Shown piece by piece: positions 1 to 64,000 of a stretch of 64,000 bases of DNA (position 1 is the first letter of the stretch; the number at the start of each line of letters is the position of its first letter). The notes under the pieces are model-generated. The model was not told the origin of the DNA, made no database searches, and saw nothing but the letters and a program-made list of their open reading frames with translations. Source of the stretch: a virus; the IMG/VR virus record IMGVR_UViG_3300044712_002706, positions 1 through 64,000 of that record; one strand, given 5' to 3'. Both the position numbers and the translations under genes were made by a program.

Positions 1-666
1 ATGTTATTCAAACCCAAATCAGGATTGTGGTTCGCAGCCAGCACGGACAACGCCACCGGGACGGGCAGCCAAGAACCGGCACCCCAGTCGAACGGCGGAA
101 GCGGTGACCCACAAGCTACCTCACCGGCAACCCCAACAAAGTCGCCGATCACCTTCGAGAGCGAAGACAAACTCTTCGAATACATCGAAGGTAAGACCTG
201 GCTGAAGGAACGCCTGGAGCGCGAACGCCAAAAGGTCACGGAAGCAGCCGAGAAAGCCGCCAAAGCAGCCCGCGAAAAAGCCGAAGCCGATGCCGCAGCC
301 AAAAACGGCGAGTGGCAGAAGCTGGCCGAACAACGCGAAGGCACAATCCGCGAACTGACCCAGCAGCTTGAAAAACTCACGCCCTGGCAGGACAAGGCTG
401 GCAAGTACGAGAAGGCCCTGAAAGCCCATCTCGACACCCAACGCACCGGCCTGCCCGCCCACGTGCTCGTGCTCCTGGACAAACTCGACCCGGTGGAACA
501 GCTCGAATACATCGCCAAGAACCACGACGCCCTGGCTGCACCTGCGCAAAAGCGCAGCAATGGCGTCCCACCCACCCCACCCGCCGGCGACCCGGGCGAA
601 CTGACTGCCGAAGAGCAGCAGCGCGCCCGCGAAGAACAGCGCCGGCACATGCGTTCCAATTTCTAA
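1..666 (+). CDS. Capsid scaffolding protein (copy A)
   Basis: Low-complexity N-terminus and charged coiled-coil, two genes upstream of the major capsid gene; paralog of 56191..56877. Confidence 0.75.
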   Translation: MLFKPKSGLWFAASTDNATGTGSQEPAPQSNGGSGDPQATSPATPTKSPITFESEDKLFEYIEGKTWLKERLERERQKVTEAAEKAAKAAREKAEADAAAKNGEWQKLAEQREGTIRELTQQLEKLTPWQDKAGKYEKALKAHLDTQRTGLPAHVLVLLDKLDPVEQLEYIAKNHDALAAPAQKRSNGVPPTPPAGDPGELTAEEQQRAREEQRRHMRSNF

Positions 667-678
667 CAGGAGTCTCCC

Positions 679-1479
679 ATGACTGATTTAGCTCTCGTCA
701 CTGCCAACCGCCTGCACATCGTGGAGAGCCTGGAGCAGATGACCCAACCCCTGGGTGAAACCATCACCCTGGGCCAGGCTGCCCGGCTCGATGTGACCAC
801 AGGCAAATTCACCAAGGCCAACGCCACCACAGCGACCGAGAAAAAGGCATACGGCCTGCTGGTCGGCAAGGATGGCGCTGGCGCTGCTGGCACAGCCTTG
901 CGCAAAGGCGTCGTGAGCGGATACGACCTTTCCGCCCTCGACTATGGGGCCAAGGTATATCTCTCCGACGCCGATGGGATGCTGGCCGATACCCCCGGCA
1001 CTATCGAACGCCACGTCGCCACCGTCATCCCAGTCTTTTCGCAGACCCTCGGCAACCCGGCAGACAAACTGCTGCTCGTGGACTTCGGCGAAGGCGAGAA
1101 ATCGCAAACGCTGGTCGTCTCGGCAGAACTGCTCGCTGCCAGTGTGGACAAGTTCGTCTTCATGGCCGACCGCCCATACCAGGTAACGGCCGTGAAGGAA
1201 ATCCACTCGGTGGTCGGTGGGGCCAGCGCAGCCGTGCGCCCACGCAAGATCACCGCTGCAGCCACCGATGCGCCTGGCGCAACTGCCGGCACAACCGTCA
1301 AGGAATTGACCACGGCTGCCATCGACCTGACCGCCACCATCAACACCACCCAAACCCCCGCCCTTTCCGCCACCGCAGCCGACCTGCTTTTGGCGACCGG
1401 CGACAAGCTGGCCCTGGACTTCAGCGGGACGCTGACAGGGCTGGTTGGGGCCATTTTCATCCACCTGAAGGCACTGTAG
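679..1479 (+). CDS. Head decoration/cement-like protein (copy A)
   Basis: Ala/Thr/Gly-rich beta protein between scaffold and MCP; AGGAG RBS; paralog of 56893..57693. Confidence 0.65.
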   Translation: MTDLALVTANRLHIVESLEQMTQPLGETITLGQAARLDVTTGKFTKANATTATEKKAYGLLVGKDGAGAAGTALRKGVVSGYDLSALDYGAKVYLSDADGMLADTPGTIERHVATVIPVFSQTLGNPADKLLLVDFGEGEKSQTLVVSAELLAASVDKFVFMADRPYQVTAVKEIHSVVGGASAAVRPRKITAAATDAPGATAGTTVKELTTAAIDLTATINTTQTPALSATAADLLLATGDKLALDFSGTLTGLVGAIFIHLKAL

Positions 1480-1489
1480 GAGGTGCGTC

Positions 1490-2578
1490 ATGGCTAACCA
1501 GGTTCTATACGGCTTTCAAAATCTCAAGAGCCAGTTCGACAACCACCTGTCGACCGTCAGTATCGATGTCATCAATCGGGCCATCCAGGCATCGGTGGAT
1601 GAGCACAACCGCCAGATTGCGGCGGTGATGAAGCTCTTCGTCATGCCAACGACGAAGACCAAAGTGCGCTTCAAGACACCGGTGGCCGCTCGCCTGCAGC
1701 CCCTCGACGAAAATGGCCGCGCTCGCCCGATCCGGGTGGCCGGTCACTACGAAGTGGCCTTTCCCCTGCAAAGCAGCGGCCTGGCCTGGGGCACCAACCG
1801 CGTGACGCGGGAGAAGATGACCATCGAAGACGCCAACAACATCACGGTCACGATGATCGAATCCGACACGCGCTGGATGCGCGACCACGTCCTGGCGGCT
1901 TTGTTCTTGAACTCGCCCTGGGAATACGACGACGCCGACGACGATGTCGGCAAGCTGACGATCAAAGGCCCGGCCAACGGTGACTCGGACGAATACCTGA
2001 TCCAGGCTGGTCACGACCAGGGAGCGACGGACAATCACTTCCTGGCCCAGGCGGACGCCATCTCGGACACCCACAACCCCTTCCCGACGATCTACGAAGA
2101 CATCACCCAGCACCCGGAAAACAGCGGGGAAGTGATCACCTTCGTGCCGACGAACAACAAGAGTTCGGTGGAAGGGTTGGGCGACTTCGTCAAGGCCCGC
2201 CGCTCGAATGACCCGGTGCGGCACAGTTCGGACGAAGACATCCTGGTGGGTGACATCCCCGCCGATGTGCCGGGTAAGCTGTTCGGCTACGCCCACGACC
2301 AGTGGATGGTGCACTGGCCGATCATGCCCACCAACTACCTGATCACGGTCATGACAGGCGGCGAACGACCCCTGGCCATGCGCGAGCACGAGGAAGCAAG
2401 CCTGAAGGGGTTCAAGAAAGTGGCCGAACGCAACGACCACCCCTTCATGGAATCGCAGTGGGAACGGCATGCCGGGTTTGGCGGCTGGAACCGCGTGGCA
2501 GTGGTGGTCACCCGTGTGGGCAACGCCACCTACGAAATCCCCACATCGCCGGTGGATTACCGCAGCCCGATGACCTAA
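1490..2578 (+). CDS. Major capsid protein (copy A)
   Basis: 362 aa, strong RBS (AGGAGG), synteny, followed by a terminator hairpin; paralog of 57704..58795. Confidence 0.75.
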   Translation: MANQVLYGFQNLKSQFDNHLSTVSIDVINRAIQASVDEHNRQIAAVMKLFVMPTTKTKVRFKTPVAARLQPLDENGRARPIRVAGHYEVAFPLQSSGLAWGTNRVTREKMTIEDANNITVTMIESDTRWMRDHVLAALFLNSPWEYDDADDDVGKLTIKGPANGDSDEYLIQAGHDQGATDNHFLAQADAISDTHNPFPTIYEDITQHPENSGEVITFVPTNNKSSVEGLGDFVKARRSNDPVRHSSDEDILVGDIPADVPGKLFGYAHDQWMVHWPIMPTNYLITVMTGGERPLAMREHEEASLKGFKKVAERNDHPFMESQWERHAGFGGWNRVAVVVTRVGNATYEIPTSPVDYRSPMT

Positions 2579-2591
2579 GTCTGCTCAAGTG

Positions 2592-2627
2592 AAGAACCGG
2601 GGTAGTGACTTCTATCCCGGTTCTTTC
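2592..2627 (+). terminator. Hairpin/intrinsic terminator after MCP
   Basis: AAGAACCGGGGTAG...CTATCCCGGTTCTTT inverted repeat. Confidence 0.6.
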
Positions 2628-2638
2628 AGGAGACCACC

Positions 2639-2977
2639 ATGCACCCAAGAATCTTAGCCCAAAGAACGGGCATCGCATCCGAGAAGCTGGTGACGGCTGC
2701 CCGACGGCTGGCCCAGGCACTCGACCTGCCGGAAGACCTGGTCAACGCCTTGATGCCATCGAGCAACAACAGCCAGATCAAGCCCATGCTGGTGCTCGAA
2801 GCCTGCGCCAATCTGGTCGAAACGGCGGCTGATAAGCTGGCCCAACCGGTCGAAATCGAGCCAATCCCGCCACTCGTAATCGAAACCCCGGAAGGCGACA
2901 ACATCACCGTGACCGCCGCACTCGATACCGAAAGCGGTGAACCCGAACCCAAGGGCAAACGTGGCCGCACCAAGTAG
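2639..2977 (+). CDS. Hypothetical phage protein
   Basis: AGGAG RBS; conserved paralog at 58850..59236. Confidence 0.7.
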   Translation: MHPRILAQRTGIASEKLVTAARRLAQALDLPEDLVNALMPSSNNSQIKPMLVLEACANLVETAADKLAQPVEIEPIPPLVIETPEGDNITVTAALDTESGEPEPKGKRGRTK

Positions 2978-3428
2978 CTACACTGAGACCACCCTGGCTG
3001 AATATGCGCTGAGCGTGCTGGGCCAGGTGGCCGCGTCTATCGGCTGGACGAATGCCAGCAAAGCCACCGAAGTCGTCAATGACACCCTGCTCGAACTGGG
3101 CGTGGACGATATCGCCACCGTGAGCGGGTCCGAAAACATCCGCCATCTGCGGGTTGTGGCTCGGTATCACGCCTGGAAGGCGGCAGCCGAACTGACCAGC
3201 GGGAAGTATGACTTCGACACGGGCGATTCGGGCAGCTTCAAACGCAGCCAGCTGCACCAGATGGCAGTGGAAAACGCCGAGAAAGCACGCGCCGAAGCCA
3301 ATGAAGCAGGCCTGGCTGCCGGTGTCGAAGCGTATCCCGGTTACGAAGTGACCACGGTGCAGACGGTCTTCCAAGAACCATACCAGCCCGGTTATTTGAC
3401 CGATGCTGATATCGACGAGGACGAATGA
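2961..3428 (+). CDS. Head-tail adaptor protein
   Basis: GTG start matches paralog 59220 (MAAPSSY); helical protein after MCP. Confidence 0.6.
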   Translation: MAAPSSYTETTLAEYALSVLGQVAASIGWTNASKATEVVNDTLLELGVDDIATVSGSENIRHLRVVARYHAWKAAAELTSGKYDFDTGDSGSFKRSQLHQMAVENAEKARAEANEAGLAAGVEAYPGYEVTTVQTVFQEPYQPGYLTDADIDEDE

Positions 3429-3796
3429 GCGCAATCAGCGACGCTGAACTGGCCGACATGCAGGCCGACGCAGTAGACAGCCTGACGGAGAGCTGCACGG
3501 TCTCGCACACGCCCCTGGTAAGCGATGGCGCAGGCGGCCAGACCAATGGCACGGTGGTGGTATATGGCCCATACGCCTGCCGCATCGAGCAGAGCGGACG
3601 CAACGCCGATAACCTGCCGGTCGTCGCCGGTGGGCAATCGCCCCGGCGCTACGTATACATCGTCCTCGAACCGGGCGCACTCGTTTCCCCACAAGACACC
3701 ATCATCATCGGGCTGAAGCGCTACCCGGTAATCGCCGTCCCTGAGCACACGCTTCAAATCTTGCTCCGTGTCCAATGCTGGGAGCCAACCGCGTGA
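3425..3796 (+). CDS. Head closure/stopper protein
   Basis: SDGAGGQ motif, beta-rich, about 120 aa, synteny. Confidence 0.65.
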   Translation: MSAISDAELADMQADAVDSLTESCTVSHTPLVSDGAGGQTNGTVVVYGPYACRIEQSGRNADNLPVVAGGQSPRRYVYIVLEPGALVSPQDTIIIGLKRYPVIAVPEHTLQILLRVQCWEPTA

Positions 3797-4209
3797 TCAA
3801 GCCCTTCGTCCAACTCGTCGAAAACCGTATCCCCCTGTTGACCGGAACCATCCGCCAGCGGGCGGGTGATTTGACGATGAAGACGGCGCTGCAAATCCAG
3901 GGCCGCATTCGCACCGGCATGGCCGATGCCAAGAGCGGTCGGGTGTACCTGCGGCGTGGAATCGCCCACCAGGCCAGCGCCCCCGGCGAGATGCCCGCTG
4001 TCGACACCAGCCACCTGACCAACTCGATCCAGGTCGAACGCATGCCGGATGGAGCCAGCAGCGCGGTCTTCACCAATGCCGAATACGCCGAAGTGCTGGA
4101 GTTCGGCGGCGTGAAAACTGAAGCCAGGCCCTTCATGCAACCGGCAGCCGATGCCGAGACCGCCCCCTTCGAAGCCGAAGCAGCCCGCCTGCTCACCGGA
4201 TGGCAGTGA
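3793..4209 (+). CDS. HK97 gp10-like neck/tail completion protein
   Basis: HQASAPGEMPAVDT..L.NSI, YAEVLEFG and ARPFMQPA motifs. Confidence 0.8.
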   Translation: MIKPFVQLVENRIPLLTGTIRQRAGDLTMKTALQIQGRIRTGMADAKSGRVYLRRGIAHQASAPGEMPAVDTSHLTNSIQVERMPDGASSAVFTNAEYAEVLEFGGVKTEARPFMQPAADAETAPFEAEAARLLTGWQ

Positions 4210-4604
4210 TGGAAATCATCGACGTCGAAACCCTGATCCACAGCCGCCTGACTGGCGACGCCACCCTGGTAGCCATCGTCGCCGACCGCGTGTACTCGAT
4301 GGACGCCCCGGCTGGTGCAGACCTGCCCTATATCGTCTTTCGCCTGAGAAACGCACCGACGACCAACGGCGTGGGCGGCCAGGTGATCCTGACCCGGGCC
4401 AGCTATTCGGTGGTCGTCTCCGGTGAGACCCGGAGTCTCCTGGCCCTGAAAACGGCTGCCGAACGGGTACTCGCACTCCTTCAGGGCAACTTCGGGGCCA
4501 TCGGCGGCGTGCTGCGCGAGCAGCTGGCATACCCCGAACTCTTCGACGGCACTTCATACCGCCATCTTGGCGGCCTATTCGACTTTTACGCATCGCCCGC
4601 ATAG
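4209..4604 (+). CDS. Tail terminator (DUF3168-like)
   Basis: L..D..L.AIV.DRVY...AP....PYIV motif upstream of the tail tube gene. Confidence 0.75.
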   Translation: MEIIDVETLIHSRLTGDATLVAIVADRVYSMDAPAGADLPYIVFRLRNAPTTNGVGGQVILTRASYSVVVSGETRSLLALKTAAERVLALLQGNFGAIGGVLREQLAYPELFDGTSYRHLGGLFDFYASPA

Positions 4605-4622
4605 GGCATGCAGGAGGTTCAC

Positions 4623-5924
4623 ATGCCTGACCGAGCATCCATTTTTCAGAATGCACAAATCGGCGTCGAAATCACCCCCGGCACAGCCGTGCTGGCGACG
4701 AAACAGCTCTCGTCCCTGATGATCAGCATGGGGATGAAGTTCGACGTGAAAAAGTATCGCCCTTCGGGGTATCGCTTCCCCACCATTGTCGTCCCCAACA
4801 AGGAATGGGTGGAGCACAAACTGAGCGGCCCAATCACCTACACCGAAATGGTGTACCTGCTCAGTTCGCTGATCAAGACCGTCACGCCAACGGGGGCAGG
4901 TGCAGAAAAGACCTGGGCCTTTTCGCCCACCACCAAGAAAGAAGACCCGCACAAGACATACACCCTCGAACAGGGCGACATATACCGGGCGCACCGCGTG
5001 ACCAATTTCCTGGTGACGGCGCTGACGCTGAATTTCAGCCGTGATGAATGCACGCTGGACGGTACGGCCATCAGCCGGGCGCTGCAGGATGACATCAACC
5101 TGTCCACCGATGCCAAGTACACCCTGACGGCGGCGGCATCACCGCCCACTGCCGGGACGTTCACGCTGACCGCCGGCGGCCAGACGACAGCCGCCATCCA
5201 ATACAACGCCACCACCGCCCAGGTGCAGTCGGCGCTCGAAGCCTTGAGCACTGTGGGAACCGGCAACGTCATTGTCACCCGCACCACCGGCACTTCCACG
5301 CTGGCCCAGGCCAATGCCGTCTACACGGTCGAATTTGTGGCCGACCTGGGCCAGCAGGCGGTGACGATGACGGGGACGTTCACCGGGCTGACCCCGGCCA
5401 GTTCGATTGCCCTGGCATCATCCCAAACCGGCGCAGCCCCGACCGAGATCAAACCGGTACCGGTGCTGCCGACCCACATCTGCATCTACATGGCCGACAC
5501 CCAGGCCAATCTGGGCGTCGCATCGCCGATGAACCGCGTCATCTCCAGCTCGTTCTCTTTGTCGGATATGTATGCGGCGCTGTGGGCGCTCAACCGCAAT
5601 GTGACATCCTTTGCCGCCACCATCCCTACCGAGCCAACGCTGGGTCTCAAGCTGAAGGTGGAAGCCGATGACGAAGGCATGACCCCGCTGACGACCCTGC
5701 GCGCCGGGCAAACCAGATTCTTCCGCATCGAGGCCATCGGCGACACCATCAGTTCTGCCCCATACAAGCTGAACATCGACTTCGCTGCCAAAGCGGAAGA
5801 GCCATCCGAATTCAGCGACGAAGACGGCGTCTTTGCCCTGGAGTGGTCGTTCACCGGCGTGCACGATGTGACCTGGGGCAAGGCGACCGAGCTGACACTG
5901 GTGACCGATGTGGCAAGTTTGTGA
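4623..5924 (+). CDS. Major tail tube protein with inserted accessory domain
   Basis: GGAGG RBS; position before TAC/TMP; internal GTFTLT.GGQTT..I.YNA...VQ.ALEAL insertion. Confidence 0.75.
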   Translation: MPDRASIFQNAQIGVEITPGTAVLATKQLSSLMISMGMKFDVKKYRPSGYRFPTIVVPNKEWVEHKLSGPITYTEMVYLLSSLIKTVTPTGAGAEKTWAFSPTTKKEDPHKTYTLEQGDIYRAHRVTNFLVTALTLNFSRDECTLDGTAISRALQDDINLSTDAKYTLTAAASPPTAGTFTLTAGGQTTAAIQYNATTAQVQSALEALSTVGTGNVIVTRTTGTSTLAQANAVYTVEFVADLGQQAVTMTGTFTGLTPASSIALASSQTGAAPTEIKPVPVLPTHICIYMADTQANLGVASPMNRVISSSFSLSDMYAALWALNRNVTSFAATIPTEPTLGLKLKVEADDEGMTPLTTLRAGQTRFFRIEAIGDTISSAPYKLNIDFAAKAEEPSEFSDEDGVFALEWSFTGVHDVTWGKATELTLVTDVASL

Positions 5925-5936
5925 CAAGGAGCTGAT

Positions 5937-6374
5937 ATGCCCATTTCACTGAGTGACCTTGTTTTGGACGAACGCACCCTTCCGGTGGTAGTTGGCAAAG
6001 ACCCGGAAACGGGCGATGACCTGACGGTGATGATCACCTACCGCCCCAGCGGGTTGACGCCGGTGCTGGAGAGCAACTCGGCCAACCTGTCGGCCCGATT
6101 GGGTCTTGGGCCAGGCGTGGCCACCCTGCTTTCGGGCATGCTGACGGAGTGGGACATCATCAATGCCGAAGGCGAGACCATCCCCACCACCTACGAGGGC
6201 ATGAGCATCATCCCCGACAAGGTGCTGTTCAAAATCAGGGACGCCATCATCCTGGACTTGCGCCAGGACAAGGAAACCCTAAAAAACTCAGACGGTGGCT
6301 CGCATCGGAAGGGGAAGTCGGGCAGTGCCCGGAGTGGTACCCGATCATCCGGGCGGCGAAGCTCTCTGGCATAG
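5937..6374 (+). CDS. Tail assembly chaperone (gpG-like)
   Basis: Between tail tube and TMP; slippery A AAA AAC at 6281-6287. Confidence 0.75.
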   Translation: MPISLSDLVLDERTLPVVVGKDPETGDDLTVMITYRPSGLTPVLESNSANLSARLGLGPGVATLLSGMLTEWDIINAEGETIPTTYEGMSIIPDKVLFKIRDAIILDLRQDKETLKNSDGGSHRKGKSGSARSGTRSSGRRSSLA

Positions 6375-6529
6375 ACCCATGGGTGTTGGCCGAGAAGTCA
6401 TCTGCCTGGACGTGGATGATTTTGACGGCCTGCAACGCCGAAGTGGGTGCTGAGAACGTGCGGCGGGAGAATGCTCTCGAAGCAGCCGGACGCCCACGGA
6501 TGCGGCCACCGATCAAACGAAGACGATAA
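6281..6529 (+). CDS. -1 frameshift extension of tail assembly chaperone (gpGT-like)
   Basis: Open -1 frame (LRRWLASEGEVGQCPEWY...) conserved in copy B with the same slippery heptamer. Confidence 0.75.
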   Translation, partial: KKLRRWLASEGEVGQCPEWYPIIRAAKLSGIDPWVLAEKSSAWTWMILTACNAEVGAENVRRENALEAAGRPRMRPPIKRRR

Positions 6530-6542
6530 GCACAAGATATTT

Positions 6543-6613
6543 TCGCCACAGAGACACAGAGAGCACAGAGTTTTCGATTGGTTTTCTCTGTGATCTCCGT
6601 GTCTCTGTGGCGA
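6543..6613. repeat. REP-like palindromic element (CCACAGAGACACAGAG...CTCCGTGTCTCTGTGG)
   Basis: Long imperfect inverted repeat with internal CACAGAG iterations; absent from copy B. Confidence 0.7.
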
Positions 6614-6635
6614 TTTCATAATAAAGGACAAGACG

Positions 6636-9476
6636 ATGTCGGTCACGCTGGCAAAACTGCTGGTTCTGGTAGGCGCAGACACCAAAGAAGCCGAACAGGG
6701 CCTGGGAGATGTCAACAAGGCGCTGAAAGGCACGCAGTCCATCGGCGAGAACGCCCTGGGCGTGTTTTCGGGCATCCTGTTGGCGAAGGCGGTGCAGGGG
6801 GTGGCTTCGCTGGCAACCGAAGGACTGGAAGCGTACGCGTCCTACGAACGCCTGGGAATGTCGCTCAATGCCCTGTCTGCGCGGGAATTGCTGGTCAGTG
6901 GTGGGGCGCTCAACATGGCCGATGCGATGGAAGCGACCAAAGACCAGGGCAAGCAGCTCCTGGCGACCATCGAGCAGATCGGCATCAAGTCCCCATTCCG
7001 GCAAGAAACCATCGCCACCACGATGCAGACGGCGATGGGATACGGCATGGCCTCGGACATGGCGCTCGATATGACCCAGGCTCTCGTTGACCTTTCTGCT
7101 GCCACCGGGCGCGGTGAGAAAGACCTGCACCTGATGGGCCTGGCACTGGGCCAGGTGTGGGCGAAGGGCAAGCTGACCGGCGAAGAGATGCGCCAGCTGA
7201 CGAATGCTGGCCTTTCGGTGGCCGACGTCTCGCGGGCGATGAAAATCCCCATCAGCGAAGTGGCTGGGGCGATCAGCGACGGCAAGATTGCCGCCAGCGA
7301 GCTGATCCCGGCTTTGATTGACATGATCAACCTGGATTTTGGCGGGGAAGCCGAACGACAGTCCACGAGTTGGGCCGGGCTGATTTCCACCTTCCAGGAT
7401 TTGAAGGATGTCAACCTGCGCGAATTCTTTGCCGGGACACTGGAAGAACTGCAACCGTTGGCCCAGGAACTGGCGACGACCCTGGCCGACCCGGAGTTTC
7501 GGACGCAGGTGCGCGAGACCGGGCAGGCGGTGGGTGACATGGTGGGCCAGATCGTGACATCGGGCCGAGAGCTGATTGATTTCTGGCAGGGCATCCCCGG
7601 CCCGGTGCAGACAGCACTCCTGGCCTTCGGGGGCACGATGCTGGTGGGGCCGCAGGTGGTGGGCGCGTTTGGCTCGATGATGACGGGCGGCGTCAAACTG
7701 CTGCAGGTGCTGCAGCAATTGCAGAGCGGGGTCGGCTTCTTCGCTGTGGCCCAGCAGGGCGCTATCGGCCTGACCGGTGCTCTCCTGCCCGTTGCGGCTG
7801 CGGTAGCGGCGGTCAGCGCGGCGTGGATGGAATGGCAGAAGGTGCAAACCCAGGTTGACCAGGGCAACCAGCAGGTCGAAGCGAGTTGGAGCAGCTTTAT
7901 CAACGAGATGGTCGACAGCGAAGCTTCTGCGGCGCAGGTGACGGAAGCGGTCAACGCCAAGATGGCCGAAACCAAACAGATCATGGACGAGGCTGGCGCA
8001 GCAGGGGTAATCGTTTCCCGCGTCTTCGGTGGTGAAACCGCACCGTCATTGGAGCTGGTCTCTTCGGCATTGCAGAATACCGGGGCAAGTTACGAAGAAT
8101 ATACGGCCGGGATGATGGATTATCTGGCGGTTGCCGGGCAGTTGACGGGAGTGGATCGAGCGGCAGTCGAAGAGATGATCCTGACCGGGGATGCGGCTGA
8201 AGACGTGGCCGGTCAATATGGGCTGATGACCCGCGAAGCCTACGACGCTGCAGCAGCGCAGGCGAAGGTGACCGCAGCAGCTGAAGCCAGCCGCCGGACA
8301 TATACCTACCAGATTGCCTCCTTCGAGTCGTACATGGCTTCGATGAACCAGGCTACCATCACCCAGCAGGCGAACACGGCGGTCGGGCTGGAAGCGGAGC
8401 AGGTGCTCAGACTGGTCTCCGACCTATATAAAGAACTCCCCACCAACATCACCGATGCCAGCGATGCGCAAACCATCCTGACCGATAGCTCGCTATATAT
8501 GCGAGATGCCACGAGCCAGCTCAAAGACGAAGTGACCCTGGCAACCGAAGCGTATTCGTATGGCATCCTTGGCTATGAACGCTACTCCGAAGTCCTCGTC
8601 AACGCCACCAACGGCACACTGACCTTCACCGATGCCCAGCGCCAATCCGTCACCGCGGCTACCGATATGGCGGCAGCCCAGGCAGCGTCGGCACAGGCGG
8701 CGGGAGAGTCGGCGGCAGCCTACTGGGGCCTGGCCGAAAGCCTGAAGGGGGCCAGCCAGGCGGAGATCGCCAAGACGATGATCAGCGACCTGACGGCAGC
8801 CCTGAAAGAAACGGACGACGCAGCCACCCAGAACACCATCAACCAGGCCATCCTGGATATCAGCGACTCCTTCGGCATCACCGACGAGAAGAGCCGGGCG
8901 CTCGCGGCCTCCATGCCCTTGCTGACCCAGGCCTTACTCAGCGGCATCATCCCTTCGCAGAACGCCGATGAAGCGCTCAAGTATCTGAACCAGGATGCCA
9001 AGGACGGCTCGGTAGACTTCGGCAAGCTGATTGAGAAGTTCGGCCAGATACCCGCCAGCCTGAAACCCGGCCAGGATGCGGCAATCGCCATGCAAGATAT
9101 GTGGTCGAACGATGTCAGCGAAGCCTTCATCACCGCCCAAACCGAAGAAGAGAAGTTTTCCGCGTCTATTCAGAAGTTATATGAACTGGCGAAGACGCCG
9201 ATCAACTTCACCATCACCTTCACGAGCACCGGGTACACTGTACCAAGTGGCGGTGGTTCATCGGGGACGCAGACGGGCGGTGGTAGCAGAAACGGCGGTG
9301 GTGGTGGAAGCAACTCTTCCGGCAACGGGACATCTGGGCCAGATGAACAGCAGTATGGCGGCAACACCACCAACGTGTACAACACCCAAAACTACAACTA
9401 CAACGAGGGCGCGGCGGCGACGAATGCAGCACTGGCTGAACAGGCGCGCCGCGAGAACTCGAACATGGGGCCGTAA
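6636..9476 (+). CDS. Tape measure protein (copy A)
   Basis: 946 aa, Ala-rich helical; LGQV.AKGKL.GEE.RQL tape-measure motif. Confidence 0.9.
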   Translation: MSVTLAKLLVLVGADTKEAEQGLGDVNKALKGTQSIGENALGVFSGILLAKAVQGVASLATEGLEAYASYERLGMSLNALSARELLVSGGALNMADAMEATKDQGKQLLATIEQIGIKSPFRQETIATTMQTAMGYGMASDMALDMTQALVDLSAATGRGEKDLHLMGLALGQVWAKGKLTGEEMRQLTNAGLSVADVSRAMKIPISEVAGAISDGKIAASELIPALIDMINLDFGGEAERQSTSWAGLISTFQDLKDVNLREFFAGTLEELQPLAQELATTLADPEFRTQVRETGQAVGDMVGQIVTSGRELIDFWQGIPGPVQTALLAFGGTMLVGPQVVGAFGSMMTGGVKLLQVLQQLQSGVGFFAVAQQGAIGLTGALLPVAAAVAAVSAAWMEWQKVQTQVDQGNQQVEASWSSFINEMVDSEASAAQVTEAVNAKMAETKQIMDEAGAAGVIVSRVFGGETAPSLELVSSALQNTGASYEEYTAGMMDYLAVAGQLTGVDRAAVEEMILTGDAAEDVAGQYGLMTREAYDAAAAQAKVTAAAEASRRTYTYQIASFESYMASMNQATITQQANTAVGLEAEQVLRLVSDLYKELPTNITDASDAQTILTDSSLYMRDATSQLKDEVTLATEAYSYGILGYERYSEVLVNATNGTLTFTDAQRQSVTAATDMAAAQAASAQAAGESAAAYWGLAESLKGASQAEIAKTMISDLTAALKETDDAATQNTINQAILDISDSFGITDEKSRALAASMPLLTQALLSGIIPSQNADEALKYLNQDAKDGSVDFGKLIEKFGQIPASLKPGQDAAIAMQDMWSNDVSEAFITAQTEEEKFSASIQKLYELAKTPINFTITFTSTGYTVPSGGGSSGTQTGGGSRNGGGGGSNSSGNGTSGPDEQQYGGNTTNVYNTQNYNYNEGAAATNAALAEQARRENSNMGP

Positions 9477-9478
9477 AG

Positions 9479-10864
9479 ATGCCACTGACACACAAAGTCA
9501 TCAACCAATATGCGGATGTCGAATACGACTTCACCACCGGCGACCTGATGATCAGCGACACCGGCTGGCGCATCCAGGGGCTGAAGGATGGCAAGGTGAT
9601 CGAGACGATGACCCTCGTCGGGGAAGCGTCGAATGCGGCCGATGTCATCGATGCAGTGAACACGCTCAACGAGCTGGGCCGCATGGCGAGAGAATGGCAT
9701 ACCGAGCCACAAAACCCGGACTCGGTCTGGGTTCACCTGTATGGCGAAAACGAAAACCCCAAGCGGGCACTCGTGTACGACATCACCATCGTCTCGATGC
9801 CAAGCGGGATGAGCAACCCAACCCTGGCCGTTGGGGCAGGCTTGTATACCTTCTCCATCACCCGTTCGGCCACCTGGGAAGATGCCAGCCCCCAAACCCT
9901 GGCGGCGCAAACACTGAATGCCCTGGGTGGGAGTGTGGCCCTGGCCGCCATCGCCGGGGACGAAGACGCACGTCTCGAGCGTTTCACGGCGTTTGGCAAT
10001 TCGAGCGGTGCAACGATGGCTGCTGGTATGACCAAATTGTGGTGGGGGATGGTCAACCTGCACCCCGACTATTCGACCGGCGGCGCATACAACCCCCTGC
10101 AAGAAATCGAAGCCGCAACCATCAACGCGTCTTGCTCTCCCCTGCCCACGGTGCAGGCTGACAGTTCGGCTTCGGGCAGCTCGAAAACTCAGTGGCTGAC
10201 CAGCGCCACCTTCCAGAAGATCTGCGGGCAGGAGTTGAGCGGGTGGTTCACCAACTTCCCCGCAGGCTACTATGGCCGCTACCTGGTGCTCCTGCGCTGC
10301 AAGCTGAGTGCCGCCGGGACGGCGCGGCTGCAAATCCGCTACGGGCAGCTCGGCGGCGAAGTGTCCCTCGGCGACCGCTACATCACCAACACCGACTACC
10401 ACCTGATCGAGATGGGCGAAGCCAGCTTCCGGCCCGGTGCGCTGCGCGAAGCCGCCTATGATTTTGGCTCCGGGCGCAACTCGGCAGGGCTGTATATCTG
10501 GGGCCAGCACATGACCAACCAGGTGACACTCTCGCTGGACTGCCTGGTGCTGATCCCGCTGATGGCGCACGGCTATGCCGGGGATGCCTATGTCGGCTAC
10601 CTGGGCAGCAGTTGGGTGTTTGGCTCGAACTTCTACCAGTTCGAGGACGATGAACGGGCGGCGGTCAACTATTCCAAAAACGGGGCAACGCTGGCTTCGC
10701 TGTTCGGCTCGGTGCAATACAACGGCGAGACCTGGCGCTATCTGCGCCGCGGCGGCATGCTGGTGGTGGCCGGGGAACGGGCTGCCGGGCAGGACAAAGC
10801 CGACACGCTGAAGGTGGAAGCCACCTACTACAGGAGATATCGCACCCATGCCGAATCCAGCTAA
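9479..10864 (+). CDS. Distal tail/baseplate protein (putative)
   Basis: Immediately after TMP; beta-rich. Confidence 0.55.
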   Translation: MPLTHKVINQYADVEYDFTTGDLMISDTGWRIQGLKDGKVIETMTLVGEASNAADVIDAVNTLNELGRMAREWHTEPQNPDSVWVHLYGENENPKRALVYDITIVSMPSGMSNPTLAVGAGLYTFSITRSATWEDASPQTLAAQTLNALGGSVALAAIAGDEDARLERFTAFGNSSGATMAAGMTKLWWGMVNLHPDYSTGGAYNPLQEIEAATINASCSPLPTVQADSSASGSSKTQWLTSATFQKICGQELSGWFTNFPAGYYGRYLVLLRCKLSAAGTARLQIRYGQLGGEVSLGDRYITNTDYHLIEMGEASFRPGALREAAYDFGSGRNSAGLYIWGQHMTNQVTLSLDCLVLIPLMAHGYAGDAYVGYLGSSWVFGSNFYQFEDDERAAVNYSKNGATLASLFGSVQYNGETWRYLRRGGMLVVAGERAAGQDKADTLKVEATYYRRYRTHAESS

Positions 10865-11978
10865 AGACTACGCCCTGGATGTCTACGAGAACGTCCTGAA
10901 TGGCGGCACGTGGACGGGGACGATCACGAAGCAGGCCGAAGGCTGGCGGAGAAGCATACGCCGCAAGGGGGGCTTTTGGGATGGGCGCTTCAAACTGCGG
11001 GATGACCGGGGTGTGTTGGAAGATTTCTTCAACACCCAGATGATGGCCCACTTCGAGGAGAAGTGCGGCGGCAGTGTCACCTGGGAAGGCTTCATCGCCG
11101 ACATGGATGCGCCGGTGGAAGACCGGGACGGGTGGTATCTGGACGTGGGCGTTGACGGGTACGTGCACACGCTGGGGTCGGTATATGTGAGCGTGGGCGA
11201 CAATACGACCGGCGATGCCAGCGTGTGGGTCAACGATGTGCTGGGGGCCAGCTGCGAGTATGTGGCAGCCAAGGCCATCAGCACGAACACGCTGCAGGTC
11301 TTGCGCTCGAACGCCAATGCCCCACGCGTGTGGGATGAACTCTCCCGCATTGCCGAATTGGGCGACGGTACGGGTGCGCCGTGGCGCTTCTACATGGACG
11401 TGGGGCGGCGGGCAGTGTATGCGGCGGATAGCACGGCGGTGGCCTACTACGTCAATGGCGGCATCCGGCGGCGGCGCTCGTGGTCAACGATGTGGAATGC
11501 GGTGGGGGGCAGCTACATCGATGATGACGACAAAGTGCAGGCCTTGACGGTGGAGACCAATGCCGAGAGTGTGCGCCGGTTCGGGCGGCGGGAGCAGCGC
11601 ATGTATCGCGATGGCTTGCCGATGGCGGCGGCAGATGCCTTGCGAGATACCTACCTGAAGGAGAACGGCTACCCCTGGCCCAGGCCGGTGGGGACGATTG
11701 GCACAGTTGACCTGTATACCAGCATTGGCGACAAAGTATCGGTGCTTCCGTGGCGGGTGTTGCCGGGCGGGGTGATCCGCGACCTGAGCTACACCGTGGG
11801 TGGCAGCGACTATGGTGGTTGGCTGCAAGACCAGCGTGATTTCATGGTGGACGAAGTGGTGGCTGATGAGAAGGGTGTCAGTTTGCGCACCTGGCTGTTC
11901 AGCGATGCCGATTTGCTCGAAGCGCAGTTGAGCTACGCCAAGAGCACCAAAGAGATGGATTTTGACTTGAGAGATTGA
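10848..11978 (+). CDS. Tail hub/baseplate protein (putative)
   Basis: Second gene after TMP; N.ES..RFGRRE motif typical of siphovirus hub proteins. Confidence 0.55.
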   Translation: MPNPAKDYALDVYENVLNGGTWTGTITKQAEGWRRSIRRKGGFWDGRFKLRDDRGVLEDFFNTQMMAHFEEKCGGSVTWEGFIADMDAPVEDRDGWYLDVGVDGYVHTLGSVYVSVGDNTTGDASVWVNDVLGASCEYVAAKAISTNTLQVLRSNANAPRVWDELSRIAELGDGTGAPWRFYMDVGRRAVYAADSTAVAYYVNGGIRRRRSWSTMWNAVGGSYIDDDDKVQALTVETNAESVRRFGRREQRMYRDGLPMAAADALRDTYLKENGYPWPRPVGTIGTVDLYTSIGDKVSVLPWRVLPGGVIRDLSYTVGGSDYGGWLQDQRDFMVDEVVADEKGVSLRTWLFSDADLLEAQLSYAKSTKEMDFDLRD

Positions 11979-11997
11979 TCTCTCACGAGATTGAGTT

Positions 11998-14616
11998 ATG
12001 GCAGAAGACAGACTTGGGCGAGATGGGTTTTCGCGGGATGGAGAAAAGAGCCGGGTATTCAACTACTCGAAACCGGTGCCGGGCGGGGTGACCGACCACG
12101 GCAGCCTGTTCAACTTATCTGGCGACCACCACCTGCAGTATCTGCACCTGAGTGCGGCGAGAACTGTCACCGCCCAACACACCTTCAACCCGCCGATAGC
12201 GGGTGCGCCGTTTCTGCTGGGGGCGAATGCCCAGGGGCAGACGGTCGTCGGTTTGAGAGCCGACCAGCTCAACAAATCGGTATCCACATCGAGCGGCATC
12301 CTGGGCGGCGGTGCGCTCATTGGAGACCTGTCGCTGATACTCGATTGGGGCAGCCCGACCATTACCACCATCCAGCCAGACGACACAGCGAGTGCGGGCA
12401 GCAGTACGAACCCGGCACGCTCCGATCACCGACATGCGATCACCGCGGATGCGCCGGGCAGCATTTCACCGGATGACAGCGCGAACGAAGGCACTGCCGC
12501 AAGTTTCGCTCGTTCTGACCACCGGCACGCCAACGTCACGGCAGCACCGGGGGCGAACAGCGTCAACCTGGCAGCGAGCGCCGAAGGCCTGGCGACATCC
12601 TTTGCGCGTTCAGACCATTCCCACCAACTCGACCAGAGCATCTCGCCCACCTGGACGGGCCAGCATATTTTCCAGGGGAATGTCATCACCCGCCACATCC
12701 GCCCCGAACTGACCGACACCTACGACCTGGGCACGGAAGTGTATTGGTATCGGCAGCAGTTCGTCAGCCAGATCAACGCCACCGTGTTTGCCGAGTCCAC
12801 GGCGCAGCTCTTGGGCGGGTGGTTCATCATCCCCAAGGATGCAGGCAAGCTGGGGGCGGTGGGGAGTGCCACCACCCAGGTGGACTTCGGCAAAGCCATG
12901 ACTAGCGGGCATTTTGTTCTGATCAAAGCCCACGACGCCAGCGGGACGATCAAGACCGAGTACATGCAGGTGGGGTCACTGGTCAGCGGCACGACCTACA
13001 ACGTCACCCGCGACGTGGCCGGGGCACACACAAGCGATCCGGTCTGGTCGGATGGCACACCCTGGATGTTGCTCGGTACGAGCGGCGACGGGCGCATCGA
13101 GCTGAACGCCTACGACACGCCGCGCATCCAGATGGTGGCGCAAGGTGCCGCCTACAACGCCCAATCCGAGCTGCTGCGCATCGGTGACCTGAACGGCAAC
13201 TGGGGCTATACCGGGCAGACGTTTGGCATGGCCATCGGCGAGCGGGCGACGGGCAAGGTCAACCTGACGATGGATGCCACCAACGGCTTCCGGGTCTTCC
13301 TGAACGCCACCCAACTGGGCCAGTGGGATACCGGTGGCAACATTACCGTCGGCCAGGTGGCGATGAATATCGGCAACGTGTATCTCTCGTCCACCGGCTA
13401 CCTGGCGCTGCGTTCGGGCACCAACGGCACAGTCGAACGCCTGCGCCTGAATGCGGACGGCTCAGGCTACCTGGCGAACGCCAACGTCACCTGGAACACC
13501 AGCGGGGTGATGACGATTTCGGGCTGGACGATTGACTCAGCTTCCATCCGCAATTCCGCTTCGACCTTCCAACTCCAATCTGGCGGGTATCTGAAAGCGG
13601 GCACGGGCATCGACGGGGCGTCCTTTTCCGGCATCGACATCAACGCCAGCGGCATCTTCGGCTGGTACAACGGGTCGCGCACCTTCAGTGTGTGGTCGTC
13701 ATCGGCCCTGATTGAAATCTACCCCCTAAAAATCCAGAACAACGTCATCGACGTCGGCTCTGGTTCGCTGCGAGTCGGCGTGACCAGCCCGTCCAATACC
13801 TACCTGAGTACCTATGGCGTTACCGTATCCGGCACATTCCGAACGGACTATTACGCAGCGGGCGTGCTGACGGCGTATCTGGAGTATGCATCGGGTTTCA
13901 ACTTCTGGACGAGTGCCAACTCGGCAGTGACCTTCAGCGTGGGTGGGAGCGGGGCCACGGTCTATGGCAGCTCGCTGAATTTCTACAACGGCTATGGGGG
14001 CAGCGCAACGTGGGTGGGGCAGATTTCGGCCAGCGACACCACCTGGCTCAGAATCAACCAGGATGTTGCCAAGAACATCTACACCCCGCGCATGTTCCGG
14101 GCCGATGGCGGGCTGGCTGCAGGCAACACATCTCCCAACGCCGGTGAAGTTCGAGCCACTTCGCACATTTATACCGATGGCGTGATTGCCAAATCAACCA
14201 CCCTATCAACGTGTGTATACAGGTCAACGGCCCAAACCATCGCAACGGGATCATGGGTAGCAATCTCGTTTGATACGCTTTTGTGGGACGATTATGGCCC
14301 GCACAGTTCGCCCTGGTCGTCTGGAACTCCCACTCGTCTCACTATACGGGTGGCGGGGACATATACCATTTCTGCTCACGTGGATTTTGCATCCAACGCA
14401 ACCGGCGAAAGGGTTGCCGTTATTCGGATCAATGGTGTTCTTGTCGCTCTCAATGGTGGCTCTGGCACTGGGCAATCAAAGTCCGTCTCCACGATGTGGA
14501 AATGCAGTGTGGGTGACTACATCGAATTCGTTGTATTGCAAACCAGCGGAGGAAACCTGAATACGACCGCATCGGCGTATTACTCGGCCCGCCTGGCGAT
14601 AGCCAGGATTGCATGA
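11998..14616 (+). CDS. Tail fibre/receptor-binding protein
   Basis: 872 aa, G/S/T-rich; repeated ARSDHxH motifs; C-terminal beta-sandwich-like domain. Confidence 0.75.
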   Translation: MAEDRLGRDGFSRDGEKSRVFNYSKPVPGGVTDHGSLFNLSGDHHLQYLHLSAARTVTAQHTFNPPIAGAPFLLGANAQGQTVVGLRADQLNKSVSTSSGILGGGALIGDLSLILDWGSPTITTIQPDDTASAGSSTNPARSDHRHAITADAPGSISPDDSANEGTAASFARSDHRHANVTAAPGANSVNLAASAEGLATSFARSDHSHQLDQSISPTWTGQHIFQGNVITRHIRPELTDTYDLGTEVYWYRQQFVSQINATVFAESTAQLLGGWFIIPKDAGKLGAVGSATTQVDFGKAMTSGHFVLIKAHDASGTIKTEYMQVGSLVSGTTYNVTRDVAGAHTSDPVWSDGTPWMLLGTSGDGRIELNAYDTPRIQMVAQGAAYNAQSELLRIGDLNGNWGYTGQTFGMAIGERATGKVNLTMDATNGFRVFLNATQLGQWDTGGNITVGQVAMNIGNVYLSSTGYLALRSGTNGTVERLRLNADGSGYLANANVTWNTSGVMTISGWTIDSASIRNSASTFQLQSGGYLKAGTGIDGASFSGIDINASGIFGWYNGSRTFSVWSSSALIEIYPLKIQNNVIDVGSGSLRVGVTSPSNTYLSTYGVTVSGTFRTDYYAAGVLTAYLEYASGFNFWTSANSAVTFSVGGSGATVYGSSLNFYNGYGGSATWVGQISASDTTWLRINQDVAKNIYTPRMFRADGGLAAGNTSPNAGEVRATSHIYTDGVIAKSTTLSTCVYRSTAQTIATGSWVAISFDTLLWDDYGPHSSPWSSGTPTRLTIRVAGTYTISAHVDFASNATGERVAVIRINGVLVALNGGSGTGQSKSVSTMWKCSVGDYIEFVVLQTSGGNLNTTASAYYSARLAIARIA

Positions 14617-14676
14617 TAGCCCTTCATAACGCCCAGGACACAATATTGTCAGAAACTCAGTGAAAGGAAAACACAA

Positions 14677-14871
14677 ATGCCACAAATTACCCCCCAACAG
14701 GCCCTCGACATTCTCGACCGGGCCACCCAGCCGAACGTATCGGACAAACTCAACCGCATTGACTACATCAACGTCCAGATGGCCCTGGAGACGCTGGGCC
14801 AGTTCGTGCAGGTGCACTCACAGCCAGCGCAACCGGCGAGTGCAGCTGTCAGCCAAAACGCCAACGCCTGA
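14677..14871 (+). CDS. Small hypothetical protein after tail fibre
   Basis: AAAGGA RBS, phage-like codon usage. Confidence 0.55.
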   Translation: MPQITPQQALDILDRATQPNVSDKLNRIDYINVQMALETLGQFVQVHSQPAQPASAAVSQNANA

Positions 14872-14915
14872 TGATTTTGAAGGGAAAATATTAAGCTTAA
14901 AATCGTCTGAAGGTA

Positions 14916-14990
14916 TTGCAGTGCGCGAAGGATTTGGTAGAATATTTGTACCAGCGCCCGGGTGCCCCCCTCACTCGGGCGCTGGTGCTT
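14916..14990 (+). ncRNA. Candidate small RNA: promoter plus hairpin with UGCCCCCCUCA loop
   Basis: TTGCAG-16-TAGAAT (extended -10), then 15-bp stem at 14950-14986; loop identical to that at 43656-43666. Confidence 0.45.
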
Positions 14991-15078
14991 TAATGGATGT
15001 TGTGCTGGGTGGATAAGCAATTAATGTATACAGAAAACATCAAATCAATGTGTAGACCTGGAAGTGCGAACGAGGAAA

Positions 15079-16455
15079 TCAATCAATGTCATAGTCATTT
15101 ATATTGAGACGCAAAGTTACCCCATTCCAAAGTGTTGATTCGCCTGATTTTAAGGGTGGCAATACATATCTCTTGCCATCACTTACTAAGGTAATGGTGG
15201 TCTTTCCAGATTCTTTATCGTACCTGGTTACAACAGCTTGATCGATGGGTATAGTTTTTAGTGCACTAGTTCGCTTGGCGAATTTTGTTGTTACCGGTAT
15301 AGATAATAACGCCTCGCCACCCATCACTACATCTATTCGAATAGCAAGCGAAATAGCATCTTTGATAGGATCTTCAAGTCGATTTTGCAGATATTTAGTC
15401 ATCAAGGCAATATAAATGCCCAAAAAAACTGTGAATAAGATGAGTTGTGGGGAAGTTGAGAAAATTGAAGCTTGTGGGTTTTCTACAGTTACACTCAGGA
15501 TGAAATTTTCCAGTGGGTGAGATATTTCCGCTACGGCGCTTTTTTGTGAAATAACCGGAATGGTCAAGTTAAGATTGAGTAACTGATTTCCTTCTTTATT
15601 AGGAGTAACCACCCACAACCATTCAACGGGTAATGAAGAAACCACCACATAGGATTGAGCTTCTGACGGGCTGATTTCGAAGTTGACGCCTTCCAGTTTA
15701 GCAGTCATGACTGGATATATCTGAATACGGCGATTGGTGATTAAGAACGCGTAATTTGGTAAATCCCCTAATGTGCTTGCTTCATGTTCTGCGAGTAAAC
15801 CACCTGGTTCAACATTCGCGTTCAAATATACCTGCGGAACATTCGCAAGCGCGGAATCAGGAATGATTTTGAAGCGAACGTAACCCGATTCGCCCACCTT
15901 CAGTTTTGTTGGGGCTTCTAGATTGACCGTTCCATACTCCAGCGGCTCAATGGAGAGTTGCGCTGTATATACGGTTCGGGAATTAACCCGGTCGTACGAT
16001 TGTTGAATATTCAGATAGGCTATATCTGCAAGGGGAGTGGCCGTTGGGGTTGGTGTTATGGTCGGCGTGGGGGTATTTGTGGTTGTTGGTGTGATAGTGG
16101 GCGTGGATGTGCCAATGATCGCAGTTCTTACAAAGGAACGGGGGGACTTAAAAAACAATAAAACAATGGGAATTACTATCAGCGCAACGATCCCGACGAT
16201 TGCTGGCATTTTGTATTGGGGATATTTATGTTTTGCAGGTAATCCGGGAGCAAGAGGCGGATTTTTAACAACCAGAACAGAAACTAACGCGAAGATAGCA
16301 CCAATAATCAAGACTACGACGATGATGATAATGCCCCTATACCAATTAGCGATGATCAAGAGAACAAAAGATATGAGCGCGGTTATATACACCGTACCAG
16401 TGTTTATTTTGGAAGGAACTTTTCTGAGCCAACCCATCCACTTAGGTTCATTCAT
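15079..16455 (-). CDS. Membrane protein with PT-rich linker (cargo)
   Basis: 458 aa ORF, three N-terminal TM segments, TPT repeats, low GC. Confidence 0.7.
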   Translation of the reverse strand: MNEPKWMGWLRKVPSKINTGTVYITALISFVLLIIANWYRGIIIIVVVLIIGAIFALVSVLVVKNPPLAPGLPAKHKYPQYKMPAIVGIVALIVIPIVLLFFKSPRSFVRTAIIGTSTPTITPTTTNTPTPTITPTPTATPLADIAYLNIQQSYDRVNSRTVYTAQLSIEPLEYGTVNLEAPTKLKVGESGYVRFKIIPDSALANVPQVYLNANVEPGGLLAEHEASTLGDLPNYAFLITNRRIQIYPVMTAKLEGVNFEISPSEAQSYVVVSSLPVEWLWVVTPNKEGNQLLNLNLTIPVISQKSAVAEISHPLENFILSVTVENPQASIFSTSPQLILFTVFLGIYIALMTKYLQNRLEDPIKDAISLAIRIDVVMGGEALLSIPVTTKFAKRTSALKTIPIDQAVVTRYDKESGKTTITLVSDGKRYVLPPLKSGESTLWNGVTLRLNINDYDID

Positions 16456-16496
16456 TTACAACGCCTTGTTTTTAGATTCGCTTCCTAATAGCTTGT

Positions 16497-19454
16497 TTAC
16501 GTCCCAGCCATCTCACTCGCCAGCACATCAAACCACTGCCGCTTCAACATCTCATTCACCTTCGGCTCTGTTAGCTTCTTGTACAAATCCAGCTTCGTAT
16601 GCACGAACTCCAGTAACAGCTTGTCGAGCACCTGGTTGAACTTATAGACCTTTGCATCACGCGGATTGTCGGCTTGCAGCACCGCTTGCAAGCTCTCGTC
16701 AGCCACCAGCTTGCTGCGGATGTTTTGGATATCTACGCGGTCTTCTTCGGTGATGTTGACGCCGTAGGTTTCGTTGAGGGTCTTGATGATGTTGGAGAGC
16801 AGGTCTTTCTCATCGGGAGCGCCGGCTTTGCTGCCATTGCTGAAGCCTGGCACGGCTCCATCCTGCTTGATCAGTTCGATTTCGCCACTGAAGGTTTCCT
16901 GCAAGCGGAATGAGTCCAAATCCACCGCATCACGGATTTCATAGGGCAGGCGCTGCCGGCGGCGGGGGAGTTTGCGGTTGAGCGCTTTGGTAAACGCATA
17001 CAGCTTTTCCAGGTCGGGGTCTTCGAAGGTGATGATCTGCGAGACGAAGCCATACAGACGGATGTATTTTTGCAGTGCCGCCCGGAAATCTTCACGTTCT
17101 TCTTCGGGTTTGTAGCCCCATTGCATCACTACCCGATCCAGCACGGGTTGCAGCTTTTCCATCGGGATATTCGGCGTGTAGAAGACCTCGGCGAAGTCTT
17201 CCACATCTGCATGGGTGAAGACTTCGAAGCCCGCCAGTTCGGTTTGCAGGTCGTAGAGTTTGTTGGGGTCGGTTTCTTCTTCGAGGGCGGTGGTCTGGTA
17301 GTAGGGCTGGAAGGCGGCCTGGATGTCATCGGCCTCGTTGACGAAGTCGAGCACGACGGTTTCGGTTTTGGCGGGACGCGTGCGGTTCAGGCGGCTGAGC
17401 GTCTGCACGGCCTGCACCCCGGCCAGCTTTTTGTCCACGTACATGGTGTGCAGCAGGGGTTCGTCGAAGCCGGTCTGGAATTTGTTGGCGACCACCAGGA
17501 TGCGGTATTCGGGGGTCTTGAAGGCATCTTCGATGGCTACCTTGGGCGGCAGATGGTTGAGAGAGTTTTCGGTGTGCTTCAGGCCGGTTTCAGGGTCGGT
17601 CACCTCGCCGGAGAAGGCCACCAGGGGTTTGTAGGCCAGGTGCTTCTCGGCCATGACCTTGGCGAACATCTGGTAGAACTTGACGGCGTGCAGGCGTGAA
17701 CGCGTGACGACCATCGCCCGCCCGCGGCCCTGGATGGCGGTGACGGTTTTCTCGAGGAAGTGGTCGAGCATGATACGCGTCTTTTGCTCGATGGCGTGCG
17801 GCTTCAAATCCACTTCAGACATCAGCAGGCGGACGGCCTTTTTCTTTTCGTATTCGCTGTCGGCGGGGATGGTTTTGACGAGTTTGAAGTAGCGCTGGAA
17901 GGTGGTGTAGTTTTTGAGCACATCGAGAATGAAGTTTTCTTCGATGGCCTGACGCATGGAGTAGATGTGGTGGGCCACGTAATGCCCGTCGGCAGCTTTA
18001 CGCCCGAAGAGTTCCAGGGTCTTGTTCTTGGGCGTGGCGGTGAAGGCGAAATAGGAGATGTGCGCCTGGCGGCCGCGGGCGTGAATCTCCTGGACGATCT
18101 CGTCTTCGAGATCGAATTCGTCCTGGTCTTCAGCTTCCGCCTGTTCCAGATTGACCGAGAGCGCCTTCTTGAGATGCTTGGAGGATTCGCCGGACTGGCT
18201 GGAGTGGGCTTCATCCACAATCACGGCAAAGCGCCGGCCCTTGAGTTTGGTCATGCTCTCGGAGATGACGGGAAATTTTTGCAGCGTGGTGACGATGATG
18301 GCCTTGCCGGTTTCGAGCGCTTCGCGCAGTTGGGCCGAGTCTTTGTCAATCTTCTTGACCACACCTTCGGTCTGCTCGAACTGCTTGATCGTGTTTTGCA
18401 GTTGGCGGTCAAGCACGCGCCGGTCGGTGACGACGATGATCGAATCGAACAGGCGCTCGGTGTCGCCGGGTTTCTGGTAGAAGCCGGCCAGTTGGTGCGC
18501 CAGCCAGGCGATGGAGTTGGATTTGCCCGACCCGGCCGAGTGCTGCACCAGGTAGTTGTGGCCCACGCCGTCGGCGCGCACCTGGGCCAGGATGTGGCGG
18601 ACGACATCCAATTGATGGTAGCGGGGGAAGATGAAGGCTTCGTGGGTTTGTTCGACGACGGCGCCCGCGGCGGGGTCGTAGAGCTTTTCGGGGATGACCT
18701 GAACGTGCAGGTAGTTGGCGAGCAGTTCAAGCAGCGTGTCGCGCTGCCACAGGTCTTCCCACAGATAGTGGGTCTTGTGGCCGTTCGGGTTGACGGGGTT
18801 TTCGGTATCTTTGTTGAAGGGGATGAAGCGGGTTTTGTCGCCCTGCAGGTGGGTGGTCATGCAGGCTTCTTCGTTGCCGATGGCAAAGTGGACGAGGCAG
18901 CGCTTGAAGGCCAGCAGCGGTTCGCCCTGCGGTAGGCGATCTTTCTGGTATTGCTTGAGAGCTTCCCGGACGAACTGGCCGGTGAGCGAATTTTTGAGTT
19001 CGGCAGTCAGCAAGGGGATGCCGTTGAGGAAGATCACCAGGTCAATTTCGTTTTCATTCTTCTTGCTGTACTTAAGCTGGCGGACGACGGCAAAGCGGTT
19101 GCCCTGGTAAAGGGCCTGGTGTTCGGGGTTCATCCCGCTGGCCGGTTTGAAATAGGCCAGGCGGAACTTGGCCCCCCGGTCGGTGACGCCCTTGCGTAGT
19201 ACATCCAACGTGCCGCGCTTGGTGATTTCGCGGGCGATGCGTTCCACCAGCTTTTGGGCGGTTTGGCTGCCGTATTGCAGTTCGAGCTGCTGGAAGGCCT
19301 TGGGCTGGGTGGCCTGGATGAAGGCGATGGTTTCGGCGGGCAGCAGGCAGAGTTCTTTGTCGTAATCACCAGGCGGGCAGGCGTGATAACCGGTAGCCAG
19401 CAGATGGGCCTCGATATGCTCTTCAAAATGGATTTCCAGGTAGTTGGAGGGCAT
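16497..19454 (-). CDS. hsdR: Type I restriction enzyme subunit R
   Basis: ELK nuclease motif, QHSAGSGKS Walker A, IVDEAH, FTATP and KFQTGFD motifs. Confidence 0.97.
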   Translation of the reverse strand: MPSNYLEIHFEEHIEAHLLATGYHACPPGDYDKELCLLPAETIAFIQATQPKAFQQLELQYGSQTAQKLVERIAREITKRGTLDVLRKGVTDRGAKFRLAYFKPASGMNPEHQALYQGNRFAVVRQLKYSKKNENEIDLVIFLNGIPLLTAELKNSLTGQFVREALKQYQKDRLPQGEPLLAFKRCLVHFAIGNEEACMTTHLQGDKTRFIPFNKDTENPVNPNGHKTHYLWEDLWQRDTLLELLANYLHVQVIPEKLYDPAAGAVVEQTHEAFIFPRYHQLDVVRHILAQVRADGVGHNYLVQHSAGSGKSNSIAWLAHQLAGFYQKPGDTERLFDSIIVVTDRRVLDRQLQNTIKQFEQTEGVVKKIDKDSAQLREALETGKAIIVTTLQKFPVISESMTKLKGRRFAVIVDEAHSSQSGESSKHLKKALSVNLEQAEAEDQDEFDLEDEIVQEIHARGRQAHISYFAFTATPKNKTLELFGRKAADGHYVAHHIYSMRQAIEENFILDVLKNYTTFQRYFKLVKTIPADSEYEKKKAVRLLMSEVDLKPHAIEQKTRIMLDHFLEKTVTAIQGRGRAMVVTRSRLHAVKFYQMFAKVMAEKHLAYKPLVAFSGEVTDPETGLKHTENSLNHLPPKVAIEDAFKTPEYRILVVANKFQTGFDEPLLHTMYVDKKLAGVQAVQTLSRLNRTRPAKTETVVLDFVNEADDIQAAFQPYYQTTALEEETDPNKLYDLQTELAGFEVFTHADVEDFAEVFYTPNIPMEKLQPVLDRVVMQWGYKPEEEREDFRAALQKYIRLYGFVSQIITFEDPDLEKLYAFTKALNRKLPRRRQRLPYEIRDAVDLDSFRLQETFSGEIELIKQDGAVPGFSNGSKAGAPDEKDLLSNIIKTLNETYGVNITEEDRVDIQNIRSKLVADESLQAVLQADNPRDAKVYKFNQVLDKLLLEFVHTKLDLYKKLTEPKVNEMLKRQWFDVLASEMAGT

Positions 19455-19456
19455 GG

Positions 19457-20764
19457 TTAACCTGCCGTTCTGACGTCAATCTTGCCGGTGACGGCCTCGG
19501 AGATGAGGGCGGTGCGGTATTCTTGCAATAACCCGATTTGTTGATTTATAAAAGCGCTTTGCAACTCAACTTTAGGTTCAAAAGACTCGACTTTAGCGAT
19601 TATTTCTGCGTGTTCTAACGCTGGTGGTATCGGTATTGGCAAGGCCTTTAACTTCTCATTCGTCAAATGTCCAAAGGTCGCCTTATCTGAAAGAATGTCA
19701 ATATAGCCATTCTTGGTTAGAAAATACATCCAGTAATATAGCCATTTTGTGGTTATGTTTTTTAGCGGCCTGGCACGGTTCAATGAGTTTTGAAAGTAGC
19801 ATTCTTCTAGTTCCCCGCTCCAAATTGCAGACCTCCCAAGAGTTACACCACCTTCTGTAACTAATAAATCACCAGGTTGAAGTAAATATCTTTCAAGTTG
19901 GTTTTCAGTGAAACCCATTTTGTTTACACCAACTTCATCTAGAAGGATCTTGTTCCAGTGGATATTTGCTGCTCTCAAGTAAGGTTTTACCAACTCATAT
20001 TCTTCTTGTTTAGAACTATCAAGCATTTTCCCAAGTTTGACATCAAAAAAATACCTTACAGTGGTCATTACCCAATGACTCGGTATCTCCCCCAGCCACT
20101 CAATCCCCGAATCCTTCATTGGCACGTCGGGATTCAGCCCCTTGGTCACCGCCTGGTTGATGAGCGCCGTGCGCTGCTCCTGCAGCAGCTCGATCTGGCG
20201 CTGTTTCTTGGCGATCAGACGGTCAATCTGAGCGGTCTTGCGGTCGAGGAAGCTAGCAATAGCTTGTTGTTCGGGGAGAGGAAAATACGGGAGTTCTAAT
20301 TCTTGAAAAATATTGAAACTGAATGATGATGAGCGTTCTCGAATTCCTTTTGCAAGTGATTGAATGAACCCGTTATATGCCATCATCCTAAGCAAATAAG
20401 CATAATATTTGGTTGATGCTTCTTTTCTTGGGGTACAAACGGTATAAACTGGTGTGCTTTTGCCATCTGAATCAGAAACGCCAATCGCTCCAGCAAAACC
20501 ATCCATTTCGTGGATAACTAAATCACCTTTCCTAATGCCTTGATATCCTATCTCTTTTAGCGCGATTGTAAAACCCTCTACACGTCTATTTGCTCGTAGT
20601 GTTACTTGGCCGTCACGAAATGCTGTGATAATCTCATCTGCTTCTCGTACTGGCCTCTCCATCTTTTTGAAAATAAATTTTGCCCTATTAAATGCCCAAT
20701 GTTCTGGAACTATACCAAGCCAGGAATAACCACTCTTTTTGTACGCTGGATACGGTTTCATCAA
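19457..20764 (-). CDS. hsdS: Type I R-M specificity subunit
   Basis: YK.SG..WLG..P.HW repeats, PL.EQ..IA.FLD, ALI..AVT.G; two low-GC TRDs. Confidence 0.95.
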   Translation of the reverse strand: MMKPYPAYKKSGYSWLGIVPEHWAFNRAKFIFKKMERPVREADEIITAFRDGQVTLRANRRVEGFTIALKEIGYQGIRKGDLVIHEMDGFAGAIGVSDSDGKSTPVYTVCTPRKEASTKYYAYLLRMMAYNGFIQSLAKGIRERSSSFSFNIFQELELPYFPLPEQQAIASFLDRKTAQIDRLIAKKQRQIELLQEQRTALINQAVTKGLNPDVPMKDSGIEWLGEIPSHWVMTTVRYFFDVKLGKMLDSSKQEEYELVKPYLRAANIHWNKILLDEVGVNKMGFTENQLERYLLQPGDLLVTEGGVTLGRSAIWSGELEECYFQNSLNRARPLKNITTKWLYYWMYFLTKNGYIDILSDKATFGHLTNEKLKALPIPIPPALEHAEIIAKVESFEPKVELQSAFINQQIGLLQEYRTALISEAVTGKIDVRTAG

Positions 20765-22488
20765 TCCAAAATCTCCCCCAACAAACCATCGGTCTCGGCT
20801 TCGAGTGCCAGGATGTCGGCTTTGATCTCGGCCAGCGAGCGCAAAGGCTTGTACTCGTAGAAATACTTGGTGAAGCTGATTTCGTAGCCCACCTTGTCTT
20901 TGCTGCGATCCATCCAGGCATCGGGCACATGCGGCAGCACTTCGCGGGCAAAGTAGGCTTCGATGTCATCCTTGAGCGGAATTTTCTCGGTATCGCGTAG
21001 CGCCGGGTCAGGCTTGGGCTGGCCACCCGCACCTTTCAGCCCTGGTAGACCAGGCTGCTCAGTTTTCAAAGGCCGCTCGACAGTAACTTTGGTGTAACCG
21101 AAATCGGTATTGTCGAAGATTCTGCTGACTTTGCTCTCGGCAAAGGTTGTAAAAATCTCGGTGATTTGACGAATGTGTTCATCCGTAAAAAACTTGCGTT
21201 TACTGCCCAGATTCTTACGCATACTCTCATAAAAATCTATAGCGTTGACGAGCTGCACCTTACCTTGGCGGTGTTTAGGTTTCCGGTTGGTGACGACCCA
21301 GATGTAGGTGGCGATGCCAGTGTTATAAAACAAATCCATAGGCATGGCGACGACGGCTTCGAGCATATCGTTCTCGATAATCCACTTGCGGATGTCACTC
21401 TCGCCAGAACCGGCGTCGCCGGTGAAGAGCGGCGATCCGTTGAAGATGATGGCGATGCGGCTACCGCCGGCCTCCATTTTGGAGATCATGTGCTGCAAGA
21501 AGAGCAGCGCCCCGTCGCTGGAACGCGGCAGCCCGGCGTGGAAGCGCCCGTGGGGGTCATTGGCTTCGTTCTGGATGAAGTTCTCTTCTTTCTTCCAACT
21601 GACACCAAAAGGTGGGTTACTGAGCATAAAGCTGAAGCGCTGGCCCTTGAATTTATCCTGCGTGAAGCTGTTGCCCTGGCGGATGTTCTCGGCGTTTTCG
21701 CCCATAATCAACACGTCCGATTTGGCGATGGCGTAGGTCTGTTCGTTGAGTTCCTGGCCGTACATCACCACTTCGAGATCGGGGTTGATCTCGTCTTCGA
21801 TGTATTCTTTAGCCGTGATCAACATACCGCCGGTGCCAGCCGCCGGGTCAAACACGGTGCGGATGATGCCCTTGCCCTGTAGCTCGGCCCGGTGCTCTGC
21901 AAACAACAGGCTGACCATCAGGCGGATGACTTCACGTGGCGTGTAGTGCTCACCAGCGGTCTCGTTGCTCATTTCCGAAAAGCGGCGCAGCAGCTCCTCG
22001 AAGATATAGCCCATGTCGTGGTTGGTCACGTTGGTGGGGCCGAGATCAACTTCGGTGAATTTGTCCACCAGCAAGAAAAGCAGATCATTCTTGGCGAGTT
22101 TGGCGATGATCTTGTCCAACTGGAAGTTTTCGATGATCTCGCGCACGTTGCGGCTGTAGCCGTTGAGATAGTTACCGAAATTGAGTTCGATGTTCTTGGC
22201 ATCCTGGGCCAGGCGGCGCAGGTCATAGAACGAGTGATTGTAGAAGTTCAGTCCCCCGGCAGCCTGCTGCAAAATGGGGATGATCTGCTCCTCGTTGAGG
22301 GCGGCCTTGAACTGCTCGTGGGCCTTGATGACGGCGTCTTTGTTGGCTTCGAGCACCATGTCCAGGCGACGCAGAACGACGAAGGGCAGGATCACGTCGC
22401 CGTATTCGTGGGCTTTGAAGGCACCGCGCAGGGCGTCGTCGGCGACAGTCCAGATGAAGTTGGCTTTTTCGGAGAAGTTGTTGGGCAT
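20761..22488 (-). CDS. hsdM: Type I R-M N6-adenine methyltransferase
   Basis: GEHYTPRE, DPAAGTGG and NPPF motifs; start placed at MPNNFSEKANFIW. Confidence 0.96.
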   Translation of the reverse strand: MPNNFSEKANFIWTVADDALRGAFKAHEYGDVILPFVVLRRLDMVLEANKDAVIKAHEQFKAALNEEQIIPILQQAAGGLNFYNHSFYDLRRLAQDAKNIELNFGNYLNGYSRNVREIIENFQLDKIIAKLAKNDLLFLLVDKFTEVDLGPTNVTNHDMGYIFEELLRRFSEMSNETAGEHYTPREVIRLMVSLLFAEHRAELQGKGIIRTVFDPAAGTGGMLITAKEYIEDEINPDLEVVMYGQELNEQTYAIAKSDVLIMGENAENIRQGNSFTQDKFKGQRFSFMLSNPPFGVSWKKEENFIQNEANDPHGRFHAGLPRSSDGALLFLQHMISKMEAGGSRIAIIFNGSPLFTGDAGSGESDIRKWIIENDMLEAVVAMPMDLFYNTGIATYIWVVTNRKPKHRQGKVQLVNAIDFYESMRKNLGSKRKFFTDEHIRQITEIFTTFAESKVSRIFDNTDFGYTKVTVERPLKTEQPGLPGLKGAGGQPKPDPALRDTEKIPLKDDIEAYFAREVLPHVPDAWMDRSKDKVGYEISFTKYFYEYKPLRSLAEIKADILALEAETDGLLGEILD

Positions 22489-22498
22489 GGGGAGAAAG

Positions 22499-24487
22499 TT
22501 AGGGCGTAGGGGTAGGTTGTTGAAGGGAGCGAATGTTTTGTTCGATTTCAGAGCGAAGAACAGGACTTGTGGTAATAGTAAGGGCGTGTTGGTAGTCGGC
22601 CAGTGCGAGGTCTGATTGGCCTTGCTTCGTATAAATCTCACCGCGTAATTTATAGGTACAAGGAAGGCAAGCCATTTCTGGAGATGCAATACGAATAACT
22701 TCGTTGAGGTCGGCCATAGCTAGTGAATATTGGCCTTGATCTGCATAGACGAACCCGCGCGCGTAAAAAGCTGTAGCGTTATTGGGATTAAGTTGAATGG
22801 CTCGTGCAAAGTCAGCGAGTGCTGCAGGATAGTTATGGAGCTGACTATAAGTGTTACCGCGATTGAGATATACAAGGGTATTGCTCGGATCAAGTTGAAT
22901 GGCCTTATTGAAATCTGCCATAGCGGAGGGATAATCTGGGATATTGAGATAAACAACACCACGATTGACATAAGCTGCAGTGTAATTGGGATCAAGGTGG
23001 ATTGCTTCGGTAAAGTCGCTGATAGCGGATGTTTGATCCTGGGTGACAACATACATAACACCACGATTGTAAAAAATAGTGGCATCGTTAGGATTGATTT
23101 GGATAGCTTTATCAAAATCACTTATAGCGGCGTCGTAATCTCGAGTGAATGAGTAAATAGTACCGCGTCTGTTGTAAGCATCCGCATTATCAGGATCGAG
23201 TTGAATGGCTTTACTAAAGTCAGCTATCGCAAGAGAGTAATTTTGAATATCGGTGTAAACAATACCCCGGCTAAAGTATGCTGAATAATTCTTGGGGTCG
23301 AGTTGGATAGCCTGATCGAAATCGGAAATAGCAGATTGGTATTCTTTTGTTTCGGCATAGAGTGAGCCGCGGTTTTTGTAAGCTATAACAAGCTTAGAAT
23401 CATATTTGATGGCTTGAGTGAAATCGGCGATTGCGTAAGGATAGTTGTGAGTGCGAAAGTAGGCTACACCGCGATCGTTGTAGGTACAAGCAAGACAAGC
23501 TAAATCCTGTTGAGCAAAGTGAATGGCATCATTAAATGATTCGATAGCTTTGTCCCAATCCTGCATAGCACTCAATGTTGTACCGCGATAGTAAAGAGCT
23601 TCTGAGCGCGTTACAACATCTTCAGCCCATGATGATCGGGAAAGCGCTTGGTCAAAACGTTTCAATGCGGCAGGATAATCACTGGCTTGGTAACGAACAT
23701 AGCCACTGAGAAAGAAAATAAAGGTAGTAAGTTCGTGACCGATATCTTGCTGGAAGGTGAACGAATCAAGTTTTGTGCTGGCGGCTTGGACTTGCAAGGT
23801 TTCGTCCGCATCAAGAATATCTACCTTCTCAGGATGGATATTCTCAATATGAAGAGTTAGGCGCACATCAGTAGTTGTTTTACCGTAATAGCCCCAAATA
23901 ACAATATCAGCATGGTGCTTTTCGCCGATTCCGCGAGCATAAACACTGCCTTGTTCTTCGGCGATTGTTTCAGCAAGGGATATCACTACGGTATCCGTAT
24001 ATACAGCAAGAGAATCTTTAAGCTGAGTGGTCAGTTCTTCTGTAATGCGATAATTCTTTGGATCAGGGCCATCTATTTTAGTAACGATAACGACAATTTT
24101 ATTTTCAAGTTCGGCCTTAAGATGCTGTTCCAGCCAGTAATCGTAGCCGAAGTAAATGCCCCAAGAAATCCACCCCAAGATAACAGCACCGAAGGTTATG
24201 CGGGCGATTTTAAGCCAACTATAAGGGAGTAGTGGTTCCTTTCTTTTTTCTACCAGTTGGGGATGCTTCGTAATAATGGTGGGTTGAATGATCTGGGTAT
24301 GCCAACCAATAGATGCGATAGCCAGAATAACAGTGACCAAACCAAAAGCGATAAGACCGACGATGACAAGGTTTTGCTGGAATAGGGTGACAAACCCCGC
24401 GATAGCAACAACAGCGGTGATGAAGGCAGATACCTTGCCCCAGATGGAGGCTAGAAATTGGCTGAATTGTGGCTTATCGTCAGACAT
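22499..24487 (-). CDS. Membrane-anchored TPR-repeat protein
   Basis: Many 34-aa repeats (AY.NRG..Y.....Y..AI.DF..AI.LDP); three N-terminal TM segments. Confidence 0.9.
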   Translation of the reverse strand: MSDDKPQFSQFLASIWGKVSAFITAVVAIAGFVTLFQQNLVIVGLIAFGLVTVILAIASIGWHTQIIQPTIITKHPQLVEKRKEPLLPYSWLKIARITFGAVILGWISWGIYFGYDYWLEQHLKAELENKIVVIVTKIDGPDPKNYRITEELTTQLKDSLAVYTDTVVISLAETIAEEQGSVYARGIGEKHHADIVIWGYYGKTTTDVRLTLHIENIHPEKVDILDADETLQVQAASTKLDSFTFQQDIGHELTTFIFFLSGYVRYQASDYPAALKRFDQALSRSSWAEDVVTRSEALYYRGTTLSAMQDWDKAIESFNDAIHFAQQDLACLACTYNDRGVAYFRTHNYPYAIADFTQAIKYDSKLVIAYKNRGSLYAETKEYQSAISDFDQAIQLDPKNYSAYFSRGIVYTDIQNYSLAIADFSKAIQLDPDNADAYNRRGTIYSFTRDYDAAISDFDKAIQINPNDATIFYNRGVMYVVTQDQTSAISDFTEAIHLDPNYTAAYVNRGVVYLNIPDYPSAMADFNKAIQLDPSNTLVYLNRGNTYSQLHNYPAALADFARAIQLNPNNATAFYARGFVYADQGQYSLAMADLNEVIRIASPEMACLPCTYKLRGEIYTKQGQSDLALADYQHALTITTSPVLRSEIEQNIRSLQQPTPTP

Positions 24488-24507
24488 GAAAGTGATTGGT
24501 TAAGTTA

Positions 24508-24682
24508 TAAAAAGCCCGGCTCCTTGCGGATGCCGGGCAACGGGTTTAAAATACTTGCAGCCGATGCGTCCACCCACGCGGAGGCGAATGTCTCGCCAGA
24601 TTGCTGCGGTCACAGCGATTGGCGAGTTTTTTATTGTAGGGTTATTCTATATCAGGTGGGGGATGGCTGCAAGCGAATCAAA
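24508..24682 (-). ncRNA. Candidate small RNA or attenuating leader upstream of the TPR/hsd operon
   Basis: Minus-strand TTGCAG...TAGAAT promoter, CTCGCCA...TGGCGAG hairpin, then GCCCGGC...GCCGGGC-T4 terminator. Confidence 0.4.
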
Positions 24683-24685
24683 ACA

Positions 24686-24720
24686 AAAAGCAGCGATGAG
24701 GAAGATCGTCGCTGCTTTTT
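24686..24720. terminator. Bidirectional terminator-like hairpin
   Basis: AAAAAGCAGCGATGA...TCGTCGCTGCTTTTT. Confidence 0.6.
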
Positions 24721-24740
24721 GGGTGATAAGTCAGGTGGGC

Positions 24741-24953
24741 CTACTTCAGTCCAACCTGGGCTACGAAAACCGCCTGGCGTAACTCGTCTGCATGATGATC
24801 GCAGACGACCATGCACTGGATGAAACTGAAAAGGTGAAAACGGATTTCAAAGAGTTTGGTGTTGTGGGCGTGGTCGTTAGGGTCACAGACGTTGCAGTAG
24901 ATGTGGGTCGTGTTTTCGAGTTGGGTAACTTCGATTTTCTGGGTGGTGTTCAT
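24741..24953 (-). CDS. Small Cys/His (Zn-binding?) protein
   Basis: AAAGGA RBS, upstream TTGACT promoter, CxxC...CxxH. Confidence 0.55.
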   Translation of the reverse strand: MNTTQKIEVTQLENTTHIYCNVCDPNDHAHNTKLFEIRFHLFSFIQCMVVCDHHADELRQAVFVAQVGLK

Positions 24954-25253
24954 GGTGATTTCCTTTCGTGTGGAGTTGTCACCATGTTATGGGGGTGGCG
25001 TAGGAAGTCAAGGAGATGAGCAGCCTTGATTGCTCTGGATGAGTCCAGCCTTCAGGAAGTCATTTTTCTAATACATTGGCAGTACATCGACAGCTATCTA
25101 AAGTTGATCAAATCAAAAGGCGTGATAATTCCCACCAATAATTCATGTATGCTGTATTGTTTCAAGAGAGAATATCGAAAAAGTTCTGTTATTAGTTTAT
25201 CCTTATTCAAGTCCCCGAATAAAAGTGGAGTTCCACTTTATCTGTTACAGTAG

Positions 25254-26390
25254 TTATGAAGTAGAAATCATTCCACTCAATAAATCCGCTGTGGTAAAAC
25301 GAGTAGTCATGAAAAAAAACTCCTGTGCACTTTTTAAGCACTTCGGACGGGAAGGGCTAAACTTAATTCCCTTTAGACTAGATAAGGCACGTTGTCTGGC
25401 GGAACCTTCCATAGCCCAAAAATGTGCAACGAGCCCCAGATAAGCTATTGAATGTTCGGTATCCACGGGTTCTTTTCGGCAAATCATTCCCTCAAGCTTA
25501 CTCAAAGTTTCTACCGCAATCAGGAAGTGTTCGTGCTTTAGGGCCGCTGCACCAAGTTCAAATAAAGCCAGTGCAGCTTCTGAGAAAGCGCCATTTGGAG
25601 AGCGGCTGACAAATTCAACGGTTTCTAAAATCTTACGTACCGGACGTTCATTATCCATTGTGATTGCAATTGCCCCTAACCGTTGTAAGGCCCTTAAAAT
25701 TGCTCCTGTATCAGAAGATGAATCAGTTTCGGATTTCAGCCCATGCTCCAGAATATGCTTTAAAGTCAAAACTCCCTGGGTAAAATTTGTTACATCTATA
25801 TCCTTCTGGGTGGCTAGCTCAATGGCTTGGATAATATCTTCCAATCCATTACCACGATAGCATTTATGTGCTTGGATTTTATACGCAAGCTTCTCAAGGA
25901 TTTCAAGGATTCGGATTTTATATCCTCTGACTTTGCCATAATCACCAAGGTAACATATATCATCAAGAACTTGCTTATCAGGGATTCCATCGCGCCGGAT
26001 ACGTCGTTCGCACTTCCCCTTTAAATTATTAAGCAAGCTGTCTATTCGATACCGAAGAGACCAACCTCCTACTAAACCAACAGTAGTCAATGCTATTATC
26101 TCATTTGCCCATTGCTGAACACTAAGCATCGAAGTGATATTTGTAATAAAGCTTGAGTTTTTAGGGTAACAATGCACTACAATCCCTGCAAAAACCAACA
26201 TGATCAGCATCACAAGAACGATAGATGCATATCCCCATTTTAGAAAACGAGAATGACGGCGAACAATACCGCGTAAATCTTCCGAAACGATGGTTTGTAA
26301 AACCAGAGAAGGAATCCCCACTCCGAAAAGTAAGAAGGAAATAGCGACTTGAAAATATGTAAGAGGCCAACCTTGCTCTATATTGCACAT
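25254..26390 (-). CDS. Membrane protein with helical cytoplasmic domain
   Basis: 378 aa, N-terminal TM segments, abuts the receiver gene. Confidence 0.7.
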   Translation of the reverse strand: MCNIEQGWPLTYFQVAISFLLFGVGIPSLVLQTIVSEDLRGIVRRHSRFLKWGYASIVLVMLIMLVFAGIVVHCYPKNSSFITNITSMLSVQQWANEIIALTTVGLVGGWSLRYRIDSLLNNLKGKCERRIRRDGIPDKQVLDDICYLGDYGKVRGYKIRILEILEKLAYKIQAHKCYRGNGLEDIIQAIELATQKDIDVTNFTQGVLTLKHILEHGLKSETDSSSDTGAILRALQRLGAIAITMDNERPVRKILETVEFVSRSPNGAFSEAALALFELGAAALKHEHFLIAVETLSKLEGMICRKEPVDTEHSIAYLGLVAHFWAMEGSARQRALSSLKGIKFSPSRPKCLKSAQEFFFMTTRFTTADLLSGMISTS

Positions 26391-26887
26391 TAACCACCCT
26401 CCTTACTTTGCTCGTATATATCTACAATAAGCTTAAGCAATATTTCTTCCGGCATCTCAACTCGCTTATGGTAATAAACCTTAATCTGAAGTTGTTTCAG
26501 ATGCTCATCTAACTCTAATTGACTCTCGACGGTTAATACTCCTATTTTTGCTGATACGATCCAATCAGGCCGCTTATTCCCTAAGTTTATTTTAGCACTC
26601 TGGTGGCCCAGAACGGTATACAAGAAATCGAGGCCAAGTCGAGCAGAAACCTTGTCAGCTCCGGATTTTTTATGAAGATTGATCCATTCCTTGTCATCCC
26701 CCGGTGGGAGCCGAATATCTACAATAATTACATCAAATACATCACTAAGCAGATAAGCAATGCCAGATGACGCATCTTCTGCGATAACCAGGTCATAATC
26801 CCCATCCATATAAACTGGCGCTGCGATGTTCACCAGATCGTATCGCGCCCCGTCCTCTACCCATAGAACTCTGCATTTTTTTGTCAT
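26390..26887 (-). CDS. Stand-alone response regulator receiver protein
   Basis: VLWVED, DVIIVDIRLP (phospho-Asp), conserved T and K. Confidence 0.85.
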   Translation of the reverse strand: MTKKCRVLWVEDGARYDLVNIAAPVYMDGDYDLVIAEDASSGIAYLLSDVFDVIIVDIRLPPGDDKEWINLHKKSGADKVSARLGLDFLYTVLGHQSAKINLGNKRPDWIVSAKIGVLTVESQLELDEHLKQLQIKVYYHKRVEMPEEILLKLIVDIYEQSKEGG

Positions 26888-26889
26888 AT

Positions 26890-28467
26890 TTATTTTCCTT
26901 TATGGTTGCAAATTGGCAACGAAAGCATTGCTGTCTTTATATGCGGAACAGACAAATCTTCTATGGGCGAATAATGCGTCGCTGGTCGACTTGTTATCCC
27001 TACATCACCACTGTAGCGTTTGGCAGTATCGCGGGCATCTGCCAAGCCTATCCCAGTTCCAATTCGGCCGCGCTGATTAGAAAGTCTCCCTCGCCAGCCC
27101 AATTGAAAAATAAGATCCCCCTCTATTTCATCCTTGGGGATAGGCACCCCATAATCTTCAATTTCGAGACAGACTCGATCTGCATTGATGTAACTGCGAA
27201 TTTCAATCCAGGGTTTTACATTCGAATCGCGTGACCAACTATATTTGATAGCGTTATGTAGCAGGTTATTTATTACGCGTATAATGTCATGCCGGCCAGC
27301 CCACACGCAGACGGCATCTGCGCGATTATCTGACCGAAAACTAACTCCCTTGTAATCAGCGTAATCCGTTAGCCCCTTTATTGCTTCTTTTACCAACTCC
27401 CAGAACTCACAAACTTCCGGTTTCTCGGCCTTCTTGACGCCGGTAATAACACGTTCGCGCAAATCCCGCACCATGTAATCTGTTTCTAGAACACGATCTT
27501 GTACCTGGCGAAGCGCAATCAGGCATGTGATTCGTTCGAGTTGTTCGGCGCTGTGCTTAACTTCTCGGACAAATTCTTGCTTAAAACTGCCTCTCTTTAG
27601 TTTGCCTAAAATATCAATTACTTGGCGCGCTGCTCTGCGTAGAACAGGTACACGCGTTTCGGCAATATTGATCTTCTCCACTTCTTCGATGGTGGATAAC
27701 AGCTTTTCTAGTTCTGTCCAATCATCAGGCGAGAGAGCCTCTCTTTGGATGGGAGTTTCAACGGATACAAGCAACTTACCGAGTGTTGAAATCAGACTCT
27801 TCCTCGGCCCAGTCAATTCTTTCCAAATCTGGTCTGTGGGTGGGAGTGTTTTTCCCTTGAACGGATCGGAGCCCAAAGCATTTAATGTAGGCGTGATTGC
27901 ATATCCAACCTGGTGCAAGGTAGCAGATAATGTGTGAAATGTTCTCCCCACATCCTTTTGTAAATCCTCGATGTTTTCCCGAAGACTCTTTTCTGCTTCA
28001 CGAAGGTGTTTTTCATCAGTAATATCTTTAGAAATGCCAAAGGTACCAATAATTCTATTCTCTTCATCTCGCAAAGGCATCTTAGTGGTGGTAACCCATG
28101 TATCTGGTCGATCTAGCCAAGTTTCTTTTTCCTCTTTTGCCACCAATGATTCCCCTGTTTGCATTATGCGTTGCTCATCCTGATATGCTTGCTCGGCATG
28201 TTCCTTGCTGAAATAGTCAAAATCGCTCTTGCCAATTGCTTCAGATGCATCATTCACTCCAAATGCTTTGGCTTCTGAACTGGAGATTTTGATAAAACGG
28301 GATTTGGTATCTTTAAAGTAGATGTGCTCAGGAAGATTATCCAATAGGGCTTTGAGGAGATGCGAATCGGATGTAACTGAATATTCTTCATTCTCCTGCC
28401 CGATGATCTTGGGTTGTAAAGTTTCATTGGCTACTTGGTTTGTGTTGTGATTGTCTTCCATATACAT
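26890..28467 (-). CDS. PAS-domain sensor histidine kinase
   Basis: PAS/PAC (IYFKD..SRF, IIGTFGISKDIT); NLLHNAIKYS N-box, D.G, GTGIGL. Confidence 0.9.
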   Translation of the reverse strand: MYMEDNHNTNQVANETLQPKIIGQENEEYSVTSDSHLLKALLDNLPEHIYFKDTKSRFIKISSSEAKAFGVNDASEAIGKSDFDYFSKEHAEQAYQDEQRIMQTGESLVAKEEKETWLDRPDTWVTTTKMPLRDEENRIIGTFGISKDITDEKHLREAEKSLRENIEDLQKDVGRTFHTLSATLHQVGYAITPTLNALGSDPFKGKTLPPTDQIWKELTGPRKSLISTLGKLLVSVETPIQREALSPDDWTELEKLLSTIEEVEKINIAETRVPVLRRAARQVIDILGKLKRGSFKQEFVREVKHSAEQLERITCLIALRQVQDRVLETDYMVRDLRERVITGVKKAEKPEVCEFWELVKEAIKGLTDYADYKGVSFRSDNRADAVCVWAGRHDIIRVINNLLHNAIKYSWSRDSNVKPWIEIRSYINADRVCLEIEDYGVPIPKDEIEGDLIFQLGWRGRLSNQRGRIGTGIGLADARDTAKRYSGDVGITSRPATHYSPIEDLSVPHIKTAMLSLPICNHKGK

Positions 28468-28901
28468 AAACCCTTTTGCTATGCTCCTGATTTTCAACCT
28501 GTTTATTTATCTATCAGCCGGGAATAGTTGAATTTGTTTTCATAGTGTGGAGAACCCGAGTTTAGACACTATGGTTTTCTGTTCCATAATTCGCGGCCTG
28601 TGCCCGAAGCCAACACAGACGGCGCTAGAACTAATTTTGTCTAAACTTGAGTTATAGAAAACGTAGGATATTTCCCCGAAGGTTTGTGTATCGGGAAAAT
28701 GCTATCTCATTAAGATTTGGCTTATATAACAAGCATTCTGCACAATGTCATAGCACTATTAACTTCACATGCAGTACCCCCTCACAGGGCTTGATCTTCT
28801 TAACTCCAGGTGACAACCAAAAACAATAAATATATGACATCACCAATAAATACCCCAATGTTTTCTAATATTTATTATAGTTACGTACCAGAAAAAAGCA
28901 A

Positions 28902-28936
28902 TAAAAACTTCCGCTTATTGGGCGGAAGTTTTCTTT
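28902..28936. terminator. Terminator-like hairpin
   Basis: AAAAACTTCCGC-TTATTGG-GCGGAAGTTTT. Confidence 0.55.
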
Positions 28937-29000
28937 TGGTGGAAGTATAGGAAGTCAAGGCTTTGGAGTGCTTGCGTACATGTACTCGCCGCTAGGGCTA

Positions 29001-29762
29001 TTATTCAACCTTGATCTGTTCCAGAGCCACGGCCTTGTAATCGGCTGCTGCAGATTTCTTGACACCGAGTTTGGCCGCTTCGAGTTCGCGCAGCGATACA
29101 CTGGCCGGGTTAGGTGATTTTCGCAGGTAATCGGTCACGGCGAACAGAATGATGGGGTCAAGACTATCCGTCCGGCGTGTCCGGGCTTGTCCGCCGGACA
29201 ATGGTGTTTGTCCAGCGGACACAACCGCCTTGCGGGCCTCGGCATTGGTCAGGAGCTTCTCTGCCCGCAGCTTTTCCGCTTCCGCCTGGGCAATCAGGGC
29301 CTGCGCTTCAGCCTGGGCCTTGATCAGCGAGATTTCGTCCTGCGTCCGCTGGTGTCGGTCGGCCTTGTCTTTTTCGGCTTTGATCTTCCGTTCGTGCATG
29401 TACTCATTAACGGCAATGATCAGGTAGCCAATAATCATGCCGATGGTGGACGTGGCGAGCGACTTGGTCTCTGCGCCGATGTAGACGGCGAAGATGACAA
29501 AGCCGGAGAGCGTGAGCGCCCCCAGTGTAGCAACGATGAAAGGCCCCAGCTCTCGCAAGGCAAACGCCCGGGCGGCGGTCTTGTAGGTCTGGAGTTCGAC
29601 CCAGATCATGCCGCCCATTCCAGCTGCAGCAAGCAGGCCAGGGAAGACCGACCAGAAACTGACATCAGCGATGCCAAGTGCCTGGGCGACGGATTTGTAG
29701 AGTTGGACGGCCAGAATGAATGCCGGCGGCGTGCCGGCGAGAACGGGGGCGATATCTTTCAT
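29001..29762 (-). CDS. Multi-TM protein with coiled-coil and basic C-terminus (spread-protein-like)
   Basis: Four TM segments, coiled coil, C-terminal S.RELE HTH-like tail; last gene of the FtsK operon. Confidence 0.55.
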   Translation of the reverse strand: MKDIAPVLAGTPPAFILAVQLYKSVAQALGIADVSFWSVFPGLLAAAGMGGMIWVELQTYKTAARAFALRELGPFIVATLGALTLSGFVIFAVYIGAETKSLATSTIGMIIGYLIIAVNEYMHERKIKAEKDKADRHQRTQDEISLIKAQAEAQALIAQAEAEKLRAEKLLTNAEARKAVVSAGQTPLSGGQARTRRTDSLDPIILFAVTDYLRKSPNPASVSLRELEAAKLGVKKSAAADYKAVALEQIKVE

Positions 29763-29830
29763 GGTTTGTTACCTACACTTTTCAAGTTGGGTATCCCTGA
29801 CCGGGGGTCAGGGATACAGAGAATTGGCGG

Positions 29831-30157
29831 TCAAAAAGTTTCCCAGGCGTCGAATTCACCAATTAAGTTAACCATTTCAAACAATGCACCACCAGACATG
29901 TTTTGATTGGCATCCTCCGAGACTTGGCCTTCGAATTCGGCTAATTGCCTCTGATAGTCCCTAAAAACCTCTACAAGGGAAGCGAGTCGATGAATGTTCT
30001 TTGGGGCATTATTTTTGAGCCAGTCCAATACCAGTTCCCTACCCAGAAATGCCAGATGCTCGGCTGATTCTGGATGGACGATGGGTTCTGCAAGAACGAC
30101 ACCCTGTTCTTTGGCTTTTTCTTGTGCAGATGTGGATGAAGTAGACATAATATGCAA
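29831..30157 (-). CDS. Hypothetical protein
   Basis: AGGAG RBS, ORF in leftward operon. Confidence 0.55.
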   Translation of the reverse strand: MHIMSTSSTSAQEKAKEQGVVLAEPIVHPESAEHLAFLGRELVLDWLKNNAPKNIHRLASLVEVFRDYQRQLAEFEGQVSEDANQNMSGGALFEMVNLIGEFDAWETF

Positions 30158-30257
30158 TCTCCTGTTGTGTATGGAATGGTCTGGCTTGAGTAGCCAGTTT
30201 GGCGCAGCTTGGCTGCGAAGTAACTCATTCTATACACATCGGCAGTGTTGTAGTCAC

Positions 30258-30461
30258 TTACATCCTCATGGCATGAGAAACCGGCTGCCGCCCGTTACCC
30301 AGCGCCTGGCGTTTTTCGGTAGCCAGGGCAATGGCCTGGCTCTTGCTGCTGGCCCAGACGGTCTCGATGACGCCGTCGGTGAACGAGACAGCCCACTGGC
30401 GCAGGGTAGTGGTGGCGTAGGTGGCGAGTGTTTTGGCGGTCTTGGTGGCGGTGGGGTTCAT
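30258..30461 (-). CDS. Small hypothetical protein
   Basis: ATGA overlap with the upstream gene; RBS. Confidence 0.45.
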   Translation of the reverse strand: MNPTATKTAKTLATYATTTLRQWAVSFTDGVIETVWASSKSQAIALATEKRQALGNGRQPVSHAMRM

Positions 30462-30697
30462 GGCTGGTTCTTGATGAGTGGAAAGTAGATGATGGATTCG
30501 GTTGGCAATGGCCCGCCATGCTCGTGGCACGGTTCGGGGTAATCCGGCGACGGCGGAAGGCAGGTGGGTTCGGAAGTCTCGTTCGGGCCGGGGTAGGCAC
30601 GAGAGCCGTTGGGCTGGATGGTGCTGGCCAGCAGTGTCAGGATAATCAGGGCGGCCACCAGGATCAGGCGACCCATGGGGAGTCGGTATGTCTTCAT
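30458..30697 (-). CDS. Small secreted protein with C-terminal YFPLI motif
   Basis: Signal peptide, Pro-rich middle, ends IIYFPLIKNQP. Confidence 0.55.
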   Translation of the reverse strand: MKTYRLPMGRLILVAALIILTLLASTIQPNGSRAYPGPNETSEPTCLPPSPDYPEPCHEHGGPLPTESIIYFPLIKNQP

Positions 30698-30699
30698 CG

Positions 30700-30987
30700 C
30701 TACATCGTAGATGCAATCATGGAAACGGCAATAACAAGGGCAATCACGCCAAATATCTTCCACCCCATACTGGGAGTCAGGCGGAAGATGCGCTCGGATT
30801 GGGTGGGCTTCTTTTTATGGTCGCCTTTGCTGAAATAGTTGTCCAGGAGAGAATCGGGGATTTTGTCTCCGCAGTTTGGGCAGTGCATGGCATAGGCCTT
30901 TCGGTTGGTGCGGGCGGTTTTGCGCCGGCGGGAAGATTGGGGGTAGCTGTAGGGATAGGGCTGGTAATAGGGGTATTTGGGGGGCAT
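30700..30987 (-). CDS. Zn-ribbon membrane protein
   Basis: AAGGAG RBS, CPNCG, C-terminal TM segment. Confidence 0.55.
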   Translation of the reverse strand: MPPKYPYYQPYPYSYPQSSRRRKTARTNRKAYAMHCPNCGDKIPDSLLDNYFSKGDHKKKPTQSERIFRLTPSMGWKIFGVIALVIAVSMIASTM

Positions 30988-31040
30988 GATGTTCTCCTTT
31001 TGGGTGCTACTACTGCTTCTGAGTGCTACTACTACTGCTT

Positions 31041-33068
31041 CTAGCCGCCAAAAGCGGGCAAATCCGAAGTAGTAGTAGCACTTTCGAGATATTCAATCGC
31101 CTGGTCAAGCTTGGCACAGAACGAACCGGCATACTCTTTGCCCACCGAGCGGGCCATTTCGCGCTTACTGCCGTCGTTGCGCCAGACTTCCTCGATGTCT
31201 TGTGCCAATTCGATGGTCTCCCGGCTCCAGACCTGACCGATGACAGGTTCGTGCGATGGCTGCGGGGCCACCCGCCACTCAGAGAGCGGCTGGACGGGGC
31301 GAGATTGGACGTAAGCACGCAGCTCATCATCGCTGGGGTGGAAGGCCACGCCACGCGTCATCTCGCCGGTGAGCATGGCCAGGAACTGGTTCTCAGCCAG
31401 GCCCTCGGCCCCACGCGCATCGAACATGGCCTGGCTGGTCGAACCATCGCGCATGCGGAAGGCCACCCGCCCGCAGTTGTCACGAACTGTCAAACCTTCC
31501 TTACCCAGTGTGCGATGGGTGGGGTCGGTGGTTGCTCCGACGAAGGAGATACCCATCTTGCGACCCTTGCTGGTGATGGCAATGGCTGCGGCCCAGATGC
31601 GGCGGCGAAGTTCGGGGGATGCCATCGTAGCCAGGGCGACCAGTTCGTCTATTACGACCATGATCTGAGAATCATCCTTGCCTGCTTCGCGAAGGCTCAG
31701 GCGAGACCAGGTCGAGACCCCGGCAGCTTTCAGGACAGCACTGCGGCGACCTACTTCGGCGGCGACACTTTCCAGGGCATCGGCGATGGCGGCGGGAGTC
31801 TCGTCTACGGTAACCAGGTTAGGGTGGCCCAACAGCGGGGCGAAGTCGCCGCCGGCGTCGTTGAGCAGGATCACCCGTTGGCCGCGGGCAAGCGCGGCAG
31901 CGGTGATCGGGCGCAATCCACACATGGTCTTGCCCGCCCCCGACGTGGCGGCGATCAGCAGGTGTGGGGTCTTGAGCGGGTCCAAAAGCAGCGGGCCGGC
32001 CTTGCCCACGCCGAGTGGGATGGTTTGTCCTTGCCAGGTCTGGAGCAGCTCCCAGGGGGCGATATCCGGGAGTGTGATGGACTCATCATCTTCTTCCACG
32101 GCACTGTCAGCGATCTGCGGCGGCTCCATGTCCTTGCGGATGAGACCCAGGGCGGCAGCGCGCAGCGGGTTCTTGCGGGGCGCACCAACCTGCATCGTAT
32201 TGGCGGCGATGAGCAGTTCGGCAGCCTGGCTGCGGGCGGTGACCTGGGCCTGCAGTGGGACATCCAAAATCCCAGGTTGCGAGACCGCACCACCCGGCAT
32301 CACGGCCAGGGCTGGCCCAAACTGACGGGTGGGGTCGAGAATGACCACCCCACCACCGGCGACGGGGACGGTGACATAGCCTTTGCCATCTGGCCCAAAA
32401 CGCCACAGGCCCAGCCGCACCATGATTGCTACCCGGAACTGCCAGGCAGACTGGACAAGCAGCCCACACGCAACCACGGCCAGGATAGCCAGCAATGACC
32501 AGAAGATGCGATACCCCCAGGTGCGAAACAGGGCGGTTTGTGCTTCGCTGACGCGCTGCTCCTGGATGCGCTCCACTTCGGCATTCGCATTCGCCACAAC
32601 CACGGCGTTTTCGGCTTCTCGGCGCACGGCGTCAGCGGTGGCGGCAGCGTCCAGGCCTGCCTGCACCACAGCGGTCTGGGTGCTCTTGATGGCATTGTCG
32701 GCAGCCTGGGTGGATTGGGCGCTGGCGGTTTCATAGGCCCGCTGGGTTTCCTGGCGAACGCCCTCGGTCTGTTTAGCGGCGTGCTGTTCGGTAGCAGCTG
32801 CAGCGGTCAACTCCAGGCTGACGGCGGTAGCCCGCACACTCAGTTCACTCATTTGTGCCTGGCCGAAAGCGGTGGTGGCCTGCGCCCCGGCGACGGCACT
32901 TTGAGACGTGGCGACAAAAGCTGGGATCAGCGTCTCGGTGGCAACTGGGCCAGGTGTTCCACCGGCGAACGTTGGGATACCCAGGCCAGGGCCACCAGCA
33001 CAAGCGATGGTGCTGGCCAGCATGACGAGAGCGACGATCAGGAGTTTAGCGGCGGTTGAGCGGTTCAT
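31041..33068 (-). CDS. FtsK/SpoIIIE (TraB-like) DNA translocase with lipoprotein-type N-terminus
   Basis: PHLLIAATSGAGKT Walker A, VVIDE Walker B, KGRKMGI, GAEGL motifs; N-terminal TIAC lipobox and TM segment. Confidence 0.85.
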   Translation of the reverse strand: MNRSTAAKLLIVALVMLASTIACAGGPGLGIPTFAGGTPGPVATETLIPAFVATSQSAVAGAQATTAFGQAQMSELSVRATAVSLELTAAAATEQHAAKQTEGVRQETQRAYETASAQSTQAADNAIKSTQTAVVQAGLDAAATADAVRREAENAVVVANANAEVERIQEQRVSEAQTALFRTWGYRIFWSLLAILAVVACGLLVQSAWQFRVAIMVRLGLWRFGPDGKGYVTVPVAGGGVVILDPTRQFGPALAVMPGGAVSQPGILDVPLQAQVTARSQAAELLIAANTMQVGAPRKNPLRAAALGLIRKDMEPPQIADSAVEEDDESITLPDIAPWELLQTWQGQTIPLGVGKAGPLLLDPLKTPHLLIAATSGAGKTMCGLRPITAAALARGQRVILLNDAGGDFAPLLGHPNLVTVDETPAAIADALESVAAEVGRRSAVLKAAGVSTWSRLSLREAGKDDSQIMVVIDELVALATMASPELRRRIWAAAIAITSKGRKMGISFVGATTDPTHRTLGKEGLTVRDNCGRVAFRMRDGSTSQAMFDARGAEGLAENQFLAMLTGEMTRGVAFHPSDDELRAYVQSRPVQPLSEWRVAPQPSHEPVIGQVWSRETIELAQDIEEVWRNDGSKREMARSVGKEYAGSFCAKLDQAIEYLESATTTSDLPAFGG

Positions 33069-33435
33069 CAGTTTTGCTCCAATCCCGAAGGATGGCGGCG
33101 AGTTGGGTGGTTTCTGGGTCGGGCAGGGCACGGTAAGGGCGGCGACGTGGGAGAGAGTAAGGAATTTCTGAGTTGGGTGTAATGCGGCGAATTTGCGCCT
33201 GGTTGGTGATGCGGTAGACGGTCATCAGGATGGCGATTGGCGTGATGATGACGGCCAGGGCCAGGATGGCAATCACACACTGGCTGGTTTGCAGGGTGGT
33301 GGCCATCACTGTCATGGCGGCAGCGTTGGCAGCGCTGGCGGCGGCGCTCATGGCAGCGGTGCCCAGGGCACAGATGCCGGACAAAATGACAAGGCCGGCA
33401 GCCAGCGAAACCAGCACATTGGGCTTATTCTCCAT
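33046..33435 (-). CDS. Membrane protein
   Basis: Two hydrophobic segments; overlapping operon organisation. Confidence 0.55.
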   Translation of the reverse strand: MENKPNVLVSLAAGLVILSGICALGTAAMSAAASAANAAAMTVMATTLQTSQCVIAILALAVIITPIAILMTVYRITNQAQIRRITPNSEIPYSLPRRRPYRALPDPETTQLAAILRDWSKTDEPLNRR

Positions 33436-33661
33436 TTTTCAGCCTCGCTGCCCACGCCAGACCAATCCCGCCGAAGAGAACCAACGCAAGGAGAAGTCCG
33501 CCGGCCCACGATTGGGGAATGGTGGCCCTGGTGTCGGGCATGAAAATCCCTACTATTCCCAGGATGGGGAGCTGGACGATACCGGCGATGGCAACACTGC
33601 TAACCAACATGCCAATCACAATGACTTTCAGCGAAATCTTTACTTTGAATTCCGTTTCCAT
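33425..33661 (-). CDS. Small two-TM protein
   Basis: Hydrophobic 78 aa ORF in operon. Confidence 0.55.
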   Translation of the reverse strand: METEFKVKISLKVIVIGMLVSSVAIAGIVQLPILGIVGIFMPDTRATIPQSWAGGLLLALVLFGGIGLAWAARLKNGE

Positions 33662-33662
33662 C

Positions 33663-33962
33663 TCAAAATCCTTTCATGACCAGCTTCAGCACCGCCACGA
33701 ACAACAGAGCCACCGGGCCAACGCAGGTGAAGCCGACGATGGCGACGGCAAAGACGGCCGTACCCATACTGATCACGGTGTTGGCGTAGTGGTCTGGGTC
33801 AACCGGCGCACCGCGGTGCTCGTGGATGACGACGATCTGCGGAACCGGCGACGTAGCCATCTGGCTATAAGCCGGGCGTCGGATGGGCGGCAGGTGCGCC
33901 GGTGGGACGAAGACCACCTGGGAGTCATTGTGCAGGGCGATTTGATGCTGGTTCATGATCAC
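33663..33962 (-). CDS. Small membrane protein
   Basis: C-terminal hydrophobic segment; GTGA overlap. Confidence 0.5.
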   Translation of the reverse strand: MIMNQHQIALHNDSQVVFVPPAHLPPIRRPAYSQMATSPVPQIVVIHEHRGAPVDPDHYANTVISMGTAVFAVAIVGFTCVGPVALLFVAVLKLVMKGF

Positions 33963-34483
33963 ACCGGCCTTTCATCAGCGGGGTCGCTGGCATTCCAGGC
34001 AGCCCGCAGGTAGGTGCGCACCTGGCCGCCCACGGTGCAGGTGAAGCGCTCCGGGTCGCGGGATGCCAGGGGAACAGAGAAGTATTGGCAGGTGGTGCGC
34101 CACTCCACATCGGACGGGCCGATTGCGTCGGCACGCCAGATTTGCATACGCAGCACGTTGTTGAAGACGATGACATCGATGCCCATCCCGTTTTTGAGCG
34201 GCGGCTGGCGCTGGGCCTGGCCCTGGTGCAGTACGGCGGCGTCATACATCTTCTCCAAAATCGCGGCCAGCCCGCTCTTCCTGGCCTGCTGAACGGTCTG
34301 CTGGTTTTGCATGGCAAGCATCTCCTCGATCACGGCCTGCGGAGCGACAAACTCAAAGCCACAGCCACCTTCCGGCAGTTCACGCGTGCCAGTCACCTGC
34401 AGGCCGCGCTGATCCCATTCGGGCCGCCACAGGGCGATGGGGATTTTGATTACCAGTTCGGTGGCTGTGGTTTGGGTGCTCAT
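33959..34483 (-). CDS. Hypothetical protein
   Basis: Start placed at MSTQTTATELV, 1 nt after the upstream stop. Confidence 0.5.
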   Translation of the reverse strand: MSTQTTATELVIKIPIALWRPEWDQRGLQVTGTRELPEGGCGFEFVAPQAVIEEMLAMQNQQTVQQARKSGLAAILEKMYDAAVLHQGQAQRQPPLKNGMGIDVIVFNNVLRMQIWRADAIGPSDVEWRTTCQYFSVPLASRDPERFTCTVGGQVRTYLRAAWNASDPADERPV

Positions 34484-34484
34484 C

Positions 34485-34730
34485 TCAGCGTCGGTTCGGT
34501 TCGAGTTCGTATTCGAGCACCCAGGCGGTGCGTTCGCTGCCCAGCAGCTCCACCAGGTAGTTGAAAGTGCGGCCGATGTTGTCCACATCGAGAATGGTGA
34601 CGACCTGGCCCTTGGGCAGGATGGCTCCTTCGACGGGGATGATGTCGTCGGATAGGCGGGCGTCATCGCCTTTGAAATATTTCTGCACGGGAGCGGCTTT
34701 GATTTTCGTGGGGGGTGTGCGGGTAACCAT
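34485..34730 (-). CDS. Hypothetical protein (SH3-like?)
   Basis: AAGGA RBS; 81 aa. Confidence 0.45.
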   Translation of the reverse strand: MVTRTPPTKIKAAPVQKYFKGDDARLSDDIIPVEGAILPKGQVVTILDVDNIGRTFNYLVELLGSERTAWVLEYELEPNRR

Positions 34731-34774
34731 GGGTTATTCCTTCTGCACTCGATGTTTGTGCGCAAACAGTCAAA

Positions 34775-35857
34775 TCAAATAATCGGGGCGATGAAGCGCA
34801 CATCGATCGGGGCGTTGATGGCTCCCGTCAGGATGCGTTTCACCGTGCTGGTCAGACGGCCCTCCAACCACTGGGCGGTGTAGAGCGAGGGTGCGCCGAC
34901 CAGGAAGATGTTCTCGGCAGCCTGGTAGCCAAGCGCCACGGTGTCGGCGACGAAGTCGGCGAAGGTGCCGCGGGGCATCTCGACCCGCAACTGCTCAGTC
35001 ACCGTCATCCACGCCCATTCGAGCGTTCGCCCGCCAGGAAGTGGGTCTGAACGTCCCGTTCCGGGGTAGTTTGGGTCGGCATTTTCTTCCGCAAGCGCTG
35101 CCTGATGAACCGACTCCGGTTCGGGTTCGAGAACTTCGTCTTCGAGTTCTTCCTTGGGTAGGTTGGCCCGTTCGAGAACGGCGGCGGGGATGTAGCGGCG
35201 ATGGGCTTCGGGCGAATAGTAGGTCGCTTCGGGGTAGTAGCGCTTCTGGATGTGGAGCGGCACCACGGAAGCGGGAAAACGTACCTTGCTTCGTGAGTCA
35301 TAACAATAGGCCACATTAGCCAAAACATCTGAGAGACTGAAACCGACTTGCACCGCCGTCTCAGTGGCACGTTCGGCATCTTTCACCCCCACTGCACGTA
35401 GTAGATCGAGGATCGAGGAGGATGGATTAAAGAGAATCTGATCTTTTAAAGATTCTTGATCCTCCTCCTCATCCAGACTAAACGACAAATTTGTCGTATA
35501 CGCCACTTTTTGAGACAAAGCGACATTTTTGTCGTTTAGTGATTTTCCGGTCAACTTTTCATCGGGGATGGGAAATCGCTCTGGAAAGAGAAAACGAACG
35601 CAGCCGTTTCGGTGGGTCTCTGAACGCAGCCAGGACAACCGTTCCAGGGCTTGCACATAGCGTTGATAGGTGCGCATTTCCAACCCGAGGAAATCCAGCA
35701 GCTCCTTGACGTCCATTTCAGGGGTGAAACGGTACTTGGTGTTCCATGCCAGGCCGTACACGGAGCCAAAGAAGTCCTTCAGAGAGGAGGGCACGGTACG
35801 GGCGTAGACGATGGTGCTGGGGATGGGAATGTAGCGGGGTGGTGTAGTGATGGTCAT
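34775..35857 (-). CDS. Phage replication initiator (N-terminal HTH, C-terminal DnaA_N-like domain)
   Basis: HTH-like N-terminus; C-terminal W..V..QL..EM....F...V..T...APS......WLE.RL; internal inverted repeats. Confidence 0.75.
   Translation of the reverse strand: MTITTPPRYIPIPSTIVYARTVPSSLKDFFGSVYGLAWNTKYRFTPEMDVKELLDFLGLEMRTYQRYVQALERLSWLRSETHRNGCVRFLFPERFPIPDEKLTGKSLNDKNVALSQKVAYTTNLSFSLDEEEDQESLKDQILFNPSSSILDLLRAVGVKDAERATETAVQVGFSLSDVLANVAYCYDSRSKVRFPASVVPLHIQKRYYPEATYYSPEAHRRYIPAAVLERANLPKEELEDEVLEPEPESVHQAALAEENADPNYPGTGRSDPLPGGRTLEWAWMTVTEQLRVEMPRGTFADFVADTVALGYQAAENIFLVGAPSLYTAQWLEGRLTSTVKRILTGAINAPIDVRFIAPII
35425..35540. other. Putative replication origin within rep gene
   Basis: Palindrome ACGACAAATTTGTCGT (35482-35497), second CGACA...TGTCG site, adjacent AT-rich tract. 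Confidence 0.5.
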
Positions 35858-36123
35858 AGCTTCAATGTGAGTTGGACGAGATGGGGTGCGGTGATGCGAA
35901 GATCGGCAGCCAGGTCAACGAGCAGAATCAGCATCTCATCCGCAGCCTGGTCGTGGGCGAGACGCAAGTCCCCGTCTGTTTGGGGGAGGCGTCCCGACAG
36001 GACAGCAGCCATACCACGACCTTTGGGCGTGTTGGACAAGATGATCCACTGGTGACCTGGCTCGATGGTCGGGTCAGCTTCGGTGGTGATTTTGAGTTCT
36101 GGCGTGTCGAGGATGACAGCCAT
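35854..36123 (-). CDS. Hypothetical protein, first gene of leftward operon
   Basis: AGGAGG RBS; ATGA overlap with rep. Confidence 0.6.
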   Translation of the reverse strand: MAVILDTPELKITTEADPTIEPGHQWIILSNTPKGRGMAAVLSGRLPQTDGDLRLAHDQAADEMLILLVDLAADLRITAPHLVQLTLKL

Positions 36124-36241
36124 TGATTAACCTCCTGTGATTTGCTACAATAAGTCCGTGAAGGTGAAACTTTTCCAGGGTATGCACCTCCACGGTTTGC
36201 TGTTGGGCCAGACCTATCTTGATAGGATTCTGGCCTTTTTC
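36123..36241 (+). ncRNA. Candidate antisense/leader RNA
   Basis: TTGATT-17-TACAAT promoter, hairpin, then GGCCAGA...TCTGGCC-T6 terminator before int. Confidence 0.4.
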
Positions 36242-36284
36242 TTGCACCCGGTCTGAGTCCTATATCTGACTAAGGAGAACAAAA

Positions 36285-37325
36285 ATGCAAGAACATCAAA
36301 CCCAAACTCAAGCCCATGTTGAGCACATGATGCGCACGCCAACCTTGGCCGATGCCGTAGATACATTTGTGCGTCTGGAGCTTGAACTCAACGACCGACC
36401 GGCGACAACGATCCGTTGGTATAGGATGCGGCTGGATGCAATGTCATCCCATATTGGGCCTGAGATGCCCCCGAATATGGTGATGGACGTTGACCTGCTG
36501 GAGTTCATGTCAGAGCTCAGACGGCGTGAGGTGCGCTATGAAAACGCACCGAGGCCGAAAGAGACTGGCAAGCTTTCCGTGAATACGCTGCGGGGATATG
36601 CCAAGGCGCTACGCCGGTTCTGGGCGTGGATGGAGCGAAAGAAATTCACCGAGGACAATCCTGCCAGTGATTTGCCGGTGCCAGGCAAGAAGAAGGTGGC
36701 AAAACGAGGGATCAGTGATGCCGACCAGGATGCGATGATTGCTGCATCTCGGCCAACCTGGGACGGTGGCCCACTCAGTGACGATGACATTCGCTCGTTC
36801 CGGGATTACGCCATTCTGTGTTTCCTGGACTCGACCGGCTGCCGATTGGGTGGCTTGGCGCACCTGACCCTGCGGGATATCGATCTGGATAACCCGAAGG
36901 AGAAGTTGCGTAAGCGTGCCTATGTTGTGGAGAAGGGGGATAAGGGGCGGTACGTTTTCATGAACGAACGCTGCCAGACGGCGATGAAAGCCTGGTTGCA
37001 GGTTCGCCCCCGGTGCGGCTCATCGAACGTCTTCATTGGCTATGTCAATGGTGCTGAGTCGTGGAAGAAGTTGGCTGAGGCCGGCATTTACACGGTGGTC
37101 AAAAAGTACGCTATTCTCTCTGGCGTAGCTTCAAAGCCCGGAGCCCTGTGGTCTCCCCATCAGTGGCGGCATCGTTTCGGGCGTCGTTGGTTGGAGCGTG
37201 GTGGTGATCTTTCCCGCCTGGCCCAGTTGATGGGCCATTCAACGGTGCAAATCACCAGTGAGCATTATGGTCAACTGGAGATTGACGTGCTCCAGGACGG
37301 CTACGACCAGATCATGGGTCAGTAA
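36285..37325 (+). CDS. int: Tyrosine integrase/recombinase
   Basis: RDYAIL..L..TGCR, KGDK.R, HQWRH, LMGHS, catalytic Y; adjacent att-like site. Confidence 0.93.
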   Translation: MQEHQTQTQAHVEHMMRTPTLADAVDTFVRLELELNDRPATTIRWYRMRLDAMSSHIGPEMPPNMVMDVDLLEFMSELRRREVRYENAPRPKETGKLSVNTLRGYAKALRRFWAWMERKKFTEDNPASDLPVPGKKKVAKRGISDADQDAMIAASRPTWDGGPLSDDDIRSFRDYAILCFLDSTGCRLGGLAHLTLRDIDLDNPKEKLRKRAYVVEKGDKGRYVFMNERCQTAMKAWLQVRPRCGSSNVFIGYVNGAESWKKLAEAGIYTVVKKYAILSGVASKPGALWSPHQWRHRFGRRWLERGGDLSRLAQLMGHSTVQITSEHYGQLEIDVLQDGYDQIMGQ

Positions 37326-37332
37326 ATCAGGA

Positions 37333-37371
37333 ATTCGCACTCAGGGGACAACGTGTCCCCTGAGTGCGAAT
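37333..37371. repeat. 18-bp perfect inverted repeat downstream of int
   Basis: ATTCGCACTCAGGGGACA-ACG-TGTCCCCTGAGTGCGAAT. Confidence 0.8.
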
Positions 37372-37433
37372 CTAGCCCTCCGAAGGCCGAATCAGGTATA
37401 ATGTGGGGGCACAATTATGTAAACAAGTCTTTC

Positions 37434-37481
37434 GGGGCCGTGGCGGAATTGGCAGACGCAGGGGACTTAAAATTCTCTGCG
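37434..37481 (+). other. att site: 5' half of tRNA-Leu(UAA), not a functional tRNA
   Basis: GGGGCCG-TGGCGGAATTGGCAGACGC-A-GGGGA-CTTAAAA; no T-arm or 3' acceptor strand follows; TATAAT at 37397. Confidence 0.8.
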
Positions 37482-37533
37482 TTTAGAATTCGCTAACCCC
37501 CATGCGGTAGAACTTTTTAATTTAAGGTGCAAG

Positions 37534-37782
37534 ATGACTCTAAGCGATAGTCAGCAACAAAAACTTGATAAGTGGACAGCTATTAACGTGCATGGTTGTC
37601 CGATTTGCGGAAGCATTGATTTCGCTAACGGCGATGTTTTGTCGGGCGTAGTTGTTCAAGAAAGTAGAACAAGCGATATTAGAAGATTATCCTTACCCGT
37701 TGTTCAGGTTACTTGCAAAAACTGCGCTTACGTTATGCACTTTTCTGCTGATCGGATTGGTCTTGTGAGCCGTCCTGGGTAA
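37534..37782 (+). CDS. Small Zn-ribbon protein
   Basis: CPICG...CKNC; AAGGT RBS. Confidence 0.6.
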   Translation: MTLSDSQQQKLDKWTAINVHGCPICGSIDFANGDVLSGVVVQESRTSDIRRLSLPVVQVTCKNCAYVMHFSADRIGLVSRPG

Positions 37783-38086
37783 GCTCGACACCAGGATATT
37801 CATTTTCGTACATTCTGATATGTTTTCCGTTGGGCTTCGTGAGCAAACGATAGTTTTCGCCGAATGCGCTCGGCTCTTCAGTCTTTTTATCAAACGTGCT
37901 CTCGCCTACGTGCTCACCGCAGAAATCAGTTGCATCCACGGCGGGCCATCCCCATTCTCCTTGTTCCGGGCGCGGCGCATAGCGATGGCAAAAGCCCCAT
38001 CCCTGATCTTCTTTTCCGTCAGGGAGATATTTCGGTTGATAACATTTGCAGGTTTTACAGCGGGGAAGATCATTTACATTAGCCAT
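37733..38086 (-). CDS. Cys-rich hypothetical protein
   Basis: CxxC...GFCHR..P...WP.V...D.CGE motif; GGAG RBS. Confidence 0.6.
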   Translation of the reverse strand: MANVNDLPRCKTCKCYQPKYLPDGKEDQGWGFCHRYAPRPEQGEWGWPAVDATDFCGEHVGESTFDKKTEEPSAFGENYRLLTKPNGKHIRMYENEYPGVELTQDGSQDQSDQQKSA

Positions 38087-38225
38087 TGCAGCTCCATGTG
38101 AGTTGTTTGGTGCCACCGGCTCGATACTCTTGGCGGGGTTGCGGGCCTGGTGGTTGAAATAGCACAGCGTCTGCTGGAAGTTTCTCGAAAAGTCGTGGCC
38201 GAAAGGCTGCGGCTTTTTGATTCTC

Positions 38226-38504
38226 CTACTCAGCTGCAGACGACTTCGAGACCTCGAATACATCACCAATGCGCAGGTTTAGCGCCTGCTCATCGGTCAA
38301 CCCCAGCCCGCTCGTCAGAATTCCATACAAAATAGACAAATCAACTGAATACATGCCTTCTCGCTTATCTTCGCTCTCGCTTAGATATTTCGATACAGCC
38401 TGCCAGCTATTTCCACTTCGTAGGCTAACCTGATGTACGTTTGGGGTTTTTCCGAGCTTCAGGATGTCGCCGCGGCTTTTCAGTCGAAACTTTCCAGCCG
38501 ACAT
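38226..38504 (-). CDS. Putative HTH repressor (CI-like)
   Basis: Small HTH-like protein divergent from the early operon; AGGAG RBS. Confidence 0.55.
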   Translation of the reverse strand: MSAGKFRLKSRGDILKLGKTPNVHQVSLRSGNSWQAVSKYLSESEDKREGMYSVDLSILYGILTSGLGLTDEQALNLRIGDVFEVSKSSAAE

Positions 38505-38559
38505 GTTTTCTCCTGGTTGAATAAATCTTGTCAACATTCGTTTACATCTCCTAAAAAGT

Positions 38560-38588
38560 ATTATAAACCAGGCTTCGCAGAATGTCAA
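38560..38588 (-). promoter_or_regulatory. Leftward sigma70 promoter
   Basis: Perfect TTGACA-17-TATAAT on the minus strand. Confidence 0.8.
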
Positions 38589-38620
38589 CATACGAGTATA
38601 CCGACGCTCCTATAATCCTA

Positions 38621-38649
38621 TTGACATAATATCATCATAGGCGTATAAT
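38621..38649 (+). promoter_or_regulatory. Rightward early sigma70 promoter
   Basis: Perfect TTGACA-17-TATAAT. Confidence 0.85.
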
Positions 38650-38777
38650 TTCAATCAGATAGTACATGAAATCTCACGCAGTAAATTCCAGGTCTCGACC
38701 GGGTAAACTCGGCAGACGGGTGATAAGACGTGAGCGGCGCTGAAGAACAGCGCACATTTCCCGAAAGGAGCGTTCGA

Positions 38778-38933
38778 ATGGAGTTTCTCAATATCTTGAA
38801 GGACATTGTTGGGGGGGGGCTTCCGGCGTCGGAAATCCCCGGGTTCCTGGCCTGGTTGATGGGCCGGAGTTTCTGGTTCTGGTTCGCCCTGGTGATGGGG
38901 ATCGTGGTGGGGGTGATCGTATGCAACCTGTAA
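38778..38933 (+). CDS. Small membrane protein
   Basis: AAGGAG RBS; hydrophobic C-terminus. Confidence 0.5.
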   Translation: MEFLNILKDIVGGGLPASEIPGFLAWLMGRSFWFWFALVMGIVVGVIVCNL

Positions 38934-39844
38934 CTTACCCCCCACAAACGATTGAGCGGAAAGCGCCGCCAGCGCCCTCCGCTCGGTTGGTCAGCACCGA
39001 GAAGCGCAGAACCACTATCATTGTAGCAGAAAGCTACCCAGGTTGTATGCCCGATTTATCTGAAACCGCCTACATCCCCGCTGACATGAACTGGCGTGTG
39101 TTGACGCCCAGCCAGGCAGCCCGCACGATTGCGGCAGCCAACGAGCATCTCAGCCCGGCGTTGATCGTGGTGCGCAGCTGGACGCCGAAGGGCAGCGAAG
39201 GCCGGCGTGGGTGGGGCTACCGCCACAATACGTTTGTGATGGTGGGCGGGAAGGCCAACCCGTTGAAGTTTCGCCGGTCTTATGGCGCTGGTGCTCCTGG
39301 GGAGCGGGTGGAAATCCGCCACAACGGGGGCTGCCAGGTGTGTGGTGAAATCCACGCCGATTATGCGCTGACCTGGGCGCAGGCCCCGGACGGCTGGGTG
39401 CTGGCTTGCGGTGCTTGCGCGCAAGCAAACCTGCTGCACGTGCAGAACGTGGTCAGCCCGTTTTACTGGCAGGGCGTTGGGAAAAGCGGGATATCGTCGC
39501 TGTGCGAATATGCGGAACCAGCCTATGCCTACCGCATTTTTGTAGATTTGACCACCGGCGGCGACGTGGAAGTGGCCGGGTACGCTGAAACGCTCGAAGC
39601 GCAGGAAGCCATCGAAGACGGCATCACTGCGCTTCGAGCCTGGGTGCGGGAGCATTCACGGATGCCATCGCTGGAGGAAGCGGCGGTCACGCTGGCCTTC
39701 GACAGTGGGGATCAGCACCCGGCGGCGGTGCTGCGCAGCGAAAAGAGACGGATAGGAAACGTCCTTTCACGCCTGGGGGAATTCGAGACGTTCAACGGCC
39801 TGATGGCATTTGTACGCCAGACGAAAAACGGGGGTGAGCGATGA
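38921..39844 (+). CDS. Hypothetical early protein (CxxC...CxxC)
   Basis: 307 aa ORF in operon. Confidence 0.65.
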   Translation: MQPVTYPPQTIERKAPPAPSARLVSTEKRRTTIIVAESYPGCMPDLSETAYIPADMNWRVLTPSQAARTIAAANEHLSPALIVVRSWTPKGSEGRRGWGYRHNTFVMVGGKANPLKFRRSYGAGAPGERVEIRHNGGCQVCGEIHADYALTWAQAPDGWVLACGACAQANLLHVQNVVSPFYWQGVGKSGISSLCEYAEPAYAYRIFVDLTTGGDVEVAGYAETLEAQEAIEDGITALRAWVREHSRMPSLEEAAVTLAFDSGDQHPAAVLRSEKRRIGNVLSRLGEFETFNGLMAFVRQTKNGGER

Positions 39845-40056
39845 AGGACGATTTCAAACCGGTTGCTACGCTGCTGGCGTTTGTTGCCATCATCCTGATT
39901 GTGGCGATGATGCTCTCCTATGTCACACACATCCAGTCTGACAAAGGGTTTGTGACGGTTACGGTGATGGTCGGCCAGCGTGTGGTTGGCGTCAAAAGCA
40001 TTTGCCTGCCTGGGTGCGAACGTCCAACGGTGCCAGCGCGGGGGGTGGAGCGATGA
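39841..40056 (+). CDS. Small membrane protein
   Basis: ATGA overlaps on both sides. Confidence 0.5.
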   Translation: MKDDFKPVATLLAFVAIILIVAMMLSYVTHIQSDKGFVTVTVMVGQRVVGVKSICLPGCERPTVPARGVER

Positions 40057-40460
40057 ACGGCCAGCCCAAGAAAATCACCCGTATTGACCTGGTGAACTTA
40101 CCCCACAAACAGGGCACGTTGGTCGAGAAATTCCAGGACGGCTGGACGGCCAGTAGCCGGGCGGTGATCACCACCACCAACAAAGAGATGACCTTTGCCG
40201 AAATCGTCGAGTGGTTGAAGGCCAACGAATGGCTGGTCTACGAATGGCCGGCCTGCCCGGAACTTGGCATCGAGCAAGGGGCGCGGGCATTCCGTGGCAA
40301 GCCCTTGCCGGTGCGTACCAAGAACACGCTGATTTGGTATCGTAATTTACTTGGAGAGCGTTTCGACCGGGCGATGAAAGACCGCCGCGACCCCTACACG
40401 GGCCAACTCATCCCGCTGCCAATCAATCTCTCAACGATTGACCTGGCGTTATATTTGTAA
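40053..40460 (+). CDS. Hypothetical protein
   Basis: GGAG RBS, ATGA overlap. Confidence 0.6.
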   Translation: MNGQPKKITRIDLVNLPHKQGTLVEKFQDGWTASSRAVITTTNKEMTFAEIVEWLKANEWLVYEWPACPELGIEQGARAFRGKPLPVRTKNTLIWYRNLLGERFDRAMKDRRDPYTGQLIPLPINLSTIDLALYL

Positions 40461-40520
40461 AGTTTTATGCCGGTGGCATCCTGGCAAGGCCGCCAGGATG
40501 CCACCGGCAGGAGGAACATC

Positions 40521-41327
40521 ATGGACGAAAAGTTGTTAGCTGAAATTCTGGCGCAGATGGTGCGGATTGCCGACTCGCTCGACATCATCGCCCGGGCTGG
40601 TGCTCCGCAAGAGCCGAACTACATCAAGCCGATTGGCGAGTATGTTGGGTTCGATTGGGCGACGATTGGGGCCACGGTGGTGAACAGCGACAATGACGGC
40701 CCGACGCACCTGGAATGGGGTGGGTTCATTTGGACCCGCCGAAGCCCGTCGAACAAGTTTGCTCCGGCCATCTGGTACAGCCGGGCGAGCGGGAAGGATG
40801 AAGAAGGGAACAACAACTACCTGAAGCTGATCACCTTTAAGACGATCAACGACGCCGACCCTATCCCTGGCAAAGTGGCGGCGGCCATTCCGCCGGCAGC
40901 AGCTCCGAAATTGCCGGTAGGGGGCCTTTCTCAGCCTGTTGGCGATGGTGCTGATAAAAAACCTTATCGAAACCATGAAAACACTACTTCAGCCAAGCCC
41001 CCCTCCCCCACCGGCCAGACGCCGCCATCAAATGGAAATGGCGAACCCAAGGCGGGTGAATTTGTGGGAACGCAAACCTACTACACGCTTGGAAGTGGTC
41101 GAAAGTGGAACCTTTCGCGTGAGTGGCTGGTTGAGATCGCTACCCTGGCTGGTATCAACACGCGTGTCGCCAAGCCGGATTTTTCAAAAGCATTTGCCTG
41201 GCTGCCCTACTTTGCTGAGGGGAAAGCGGGCGGCAAAGGACTGGCAGATTTGAAGGCGATTTTACAGCAGTGCAACATGGACGTGCATCAGGCTATCTCG
41301 ATGATGCGTGAGCAGGTGCGGCCATGA
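40521..41327 (+). CDS. DdrB-like ssDNA-binding/annealing protein
   Basis: FDW..IGA, RR, PAI.YSR and Y..L..F motifs recall Deinococcus DdrB; AGGAGG RBS. Confidence 0.55.
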   Translation: MDEKLLAEILAQMVRIADSLDIIARAGAPQEPNYIKPIGEYVGFDWATIGATVVNSDNDGPTHLEWGGFIWTRRSPSNKFAPAIWYSRASGKDEEGNNNYLKLITFKTINDADPIPGKVAAAIPPAAAPKLPVGGLSQPVGDGADKKPYRNHENTTSAKPPSPTGQTPPSNGNGEPKAGEFVGTQTYYTLGSGRKWNLSREWLVEIATLAGINTRVAKPDFSKAFAWLPYFAEGKAGGKGLADLKAILQQCNMDVHQAISMMREQVRP

Positions 41328-42034
41328 AGTTCCCAGGCGAATCCCCCGCCCTCCGCCACCAGGCGGAGGGCTACCCGGCGCAGTGGGCCGGGCGTGTGCC
41401 CTTGCGGGTGCGGATGGTCAAAACAGCAACGGCGTGTTATCCATTCGGCATCCTCGACCGGGCTGAAGCATTGAAAGGCAAAGAATACGACGTGTACGTC
41501 AACAGCTACGGGGCTGCCAGCGCCATCGTCGGGCCTGATTCGCTGCTGGGCATCAAGCCGGATGAGTTCGAGATCGTTGCCTGGCATGAGCACATCCCCG
41601 ATGATGACCACGGCATGACGGCGGAGGAGTTCAACGCCCGCTACCCGGTCGGCACGCCGGTGCGTTATTTTCCGGTGTTTGGCGAGCCATTCAACGAAAT
41701 GACGAGAACCCGCACGCCGGCGTGGGTGCTTGGTAATGGTTCGCCGGTGGTGAGTTTGTGTGGGCGAGCTGGCGGGGTTGCGCTGCGCAACCTGGACGTG
41801 ATCCAGGGGGAAGAACCGGCGCTGGCCGTGATGAGCAAGGATGACCAGATCGCCAACCTGGTGGACGTGCTTTTCGAGACGATCAGCCAGGCGTGCGAGA
41901 TTGAAAACGGTGGCCTATTCGACAGCATGGCGCTCAGCGCTTACGCATCGGCGATGCGCCTACTGGCCGATTATGGCAAGATGGAAATCGTCGAGGAAGC
42001 TGGCCGGCGGGTTGTGGCACGGAGGACGAAATGA
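41324..42034 (+). CDS. Hypothetical multi-domain phage protein
   Basis: FNARYPVGTPV.Y...TRT.AW motif common in phages. Confidence 0.6.
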   Translation: MKFPGESPALRHQAEGYPAQWAGRVPLRVRMVKTATACYPFGILDRAEALKGKEYDVYVNSYGAASAIVGPDSLLGIKPDEFEIVAWHEHIPDDDHGMTAEEFNARYPVGTPVRYFPVFGEPFNEMTRTRTPAWVLGNGSPVVSLCGRAGGVALRNLDVIQGEEPALAVMSKDDQIANLVDVLFETISQACEIENGGLFDSMALSAYASAMRLLADYGKMEIVEEAGRRVVARRTK

Positions 42035-42294
42035 GCGAATTGCGTGAAACCTACTCCATTCCGACTCGAGCGAAGAGCGCCCACCCGAAGCGGGTTGTCA
42101 TTCGCCCATGCAGATACCCAAACCCTGACAGCTACTACGTCATCAATATTAATCGCCCGCACCGCAAGGACTACCGCTGCGAGTATCACCGGCAAGATCG
42201 CCAGGTCAATCGGATCATTGACCTGGTGGGGCGTGAAAAGTTCTTTTTTGAGTTAGACGGTGGAGAAATCGAACTGTCTACACTGGAGTTGTAA
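42031..42294 (+). CDS. Hypothetical protein
   Basis: GGAGG RBS, overlapping stops/starts. Confidence 0.5.
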   Translation: MSELRETYSIPTRAKSAHPKRVVIRPCRYPNPDSYYVININRPHRKDYRCEYHRQDRQVNRIIDLVGREKFFFELDGGEIELSTLEL

Positions 42295-43007
42295 TGACTA
42301 TCAAACGTTTATTTTTCGACATTGAGACGGTCGCCAACCCGGAGATGGTAGCGCTGCTGCCAGAGCCGAAGGCCCCGGCGACCTACAAAGACCCCGAAAA
42401 GATCGCCGCTTACGTGGCCGAGAAGAAAGCCCAGCAGCTGGCCGAAGCCGCCCTCGACCCGGATACGGGAAGCGTGGCGGCCATCGGTTGGATGGAGATG
42501 GGCGGCGAAGACGGGCTGGAATCGCCAAAGAGTCTGAACCGCAAGGCCCCGCGGCGGAAGGTCGAGCCGCAGGCCGAGATCATCCTGCCGGCCAGTGATG
42601 CGAAACTTTCTCCGGTGAACGATGAACGCTGTGTGCTCAGCCGCTTTTGGGATCGCTTTTCTGATAATAACGGCAACGTGATCGGCTACAACCTGCTGGG
42701 CTTCGACATCCCCTACCTGATGCGGCGCTCGATGGCGCTGGGGCTGAAGCTGCCGATGATCCCCTTCATGTCCCGCTACCGGGTGGAGCCGGTGACTGAC
42801 TTGTACGCCATTCTGTACAACTGGGGGCCAGGCAAGGGGCTGAAGACGGTGTGCAAGATGTACGGCATCCCAAACCCGCTGCCGGAAGTGGATGGCAGCC
42901 AGGTGGCCGGGATGGACGCGGCGATGCTGCGCCAGTACGTGTGCAGCGACGTGCTGCTGACGGCGGCGCTGTTCAGCAAGATGAACGGGATTTACTTCTC
43001 GCTCTAA
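42294..43007 (+). CDS. PolB-related 3'-5' exonuclease (DEDD)
   Basis: FDIET, GYN..GFDIPYL and Y..SDV motifs (Exo I-III). Confidence 0.85.
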   Translation: MTIKRLFFDIETVANPEMVALLPEPKAPATYKDPEKIAAYVAEKKAQQLAEAALDPDTGSVAAIGWMEMGGEDGLESPKSLNRKAPRRKVEPQAEIILPASDAKLSPVNDERCVLSRFWDRFSDNNGNVIGYNLLGFDIPYLMRRSMALGLKLPMIPFMSRYRVEPVTDLYAILYNWGPGKGLKTVCKMYGIPNPLPEVDGSQVAGMDAAMLRQYVCSDVLLTAALFSKMNGIYFSL

Positions 43008-43032
43008 AAACAAATTTTGTTGGGAGGTTTGT

Positions 43033-43494
43033 ATGGATCAGAATCAGAATGCAGTTTTGTTTGTTGGATATCTCACGCTCGAGGAGTGGCTTCGGGCAGT
43101 GGATAAGAAGCGCCCGGTGTTTGCCGTGATGACGGCAACCGATGAAACGATGAGCTACATCGTGCGACGTGAGATAGTCATTGAAGTGGCGCAACCGGAG
43201 AACGTCCAGGCTATGGTGCATTACTGCCGCATTCTTGCCGGGCGCATGTCGTTTATGGGCGACTCCCCCGTCGAGAGCGATCACCCTGTGCGCACCGAGC
43301 GAGCACAGGGTTTGATGCGCATCATCGAGACCTGGCTGGAAGAGAAGGGGTTGACGGTGCTGCACGGGGCAATTGCCACGCCAATTGGGATGCAGTTCGT
43401 GAAAGGTTGGGCGGATTTCGTAACACTCGACAAGGCCACGCAAATGTTTGTATGGCCGGCGCATGATGCGCAGGAGGCTCTTGACAAATCATAG
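43033..43494 (+). CDS. Hypothetical protein
   Basis: GGAGG RBS; 153 aa. Confidence 0.6.
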   Translation: MDQNQNAVLFVGYLTLEEWLRAVDKKRPVFAVMTATDETMSYIVRREIVIEVAQPENVQAMVHYCRILAGRMSFMGDSPVESDHPVRTERAQGLMRIIETWLEEKGLTVLHGAIATPIGMQFVKGWADFVTLDKATQMFVWPAHDAQEALDKS

Positions 43495-43750
43495 ACCGTT
43501 TGTGCTATAATGACAGCGGCGACATGTTCTCCCTGTTTTCCACTTGTTCTCCCTCCTTAGAAGACTTTCCCCGGTTCCCCTCGCCGGGGAAAGCGCTTTA
43601 AGACAGCTTTATAAGTAGACCGAGTGTGCTATAATATGCGTGCCCGTTGGCAGGTTGCCCCCCTCAATCTGCGACGGGCCTCCCTTCAATACCCATATTT
43701 TAAAATTTTATTGGTAAACCCGGCCCGCTGACGAGCGGGCCGGTGCGGTT
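43481..43750 (+). ncRNA. Two tandem candidate small RNAs, each behind TAGACCGnnTGTGCTATAAT
   Basis: Repeated promoter at 43492-43511 and 43616-43635; C-rich loop hairpins; no ORF. Confidence 0.5.
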
Positions 43751-43756
43751 TATGAA

Positions 43757-44197
43757 CTATGGACAAAGTTTATACTCGTTCCATTCGAGTTTCTTGATAG
43801 CGGGGTCGTCAGAAAGAACATAAAAAGTTCCAGAAGATACAATAGAATCCCGATCTTTCCACCCTGTTGTTCCGTCTGGGTACTTCACCTTTAAGCCTTT
43901 TCCGCTGGGCATGGATGGGCAGTCGCTGGAGCCGCCCAATATCTCGAAAGCGTAGGTTTTTTCTTCTCCTCCCCCATAGTAAATCTTTACGCCAGCGTAG
44001 ACTTTCGCAAGTGGAGATGAGTATTTTTCCGCCGTTTTTGTTGCTTCTTCTGTTGGGTGTGGCGATGATGGTGCAGAAGAGTCCCGTGGCTGAAGTACAA
44101 AATAAGCAATGATGATCGCCGCAATCGAAGCGAAAAAAGTGTACTTGAGACACGAGTTTCCCTGTCGTCTCTGTTGGTGTTCTCCGAACGTTGTCAT
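43757..44197 (-). CDS. Single-TM protein (moron; superinfection exclusion candidate)
   Basis: AAGGAG RBS, lower GC, opposite orientation to neighbours. Confidence 0.6.
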   Translation of the reverse strand: MTTFGEHQQRRQGNSCLKYTFFASIAAIIIAYFVLQPRDSSAPSSPHPTEEATKTAEKYSSPLAKVYAGVKIYYGGGEEKTYAFEILGGSSDCPSMPSGKGLKVKYPDGTTGWKDRDSIVSSGTFYVLSDDPAIKKLEWNEYKLCP

Positions 44198-44257
44198 GAT
44201 TGGCTCCTTTTTGATAGATATATGGATATGTTGTCCCATGTGTAAATTATATCCCCG

Positions 44258-44277
44258 AGTGCTTGCGCGCAAGCACT
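44258..44277. promoter_or_regulatory. Perfect 20-bp palindrome (operator candidate)
   Basis: AGTGCTTGCGCGCAAGCACT between divergent genes. Confidence 0.55.
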
Positions 44278-44321
44278 ACCAGCAAATATGCAGTACAATT
44301 GTTCTGCAAAGGGTCTGATGT

Positions 44322-44531
44322 ATGACAAACAGTCCGGCTGCGGAACAATTGAGCGAGCGGGAAATGATACAGGTTGCGAATAGCCTCGTGGCGCACATCG
44401 GCACGAAGCGGTTTATCTTACTGGCCCAACTATTAGAAGACGTGAAGAAAGATACCCGGTATGGCCACATTTCTATTGTGGTGGTAGACGGCCGGGTGCG
44501 GGGGATGAAGGCGGAGAAGAGCTATGAATAG
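44322..44531 (+). CDS. Small DUF2292/YezD-like protein (candidate late antiterminator)
   Basis: C-terminal YGHISIVVVDGRV......KS resembles the YG.v.I.v.dG.v pattern of that family; directly precedes the late leader. Confidence 0.5.
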   Translation: MTNSPAAEQLSEREMIQVANSLVAHIGTKRFILLAQLLEDVKKDTRYGHISIVVVDGRVRGMKAEKSYE

Positions 44532-44544
44532 TACCAAAATCCTG

Positions 44545-44643
44545 TATAATTAATTTAAGCCTACGCCGTAGGCCTTGACCCTAGAGCACTGGGTATCCAG
44601 CGGGGTCGTTTGCAGTTTATTCTGCAAACGACCCCGCTTTTTT
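44545..44643 (+). promoter_or_regulatory. Late leader 1: promoter plus antiterminator/terminator switch
   Basis: TATAAT, GCCTAC hairpin, 32-nt core identical to 56074-56105, strong terminator with T-run. Confidence 0.75.
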
Positions 44644-44665
44644 GTTGTTTTGCTTAGGAGGCAAT

Positions 44666-45133
44666 ATGAAAAACAATCGTGTGATCAACCTGGTTTTATC
44701 GGCCCTGATGCTGGTGGCGCTGATTTTCGTGTCTGCGCACCCGGCCAGTGCCCAAGCTCAAACACCACCGGCGTCTGTGGATGCGTGGCTTGCGTTCGGC
44801 AAGGAAATTGCCACGCGGGGGGCGTGGTTGGGCCTGATCATCCTGCTCGACCTGATCTTGGGCGTCACCGTGGCGGTCAAGAATAAGACATTTCAATGGC
44901 AGAAGCTGGCGGACTTCCTCGGCGATTATGGGCCGAAGGTGGTGGGCTGGCTGTGTCTGGAAGTGTTACGGATGCTGCCGACGGATGTTGCTGCCGTCGC
45001 CGGCGTCGTGGGTACATTGGGCGTTGGCGCGTATGCCATCATTGTAGTAGCGGCTGTGGGCAGCGTGCTCAGCAGTGCCCAGGGCCTGGGGATAGTTCCG
45101 GCCAATGCGCCGGGGGTTTCGGCGAAGGGCTAA
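44666..45133 (+). CDS. Holin-like membrane protein
   Basis: Several TM segments; LD.I.G...A.K...F...KL motif; near endolysin. Confidence 0.65.
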   Translation: MKNNRVINLVLSALMLVALIFVSAHPASAQAQTPPASVDAWLAFGKEIATRGAWLGLIILLDLILGVTVAVKNKTFQWQKLADFLGDYGPKVVGWLCLEVLRMLPTDVAAVAGVVGTLGVGAYAIIVVAAVGSVLSSAQGLGIVPANAPGVSAKG

Positions 45134-45165
45134 TATCTTCTCGGACAAATGCAAGATAGCACAAC

Positions 45166-45630
45166 ATGGAAGCACTGTACACCTTCGCACTCGCCCTAAT
45201 CCCCGCCCTGATTGCCTATCTCGCCAGTCGAGCCAGGAACCGTTCTGACGCCGCCGAAATCATCACCCGGGCGGCGGCGCAGGCGGTGAAACTGACCGAG
45301 GAGCTGCTCGAGGATGCTAACCAAACGATAGAAAAGCTAAAGACGGATTACGGTAAATTGCAGGAGGATTACAGCGAGCTGAAGTGCCTGTATCACCAGC
45401 AAGTGGACGTAAACCGAGACCTGCGTGAGCGCGATGCCCAGCGAGAACTCGAACTCGCCAAACTGAAAGAGCAATACGAGAGCCAGATATTTGTCAATCA
45501 CGAACTATCCAAGCGCAACAAGGCGAACGAGCGCGAACTCTCGCAGCTGAGGCAGAAGATATTCGACATCGAGAGAAAGACCGGCCCCTTGAGCGATAGA
45601 GAGAAAGGGAGACAAGCCGTAAGTCAGTAA
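45166..45630 (+). CDS. TM plus coiled-coil lysis-cassette protein
   Basis: N-terminal TM segment, long coiled coil, between holin and lysin. Confidence 0.55.
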   Translation: MEALYTFALALIPALIAYLASRARNRSDAAEIITRAAAQAVKLTEELLEDANQTIEKLKTDYGKLQEDYSELKCLYHQQVDVNRDLRERDAQRELELAKLKEQYESQIFVNHELSKRNKANERELSQLRQKIFDIERKTGPLSDREKGRQAVSQ

Positions 45631-45641
45631 CGGCGGAAATC

Positions 45642-46745
45642 ATGATCAACGGCAAAGGCATATACATCTGGTATCTCAACCGCGGCGACGGAAACGGCTG
45701 CATTGCCGGCAATCTGCGCCTGTTGGTGTGGCTGCTGAAGGTAAACGGCTTCGGCCACATCCTGGTCAAGATCGCCGACGGCAGCGCCGTCATTCCTGGC
45801 GATGTTGGCCAACTGGTGCATCTCTGCCGGCAGGAAGGCATCCAGGTCTTCGGCTGGCAATACATCTACACCGGGTCCAACAACGAGGCCGATGTCGCCA
45901 TTCGCTTGTGCTTCGAGTACGGGCTGGATGGCTTCATCGTCAACGCCGAACGCCAGTTTGACCGGGTTGGTATGGATTCCGCAGCCGCTAACTATATGGG
46001 CCGGCTGCGTTCCGCCCTGGGAGATGATTTCCCCATCGGCCTGAGTTCGTACCGTTATCCGTCCGTCCATGCCGAGTTCCCTTGGCTGGCCTTCCTGGAA
46101 AAGTGCGACCTGGTCATGCCGCAGGTGTATTGGATGCAAGATAATGCACCCAACGCCCCGCTATACAACCTGGCCGCCACTTTCCGCGAACACAAGCAGT
46201 TGTATGGTGCGCTCGGCTTCGAGCGGCCCATCGTCTTCACCGGCGCATCGTTCAGTGAGCATGGCTGGGTGGCGACGCCTGAGCAAGTGCGTGTGTTTCT
46301 GGATGCCGTATCAACGATGGCACGCAGCGATAACCTGGTCGTGGATGCGTGCAACACCTGGGAGATGTGGGAGGCGCTCACTGAGAACGCCGAGCTGTGG
46401 CCCGTCATCGCCCAATACCCCTGGAGGTACACCCCGATGAGCACATTCGACGAATGGGCCGATATTGTTACCGACTCCCTGCGTTCGCAGGGCTTTCAAA
46501 TCCCCAACCCGCCGGTGACACAGGTCGAGCCGCCCGGCACGTTCCGGGTGCGCTTCGACGGCACCGTCAACCTGCGCAAGACACCCGGTGGAACCGACAT
46601 CGGCGACGTGAAGGGCGTGGTGACCGTTTCTGAACTGACCCAGCAGGCCCTGTATGGTGGTCGCTGGTATGAGTGGGGGCAGGTTACCGAGCCGGAGCAG
46701 TGGAAAGATGGCTGGGTGGCGATTGATAACGGGGTGCGGTTATAG
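45642..46745 (+). CDS. Endolysin (GH25-like TIM barrel plus SH3-like domain)
   Basis: GKGIYIW, VKIADG, GWQY, NAE and MPQVYW motifs; C-terminal NLR..PG. Confidence 0.7.
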   Translation: MINGKGIYIWYLNRGDGNGCIAGNLRLLVWLLKVNGFGHILVKIADGSAVIPGDVGQLVHLCRQEGIQVFGWQYIYTGSNNEADVAIRLCFEYGLDGFIVNAERQFDRVGMDSAAANYMGRLRSALGDDFPIGLSSYRYPSVHAEFPWLAFLEKCDLVMPQVYWMQDNAPNAPLYNLAATFREHKQLYGALGFERPIVFTGASFSEHGWVATPEQVRVFLDAVSTMARSDNLVVDACNTWEMWEALTENAELWPVIAQYPWRYTPMSTFDEWADIVTDSLRSQGFQIPNPPVTQVEPPGTFRVRFDGTVNLRKTPGGTDIGDVKGVVTVSELTQQALYGGRWYEWGQVTEPEQWKDGWVAIDNGVRL

Positions 46746-46750
46746 GTGAT

Positions 46751-47449
46751 ATGCACGATACGCAACCCTGGGAGCGATTACCCGATGAGCCTGGCCCGTG
46801 GTTTCAGCGGTTCGAGCGGTTTCGGATTATGGCCGACCGCTCTGTTTTGGCCGCCTTCAATCAGTGGCGTCTCGCGAAGTCTCGCGGAGTCTCGCGCTCT
46901 GCGCCGAGATCGTGGAGAAGTGCGGCGGCCCGCTGGAGATGGTACGAACGGGCCGAAGCGTGGGATCAGCACGTGGCCGAAGAAGCGGCGCTGCGGGCCG
47001 AGGCCGAACGGATGGCAATCTATCAGAGCGGATATGCCCAGCGGCATGAGCGTGTGCGCAAGCTCAATGCCCTGGCCGAACTTCTTTTTACGGAAGTTGA
47101 AGACGAAACCAAGCGCTGGCTTGACGATGTCAAATCCATTGGACGGGGCGATTTTGCGCACGAAGTTGACATTGTGCGCTTCAATGCGCCACTTATTGAG
47201 CAAGCCCGTAAGACCCTCGACGACCTGGCGCGGGAGATGGGCGACCGGGTTCAGCGTCAGGAGCATTCCGGCCAAATCTCCGTGCCCGTGTTGGGCGGCG
47301 GTGATGTGAGCGCGATGGATGACGGCCAATTACGCGGTGCGCTCGGTACTATCAGCCGGATCGCCGGGGCGCTTGCGGCAGGAACGAGCCTACCAGCAGG
47401 CGATCCAGGTGATTCGGAAAGCGATCCAACAGGCGAAGACGAGGAATGA
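46751..47449 (+). CDS. Terminase small subunit
   Basis: PWER...E....F..F...RS...W.W.ERA.AWD pattern, upstream of TerL. Confidence 0.7.
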   Translation: MHDTQPWERLPDEPGPWFQRFERFRIMADRSVLAAFNQWRLAKSRGVSRSAPRSWRSAAARWRWYERAEAWDQHVAEEAALRAEAERMAIYQSGYAQRHERVRKLNALAELLFTEVEDETKRWLDDVKSIGRGDFAHEVDIVRFNAPLIEQARKTLDDLAREMGDRVQRQEHSGQISVPVLGGGDVSAMDDGQLRGALGTISRIAGALAAGTSLPAGDPGDSESDPTGEDEE

Positions 47450-48224
47450 GCTAACGCCTGAGATTGTAGCGGCGTATGCCGCCCTGCACCTTACCACAGA
47501 CGACAACGTACCCATCGAGCCGGCAGCGCACCACATTTTGTGGCTGCGCCTGTTGTGTGACGAACGCATCAAGAAGCTGCTGATTATTGCCCCGCCAGAA
47601 AGCGCCAAAACGACCTGGTTGCAGGCTTATCTGGGCTGCCGGTTGGGGTTCTGGCCTGAGCAGAGCATCATCATCGGTTCGGTGAGTGGGCCGGTGGCTG
47701 AAAAACGCTCGCTGAGCTTGCGGGCTATGGTAGACAATGCCACCTGGCAGGCGACCTTTCCGGGCATCCTGCCGGTGAAAGCGGCAGAGGGCCTGACCTG
47801 GGCAACGACTGAATGGAGCATGGCCCCCGGGGGCCGCCCGAGGTCGGGGCGCATCCACCCCAGCATTGCCAGTTATGGCACGGGTGGCAGCGTGATCGGC
47901 AGCCGTGCCGACTTCGTTCTGGGTGACGATTTGCTCGATATGCGAAACAGCCGCACTGCCCACCAGCGCGGACTGGTTGAAACCTGGTTTCACAGCTCGT
48001 TGCTGAGCCGACGCAAGAGCCGGGTTGGGCGGTCTGTGCTGATTGGAACGATGTGGCACCACGACGACCTGTACGCCAAAGCGCGGCGGGATGGTTCGTG
48101 GGTGGTGTGCCACGTGCCGCTTTTATCAGATGGGCCGGACGTGTATGCAGAGTTGAGCTACCCAGATAGCTGGCGTTATGAGCGCCTGGGTGAGCCGATT
48201 TCTCGGGCGGTGTTGGATGGCTGA
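47319..48224 (+). CDS. Terminase large subunit, ATPase part
   Basis: IIAPPESAKT Walker A, G.RAD....DD Walker B, IGT.WH.DDL. Confidence 0.85.
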   Translation: MTANYAVRSVLSAGSPGRLRQERAYQQAIQVIRKAIQQAKTRNELTPEIVAAYAALHLTTDDNVPIEPAAHHILWLRLLCDERIKKLLIIAPPESAKTTWLQAYLGCRLGFWPEQSIIIGSVSGPVAEKRSLSLRAMVDNATWQATFPGILPVKAAEGLTWATTEWSMAPGGRPRSGRIHPSIASYGTGGSVIGSRADFVLGDDLLDMRNSRTAHQRGLVETWFHSSLLSRRKSRVGRSVLIGTMWHHDDLYAKARRDGSWVVCHVPLLSDGPDVYAELSYPDSWRYERLGEPISRAVLDG

Positions 48225-48975
48225 GACACGCCGCTTATTACTGCACCGGAACGGGCCGGCCTTATGGCCTGAGCACAAGCCCCTCCACGAAGTGCTTGGC
48301 CTGATGAGTGAAACCCCGGAGACGGTCTGGGAAACCACCTACCAGGGAAACCCGACTCCGCCCGCGGGCACTGTCTTTCGCCGGGAGTGGTGGCGAGAGT
48401 CCAACCGCTACGACGCGGCGGATCGGTCGCATCTTGCGCAGTGTGTGGCCCGCTGGATTTCGTGGGACACCGGTCTGAAGGACGCCGACGGCAACGCTTA
48501 TACGGCTGGCGTGGTGGGCGAGTTGTGGCCCGATTACCGGATGGCCGTGCGTGAGATTTACCGGGAGCGTTTGCAGTTCCCGGATTTGCCGCCCAAGATT
48601 GAATGGCTTGCGCGCAAGCACAATGCCGATGGAAAACTGCGGGGAGTGATCATCGAAGACAAGGCGAGCGGCATCAGCGCTTATCAAACGCTGCGGGCAA
48701 GCGCAAATGACTGGCTGGCCGACATCTTGATCGCCTTCGAGCCAAACGGCGACAAGATTGTGCGGGCCAACCAGGCGGCGGTGTGGTGTAAGAATGGATG
48801 TGTTCTTTTACCCTGGCCGGGCATGAGCGTGCCCTGGCTGGTGGACTTTGAAGACGAGCTGTTCAACTTTCCGGGCAGTTCGTTCATGGATCAGGTGGAT
48901 GCCTTTGATCAACTGATCCTGTATACCGAGAACCTGCTGGCCGAGGGCTGGCGGGCAAGAAAAGGCAGTAACTAG
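48217..48975 (+). CDS. Terminase large subunit, nuclease part
   Basis: ALWPE, YQG.P, SWDT, IEDKASG, DK..RA and DQVDA motifs. Confidence 0.85.
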   Translation: MAETRRLLLHRNGPALWPEHKPLHEVLGLMSETPETVWETTYQGNPTPPAGTVFRREWWRESNRYDAADRSHLAQCVARWISWDTGLKDADGNAYTAGVVGELWPDYRMAVREIYRERLQFPDLPPKIEWLARKHNADGKLRGVIIEDKASGISAYQTLRASANDWLADILIAFEPNGDKIVRANQAAVWCKNGCVLLPWPGMSVPWLVDFEDELFNFPGSSFMDQVDAFDQLILYTENLLAEGWRARKGSN

Positions 48976-48984
48976 GAGGCCGAT

Positions 48985-49356
48985 ATGGCAAAGACTGTAC
49001 ATGACGATGTTTTGGATGGTGCCCTGGCAATCATCCGCGGCAACTGTAACCTGATGGTGGCGTGCAGCGCACAACCTACCACGCGGGCCGAGGCCGTGAC
49101 GACCTACGCCCTGGCCGACGTGGCGATGACGCCGACCACGGATTTCACAATCTCGGACGGCGACGTGAGCGGGCGCAAGGTACGAACGGCGGCCAAGAGC
49201 GGTGTGACCGTGGATGCCAACGGCACGGCCACCTACATTGCGCTGGTCGATGGTACGCGCCTGCTGGCCGTGACCACCTGCACCAGCCAGGTGCTGACGG
49301 CTGGCAATACGGTGGATTTCCCGGCCTTCGATTTCGAGATCGCAGACCCAACCTAA
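48985..49356 (+). CDS. Virion structural protein (fibre-associated)
   Basis: AGGAGG RBS; beta-rich; Thr/Ala/Gly composition. Confidence 0.55.
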   Translation: MAKTVHDDVLDGALAIIRGNCNLMVACSAQPTTRAEAVTTYALADVAMTPTTDFTISDGDVSGRKVRTAAKSGVTVDANGTATYIALVDGTRLLAVTTCTSQVLTAGNTVDFPAFDFEIADPT

Positions 49357-49368
49357 CAGGAGGCTGAT

Positions 49369-49656
49369 ATGGCCGCATTACCGACTGCATCACGCGTGCA
49401 AATCTGGCGCGGTCTGATGCGCTTTTGGTCTGAGTTACGGGAGACCGTGACTACCGTCACGAAGTCCGATCTGCAAGCTGCCGTGAACGCTGCCGATGAC
49501 TGGGTAGATGCCAATGCGGCTAGCTTCAACACGGCGCTGCCGGCCACGTTTCGCGCCAACGCCAGCACGTCACAAAAGTCTCTGCTATTGGTCGCTGTGG
49601 TGTTGATGCGCTTCAACGTCGAATTGCTCAAACGAGTGTTCGGGGAGGTGGACTGA
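49369..49656 (+). CDS. Hypothetical protein
   Basis: AGGAGG RBS. Confidence 0.6.
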   Translation: MAALPTASRVQIWRGLMRFWSELRETVTTVTKSDLQAAVNAADDWVDANAASFNTALPATFRANASTSQKSLLLVAVVLMRFNVELLKRVFGEVD

Positions 49657-50147
49657 TGGCCAATACACGCGCTGTATTTTCCGCATTGGCTGCTGTTTTC
49701 CCGGCGGCTAACTTTCCGCAGTTGCTGCTGGTCAATCGCCGTCCTGTGCTTGCCTTCGACGCTGGCACGGCGGAGACGTGCTATTTTGAGACCGTTGCCC
49801 CGCAAGGGCTAAACGGCACTCAAAATATGATCGTGCACTATTTTATGGCAAGCGCTACCAGTGGAAAAATTGACTTCGAAGTCGCCGTGGAATCGGTGAC
49901 GCCTGGTGATGCGCTCGACCTGGACGCGGCCGAATCGTTCGATACGGCGAATGGAATCACAGCCCCGACTGTGCCAGGCACAGCCGGGTACGAGTCGTCA
50001 TTCACATGCACGCTTACCAACGTGGATGGCATGGCGGCTGGAGACCACGTTCGTTTCTCGCTCAAACGAGATGCAACTGACGGCACGAACGACACAGCCA
50101 CCGGCGACTGCTACGTTTACAAGGTCGAGTGGAGAGACGCTGTATAA
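49656..50147 (+). CDS. Putative virion beta-sandwich protein
   Basis: GGAGG RBS; beta-rich. Confidence 0.55.
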   Translation: MANTRAVFSALAAVFPAANFPQLLLVNRRPVLAFDAGTAETCYFETVAPQGLNGTQNMIVHYFMASATSGKIDFEVAVESVTPGDALDLDAAESFDTANGITAPTVPGTAGYESSFTCTLTNVDGMAAGDHVRFSLKRDATDGTNDTATGDCYVYKVEWRDAV

Positions 50148-51950
50148 ATGGCAATTCGGTTTGACGCTCTAGCCGACTATATATACAGGACTACCAGCCT
50201 GCCATCGCTCACAACACATACCTGGATGGCCTGGGTCTATATTGCCGTAGACCAGAACGCCGCCAGCGATATGTGGTTGTTCCTGGATGGCGCAGGAGGG
50301 TATTTCACGCTCGGAACAGCGTCGGATGGAACCACATTACGAGTTGTCAGTTCGACGGTGTCGGAAACTACTGGAACTAACCTGTCAACCGGCACCTGGT
50401 ATCACATCGCCCTTGTAAAGAGCGGATCAAGTGTGTCGGTGTATGTAGACGGCAATCTTGACATCGGCAGAACGGAATCGGTGTCTTTTACGCCGGCTTA
50501 CATCGTCATGGGGTCAAACTCTGTCAGTCAATATCTCAACGGTCGAGTTGACGATGTAAAAATCTGGTCTGGTGTTGCACTGACCCAGGCTGAGATACAG
50601 CAGGAAATGGTTATTAAGCGGCTGGTGCGCACGGATGGCATCAACGGTTTTTATCCAACATTTCCCGGCGCAAGTGAACGCCTGCTGGATTACAGTGGTT
50701 TAGGTCGAAACTGGTCGGCAGGCGGCACGCTGACCGACGAAGACCCGCCACCAGTTAGTTGGGGAAGCCCTGACCCGATTGTACTTGTGGCCGTGGCGAC
50801 ATTGGTTGTCCAGGATGCAGCCAGCGCCAGCACGCTCGATAATGCCGCGCTGACCCAACACCATGCCCTGGCTATCGCCGACGGCGCAAGTGCATCGGCT
50901 CTGGACAATGCTGCACTGACACAGCACCACCATCTGGCTGTGGCGGATGCGGCCAGTGGTGCAGCCCTCGATGGTGTTGCTTTGACCCAACACCACGTGC
51001 TGACGATTGGTGATGCTGCCAGCGGGACGGCGCTCGATAATGCCGCCCTGACCCAGCACCACCGATTGGCGATCAACGACGCAGCCAGCGCCAGCACGTT
51101 GGATAATGCGGCGCTGACCCAGCATCATCAGATTGCTATTCAGGATGCCAGTAGCAGCACGACCCTGGATCAGGTCAGCCTTACCCAGCATCACCAATTA
51201 GCTGCCCAGGATGCGGGCAGCGCCAGTGCCCTCGATGGCGTAACGCTGGCCCAACACCATGTGCTGGCCGTCGCAGACGAAACCAGCGCGACGGCGTTGG
51301 ATAATGCCGATCTGACGCAGCACCACCATCTGACCGTAGCAGATGCGGAATGTCCATCAGCGTTGGATGGCGTATCCCTGGCCCAGCACCACGTGTTGGC
51401 GGTCGGAGATGCGACTTGCGGCACGGCCCTGGATAATGTCACCCTGGTGATTGCAGGGCAGCTTGTGGTGGATGATCTGACGGCTGCCACGGCCCTGGAG
51501 CCGGTCTCGCTAACTCAGCATCACACGTTGGCAATTAGCGATGCCGTAAGTGGCGCATCCCTGGACAATGTTACCCTGGCGGTCGCAGGCCATCTTGACG
51601 TAGACGAACTGGTATCTGCAACATCCCTGGACACAGTGACGCTCGCTCAGCAGCACCGGCTTGTGACCCAGGATATGGCGAGCGCATCCACCCTGGATAA
51701 TGTCACGCTCCTGGGCACCACCACCACCCTGGCGATTGATGATGCGGACTGTGCCACGACGCTCGAAACGGTTACGTTTGAGATAACGGTCATCGTCACG
51801 CTGTACGCTCGTGACCTGGCCGTGACGCTCGAAGAGCGCAACCTGGCCGCCACCTTTTACGCTCGCAACCTGGCTGAGACACTCGACGAGCGCAACCTGG
51901 ATGTCGATCTGCCGGGCCGACGCCTGGCATTCACACTGGAGGAACGATGA
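50148..51950 (+). CDS. LamG/concanavalin-domain protein with about 15 x 22-aa QHH repeats (fibre)
   Basis: WYHIALV...YVDG...NG.VDDVKIW LamG motif; tandem repeats. Confidence 0.8.
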   Translation: MAIRFDALADYIYRTTSLPSLTTHTWMAWVYIAVDQNAASDMWLFLDGAGGYFTLGTASDGTTLRVVSSTVSETTGTNLSTGTWYHIALVKSGSSVSVYVDGNLDIGRTESVSFTPAYIVMGSNSVSQYLNGRVDDVKIWSGVALTQAEIQQEMVIKRLVRTDGINGFYPTFPGASERLLDYSGLGRNWSAGGTLTDEDPPPVSWGSPDPIVLVAVATLVVQDAASASTLDNAALTQHHALAIADGASASALDNAALTQHHHLAVADAASGAALDGVALTQHHVLTIGDAASGTALDNAALTQHHRLAINDAASASTLDNAALTQHHQIAIQDASSSTTLDQVSLTQHHQLAAQDAGSASALDGVTLAQHHVLAVADETSATALDNADLTQHHHLTVADAECPSALDGVSLAQHHVLAVGDATCGTALDNVTLVIAGQLVVDDLTAATALEPVSLTQHHTLAISDAVSGASLDNVTLAVAGHLDVDELVSATSLDTVTLAQQHRLVTQDMASASTLDNVTLLGTTTTLAIDDADCATTLETVTFEITVIVTLYARDLAVTLEERNLAATFYARNLAETLDERNLDVDLPGRRLAFTLEER

Positions 51951-52261
51951 TAAATCAACGGGCGATTACGCAAGGCGAACTGGATCAAGGCGTATTAGAA
52001 CGCGTGGTCTATACCTGCACCGTCCCGGCGACCTGGGGAACGCCTGTCACTGCGACGTTTACGGCGTATGACATCACCACAGGCGACCCGGTCAACGTTA
52101 GCCAGGCTATTCTGGCTGGGGCCGGTACGGCGGTGGGCAGCGAAATTACCACGCCGGCGGTGCATAGCCTGACGCTGAACCACAAATACGAGCTGCATTG
52201 CACGTTTACCACGGCGACCAGCACACTCGATTTCATCATCCCGATCAAGGCGACGAGGTAG
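51947..52261 (+). CDS. Small Ig-like virion protein (putative fibre adaptor)
   Basis: ATGA overlap; beta-rich 104 aa. Confidence 0.5.
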   Translation: MINQRAITQGELDQGVLERVVYTCTVPATWGTPVTATFTAYDITTGDPVNVSQAILAGAGTAVGSEITTPAVHSLTLNHKYELHCTFTTATSTLDFIIPIKATR

Positions 52262-52263
52262 AT

Positions 52264-53076
52264 ATGCGTCATCTTTCTGAAAATATCTGGTTCAGTTGGC
52301 AGAACTTGAGCGAAAAGAAGCCAAAGCAGCCATTGTGGAAAAATGGCCGGGCATGGTTGCACATCGCCGAGAAGTGCGTCACGATTGAATGGAATGTTGG
52401 TAAAGGTTGGCCGTTGGCCCACATTAATATTGGCGGCGGAGATGGAGATAACAAAATCTCTTTATCTCTATCATTCCCGTTTATCGGTTTTTACCACATT
52501 GCCTTCGAAGGCTTTGTTCCGCGTAAATACTTCCCGAAGGTATACCGCAAAAACTACGCACACCCGGGCGAGATGTGGAACGCTCCGGTCGAACGCCAGA
52601 TCGGTATTTCTATCAATGACGGTTATGTGTTCATTTCGTTGTGGGAAAACCCCGATGAGTGGAATAAGACAGATCCGTGGTGGTGGAAATTCTCGTTCAA
52701 TCCGGCTGATATCATCCTGGGCCACCAGAAATACAGCGAGAAAGAGCTTCTGACAACAACGGAGATGATTCCGCTTCCAGAAGCGTCGTATGCTGCCACA
52801 GTACGTATCGTGGAGTCAAAGTGGAAACGACCTCGCTGGCCGTGGCCAATGCGCATGCTGCGGGCCAAGATTACGCCATCCAACCCAATCCCAACCCACG
52901 CAGGAAAAGGGGAGAATTCCTGGGATTTGGACGACGATTACCTATATGACATGACCTGCCAAGCGAACACGCCCAAAGAAGCTGCTCAAAAGGTCGCCGA
53001 CTCAGTTATGCGAGAGCGACGTCGGTATGGTTTACCAGATTGTCTGGAAGGAATTGGGTATGCGCCAAGTTTCTGA
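52264..53076 (+). CDS. Hypothetical Trp-rich protein
   Basis: GAGG RBS; lower GC. Confidence 0.6.
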   Translation: MRHLSENIWFSWQNLSEKKPKQPLWKNGRAWLHIAEKCVTIEWNVGKGWPLAHINIGGGDGDNKISLSLSFPFIGFYHIAFEGFVPRKYFPKVYRKNYAHPGEMWNAPVERQIGISINDGYVFISLWENPDEWNKTDPWWWKFSFNPADIILGHQKYSEKELLTTTEMIPLPEASYAATVRIVESKWKRPRWPWPMRMLRAKITPSNPIPTHAGKGENSWDLDDDYLYDMTCQANTPKEAAQKVADSVMRERRRYGLPDCLEGIGYAPSF

Positions 53077-53461
53077 TTGGATGCTCAAACACATACAAGA
53101 TGCCCGCTCTTTATTTGGCGTAGGCGGTGCCGAGTGGCACATCACGGCCAAGCTGACCGATAAGCCACTGGGCACCGATGAGTGCAACGGAAGCGTGACC
53201 GTAGATGCCACCTACCTGAACGCTACCATCGAGCTGCACGAAGACCTGGAAGACAACGATGTCGCCAGAGATTCTGTCTACCATGAGGTGCTGCACATCC
53301 CGCACGAGGAGATCGATCACCTGGTGGCCGGCATCATTGGCGAGCTGCCTGCCGATGTTCGGGATCGGTATGACACGCTTTATCACGAGACGGTGGAACG
53401 CTTCGTTCAGCGCGTGAGCCGTAGCATTTGCGCAGGATTGCGCAAGGAGTCCGACGAATGA
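53060..53461 (+). CDS. HExxH metallopeptidase-like protein
   Basis: YHEVLH motif followed by E. Confidence 0.5.
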   Translation: MRQVSDWMLKHIQDARSLFGVGGAEWHITAKLTDKPLGTDECNGSVTVDATYLNATIELHEDLEDNDVARDSVYHEVLHIPHEEIDHLVAGIIGELPADVRDRYDTLYHETVERFVQRVSRSICAGLRKESDE

Positions 53462-55065
53462 ACCTGTGGACACAGAACGCAAACACAACCTGGATTGCTG
53501 CCGAACTGGCCCGCCAGTCGGCCTACCAGCCCACGCCGGCGGCAATGTACATGATGCTGGAAATGTACTACAACAACAACGGCCTGTATGACGCCATCCA
53601 GCAAGAGCTGTATGCACAGGCCATCTGGACGCCCGGCATGAAGGGGCTGCGCAACCCGGCCCATCGGATTGTCGAGTTTTACCCGTCCAAAATCTGGCCG
53701 GGCACACTACCCGATGCGCTGCCCATCCTGACCGATAACCCGGAGATTGTCGAACCCATCCAGCAGGGCTGGACATGGTCGAACTTCGGGGCCAAGAAGC
53801 AATTGGCGGCCAGGTGGTTCTCGATGTTCGGGGATTGGTTCGTCAAAGTGCCAACGCATAGCGATTCCAATGGTGTGGTAGATCGGGTGTACCAGCAGCA
53901 AATCAAGCCTGAATACGTGACCGACTTCGACGAAGACGAGCGCGGCTTTATCAACTATATTCGCATCGACATTCCGATGTCGGAACGCGATGAAGCTGGT
54001 CAGACCGTTGTTTATACCCATACCGAAGTGTGGGATAAAGCGGCGGGAACTTACCGAACCTGGAAGAACGAGCAAGGGGCGTCGGCCAGCGTTGACCAGC
54101 TCGGCACTCCGGCGGTGTCGCGGGAGATCGCCGAGTTCGGCATTGATTTCGTGCCGTTTGTGCATGCGATGTTCCAGGACGTGGGAGACAAGCGCGGCGT
54201 TGGGGCCTTCGTGCATTCACTCGACAAGATCGACGAAGTGAACCGCCAGGCGACCCGGCTGCACCAGCTTATCTTCCGCTACAACAAAGCCACCTTGGTG
54301 GCATCGGCCAACGATAAGGACGCCCAGGGACGACCATTGCCAGCTCCTAAAATTGGCGATAGCGCCGGGAAGTTGGCGCTGGGCGACGATGATATCCTGC
54401 TGATGCCTGGCATGAGCAAGCTCGATAGCATGGTGCCGCCGATCAACTACGAAGCCCACCTGAAGGCCATCGATGCCCAGCTCGGTGAGCTGGAGACCGA
54501 CCAGCCCGAGCTGCTCTACTACCGCCTGAAGGAGATAGGCAGCGGTGACATATCTGGGCGGGCGCTGCGCACGCTGCTTTCGGCGGCCAATGATAAGGTG
54601 CTGGAAGCACGCGGCAACATGGAGACGGCGCTGATTCGGGCCGATCAGATGATGCTGACCATCGGCGTCAATGCTGGCCTGTTCCCGGCCAACATTGGCA
54701 AATACGAGAATGGCGACTTCGATCACCGCTTTGCCAATCGGGATGTGTTCCCGCTTTCAGATATTGACGTGGCCGAAGTGGTCAAGGCGGACGTGGACGC
54801 CGGCATCCCGCTGGTGACGTCATTGCGCAAGCGTGGCTGGAGCGAAGCCGATATCAAAGAGATGGAGAAAGATAAGGCAAAGGAAAAGAAAGCGAATGCG
54901 GCAAGCCTTGGCCAGGCGCTGCTGAATGCGCAGCGCAACTTCGACGCCGGCGGACAATCTTTGGATGACCCCGCAACAGGGAACCCTGCGGCGGGTAACG
55001 CTGCACGAGACGTAAACAGCACGGTAGGAAACGGCATCGTAGACGAGGCCGAAAACCATGCCTGA
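53458..55065 (+). CDS. Portal protein (SPP1-like)
   Basis: Size and position; FVPFVH and SG.AL motifs. Confidence 0.8.
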   Translation: MNLWTQNANTTWIAAELARQSAYQPTPAAMYMMLEMYYNNNGLYDAIQQELYAQAIWTPGMKGLRNPAHRIVEFYPSKIWPGTLPDALPILTDNPEIVEPIQQGWTWSNFGAKKQLAARWFSMFGDWFVKVPTHSDSNGVVDRVYQQQIKPEYVTDFDEDERGFINYIRIDIPMSERDEAGQTVVYTHTEVWDKAAGTYRTWKNEQGASASVDQLGTPAVSREIAEFGIDFVPFVHAMFQDVGDKRGVGAFVHSLDKIDEVNRQATRLHQLIFRYNKATLVASANDKDAQGRPLPAPKIGDSAGKLALGDDDILLMPGMSKLDSMVPPINYEAHLKAIDAQLGELETDQPELLYYRLKEIGSGDISGRALRTLLSAANDKVLEARGNMETALIRADQMMLTIGVNAGLFPANIGKYENGDFDHRFANRDVFPLSDIDVAEVVKADVDAGIPLVTSLRKRGWSEADIKEMEKDKAKEKKANAASLGQALLNAQRNFDAGGQSLDDPATGNPAAGNAARDVNSTVGNGIVDEAENHA

Positions 55066-56029
55066 CCCCCTGGTGGTAAGCATGGCTCAACAGTTTCGAG
55101 ACGCCCTCCTGCGCCGCGAGGCCGTCCAGATGCAGGAGATGGCGACGCGCTGGCTGCAGGTGGAGCGGGTTCTCGACCTGGCGTTTACAGCGCTGGCCTT
55201 CGAAGCCCAGACGAGCGGCCCGCTGAGCGAGGCGAAGCTGGCGAAGATGGAACGCTACCAGGCCATGTTGGCCCAGGTGCAAAGCGAACTGGCCCGCTAC
55301 AACCAGTATGCGGCCACGACGATGACGGCTGAGCAAGGAATGAACCTGACCCAAGGCATCGAGGACGGTAACGCTTTGCTGGCTGCTGCTGGGGCGACGC
55401 CTGGCTATCGGATTTCAATGGCGGCGGTGGAGTACGCTGCCGGCTTCGCCGGCGATGGCACGCCGCTGTATAAGCTCTTGCAGGACGGTTACGGGGAGAC
55501 GGCAGCGGCGATCACGCAGCAGCTCATCACGGGCGTGGCGATGGGGATCAACCCAATCGCCAACGCCCGCAGGATGCGGGATGCCTTCGGGATGTCTTTT
55601 GACCGCAGCTTGTTAATTGCCCGCACCGAGCAGATCAGGCCATACCGCATGGCGAGCCTGGGGCAATACAAGGAGAGCGGCGTAGTGGCCGGATATCGGC
55701 GGGTAGCAGCGAAAAGCCTGCGCACGTGCATCGCTTGCCTGATTGCCGATGGGCGGTTCTACCCGCTGGACGTTCCCTTCGAAGAGCATCCGCAAGGAAG
55801 ATGCACGCCGATCCCGGTAGTGATTGGGATGCCAGAGATTAAATACGAGACCGGCAAGACGTGGTTTTTGAAACAGGGCGATAACGTACAACGCCAACTG
55901 ATGGGTGCGGGGAAATTCTCCGCATGGAAGGATGGCAAATTCGACCTGGAGCAGATTGTCAAACTGCACGAGGATGAGACGTGGGGCAATAGCCTGGTGC
56001 CCACGCCGCTTGCCGATTTACTAGAATAA
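55058..56029 (+). CDS. Minor head morphogenesis protein (SPP1 gp7/Mu F-like)
   Basis: IARTE, RTC.AC...DG and HP.GRC motifs. Confidence 0.85.
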   Translation: MPDPLVVSMAQQFRDALLRREAVQMQEMATRWLQVERVLDLAFTALAFEAQTSGPLSEAKLAKMERYQAMLAQVQSELARYNQYAATTMTAEQGMNLTQGIEDGNALLAAAGATPGYRISMAAVEYAAGFAGDGTPLYKLLQDGYGETAAAITQQLITGVAMGINPIANARRMRDAFGMSFDRSLLIARTEQIRPYRMASLGQYKESGVVAGYRRVAAKSLRTCIACLIADGRFYPLDVPFEEHPQGRCTPIPVVIGMPEIKYETGKTWFLKQGDNVQRQLMGAGKFSAWKDGKFDLEQIVKLHEDETWGNSLVPTPLADLLE

Positions 56030-56038
56030 ATAATCTGC

Positions 56039-56141
56039 TATAATCAATTTAAGCCTACTATGCGTAGGCATTCGACCCTAGAGCACTGGGTATCCAGCGG
56101 GGTCGCTCACAGTTTATTCTGTGAGCGACCCCGCTTTTTTT
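56039..56141 (+). promoter_or_regulatory. Late leader 2: promoter plus antiterminator/terminator switch
   Basis: Extended -10 TGCTATAAT; same core as 44545-44643 with compensatory stem changes. Confidence 0.75.
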
Positions 56142-56190
56142 GTGCCCATTACGCCCCCGGGAGCGGCAATCTCGGAAAGGAAAATAGACG

Positions 56191-56877
56191 ATGTTGTTCA
56201 AGCCCAAATCAGGATTGTGGTTCGCACCCAGCACGGACAACGCCACCGGGACATCACCCGTTCAGACACCGGATACAACGCCGCCGGCTGAGCCAGGTGG
56301 GTCGAACGGCGGAGCAACTGGGCCACAAGCTACCGCGCCGGCGTCACCGGCGGCGACCGCCAAGCCGCTGACGTTTGAGAGCGAAGAGAAGCTGGAGAGA
56401 TACATCGAGGATGCTCTGAAAGAGCGCTTGGAGCGTGCACAGAAGAAGGCCGATAAACTGGCCGCAGAAGCCCGCGAGAAGGCCGAAGCCGATGCTGCCG
56501 TCAAAAACGGCGAGTGGCAGAAGTTGGCCGAAACACGCGAGAGCAAGCTCAAAGAACTTTCGGCGCAGCTCGAAACCATCCCCGGATTACAGACCAAAGC
56601 TGAGCGTTACGAGAAGGCACTCAACGCCTACCTGGCGACGCAGCGCTCTGGACTGCCAGCACACGTGACCGTGCTGCTGGATAAGCTCGACCCGGTGGAT
56701 CAGCTCGAATACATCGCCAAAAACCGTGAAGCGCTCAGCCAAAACGTGAGCATTGCGAACGCTGGCAGCGCCCACATCCCACCCACGCCCACTGCGGGAA
56801 ACCCAGGCCAGATCACATCTGAACAGATGAACCAGGCCCGGCAAGCGCAGCTGGCGCGGACAAAGAGTAATTTTTAG
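56191..56877 (+). CDS. Capsid scaffolding protein (copy B)
   Basis: Paralog of 1..666. Confidence 0.75.
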   Translation: MLFKPKSGLWFAPSTDNATGTSPVQTPDTTPPAEPGGSNGGATGPQATAPASPAATAKPLTFESEEKLERYIEDALKERLERAQKKADKLAAEAREKAEADAAVKNGEWQKLAETRESKLKELSAQLETIPGLQTKAERYEKALNAYLATQRSGLPAHVTVLLDKLDPVDQLEYIAKNREALSQNVSIANAGSAHIPPTPTAGNPGQITSEQMNQARQAQLARTKSNF

Positions 56878-56892
56878 TAACAGGAGTATTCC

Positions 56893-57693
56893 ATGACTGA
56901 TTTAGCGTTAGTCACTGCAAACCGCCTGTATCTGGTTGAAAGTCTGGAGCAGATGACCCTGCCCGCTGTGGAAGCGATTGTGGCGGGCCAGTCTGTTCGG
57001 ATCGACACCAGCACAGGCAAGTTCACCAAAGCCAATGGCACCACGGCCGCAGAAAAGCGGGCGTATGGCATGGCACTCAAGACCGTGGCCGCCGGGCAGC
57101 CGGTGACGGCGGTTCGTAAGGGTGTGGTAGATGGGTACGATTTATCGGGCCTGGCCTACGACGCCGATGTATATTTGTCGGATACCGATGGAATGCCGGC
57201 GGACGCCGCAGGCACCGTCGAGCGGAAAATCGCCAAGGTTATCCCAGCCTTTGCCACCACCCTGGGAACGGCGGCAGATAAACTGCTGCGCGTGGATTAC
57301 AACGAAGGCGAGCAATCGCAGGTATTGGTTGTCACCAGTGAATTACTGGCAGCCAGCGTGGATAAGTGGATGTTCGTAGCCGACCGCCCTTACCAGGTGA
57401 CCGGCGTCCGTGAAATCCATAGCGTTGTTGGCGGGTCCGGCGCAGTGGTACGCCCTCGCAAGGTGACCGCTGCCGGAACCGACGCCCCCGGTGCTGCAGC
57501 TGGCACGACCGTGAAGGAATTGACCGCCGCCGACATCGGCCTGGAAACCACCATCAACACCACCCAAAGCCCGGCGCTTTCGGCCACCGCTGCCGACCTG
57601 CTGTTGGCCGCCGGTGACAAAATCGGCCTGAACCTGGGCGGCACATTGACCGGCTTGGTGGGGAGCATCTCCATCATCCTGAAGGCGCTGTAG
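56893..57693 (+). CDS. Head decoration-like protein (copy B)
   Basis: Paralog of 679..1479. Confidence 0.65.
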   Translation: MTDLALVTANRLYLVESLEQMTLPAVEAIVAGQSVRIDTSTGKFTKANGTTAAEKRAYGMALKTVAAGQPVTAVRKGVVDGYDLSGLAYDADVYLSDTDGMPADAAGTVERKIAKVIPAFATTLGTAADKLLRVDYNEGEQSQVLVVTSELLAASVDKWMFVADRPYQVTGVREIHSVVGGSGAVVRPRKVTAAGTDAPGAAAGTTVKELTAADIGLETTINTTQSPALSATAADLLLAAGDKIGLNLGGTLTGLVGSISIILKAL

Positions 57694-57703
57694 GAGGCAC
57701 ATC

Positions 57704-58795
57704 ATGGCTAACCAAGTTCTTATGGGATTTCTGAACCTTCAGGGTATGTTCGACCAGCGCGTAAGCTCTGTCAACATTGACCTGATCAACACTGCTATTC
57801 AGCAGAGCGTGGATGAGCACAACCGGCAGGTTGCGGCAGTGATGTCGTTATTCGTCGCCAAAAATCCGCGCTTCAACCAATCGCCAACAGTCCGTTTCAA
57901 AACCCCTGTTGCGGTTCGTAATCAACCCCTCGATGAAAATGGCCGCGCTCGCCCGATTCGTGTAGCGGGTCATTATGACGTGGCGTTCCCCCTGCAAGGC
58001 AGCGGTAACGCCTGGGGTGCGAATTTCGTGGCCCGCGAGAAGATGACGGTGGAAGATGCCAACAACATCACTGCCACCCTCATCGATGGCGACACGCGTT
58101 GGATGCGTGACCACGTACTGGCGGGCTTGTTCACCAACGTCAGTTGGACGTATACCGACGATGATGACGATGTGGGCAGCCTGACCATCAAAGGCCCGGC
58201 CAACGGCAACACCGACACCTATCTGGTGCAAGGTGGTGCAGATGCGGGTGCGACCGATACCCACTTCCTGGCGCAGTCTGATGCTATCGCCACTGCCCAC
58301 AACCCATTCCCGACCATGTATCAGGAACTCATGGAGCACCCTGAGAACGGCGGGGAAGCGGTATGCTTCGTGCCGACATCCAATAAGGCTGCCGTCGAAG
58401 GCGTCAGCGGGTTTGTGGTAGCACGCCGACCGAACGACCCCGTTCAACCGGGTTCAAGCACCGACGTGCTGGTAGGCGACCTGCCGGCCAGCGTTCCGGG
58501 CAAGCTCTTTGGGTATCTCAACGATACATGGATGGTTCACTGGCCGACCCTGCCGACGGATTACCTGATCGAAGTCGCCACCCAGGGCGAGCGAGCTTTG
58601 GGGATGCGCGAGCACCCCGAAGCCAGCTTACAGGGCTTCAAACGGGTGGCCGAACGCAATGACCATCCCTTCATGGAAGCGCAGTACCTTCGCTTCGCCG
58701 GGTTCGGCGCATGGAACCGGGTGGGCGTGGTCGTGCAGCGCGTGGGCAATGGCAGCTATGCCATCCCCACCAACTTCACCAGCCCGATGCCCTAA
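57704..58795 (+). CDS. Major capsid protein (copy B)
   Basis: Paralog of 1490..2578. Confidence 0.75.
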   Translation: MANQVLMGFLNLQGMFDQRVSSVNIDLINTAIQQSVDEHNRQVAAVMSLFVAKNPRFNQSPTVRFKTPVAVRNQPLDENGRARPIRVAGHYDVAFPLQGSGNAWGANFVAREKMTVEDANNITATLIDGDTRWMRDHVLAGLFTNVSWTYTDDDDDVGSLTIKGPANGNTDTYLVQGGADAGATDTHFLAQSDAIATAHNPFPTMYQELMEHPENGGEAVCFVPTSNKAAVEGVSGFVVARRPNDPVQPGSSTDVLVGDLPASVPGKLFGYLNDTWMVHWPTLPTDYLIEVATQGERALGMREHPEASLQGFKRVAERNDHPFMEAQYLRFAGFGAWNRVGVVVQRVGNGSYAIPTNFTSPMP

Positions 58796-58807
58796 GCCTG
58801 TTTTGAT

Positions 58808-58839
58808 AGCGGGGGCAGCCTGGCTGCCCCCGCTCTTTT
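58808..58839 (+). terminator. Terminator after MCP
   Basis: AGCGGGGGCAGCC-T-GGCTGCCCCCGCT-CTTTT. Confidence 0.65.
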
Positions 58840-58849
58840 AGGAGCTTAC

Positions 58850-59236
58850 ATGCACCCACGAATTCTAGCCGAACGCACTGCTCTGGCCGCTGAGCGTCTG
58901 ACCGAGGACGCCCGACGGCTGGCCCAGGCACTCGACCTACCAGAAGACCTGGTCAAAGACCTGACCCCAGACGAAAACAATGTACAGGTCAGGCCGATGC
59001 TGGTGCTGGAAGCCTGCGCCAACCTGGTGAAAGCGGCTGCCGATAAGTTGGCTCAGCCAGTCGAGATTGAGCCGATCCCCCCATTCGTAATCGAAACCCA
59101 GGAAGGCAACATCACTCTGGAGCTTTCTGCAATATCGCCGGCACCTATCGCCGAAACCGGCGATGGTGTGGCCAACACCGCCATTTCCGACGGTACTGAA
59201 GCAAAAACGAAGGTGAAGCGTGGCGGCTCCAAGTAG
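58850..59236 (+). CDS. Hypothetical phage protein (copy B)
   Basis: Paralog of 2639..2977. Confidence 0.7.
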   Translation: MHPRILAERTALAAERLTEDARRLAQALDLPEDLVKDLTPDENNVQVRPMLVLEACANLVKAAADKLAQPVEIEPIPPFVIETQEGNITLELSAISPAPIAETGDGVANTAISDGTEAKTKVKRGGSK

Positions 59237-59678
59237 CTACACCGAGATCACCCTCGGCCAGTACGTGCTGAACGTGCTGGGCCAAATGGCCGCGTATATC
59301 GGATGGACGGACGCCGCGCATGCCGGCGAAGTGGTCAACGACATCCTGCTCGAACTGGGCGTGGACGATATCAGCACGATCAGCGGGTCCGAAAACATCC
59401 GCCACCTGCGGGCTGTGGCTCGATATCACGCCTGGAAGACGGCGGCAGAGTTGACCAGCGGGAAGTATGACTTCTCGACCGGCGACTCAGGCAGCTTCAA
59501 GCGCAGCCAGATGCACACGATGGCCCAGGAAAACGCCGAGAAAGCACGAGCAGAAGCCAACGAGGCGGCGCTCGCTGCTGGCAGCGAAGCCTACCCGGGC
59601 TACGAAGTGACCACGGTGCAGGCGGTCTACCAAGAACCCTACCAGGCCAGCTATCTGCTTGACGAGGACGACCTGTGA
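59220..59678 (+). CDS. Head-tail adaptor (copy B)
   Basis: Paralog of 2961..3428. Confidence 0.6.
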   Translation: MAAPSSYTEITLGQYVLNVLGQMAAYIGWTDAAHAGEVVNDILLELGVDDISTISGSENIRHLRAVARYHAWKTAAELTSGKYDFSTGDSGSFKRSQMHTMAQENAEKARAEANEAALAAGSEAYPGYEVTTVQAVYQEPYQASYLLDEDDL

Positions 59679-60040
59679 TCGAAGAAGCCGAACTGGCCGA
59701 CTTGCAGACCGACGCCGTGGAGAGTTTGACCACGGCGTGCTACGTTTCGCACACGCCACTTGTCAGCGACGGCGCTGGCGGCCAGGTGAACGGCTCCACC
59801 GTTCTCTACGGGCCGTATCTGTGCCGGGTGGAGCAGAGCGGTCGCAATGCCGACAGTATCCCCGTCGTCGCCGGCGGGCAATCGCCCAGGCGCTATGTAT
59901 ACATCGTCCTCGAACCCGGTGCACTCGTTTCCCCGCAGGACACAATCGTCGTCGGGTTGAAACGCTACCCGGTGATCTCCGTCCCCGACCGCACGCTGAG
60001 CATTCTACTGCGAGTGCAGTGCTGGGAGTCGCTTTCATGA
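59675..60040 (+). CDS. Head closure protein (copy B)
   Basis: Paralog of 3425..3796. Confidence 0.65.
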   Translation: MIEEAELADLQTDAVESLTTACYVSHTPLVSDGAGGQVNGSTVLYGPYLCRVEQSGRNADSIPVVAGGQSPRRYVYIVLEPGALVSPQDTIVVGLKRYPVISVPDRTLSILLRVQCWESLS

Positions 60041-60450
60041 TCACGCCAGTCGTCAAAATCGTTGAGAACCGCATCCCCTTGCTGACGGATACCGTCCGCC
60101 AGCGAGCGAGTGATTTGACGATGAAGACGGCGCTGCGCATCCAGGGCCGCATTCGCACCGGCATGGCTGATGCCAAGACCGGACGGGTGTATCTGCGGCG
60201 TGGAATCGCCCACCGGGCCAGCGCCCCGGGCGAGATGCCGGCAGTAGATACCAGCCACCTTTCCAACTCAATCCAGGTGGAACGCATGCCCGATGGCGTA
60301 AGTGCGGCGGTCTTCACCAACGCCGAATACGCTGAAGTGCTGGAGTTTGGCGGAGCGAGAACTGAAGCCAGGCCTTTCATGCAGCCGGCAGCGGATGACG
60401 AGATACCCGGCTTCGAAGCCGAAGTAAATCGCCTTCTAGCAGGACTATAA
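60037..60450 (+). CDS. HK97 gp10-like protein (copy B)
   Basis: Paralog of 3793..4209; ATG at 60037. Confidence 0.8.
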   Translation: MITPVVKIVENRIPLLTDTVRQRASDLTMKTALRIQGRIRTGMADAKTGRVYLRRGIAHRASAPGEMPAVDTSHLSNSIQVERMPDGVSAAVFTNAEYAEVLEFGGARTEARPFMQPAADDEIPGFEAEVNRLLAGL

Positions 60451-60452
60451 CG

Positions 60453-60851
60453 ATGGAGCTGATCGACGTTGAGAACCTGATCCATGACCGGTTGACCGCA
60501 GACGGCGCACTGGCGGCTATCGTAGGCGACCGCGTGTACTCGATGGATGCTCCAAAGGGTGCTGCGATGCCCTACGTGGTCTACAAGCTGAGCAGCGCAC
60601 CGGTGACCAACGGCGTAGGCGGTGTGGTGATCCTGGCCAGGCCCAGCTACCTTATCGTCGTATCTGGACAAACTCGTTCGCTGTCGTCTCTCGAAGCGGC
60701 CGCAGAGCGAGTGCTGGCACTTTTGCAGGGCAACTTCGGGGCCATTGGCGGCGTGCTGCGCGAGCAGGTGGCCTACCCTGAACTCTTCGATGGCATTTCC
60801 TACCGCCATCTTGGCGGCCTATTTGACTTTTATGCTTCGCCCACTTCATAG
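60453..60851 (+). CDS. Tail terminator (copy B)
   Basis: Paralog of 4209..4604. Confidence 0.75.
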   Translation: MELIDVENLIHDRLTADGALAAIVGDRVYSMDAPKGAAMPYVVYKLSSAPVTNGVGGVVILARPSYLIVVSGQTRSLSSLEAAAERVLALLQGNFGAIGGVLREQVAYPELFDGISYRHLGGLFDFYASPTS

Positions 60852-60866
60852 GGCGTGGAGGTAATT

Positions 60867-62168
60867 ATGACAGAACGTGCTTCGATTTTCCAGAATGCAC
60901 AAATCGGCGTCGAAACTGTCCCCGGTACAGCTGTGCTGGCGACAAAACAGCTTTCATCCCTGATGATCAGCATGGGGATGAAGTTCGACGTGAAAAAGTA
61001 TCGCCCTTCTGGGTATCGCTTCCCCACGATTGTTGTCCCTAACAAAGAATGGGTGGAGCACAAACTGAGCGGGCCGGTCACCTATAACGAGATGGTGTAT
61101 CTGCTCAGTTCTCTAATCAAGACCGTAACGCCGACAGGCGGTGGTACGGAAAAAACATGGACTTTCTCCCCCACCACCAAGAAAGAAGACGCCCACAAGA
61201 CGTTTACCCTCGAGCAGGGTGACATATATCGGGCGCACCGCGTGACCAATTTCCTGGTGACGGCGCTGACGCTGAACTTCAGCCGGGATGAATGCACGCT
61301 GGACGGCACAGCGATCAGCAAGGCGCTTGAAGACGACATCCATGTTTCGACGGATGCCAAATACACCCTGACGGCCAACGCCACCCCTCCCACGTCTGGT
61401 ACGTTCACGCTGACGATGGGCGGGCAGACGACATCTGGCATTCAATACAACGCCACAGCGGCGGCTGTTCAAACGGCGCTCGAGGCCTTGAGCACCATTG
61501 GGGCTGGCAATGTCATCGTCACCCGCACCACGGGCACTTCCACGCTGGCCCAGGCGAATGCCGTCTACACCATCGAATTCGTGGCCGACCTCGGCCAGCA
61601 GGCTATCACCTTGACCGGTGTATTCACCAGCCTGACCGCATCGGGAAGCATTGCCCTTGCTTCGAGCCAGGTCGGCGCAGCTCCGACCGAGATCGCACCG
61701 AAACCAGTGCTACCGACCCACATCTGCGTTTACATGGCTGACACGCAGGCGGGCCTTGACGTAGCCAATGCCATGACGCGCGTACTCTCTGCGTCGTTTT
61801 CTCTGGCCGATATGTACGCGGCGCTGTGGGCACTCAACCGCAACGTGACATCTTTTGCCGCTACCGTCCCTACCGAACCAACGCTGGGTCTCAAGCTGAA
61901 GGTGGAAGCGGACGACGAAGGCATGACCCCGCTGACGACCCTGCGGGCCGGGCAAACCAAGTTTTTCCGCATCGAAGCCATCGGCGACACCATCAGCTCG
62001 GCTCCATACGAGCTGGGCATCGACTTCGCTGCCAAAGCGGAAGCGCCATCTGAATTCAGCGACGAAGACGGCGTTTTTGCCTTGGAGTGGTCGTTCACCG
62101 GTGTGCATGATGCCACCTGGGGCAAGGCCACCGAGCTGACCGTCGTCACCGATGTGACGAGCCTGTAA
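60867..62168 (+). CDS. Major tail tube protein (copy B)
   Basis: Paralog of 4623..5924. Confidence 0.75.
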   Translation: MTERASIFQNAQIGVETVPGTAVLATKQLSSLMISMGMKFDVKKYRPSGYRFPTIVVPNKEWVEHKLSGPVTYNEMVYLLSSLIKTVTPTGGGTEKTWTFSPTTKKEDAHKTFTLEQGDIYRAHRVTNFLVTALTLNFSRDECTLDGTAISKALEDDIHVSTDAKYTLTANATPPTSGTFTLTMGGQTTSGIQYNATAAAVQTALEALSTIGAGNVIVTRTTGTSTLAQANAVYTIEFVADLGQQAITLTGVFTSLTASGSIALASSQVGAAPTEIAPKPVLPTHICVYMADTQAGLDVANAMTRVLSASFSLADMYAALWALNRNVTSFAATVPTEPTLGLKLKVEADDEGMTPLTTLRAGQTKFFRIEAIGDTISSAPYELGIDFAAKAEAPSEFSDEDGVFALEWSFTGVHDATWGKATELTVVTDVTSL

Positions 62169-62193
62169 TCTGTAGTGTTGACGAAGGAGCGAT

Positions 62194-62631
62194 ATGTCTA
62201 TTTTGCTGAGTAACCTTGTTTTGGATGAACGCACCATTCCGGTGGTAGTTGGCAAAGACCAGGAAACGGGCGAAGATATGACGGTGATGATCACCTACCG
62301 CCCCAGCGGGTTGACGCCGGTGCTGGAGAGCAATTCTGCAAACCTGTCGGCCCGATTGGGGCTTGGGCCAGGCGTGGCCACCCTGCTTTCGGGCATGCTG
62401 ACGGATTGGGACATCGTCAACGACGAAGGCGAAACCATCCCAACCACCTACGAAGGCATGAGCATCATCCCCGACAAAGTGTTGTTCAAGATCAGGGATG
62501 CCATCATCGTGGACTTGCGCCAGGATAAGGAAGACCTAAAAAACTCAGGCGGTGGCTCGCATCGGAAGGGGAAGTCGGGGAATGCCCGGACTGGTACCCA
62601 GTCATCCGGGCGGCGCGGCTCGCTGGCGTAG
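62194..62631 (+). CDS. Tail assembly chaperone (copy B); -1 frameshift at 62538-62544 extends to 62786
   Basis: Paralog of 5937..6374; same CTA AAA AAC. Confidence 0.75.
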   Translation: MSILLSNLVLDERTIPVVVGKDQETGEDMTVMITYRPSGLTPVLESNSANLSARLGLGPGVATLLSGMLTDWDIVNDEGETIPTTYEGMSIIPDKVLFKIRDAIIVDLRQDKEDLKNSGGGSHRKGKSGNARTGTQSSGRRGSLA

Positions 62632-62789
62632 CGCCGTGGGAGCTGGCCGAGAAATCATCTGCCTGGACGCAGATGATTTTGACAGCCCAAAATGCCGAAG
62701 TGGGTGCTGAGAACGTGCGGCGCGAGAATGATGCACAAAGAGCACAGCACCTACGGGTGCGGCCACCGATTAGACGAAGACGATAAGTG

Positions 62790-62824
62790 AAAACGGGCGG
62801 GTGAGTGTATCGCCTGCCCGTTTT
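62790..62824 (+). terminator. Terminator-like hairpin before TMP
   Basis: AAAACGGGCGGGTGA...TCGCCTGCCCGTTTT. Confidence 0.6.
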
Positions 62825-62841
62825 GGTAAAAGGACAAAGAT

Positions 62842-64000
62842 ATGTCCATTACGCTGGCAAAACTTCTGGTGCTGGTTGGTGCAGACACCAAAGAAGCCGA
62901 ACAGGGCCTGGGAGATGTCAACAAGGCGCTGAAAGGCACGCAGTCCATTGGCGAGAATGCCCTGGGCGTGTTTTCGGGCGTCTTGATGGCGAAGGCCGTG
63001 CAGGGGGTGGCTTCGCTGGCGGCTGAAGGGCTGGAAGCCTACGCCAGCTACGAACGCCTGGGGATGTCGCTGAATGCCCTGTCTGCGCGTGAGCTGCTGG
63101 TTAGCGGCGGGGCGACGACGATGGCCGACGCAATGGAAGCGACCAAAGACCAGGGGCAGCAGCTCCTGGCGACCATCGAGCAGATCGGAATCAAGTCTCC
63201 GTTCCGCCAGGAGACCATCGCAGCCACCATGCAGACGGCGATGGGATACGGCATGGCATCGGACTTGGCTTTGGAGATGACGCAAAGCCTGGTGGATTTG
63301 TCGGCGGCGACCGGGCGGGGTGAGAAGGACCTGAACATGATGGGCCTGGCGCTGGGCCAGGTGTGGGCGAAGGGTAAGCTGACCGGCGAAGAGATGCGCC
63401 AGCTGACGAATGCGGGCCTTTCGGTGGCCGACGTCTCGCGGGCGATGAAGATCCCAATCGAAGACGTGGCCGGGGCGATCAGCGACGGGGCCATCAAGGC
63501 CAAAGAACTGATCCCGGCCTTGATTGACATGATCAACCTGGATTTTGGCGGGGAAGCGGAGAGACAATCCACCAGCTGGGCCGGGTTGATTTCCACCTTC
63601 GAAGACCTAAAAGAAGTCAATCTGCGTGAGTTCTTTGCCGGAACGCTTCAAGAGCTACAGCCATTGGCTGAAGAATTAGCGACTGCCCTGGCAGACCCAG
63701 AGTTCAGAGCACAGGTGCGCGAGACCGGGCAGGCGGTTGGCGACATGGTGGGCCAGATCGTGACATCGGGCCGAGAGCTGATTGATTTCTGGCAGGGCAT
63801 TCCCGGCCCAGTGCAGACGGCGCTTTTGGCCTTCGGGGGCACGATGCTGGTGGGGCCGCAGGTGGTTGGCGCATTCGGCTCGATGATGACGGGCGGCGTC
63901 AAACTGCTGCAAGTGATGCAGCAATTACAAAACGGCGTGGGCTTCTTCGCCGTGGCCCAGCAGGGCGCTATCGGCCTGACCGGAGCACTCCTGCCCGTTG
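62842..64000 (+). CDS. Tape measure protein (copy B, runs off the window)
   Basis: ATGTCCATTACGCTGGCAAAA..., colinear with 6636 onward. Confidence 0.9.
   Translation, partial: MSITLAKLLVLVGADTKEAEQGLGDVNKALKGTQSIGENALGVFSGVLMAKAVQGVASLAAEGLEAYASYERLGMSLNALSARELLVSGGATTMADAMEATKDQGQQLLATIEQIGIKSPFRQETIAATMQTAMGYGMASDLALEMTQSLVDLSAATGRGEKDLNMMGLALGQVWAKGKLTGEEMRQLTNAGLSVADVSRAMKIPIEDVAGAISDGAIKAKELIPALIDMINLDFGGEAERQSTSWAGLISTFEDLKEVNLREFFAGTLQELQPLAEELATALADPEFRAQVRETGQAVGDMVGQIVTSGRELIDFWQGIPGPVQTALLAFGGTMLVGPQVVGAFGSMMTGGVKLLQVMQQLQNGVGFFAVAQQGAIGLTGALLPV

Follow-up and report, generated by a model that had tools for sequence, protein, structure and literature searches.

Two late gene blocks of an uncultivated phage are each preceded by a short leader that can fold either as a bulged hairpin or as an intrinsic terminator. 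The two folds are conserved as alternatives, overlap one another, stand ahead of late genes and are strictly linked to one family of small proteins. We lean towards the reading that a 69-aa protein encoded upstream of the first leader stabilizes the first of these folds, an antiterminator, and so turns on late transcription. This is also what an initial annotation of the DNA had proposed, and our analysis supports that interpretation overall, with binding of the RNA by the protein deduced from their co-occurrence; the direction of the switch is one that we infer.

The stretch that we analysed (the window) covers positions 1-64,000 of an IMG/VR provirus record of 76.6 kb that originates from a rhizosphere metagenome. 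Consistent with the initial annotation, it contains two promoter-leader-terminator units, at 44545-44643 and 56039-56141 (Table 1). The cores of the two leaders, described there as identical, form an exact 32-nt repeat that occurs twice in the window and in none of its shuffled versions, and no further copy is present in the 76.6-kb record. The first leader does indeed begin 14 nt past the end of the reading frame for the 69-aa protein. Note that Logan unitigs of the probable source run start or stop exactly at the repeated core (44626, 56074 and 56103), as they should if the sample contains a genuine two-copy repeat; in a soil run, a relative likewise breaks off at 56077. No RNA run was among the sequencing runs listed as containing the stretch.

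Table 1 Features of the window discussed in the text (R1, covariance model)
Feature	Position	Strand	Remarks
69-aa gene (P0001)	44322-44531	+	candidate trans-acting factor; distantly DUF2292/YezD-like
Leader 1, -10 box	44545-44550	+	TATAAT; begins 14 nt past the 69-aa ORF
Leader 1, 5' hairpin	44559-44573	+	GCCTAC-GCC-GTAGGC; accessory, this phage only
Leader 1, core	44577-44608	+	32 nt
Leader 1, antiterminator	44577-44607	+	truncated-leader fold, covariance model (R1 52.4 bits, E 2e-10), covariation counts
Leader 1, P1	44577-44582; 44602-44607	+	5' arm; 3' arm
Leader 1, antiterminator middle	44583-44588; 44589-44600; 44601	+	bulge AGAGCA; P2 hairpin; C
Leader 1, intrinsic terminator	44600-44643	+	17-bp stem 44600-44637, T-run 44638-44643
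First gene after leader 1	44666-45133	+	155-aa membrane protein (holin-like), three hydrophobic segments
Leader 2, promoter	56039-56044 (TATAAT)	+	extended -10 TGcTATAAT; -35 TTTACT
Leader 2, 5' hairpin	56053-56069	+	GCCTAC-TATGC-GTAGGC; accessory
Leader 2, core	56074-56105	+	32 nt
Leader 2, antiterminator	56074-56104	+	R1 52.7 bits, truncated-leader fold
Leader 2, P1	56074-56079; 56099-56104	+	5' arm; 3' arm
Leader 2, antiterminator middle	56080-56085; 56086-56097; 56098	+	bulge; P2; C
Leader 2, terminator	56097-56141	+	stem 56097-56134, T-run 56135-56141; between MuF-like gene (end 56029) and scaffold-like gene (start 56191)
Type I restriction specificity subunit	19457-20764		
Large TPR protein	22499-24487		
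PAS histidine kinase	26890-28497		
DdrB-like ssDNA-binding protein	40467-41327		E 2e-12; early region
PolB-type 3'-5' exonuclease-like protein	42294-43007		early region
600-aa protein with laminin-G/concanavalin-like domain	50148-51950		

At full length both leaders fold as the terminator (-48 and -52 kcal/mol, with z of -8.4 and -9.3), and when truncated before the 3' arm of the terminator both fold into a (C/U)GACCC...GGGUCG helix, P1, around a CUGG-GUAU-CCAG hairpin, P2. In leader 1 the terminator scan gave a stem composed of a 16-bp GCGGGG.../...CCCCGC helix and one closing A-U pair, the 5' arm of which includes the 3' arm of P1. The two terminator stems differ at three mid-stem positions per arm, and, as had been pointed out in the initial annotation, every one of these differences is compensated on the opposite arm. 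Most details of the layout said to be common to both leaders are borne out by the sequence, but its GCCTAC hairpin and AATTTAA word are confined to this phage, being absent from the nine other phages in which we found the element.

Relatives of the leader were recovered by several routes. Relatives of the 69-aa protein are encoded at seven IMG/VR loci; the same element was present in the DNA 3' of the protein gene in L064/L065 and L067, and a structural scan found it in L062, L063 and L066 as well. The structural scan found the element in none of 58 loci from phages with a related portal, and neither blastn, nhmmer nor a covariance model detected the leader in those loci. The covariance model R1, built from seven copies of the element, found exactly one copy in each whole record that encodes the protein; in one of these, G001, 4.7 kb separate the gene from the element downstream. 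Moreover, three degenerate DNA-pattern searches that were blind to the protein recovered the known contigs together with three new true elements (L086, L088 and L097), each with the protein gene upstream on the same strand; five chance matches to the patterns lay within coding sequence and had neither a terminator nor the protein gene. Together with the two copies in this phage, these searches place 11 copies of the element in 10 phages, the other nine being uncultivated phage contigs. (Note that this sample is small and that it comprises fewer than ten independent lineages, L062, L063, L088 and G001 being mutually close.) Genome contigs contained neither a relative of the protein nor the element pattern, GenBank phages gave no match to the protein or the leader, and a metagenome scan anchored on the portal gave no matches. 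Viral contigs yielded no close relatives of the 69-aa protein or of the scaffold protein, and a second protein subfamily had no viral loci. The initial annotation had allowed that the leader might be a described element or riboswitch; there were no Rfam matches in the whole window at gathering scores, and at E up to 10 the region 44400-44750 gave only chance miRNA and lncRNA rows far below the cut-offs.

All of the copies share one layout: a TATAAT box, a 6-bp P1, a 6-nt bulge consisting of AGA and three more nucleotides, a 4-bp P2 hairpin (with a GUAU loop in nine of the 11), a single C, the 3' arm of P1, and then a ribosome-binding site and the first late gene. This P1/P2 fold is backed by covariation. 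In the alignment of the 11 sequences, 97.3% of the cells are standard pairs, both sides have changed at five of the ten pairs, and the covariation score was reached by none of 500 shuffles; when the partner was slid by one to three columns, pairing fell to 38-67%. An earlier count on the first seven copies also supports the fold. P1 occurs as GACCCU/GGGGUC, GGUUCU/GGGACC, GGCUCU/GGGGCC and GGUCUC/GGGACC, and P2 as CUGG/CCAG, GCGG/CCGC, GCAG/CUGC and CCGG/CCGG. Because several of the pairs are G-U, the fold exists on the plus strand only, which identifies it as an RNA structure. A third helix, between the 5' arm of P1 and the GGGU of P2, was compatible with 95% of the cells but was matched by 171 of 500 shuffles and was set aside. 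Readings of the core as a K-turn, a CsrA site or an ANTAR target were also rejected, as the strand opposite the bulge has a single C and the loops are unsuited.

The 3' arm of P1 is embedded in the base of the terminator's 5' arm in each of the 11 copies, and every terminator is followed by a U-tract. The antiterminator alone is worth -9.6 to -13.2 kcal/mol, compared to -26 to -43 kcal/mol for the whole leader, the terminator being 15-30 kcal/mol the more stable of the two. In L062 and L067 the terminator has an A-C mismatch at a position where P1 retains a U-A pair, which argues for selection on P1 itself. Thus, the mutually exclusive fold that had been proposed from two leaders holds up in the truncated folds, in the covariation among homologues and in the overlap seen in each copy. 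The element has the organization of a transcription attenuator, with exclusive conserved helices and an intrinsic terminator directly upstream of a gene.

The overlap also bears on whether antitermination would be local or processive. If the P1/P2 RNA served to load the protein onto RNA polymerase, as in N-nut or Q-like systems, for processive antitermination over long distances rather than local competition between hairpins, then an overlap of P1 with the terminator in 11 of 11 copies would be superfluous. The repetition of the whole unit before the second late block of this phage and the number of terminator-like sites in the late region (23, compared to 17.1 +/- 4.1 in shuffles, which is no excess) also speak against such a mechanism. 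In its favour, the logic of Q, pR' and tR' is matched, with a regulator gene, a constitutive promoter, an immediate terminator and lysis and terminase genes; the element stands at the extreme 5' end of the transcript; phages of 37 kb have a single element for a late operon of ~20 kb; and the conserved TAGA could double as a -10-like pause signal. We judge processive action decidedly unlikely and favour local competition between the antiterminator and the terminator.

A perfect TATAAT box precedes all of the copies (TATGAT in one), mostly with a reasonable TTGnnn -35 element. This box and P1 are separated by 5-9 nt in seven of the 11 copies, which would place the start of the transcript at P1; in this phage and L064 the spacing is 21-29 nt longer, and here the added nucleotides form the GCCUAC hairpin. 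The late genes downstream of the element, across the phages, encode a holin-like protein, a GH25 endolysin, an HNH protein, TerS and TerL. Leader 1 precedes the gene for the three-segment membrane protein, which has a GGAGG ribosome-binding site and begins 23 nt after the T-run, followed by genes for a membrane-anchored coiled-coil protein and a 367-aa protein as well as for the small terminase, the portal protein and a MuF-like protein. The genes behind leader 2 are the scaffold-like gene and the capsid and tail genes. In G003 and G047 a homologue of the three-segment membrane protein likewise comes first behind the element, the order in G003 being membrane protein, HNH, TerS and TerL; in G005 the order is two small proteins, GH25 endolysin, HNH and terminase. 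Because a ribosome-binding site and ATG closely follow the T-run, transcription of the late genes must traverse the terminator.

These arrangements weigh against the possibility that the units are small-RNA genes, similar to lambda 6S or oop, or the 3' ends of upstream operons, with a short RNA that acts in trans or stabilizes the upstream message and does not gate late transcription. A promoter and terminator so placed would yield a discrete RNA of 65-100 nt, and the terminator doubles as the end of the 69-aa gene's message in five phages, as this account would have it. Against it stand the ribosome-binding site and ATG close behind the T-run in all copies, the preservation of the alternative P1 pairing by covariation, and the fact that no separate late promoter was seen. 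We regard this explanation as most improbable, and we retain the view that the leaders gate the late genes.

What ties the element to a protein is its company. In an all-against-all BLASTP comparison, the 69-aa family was the only family common to all nine of the element-bearing contigs compared, the next best being present in six, and the tenth element-bearing phage, L097, carries it too. Conversely, every record that encodes the protein also carries the element. The gene is always upstream of the element and shares its strand; in five of the ten phages it is directly adjacent to the leader, and in the other five it lies 0.5-4.7 kb away with other genes in between. The 41 whole records from portal-related phages contained neither the element nor the protein, and their only rows were noise (one protein row of 15 bits and three RNA rows of 11-14 bits). 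The initial annotation had proposed co-occurrence as the test of its idea and had named leaders unlinked to the family as the outcome that would speak against it; each homologous leader proved to be linked, in all ten phages. Terminase and portal families vary among the element-bearing phages, and the module thus moves between otherwise unrelated genomes. Note that the same co-occurrence would equally follow from another use of the element by the protein.

We also considered the idea that the leaders form a genuine antiterminator/terminator switch that is set by a host protein, a small molecule, or the speed of the polymerase or level of NTPs, the 69-aa protein having another job in the module, for example as a DNA-binding regulator. 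The evidence for the RNA structure is independent of the protein, the protein has no known RNA-binding fold, and its gene is up to 4.7 kb from the element in some phages, all of which is compatible with such an effector. However, this family alone is common to the nine compared contigs and is absent where the element is absent, the core would be small for a metabolite pocket, comprising ~31 nt that include a 6-nt bulge and a tetraloop, and no Rfam riboswitch matched. We consider another effector unlikely, and the 69-aa protein remains our preferred candidate.

The initial annotation had likened the 69-aa protein, P0001, to the DUF2292/YezD family (PF10055). The resemblance is real but weak: against Pfam at E up to 10, DUF2292 alone matched P0001, at E 0.087 and 12.9 bits compared to a gathering score of 22 bits, and a record-restricted search agreed with this weak match. 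An exhaustive HMMER search found 25 distant homologues, all of 54-100 aa, which have in common the consensus LGxER...LAEL..DV..DTGYGxVxIV..DGRV..LKAEKSY, and 14 of the 26 family members match DUF2292 weakly (best E 2.4e-4). With scores below the threshold, the term 'DUF2292-like' denotes no more than a remote resemblance, and a distant relationship is plausible. Neighbours of P0001 in the Atlas are small hypothetical proteins from phages, Acidobacteriota and Chloroflexota, and one neighbour from a YezD cluster (TM 0.56 by query and 0.74 by neighbour over 46 aligned residues) is a lead only.

An AlphaFold (AF2) model of P0001 has two helices and a beta-hairpin (pLDDT 89), and fold searches with this model matched no solved fold (Foldseek E above 1, best Z 3.6). 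A two-copy model scored 0.68, the best control scoring 0.00; this mark was attained by 20 of 30 solved same-chain pairs and by one of 23 proteins solved as single chains. The two-copy runs had at least 93% of their contacts in common, with a partner pLDDT of at least 80. In the model, the dimer is joined by pairing of the two first strands, and the second strand, basic and conserved, faces outside. The modelling supports a putative P0001 homodimer. Searches of Pfam, the PDB and solved folds detected no relation of P0001 to a known RNA-binding or antiterminator domain, and we counted its approximately neutral net charge against an RNA-binding reading. (A search of PDB sequences gave a weak and insignificant likeness to the C-terminal region, ~104-138, of two MarR-type transcriptional regulators, which we rejected.) We found nothing in the literature on the function of DUF2292 or on a comparable phage switch.

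The initial annotation had seen no Q, RinA or sigma-type late regulator in the window, and profile searches of the whole record bear this out. In six-frame searches of the 76.6-kb record, lambdoid Q (PF03589 and PF06530) had no match at E up to 1, under conditions in which an E. coli control was detected, and sigma-70 region 2 (PF04542) and RinA (TIGR01636) likewise had none in the record at E up to 1. A scan of ~60 ORFs against Pfam revealed no further candidate for a late regulator. Three occurrences of the palindrome GCTTGCGCGCAAGC are present, at 39413-39426, 44258-44277 and 48606-48619 (expected 0.01). Its second copy lies within a 20-bp extended palindrome in the promoter region of the 69-aa gene, between this gene and a divergent one on the minus strand (43757-44197), and may serve as an operator through which expression of the candidate antiterminator is timed.

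Taken together, these observations suggest the following model. Each leader would be a self-contained attenuator at the head of a late operon. A sigma-70-type and apparently constitutive promoter would start a short RNA, in most of the relatives directly at P1, for which two folds would be available, the antiterminator and a much more stable terminator that share the 3' arm of P1. The terminator would win by default, because it is far more stable, could nucleate at its distal stem and could then displace P1, and only an RNA of 65-100 nt would be made. The 69-aa protein, encoded upstream on the same strand and probably a homodimer presenting a conserved basic beta-hairpin, would clamp P1, the bulge and P2 and prevent this displacement; the base of the terminator would then be unable to form, and RNA polymerase would enter the late genes. 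Likely contacts would be the invariant AGA, the adjacent U-G pair, the GUAU loop and the G-C-GGG junction. The two copies in this phage would place the lysis and packaging block and the head and tail block under one factor. We more tentatively raise the possibility that this ~70-aa dimeric kin of DUF2292/YezD, with its unrecognized fold, is an RNA-binding antiterminator, specific in both sequence and shape, of a 31-nt bulged hairpin at the 5' end of the late transcript and represents a new class of late switch.

Several other features of the record were observed. The head-tail genes at the left end (1-15000, 24739-25013 and 30322-30447) are colinear with 56191-64000, and on to 76657 of the record, at 72-87% nucleotide identity and with a period of ~56.2 kb. 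This duplication could reflect two related tandem prophages or a chimeric assembly of two strains. Because the record starts exactly at the ATG that matches 56191, a third copy of the leader would be located immediately beyond its left end. The two phage modules are separated by host-like or moron genes (15079-28497), among them the first three proteins in the lower part of Table 1. An FtsK/SpoIIIE-family ATPase (minus strand) and a tyrosine integrase are encoded at 31041-33131 and 36285-37325, and ARAGORN found no tRNA genes in the window. The gene for the 600-aa protein with a laminin-G/concanavalin-like domain contains a 66-nt (22-residue) tandem repeat at 50801-51446. Relatives of the portal include proteins of Chloroflexi-type metagenome bins.

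To our knowledge, the control of late genes has been detailed for only a few groups of cultivated phages, with Q, N, put, RinA/ArpU, late sigma factors, Ogr and Mor, and we know of essentially nothing on late-gene control in soil phages. We are also aware of local hairpin-competition antitermination only as a device of bacterial operons so far. The RNA and the protein family are undescribed in Rfam, Pfam (save for the weak likeness to DUF2292), the PDB and the literature that we searched. A 2023 catalogue lists 8,495 unnamed structured-RNA candidates from IMG/VR (PMC10690425), and the motif may already be among these. If our reading is correct, then the RNA (~31 nt) and the protein (~70 aa) would form a compact two-part module that recurs in otherwise unrelated phage genomes, bringing with it a structured RNA family and an RNA-binding fold that are both new. 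Phages would then employ local hairpin competition in the place that Q has in lambdoid phages, small viral and bacterial DUF2292-like proteins would have a first functional lead, and a compact and portable protein-RNA switch would be at hand. The motif also marks the starts of late operons in uncultivated phage genomes and can thus aid their annotation.

A comparison with known systems places the element among several of them. The likeness of the protein to DUF2292/YezD lies in its small size and a beta-hairpin of the GYGxVxIxVxDGxV type, although the phage family has an extra N-terminal helical hairpin; since DUF2292 has no known function, this likeness explains nothing as yet. The ANTAR proteins (EutV, AmiR and NasR), as well as HutP and PyrR, resemble the proposed system in that a protein controls the choice between antiterminator and terminator. 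However, ANTAR targets are two hexaloop hairpins, whereas the phage element is one bulged helix with a tetraloop hairpin, and the 69-aa protein has neither an ANTAR domain nor another known domain. Like lambda nut and HK022 put, the element is a phage RNA located just after a promoter that would suppress termination and, like put, it is present in two copies in the genome of this phage. In contrast, nut and put do not overlap the terminators that they suppress and act over long distances, put needing no phage protein, whereas the phage element overlaps its terminator and has no Rfam match.

The lambda pR'-qut-tR' region offers a close parallel in its arrangement: the regulator is encoded just upstream, and a constitutive promoter is followed within ~100 nt by a terminator, with lysis genes and terminase beyond. 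Lambda Q, however, binds DNA and the paused polymerase and acts processively, whereas this record has no member of a Q family and has an RNA fold, kept by covariation, that overlaps the terminator. In BglG, SacY and LicT, which act on bacterial sugar operons, a small dimeric RNA-binding module stabilizes an imperfect hairpin of ~30 nt with asymmetric internal loops (the RAT), the 3' side of which overlaps the 5' arm of an intrinsic terminator, termination being the default. The antiterminator of the phage element likewise overlaps the 5' arm of the terminator in 11 of 11 copies, and on the strength of this overlap the element would work like a RAT, which does not imply membership of that family. 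Indeed, the 69-aa protein has neither a CAT (CAT_RBD) nor a PRD domain, DUF2292 being its sole Pfam match at E up to 10, the RNA differs from the RAT in sequence and shape, and the setting is a late switch rather than the sensing of sugars. By analogy, the mechanism that we propose thus appears closest to that of BglG and SacY acting on the RAT, and its logic to that of Q.
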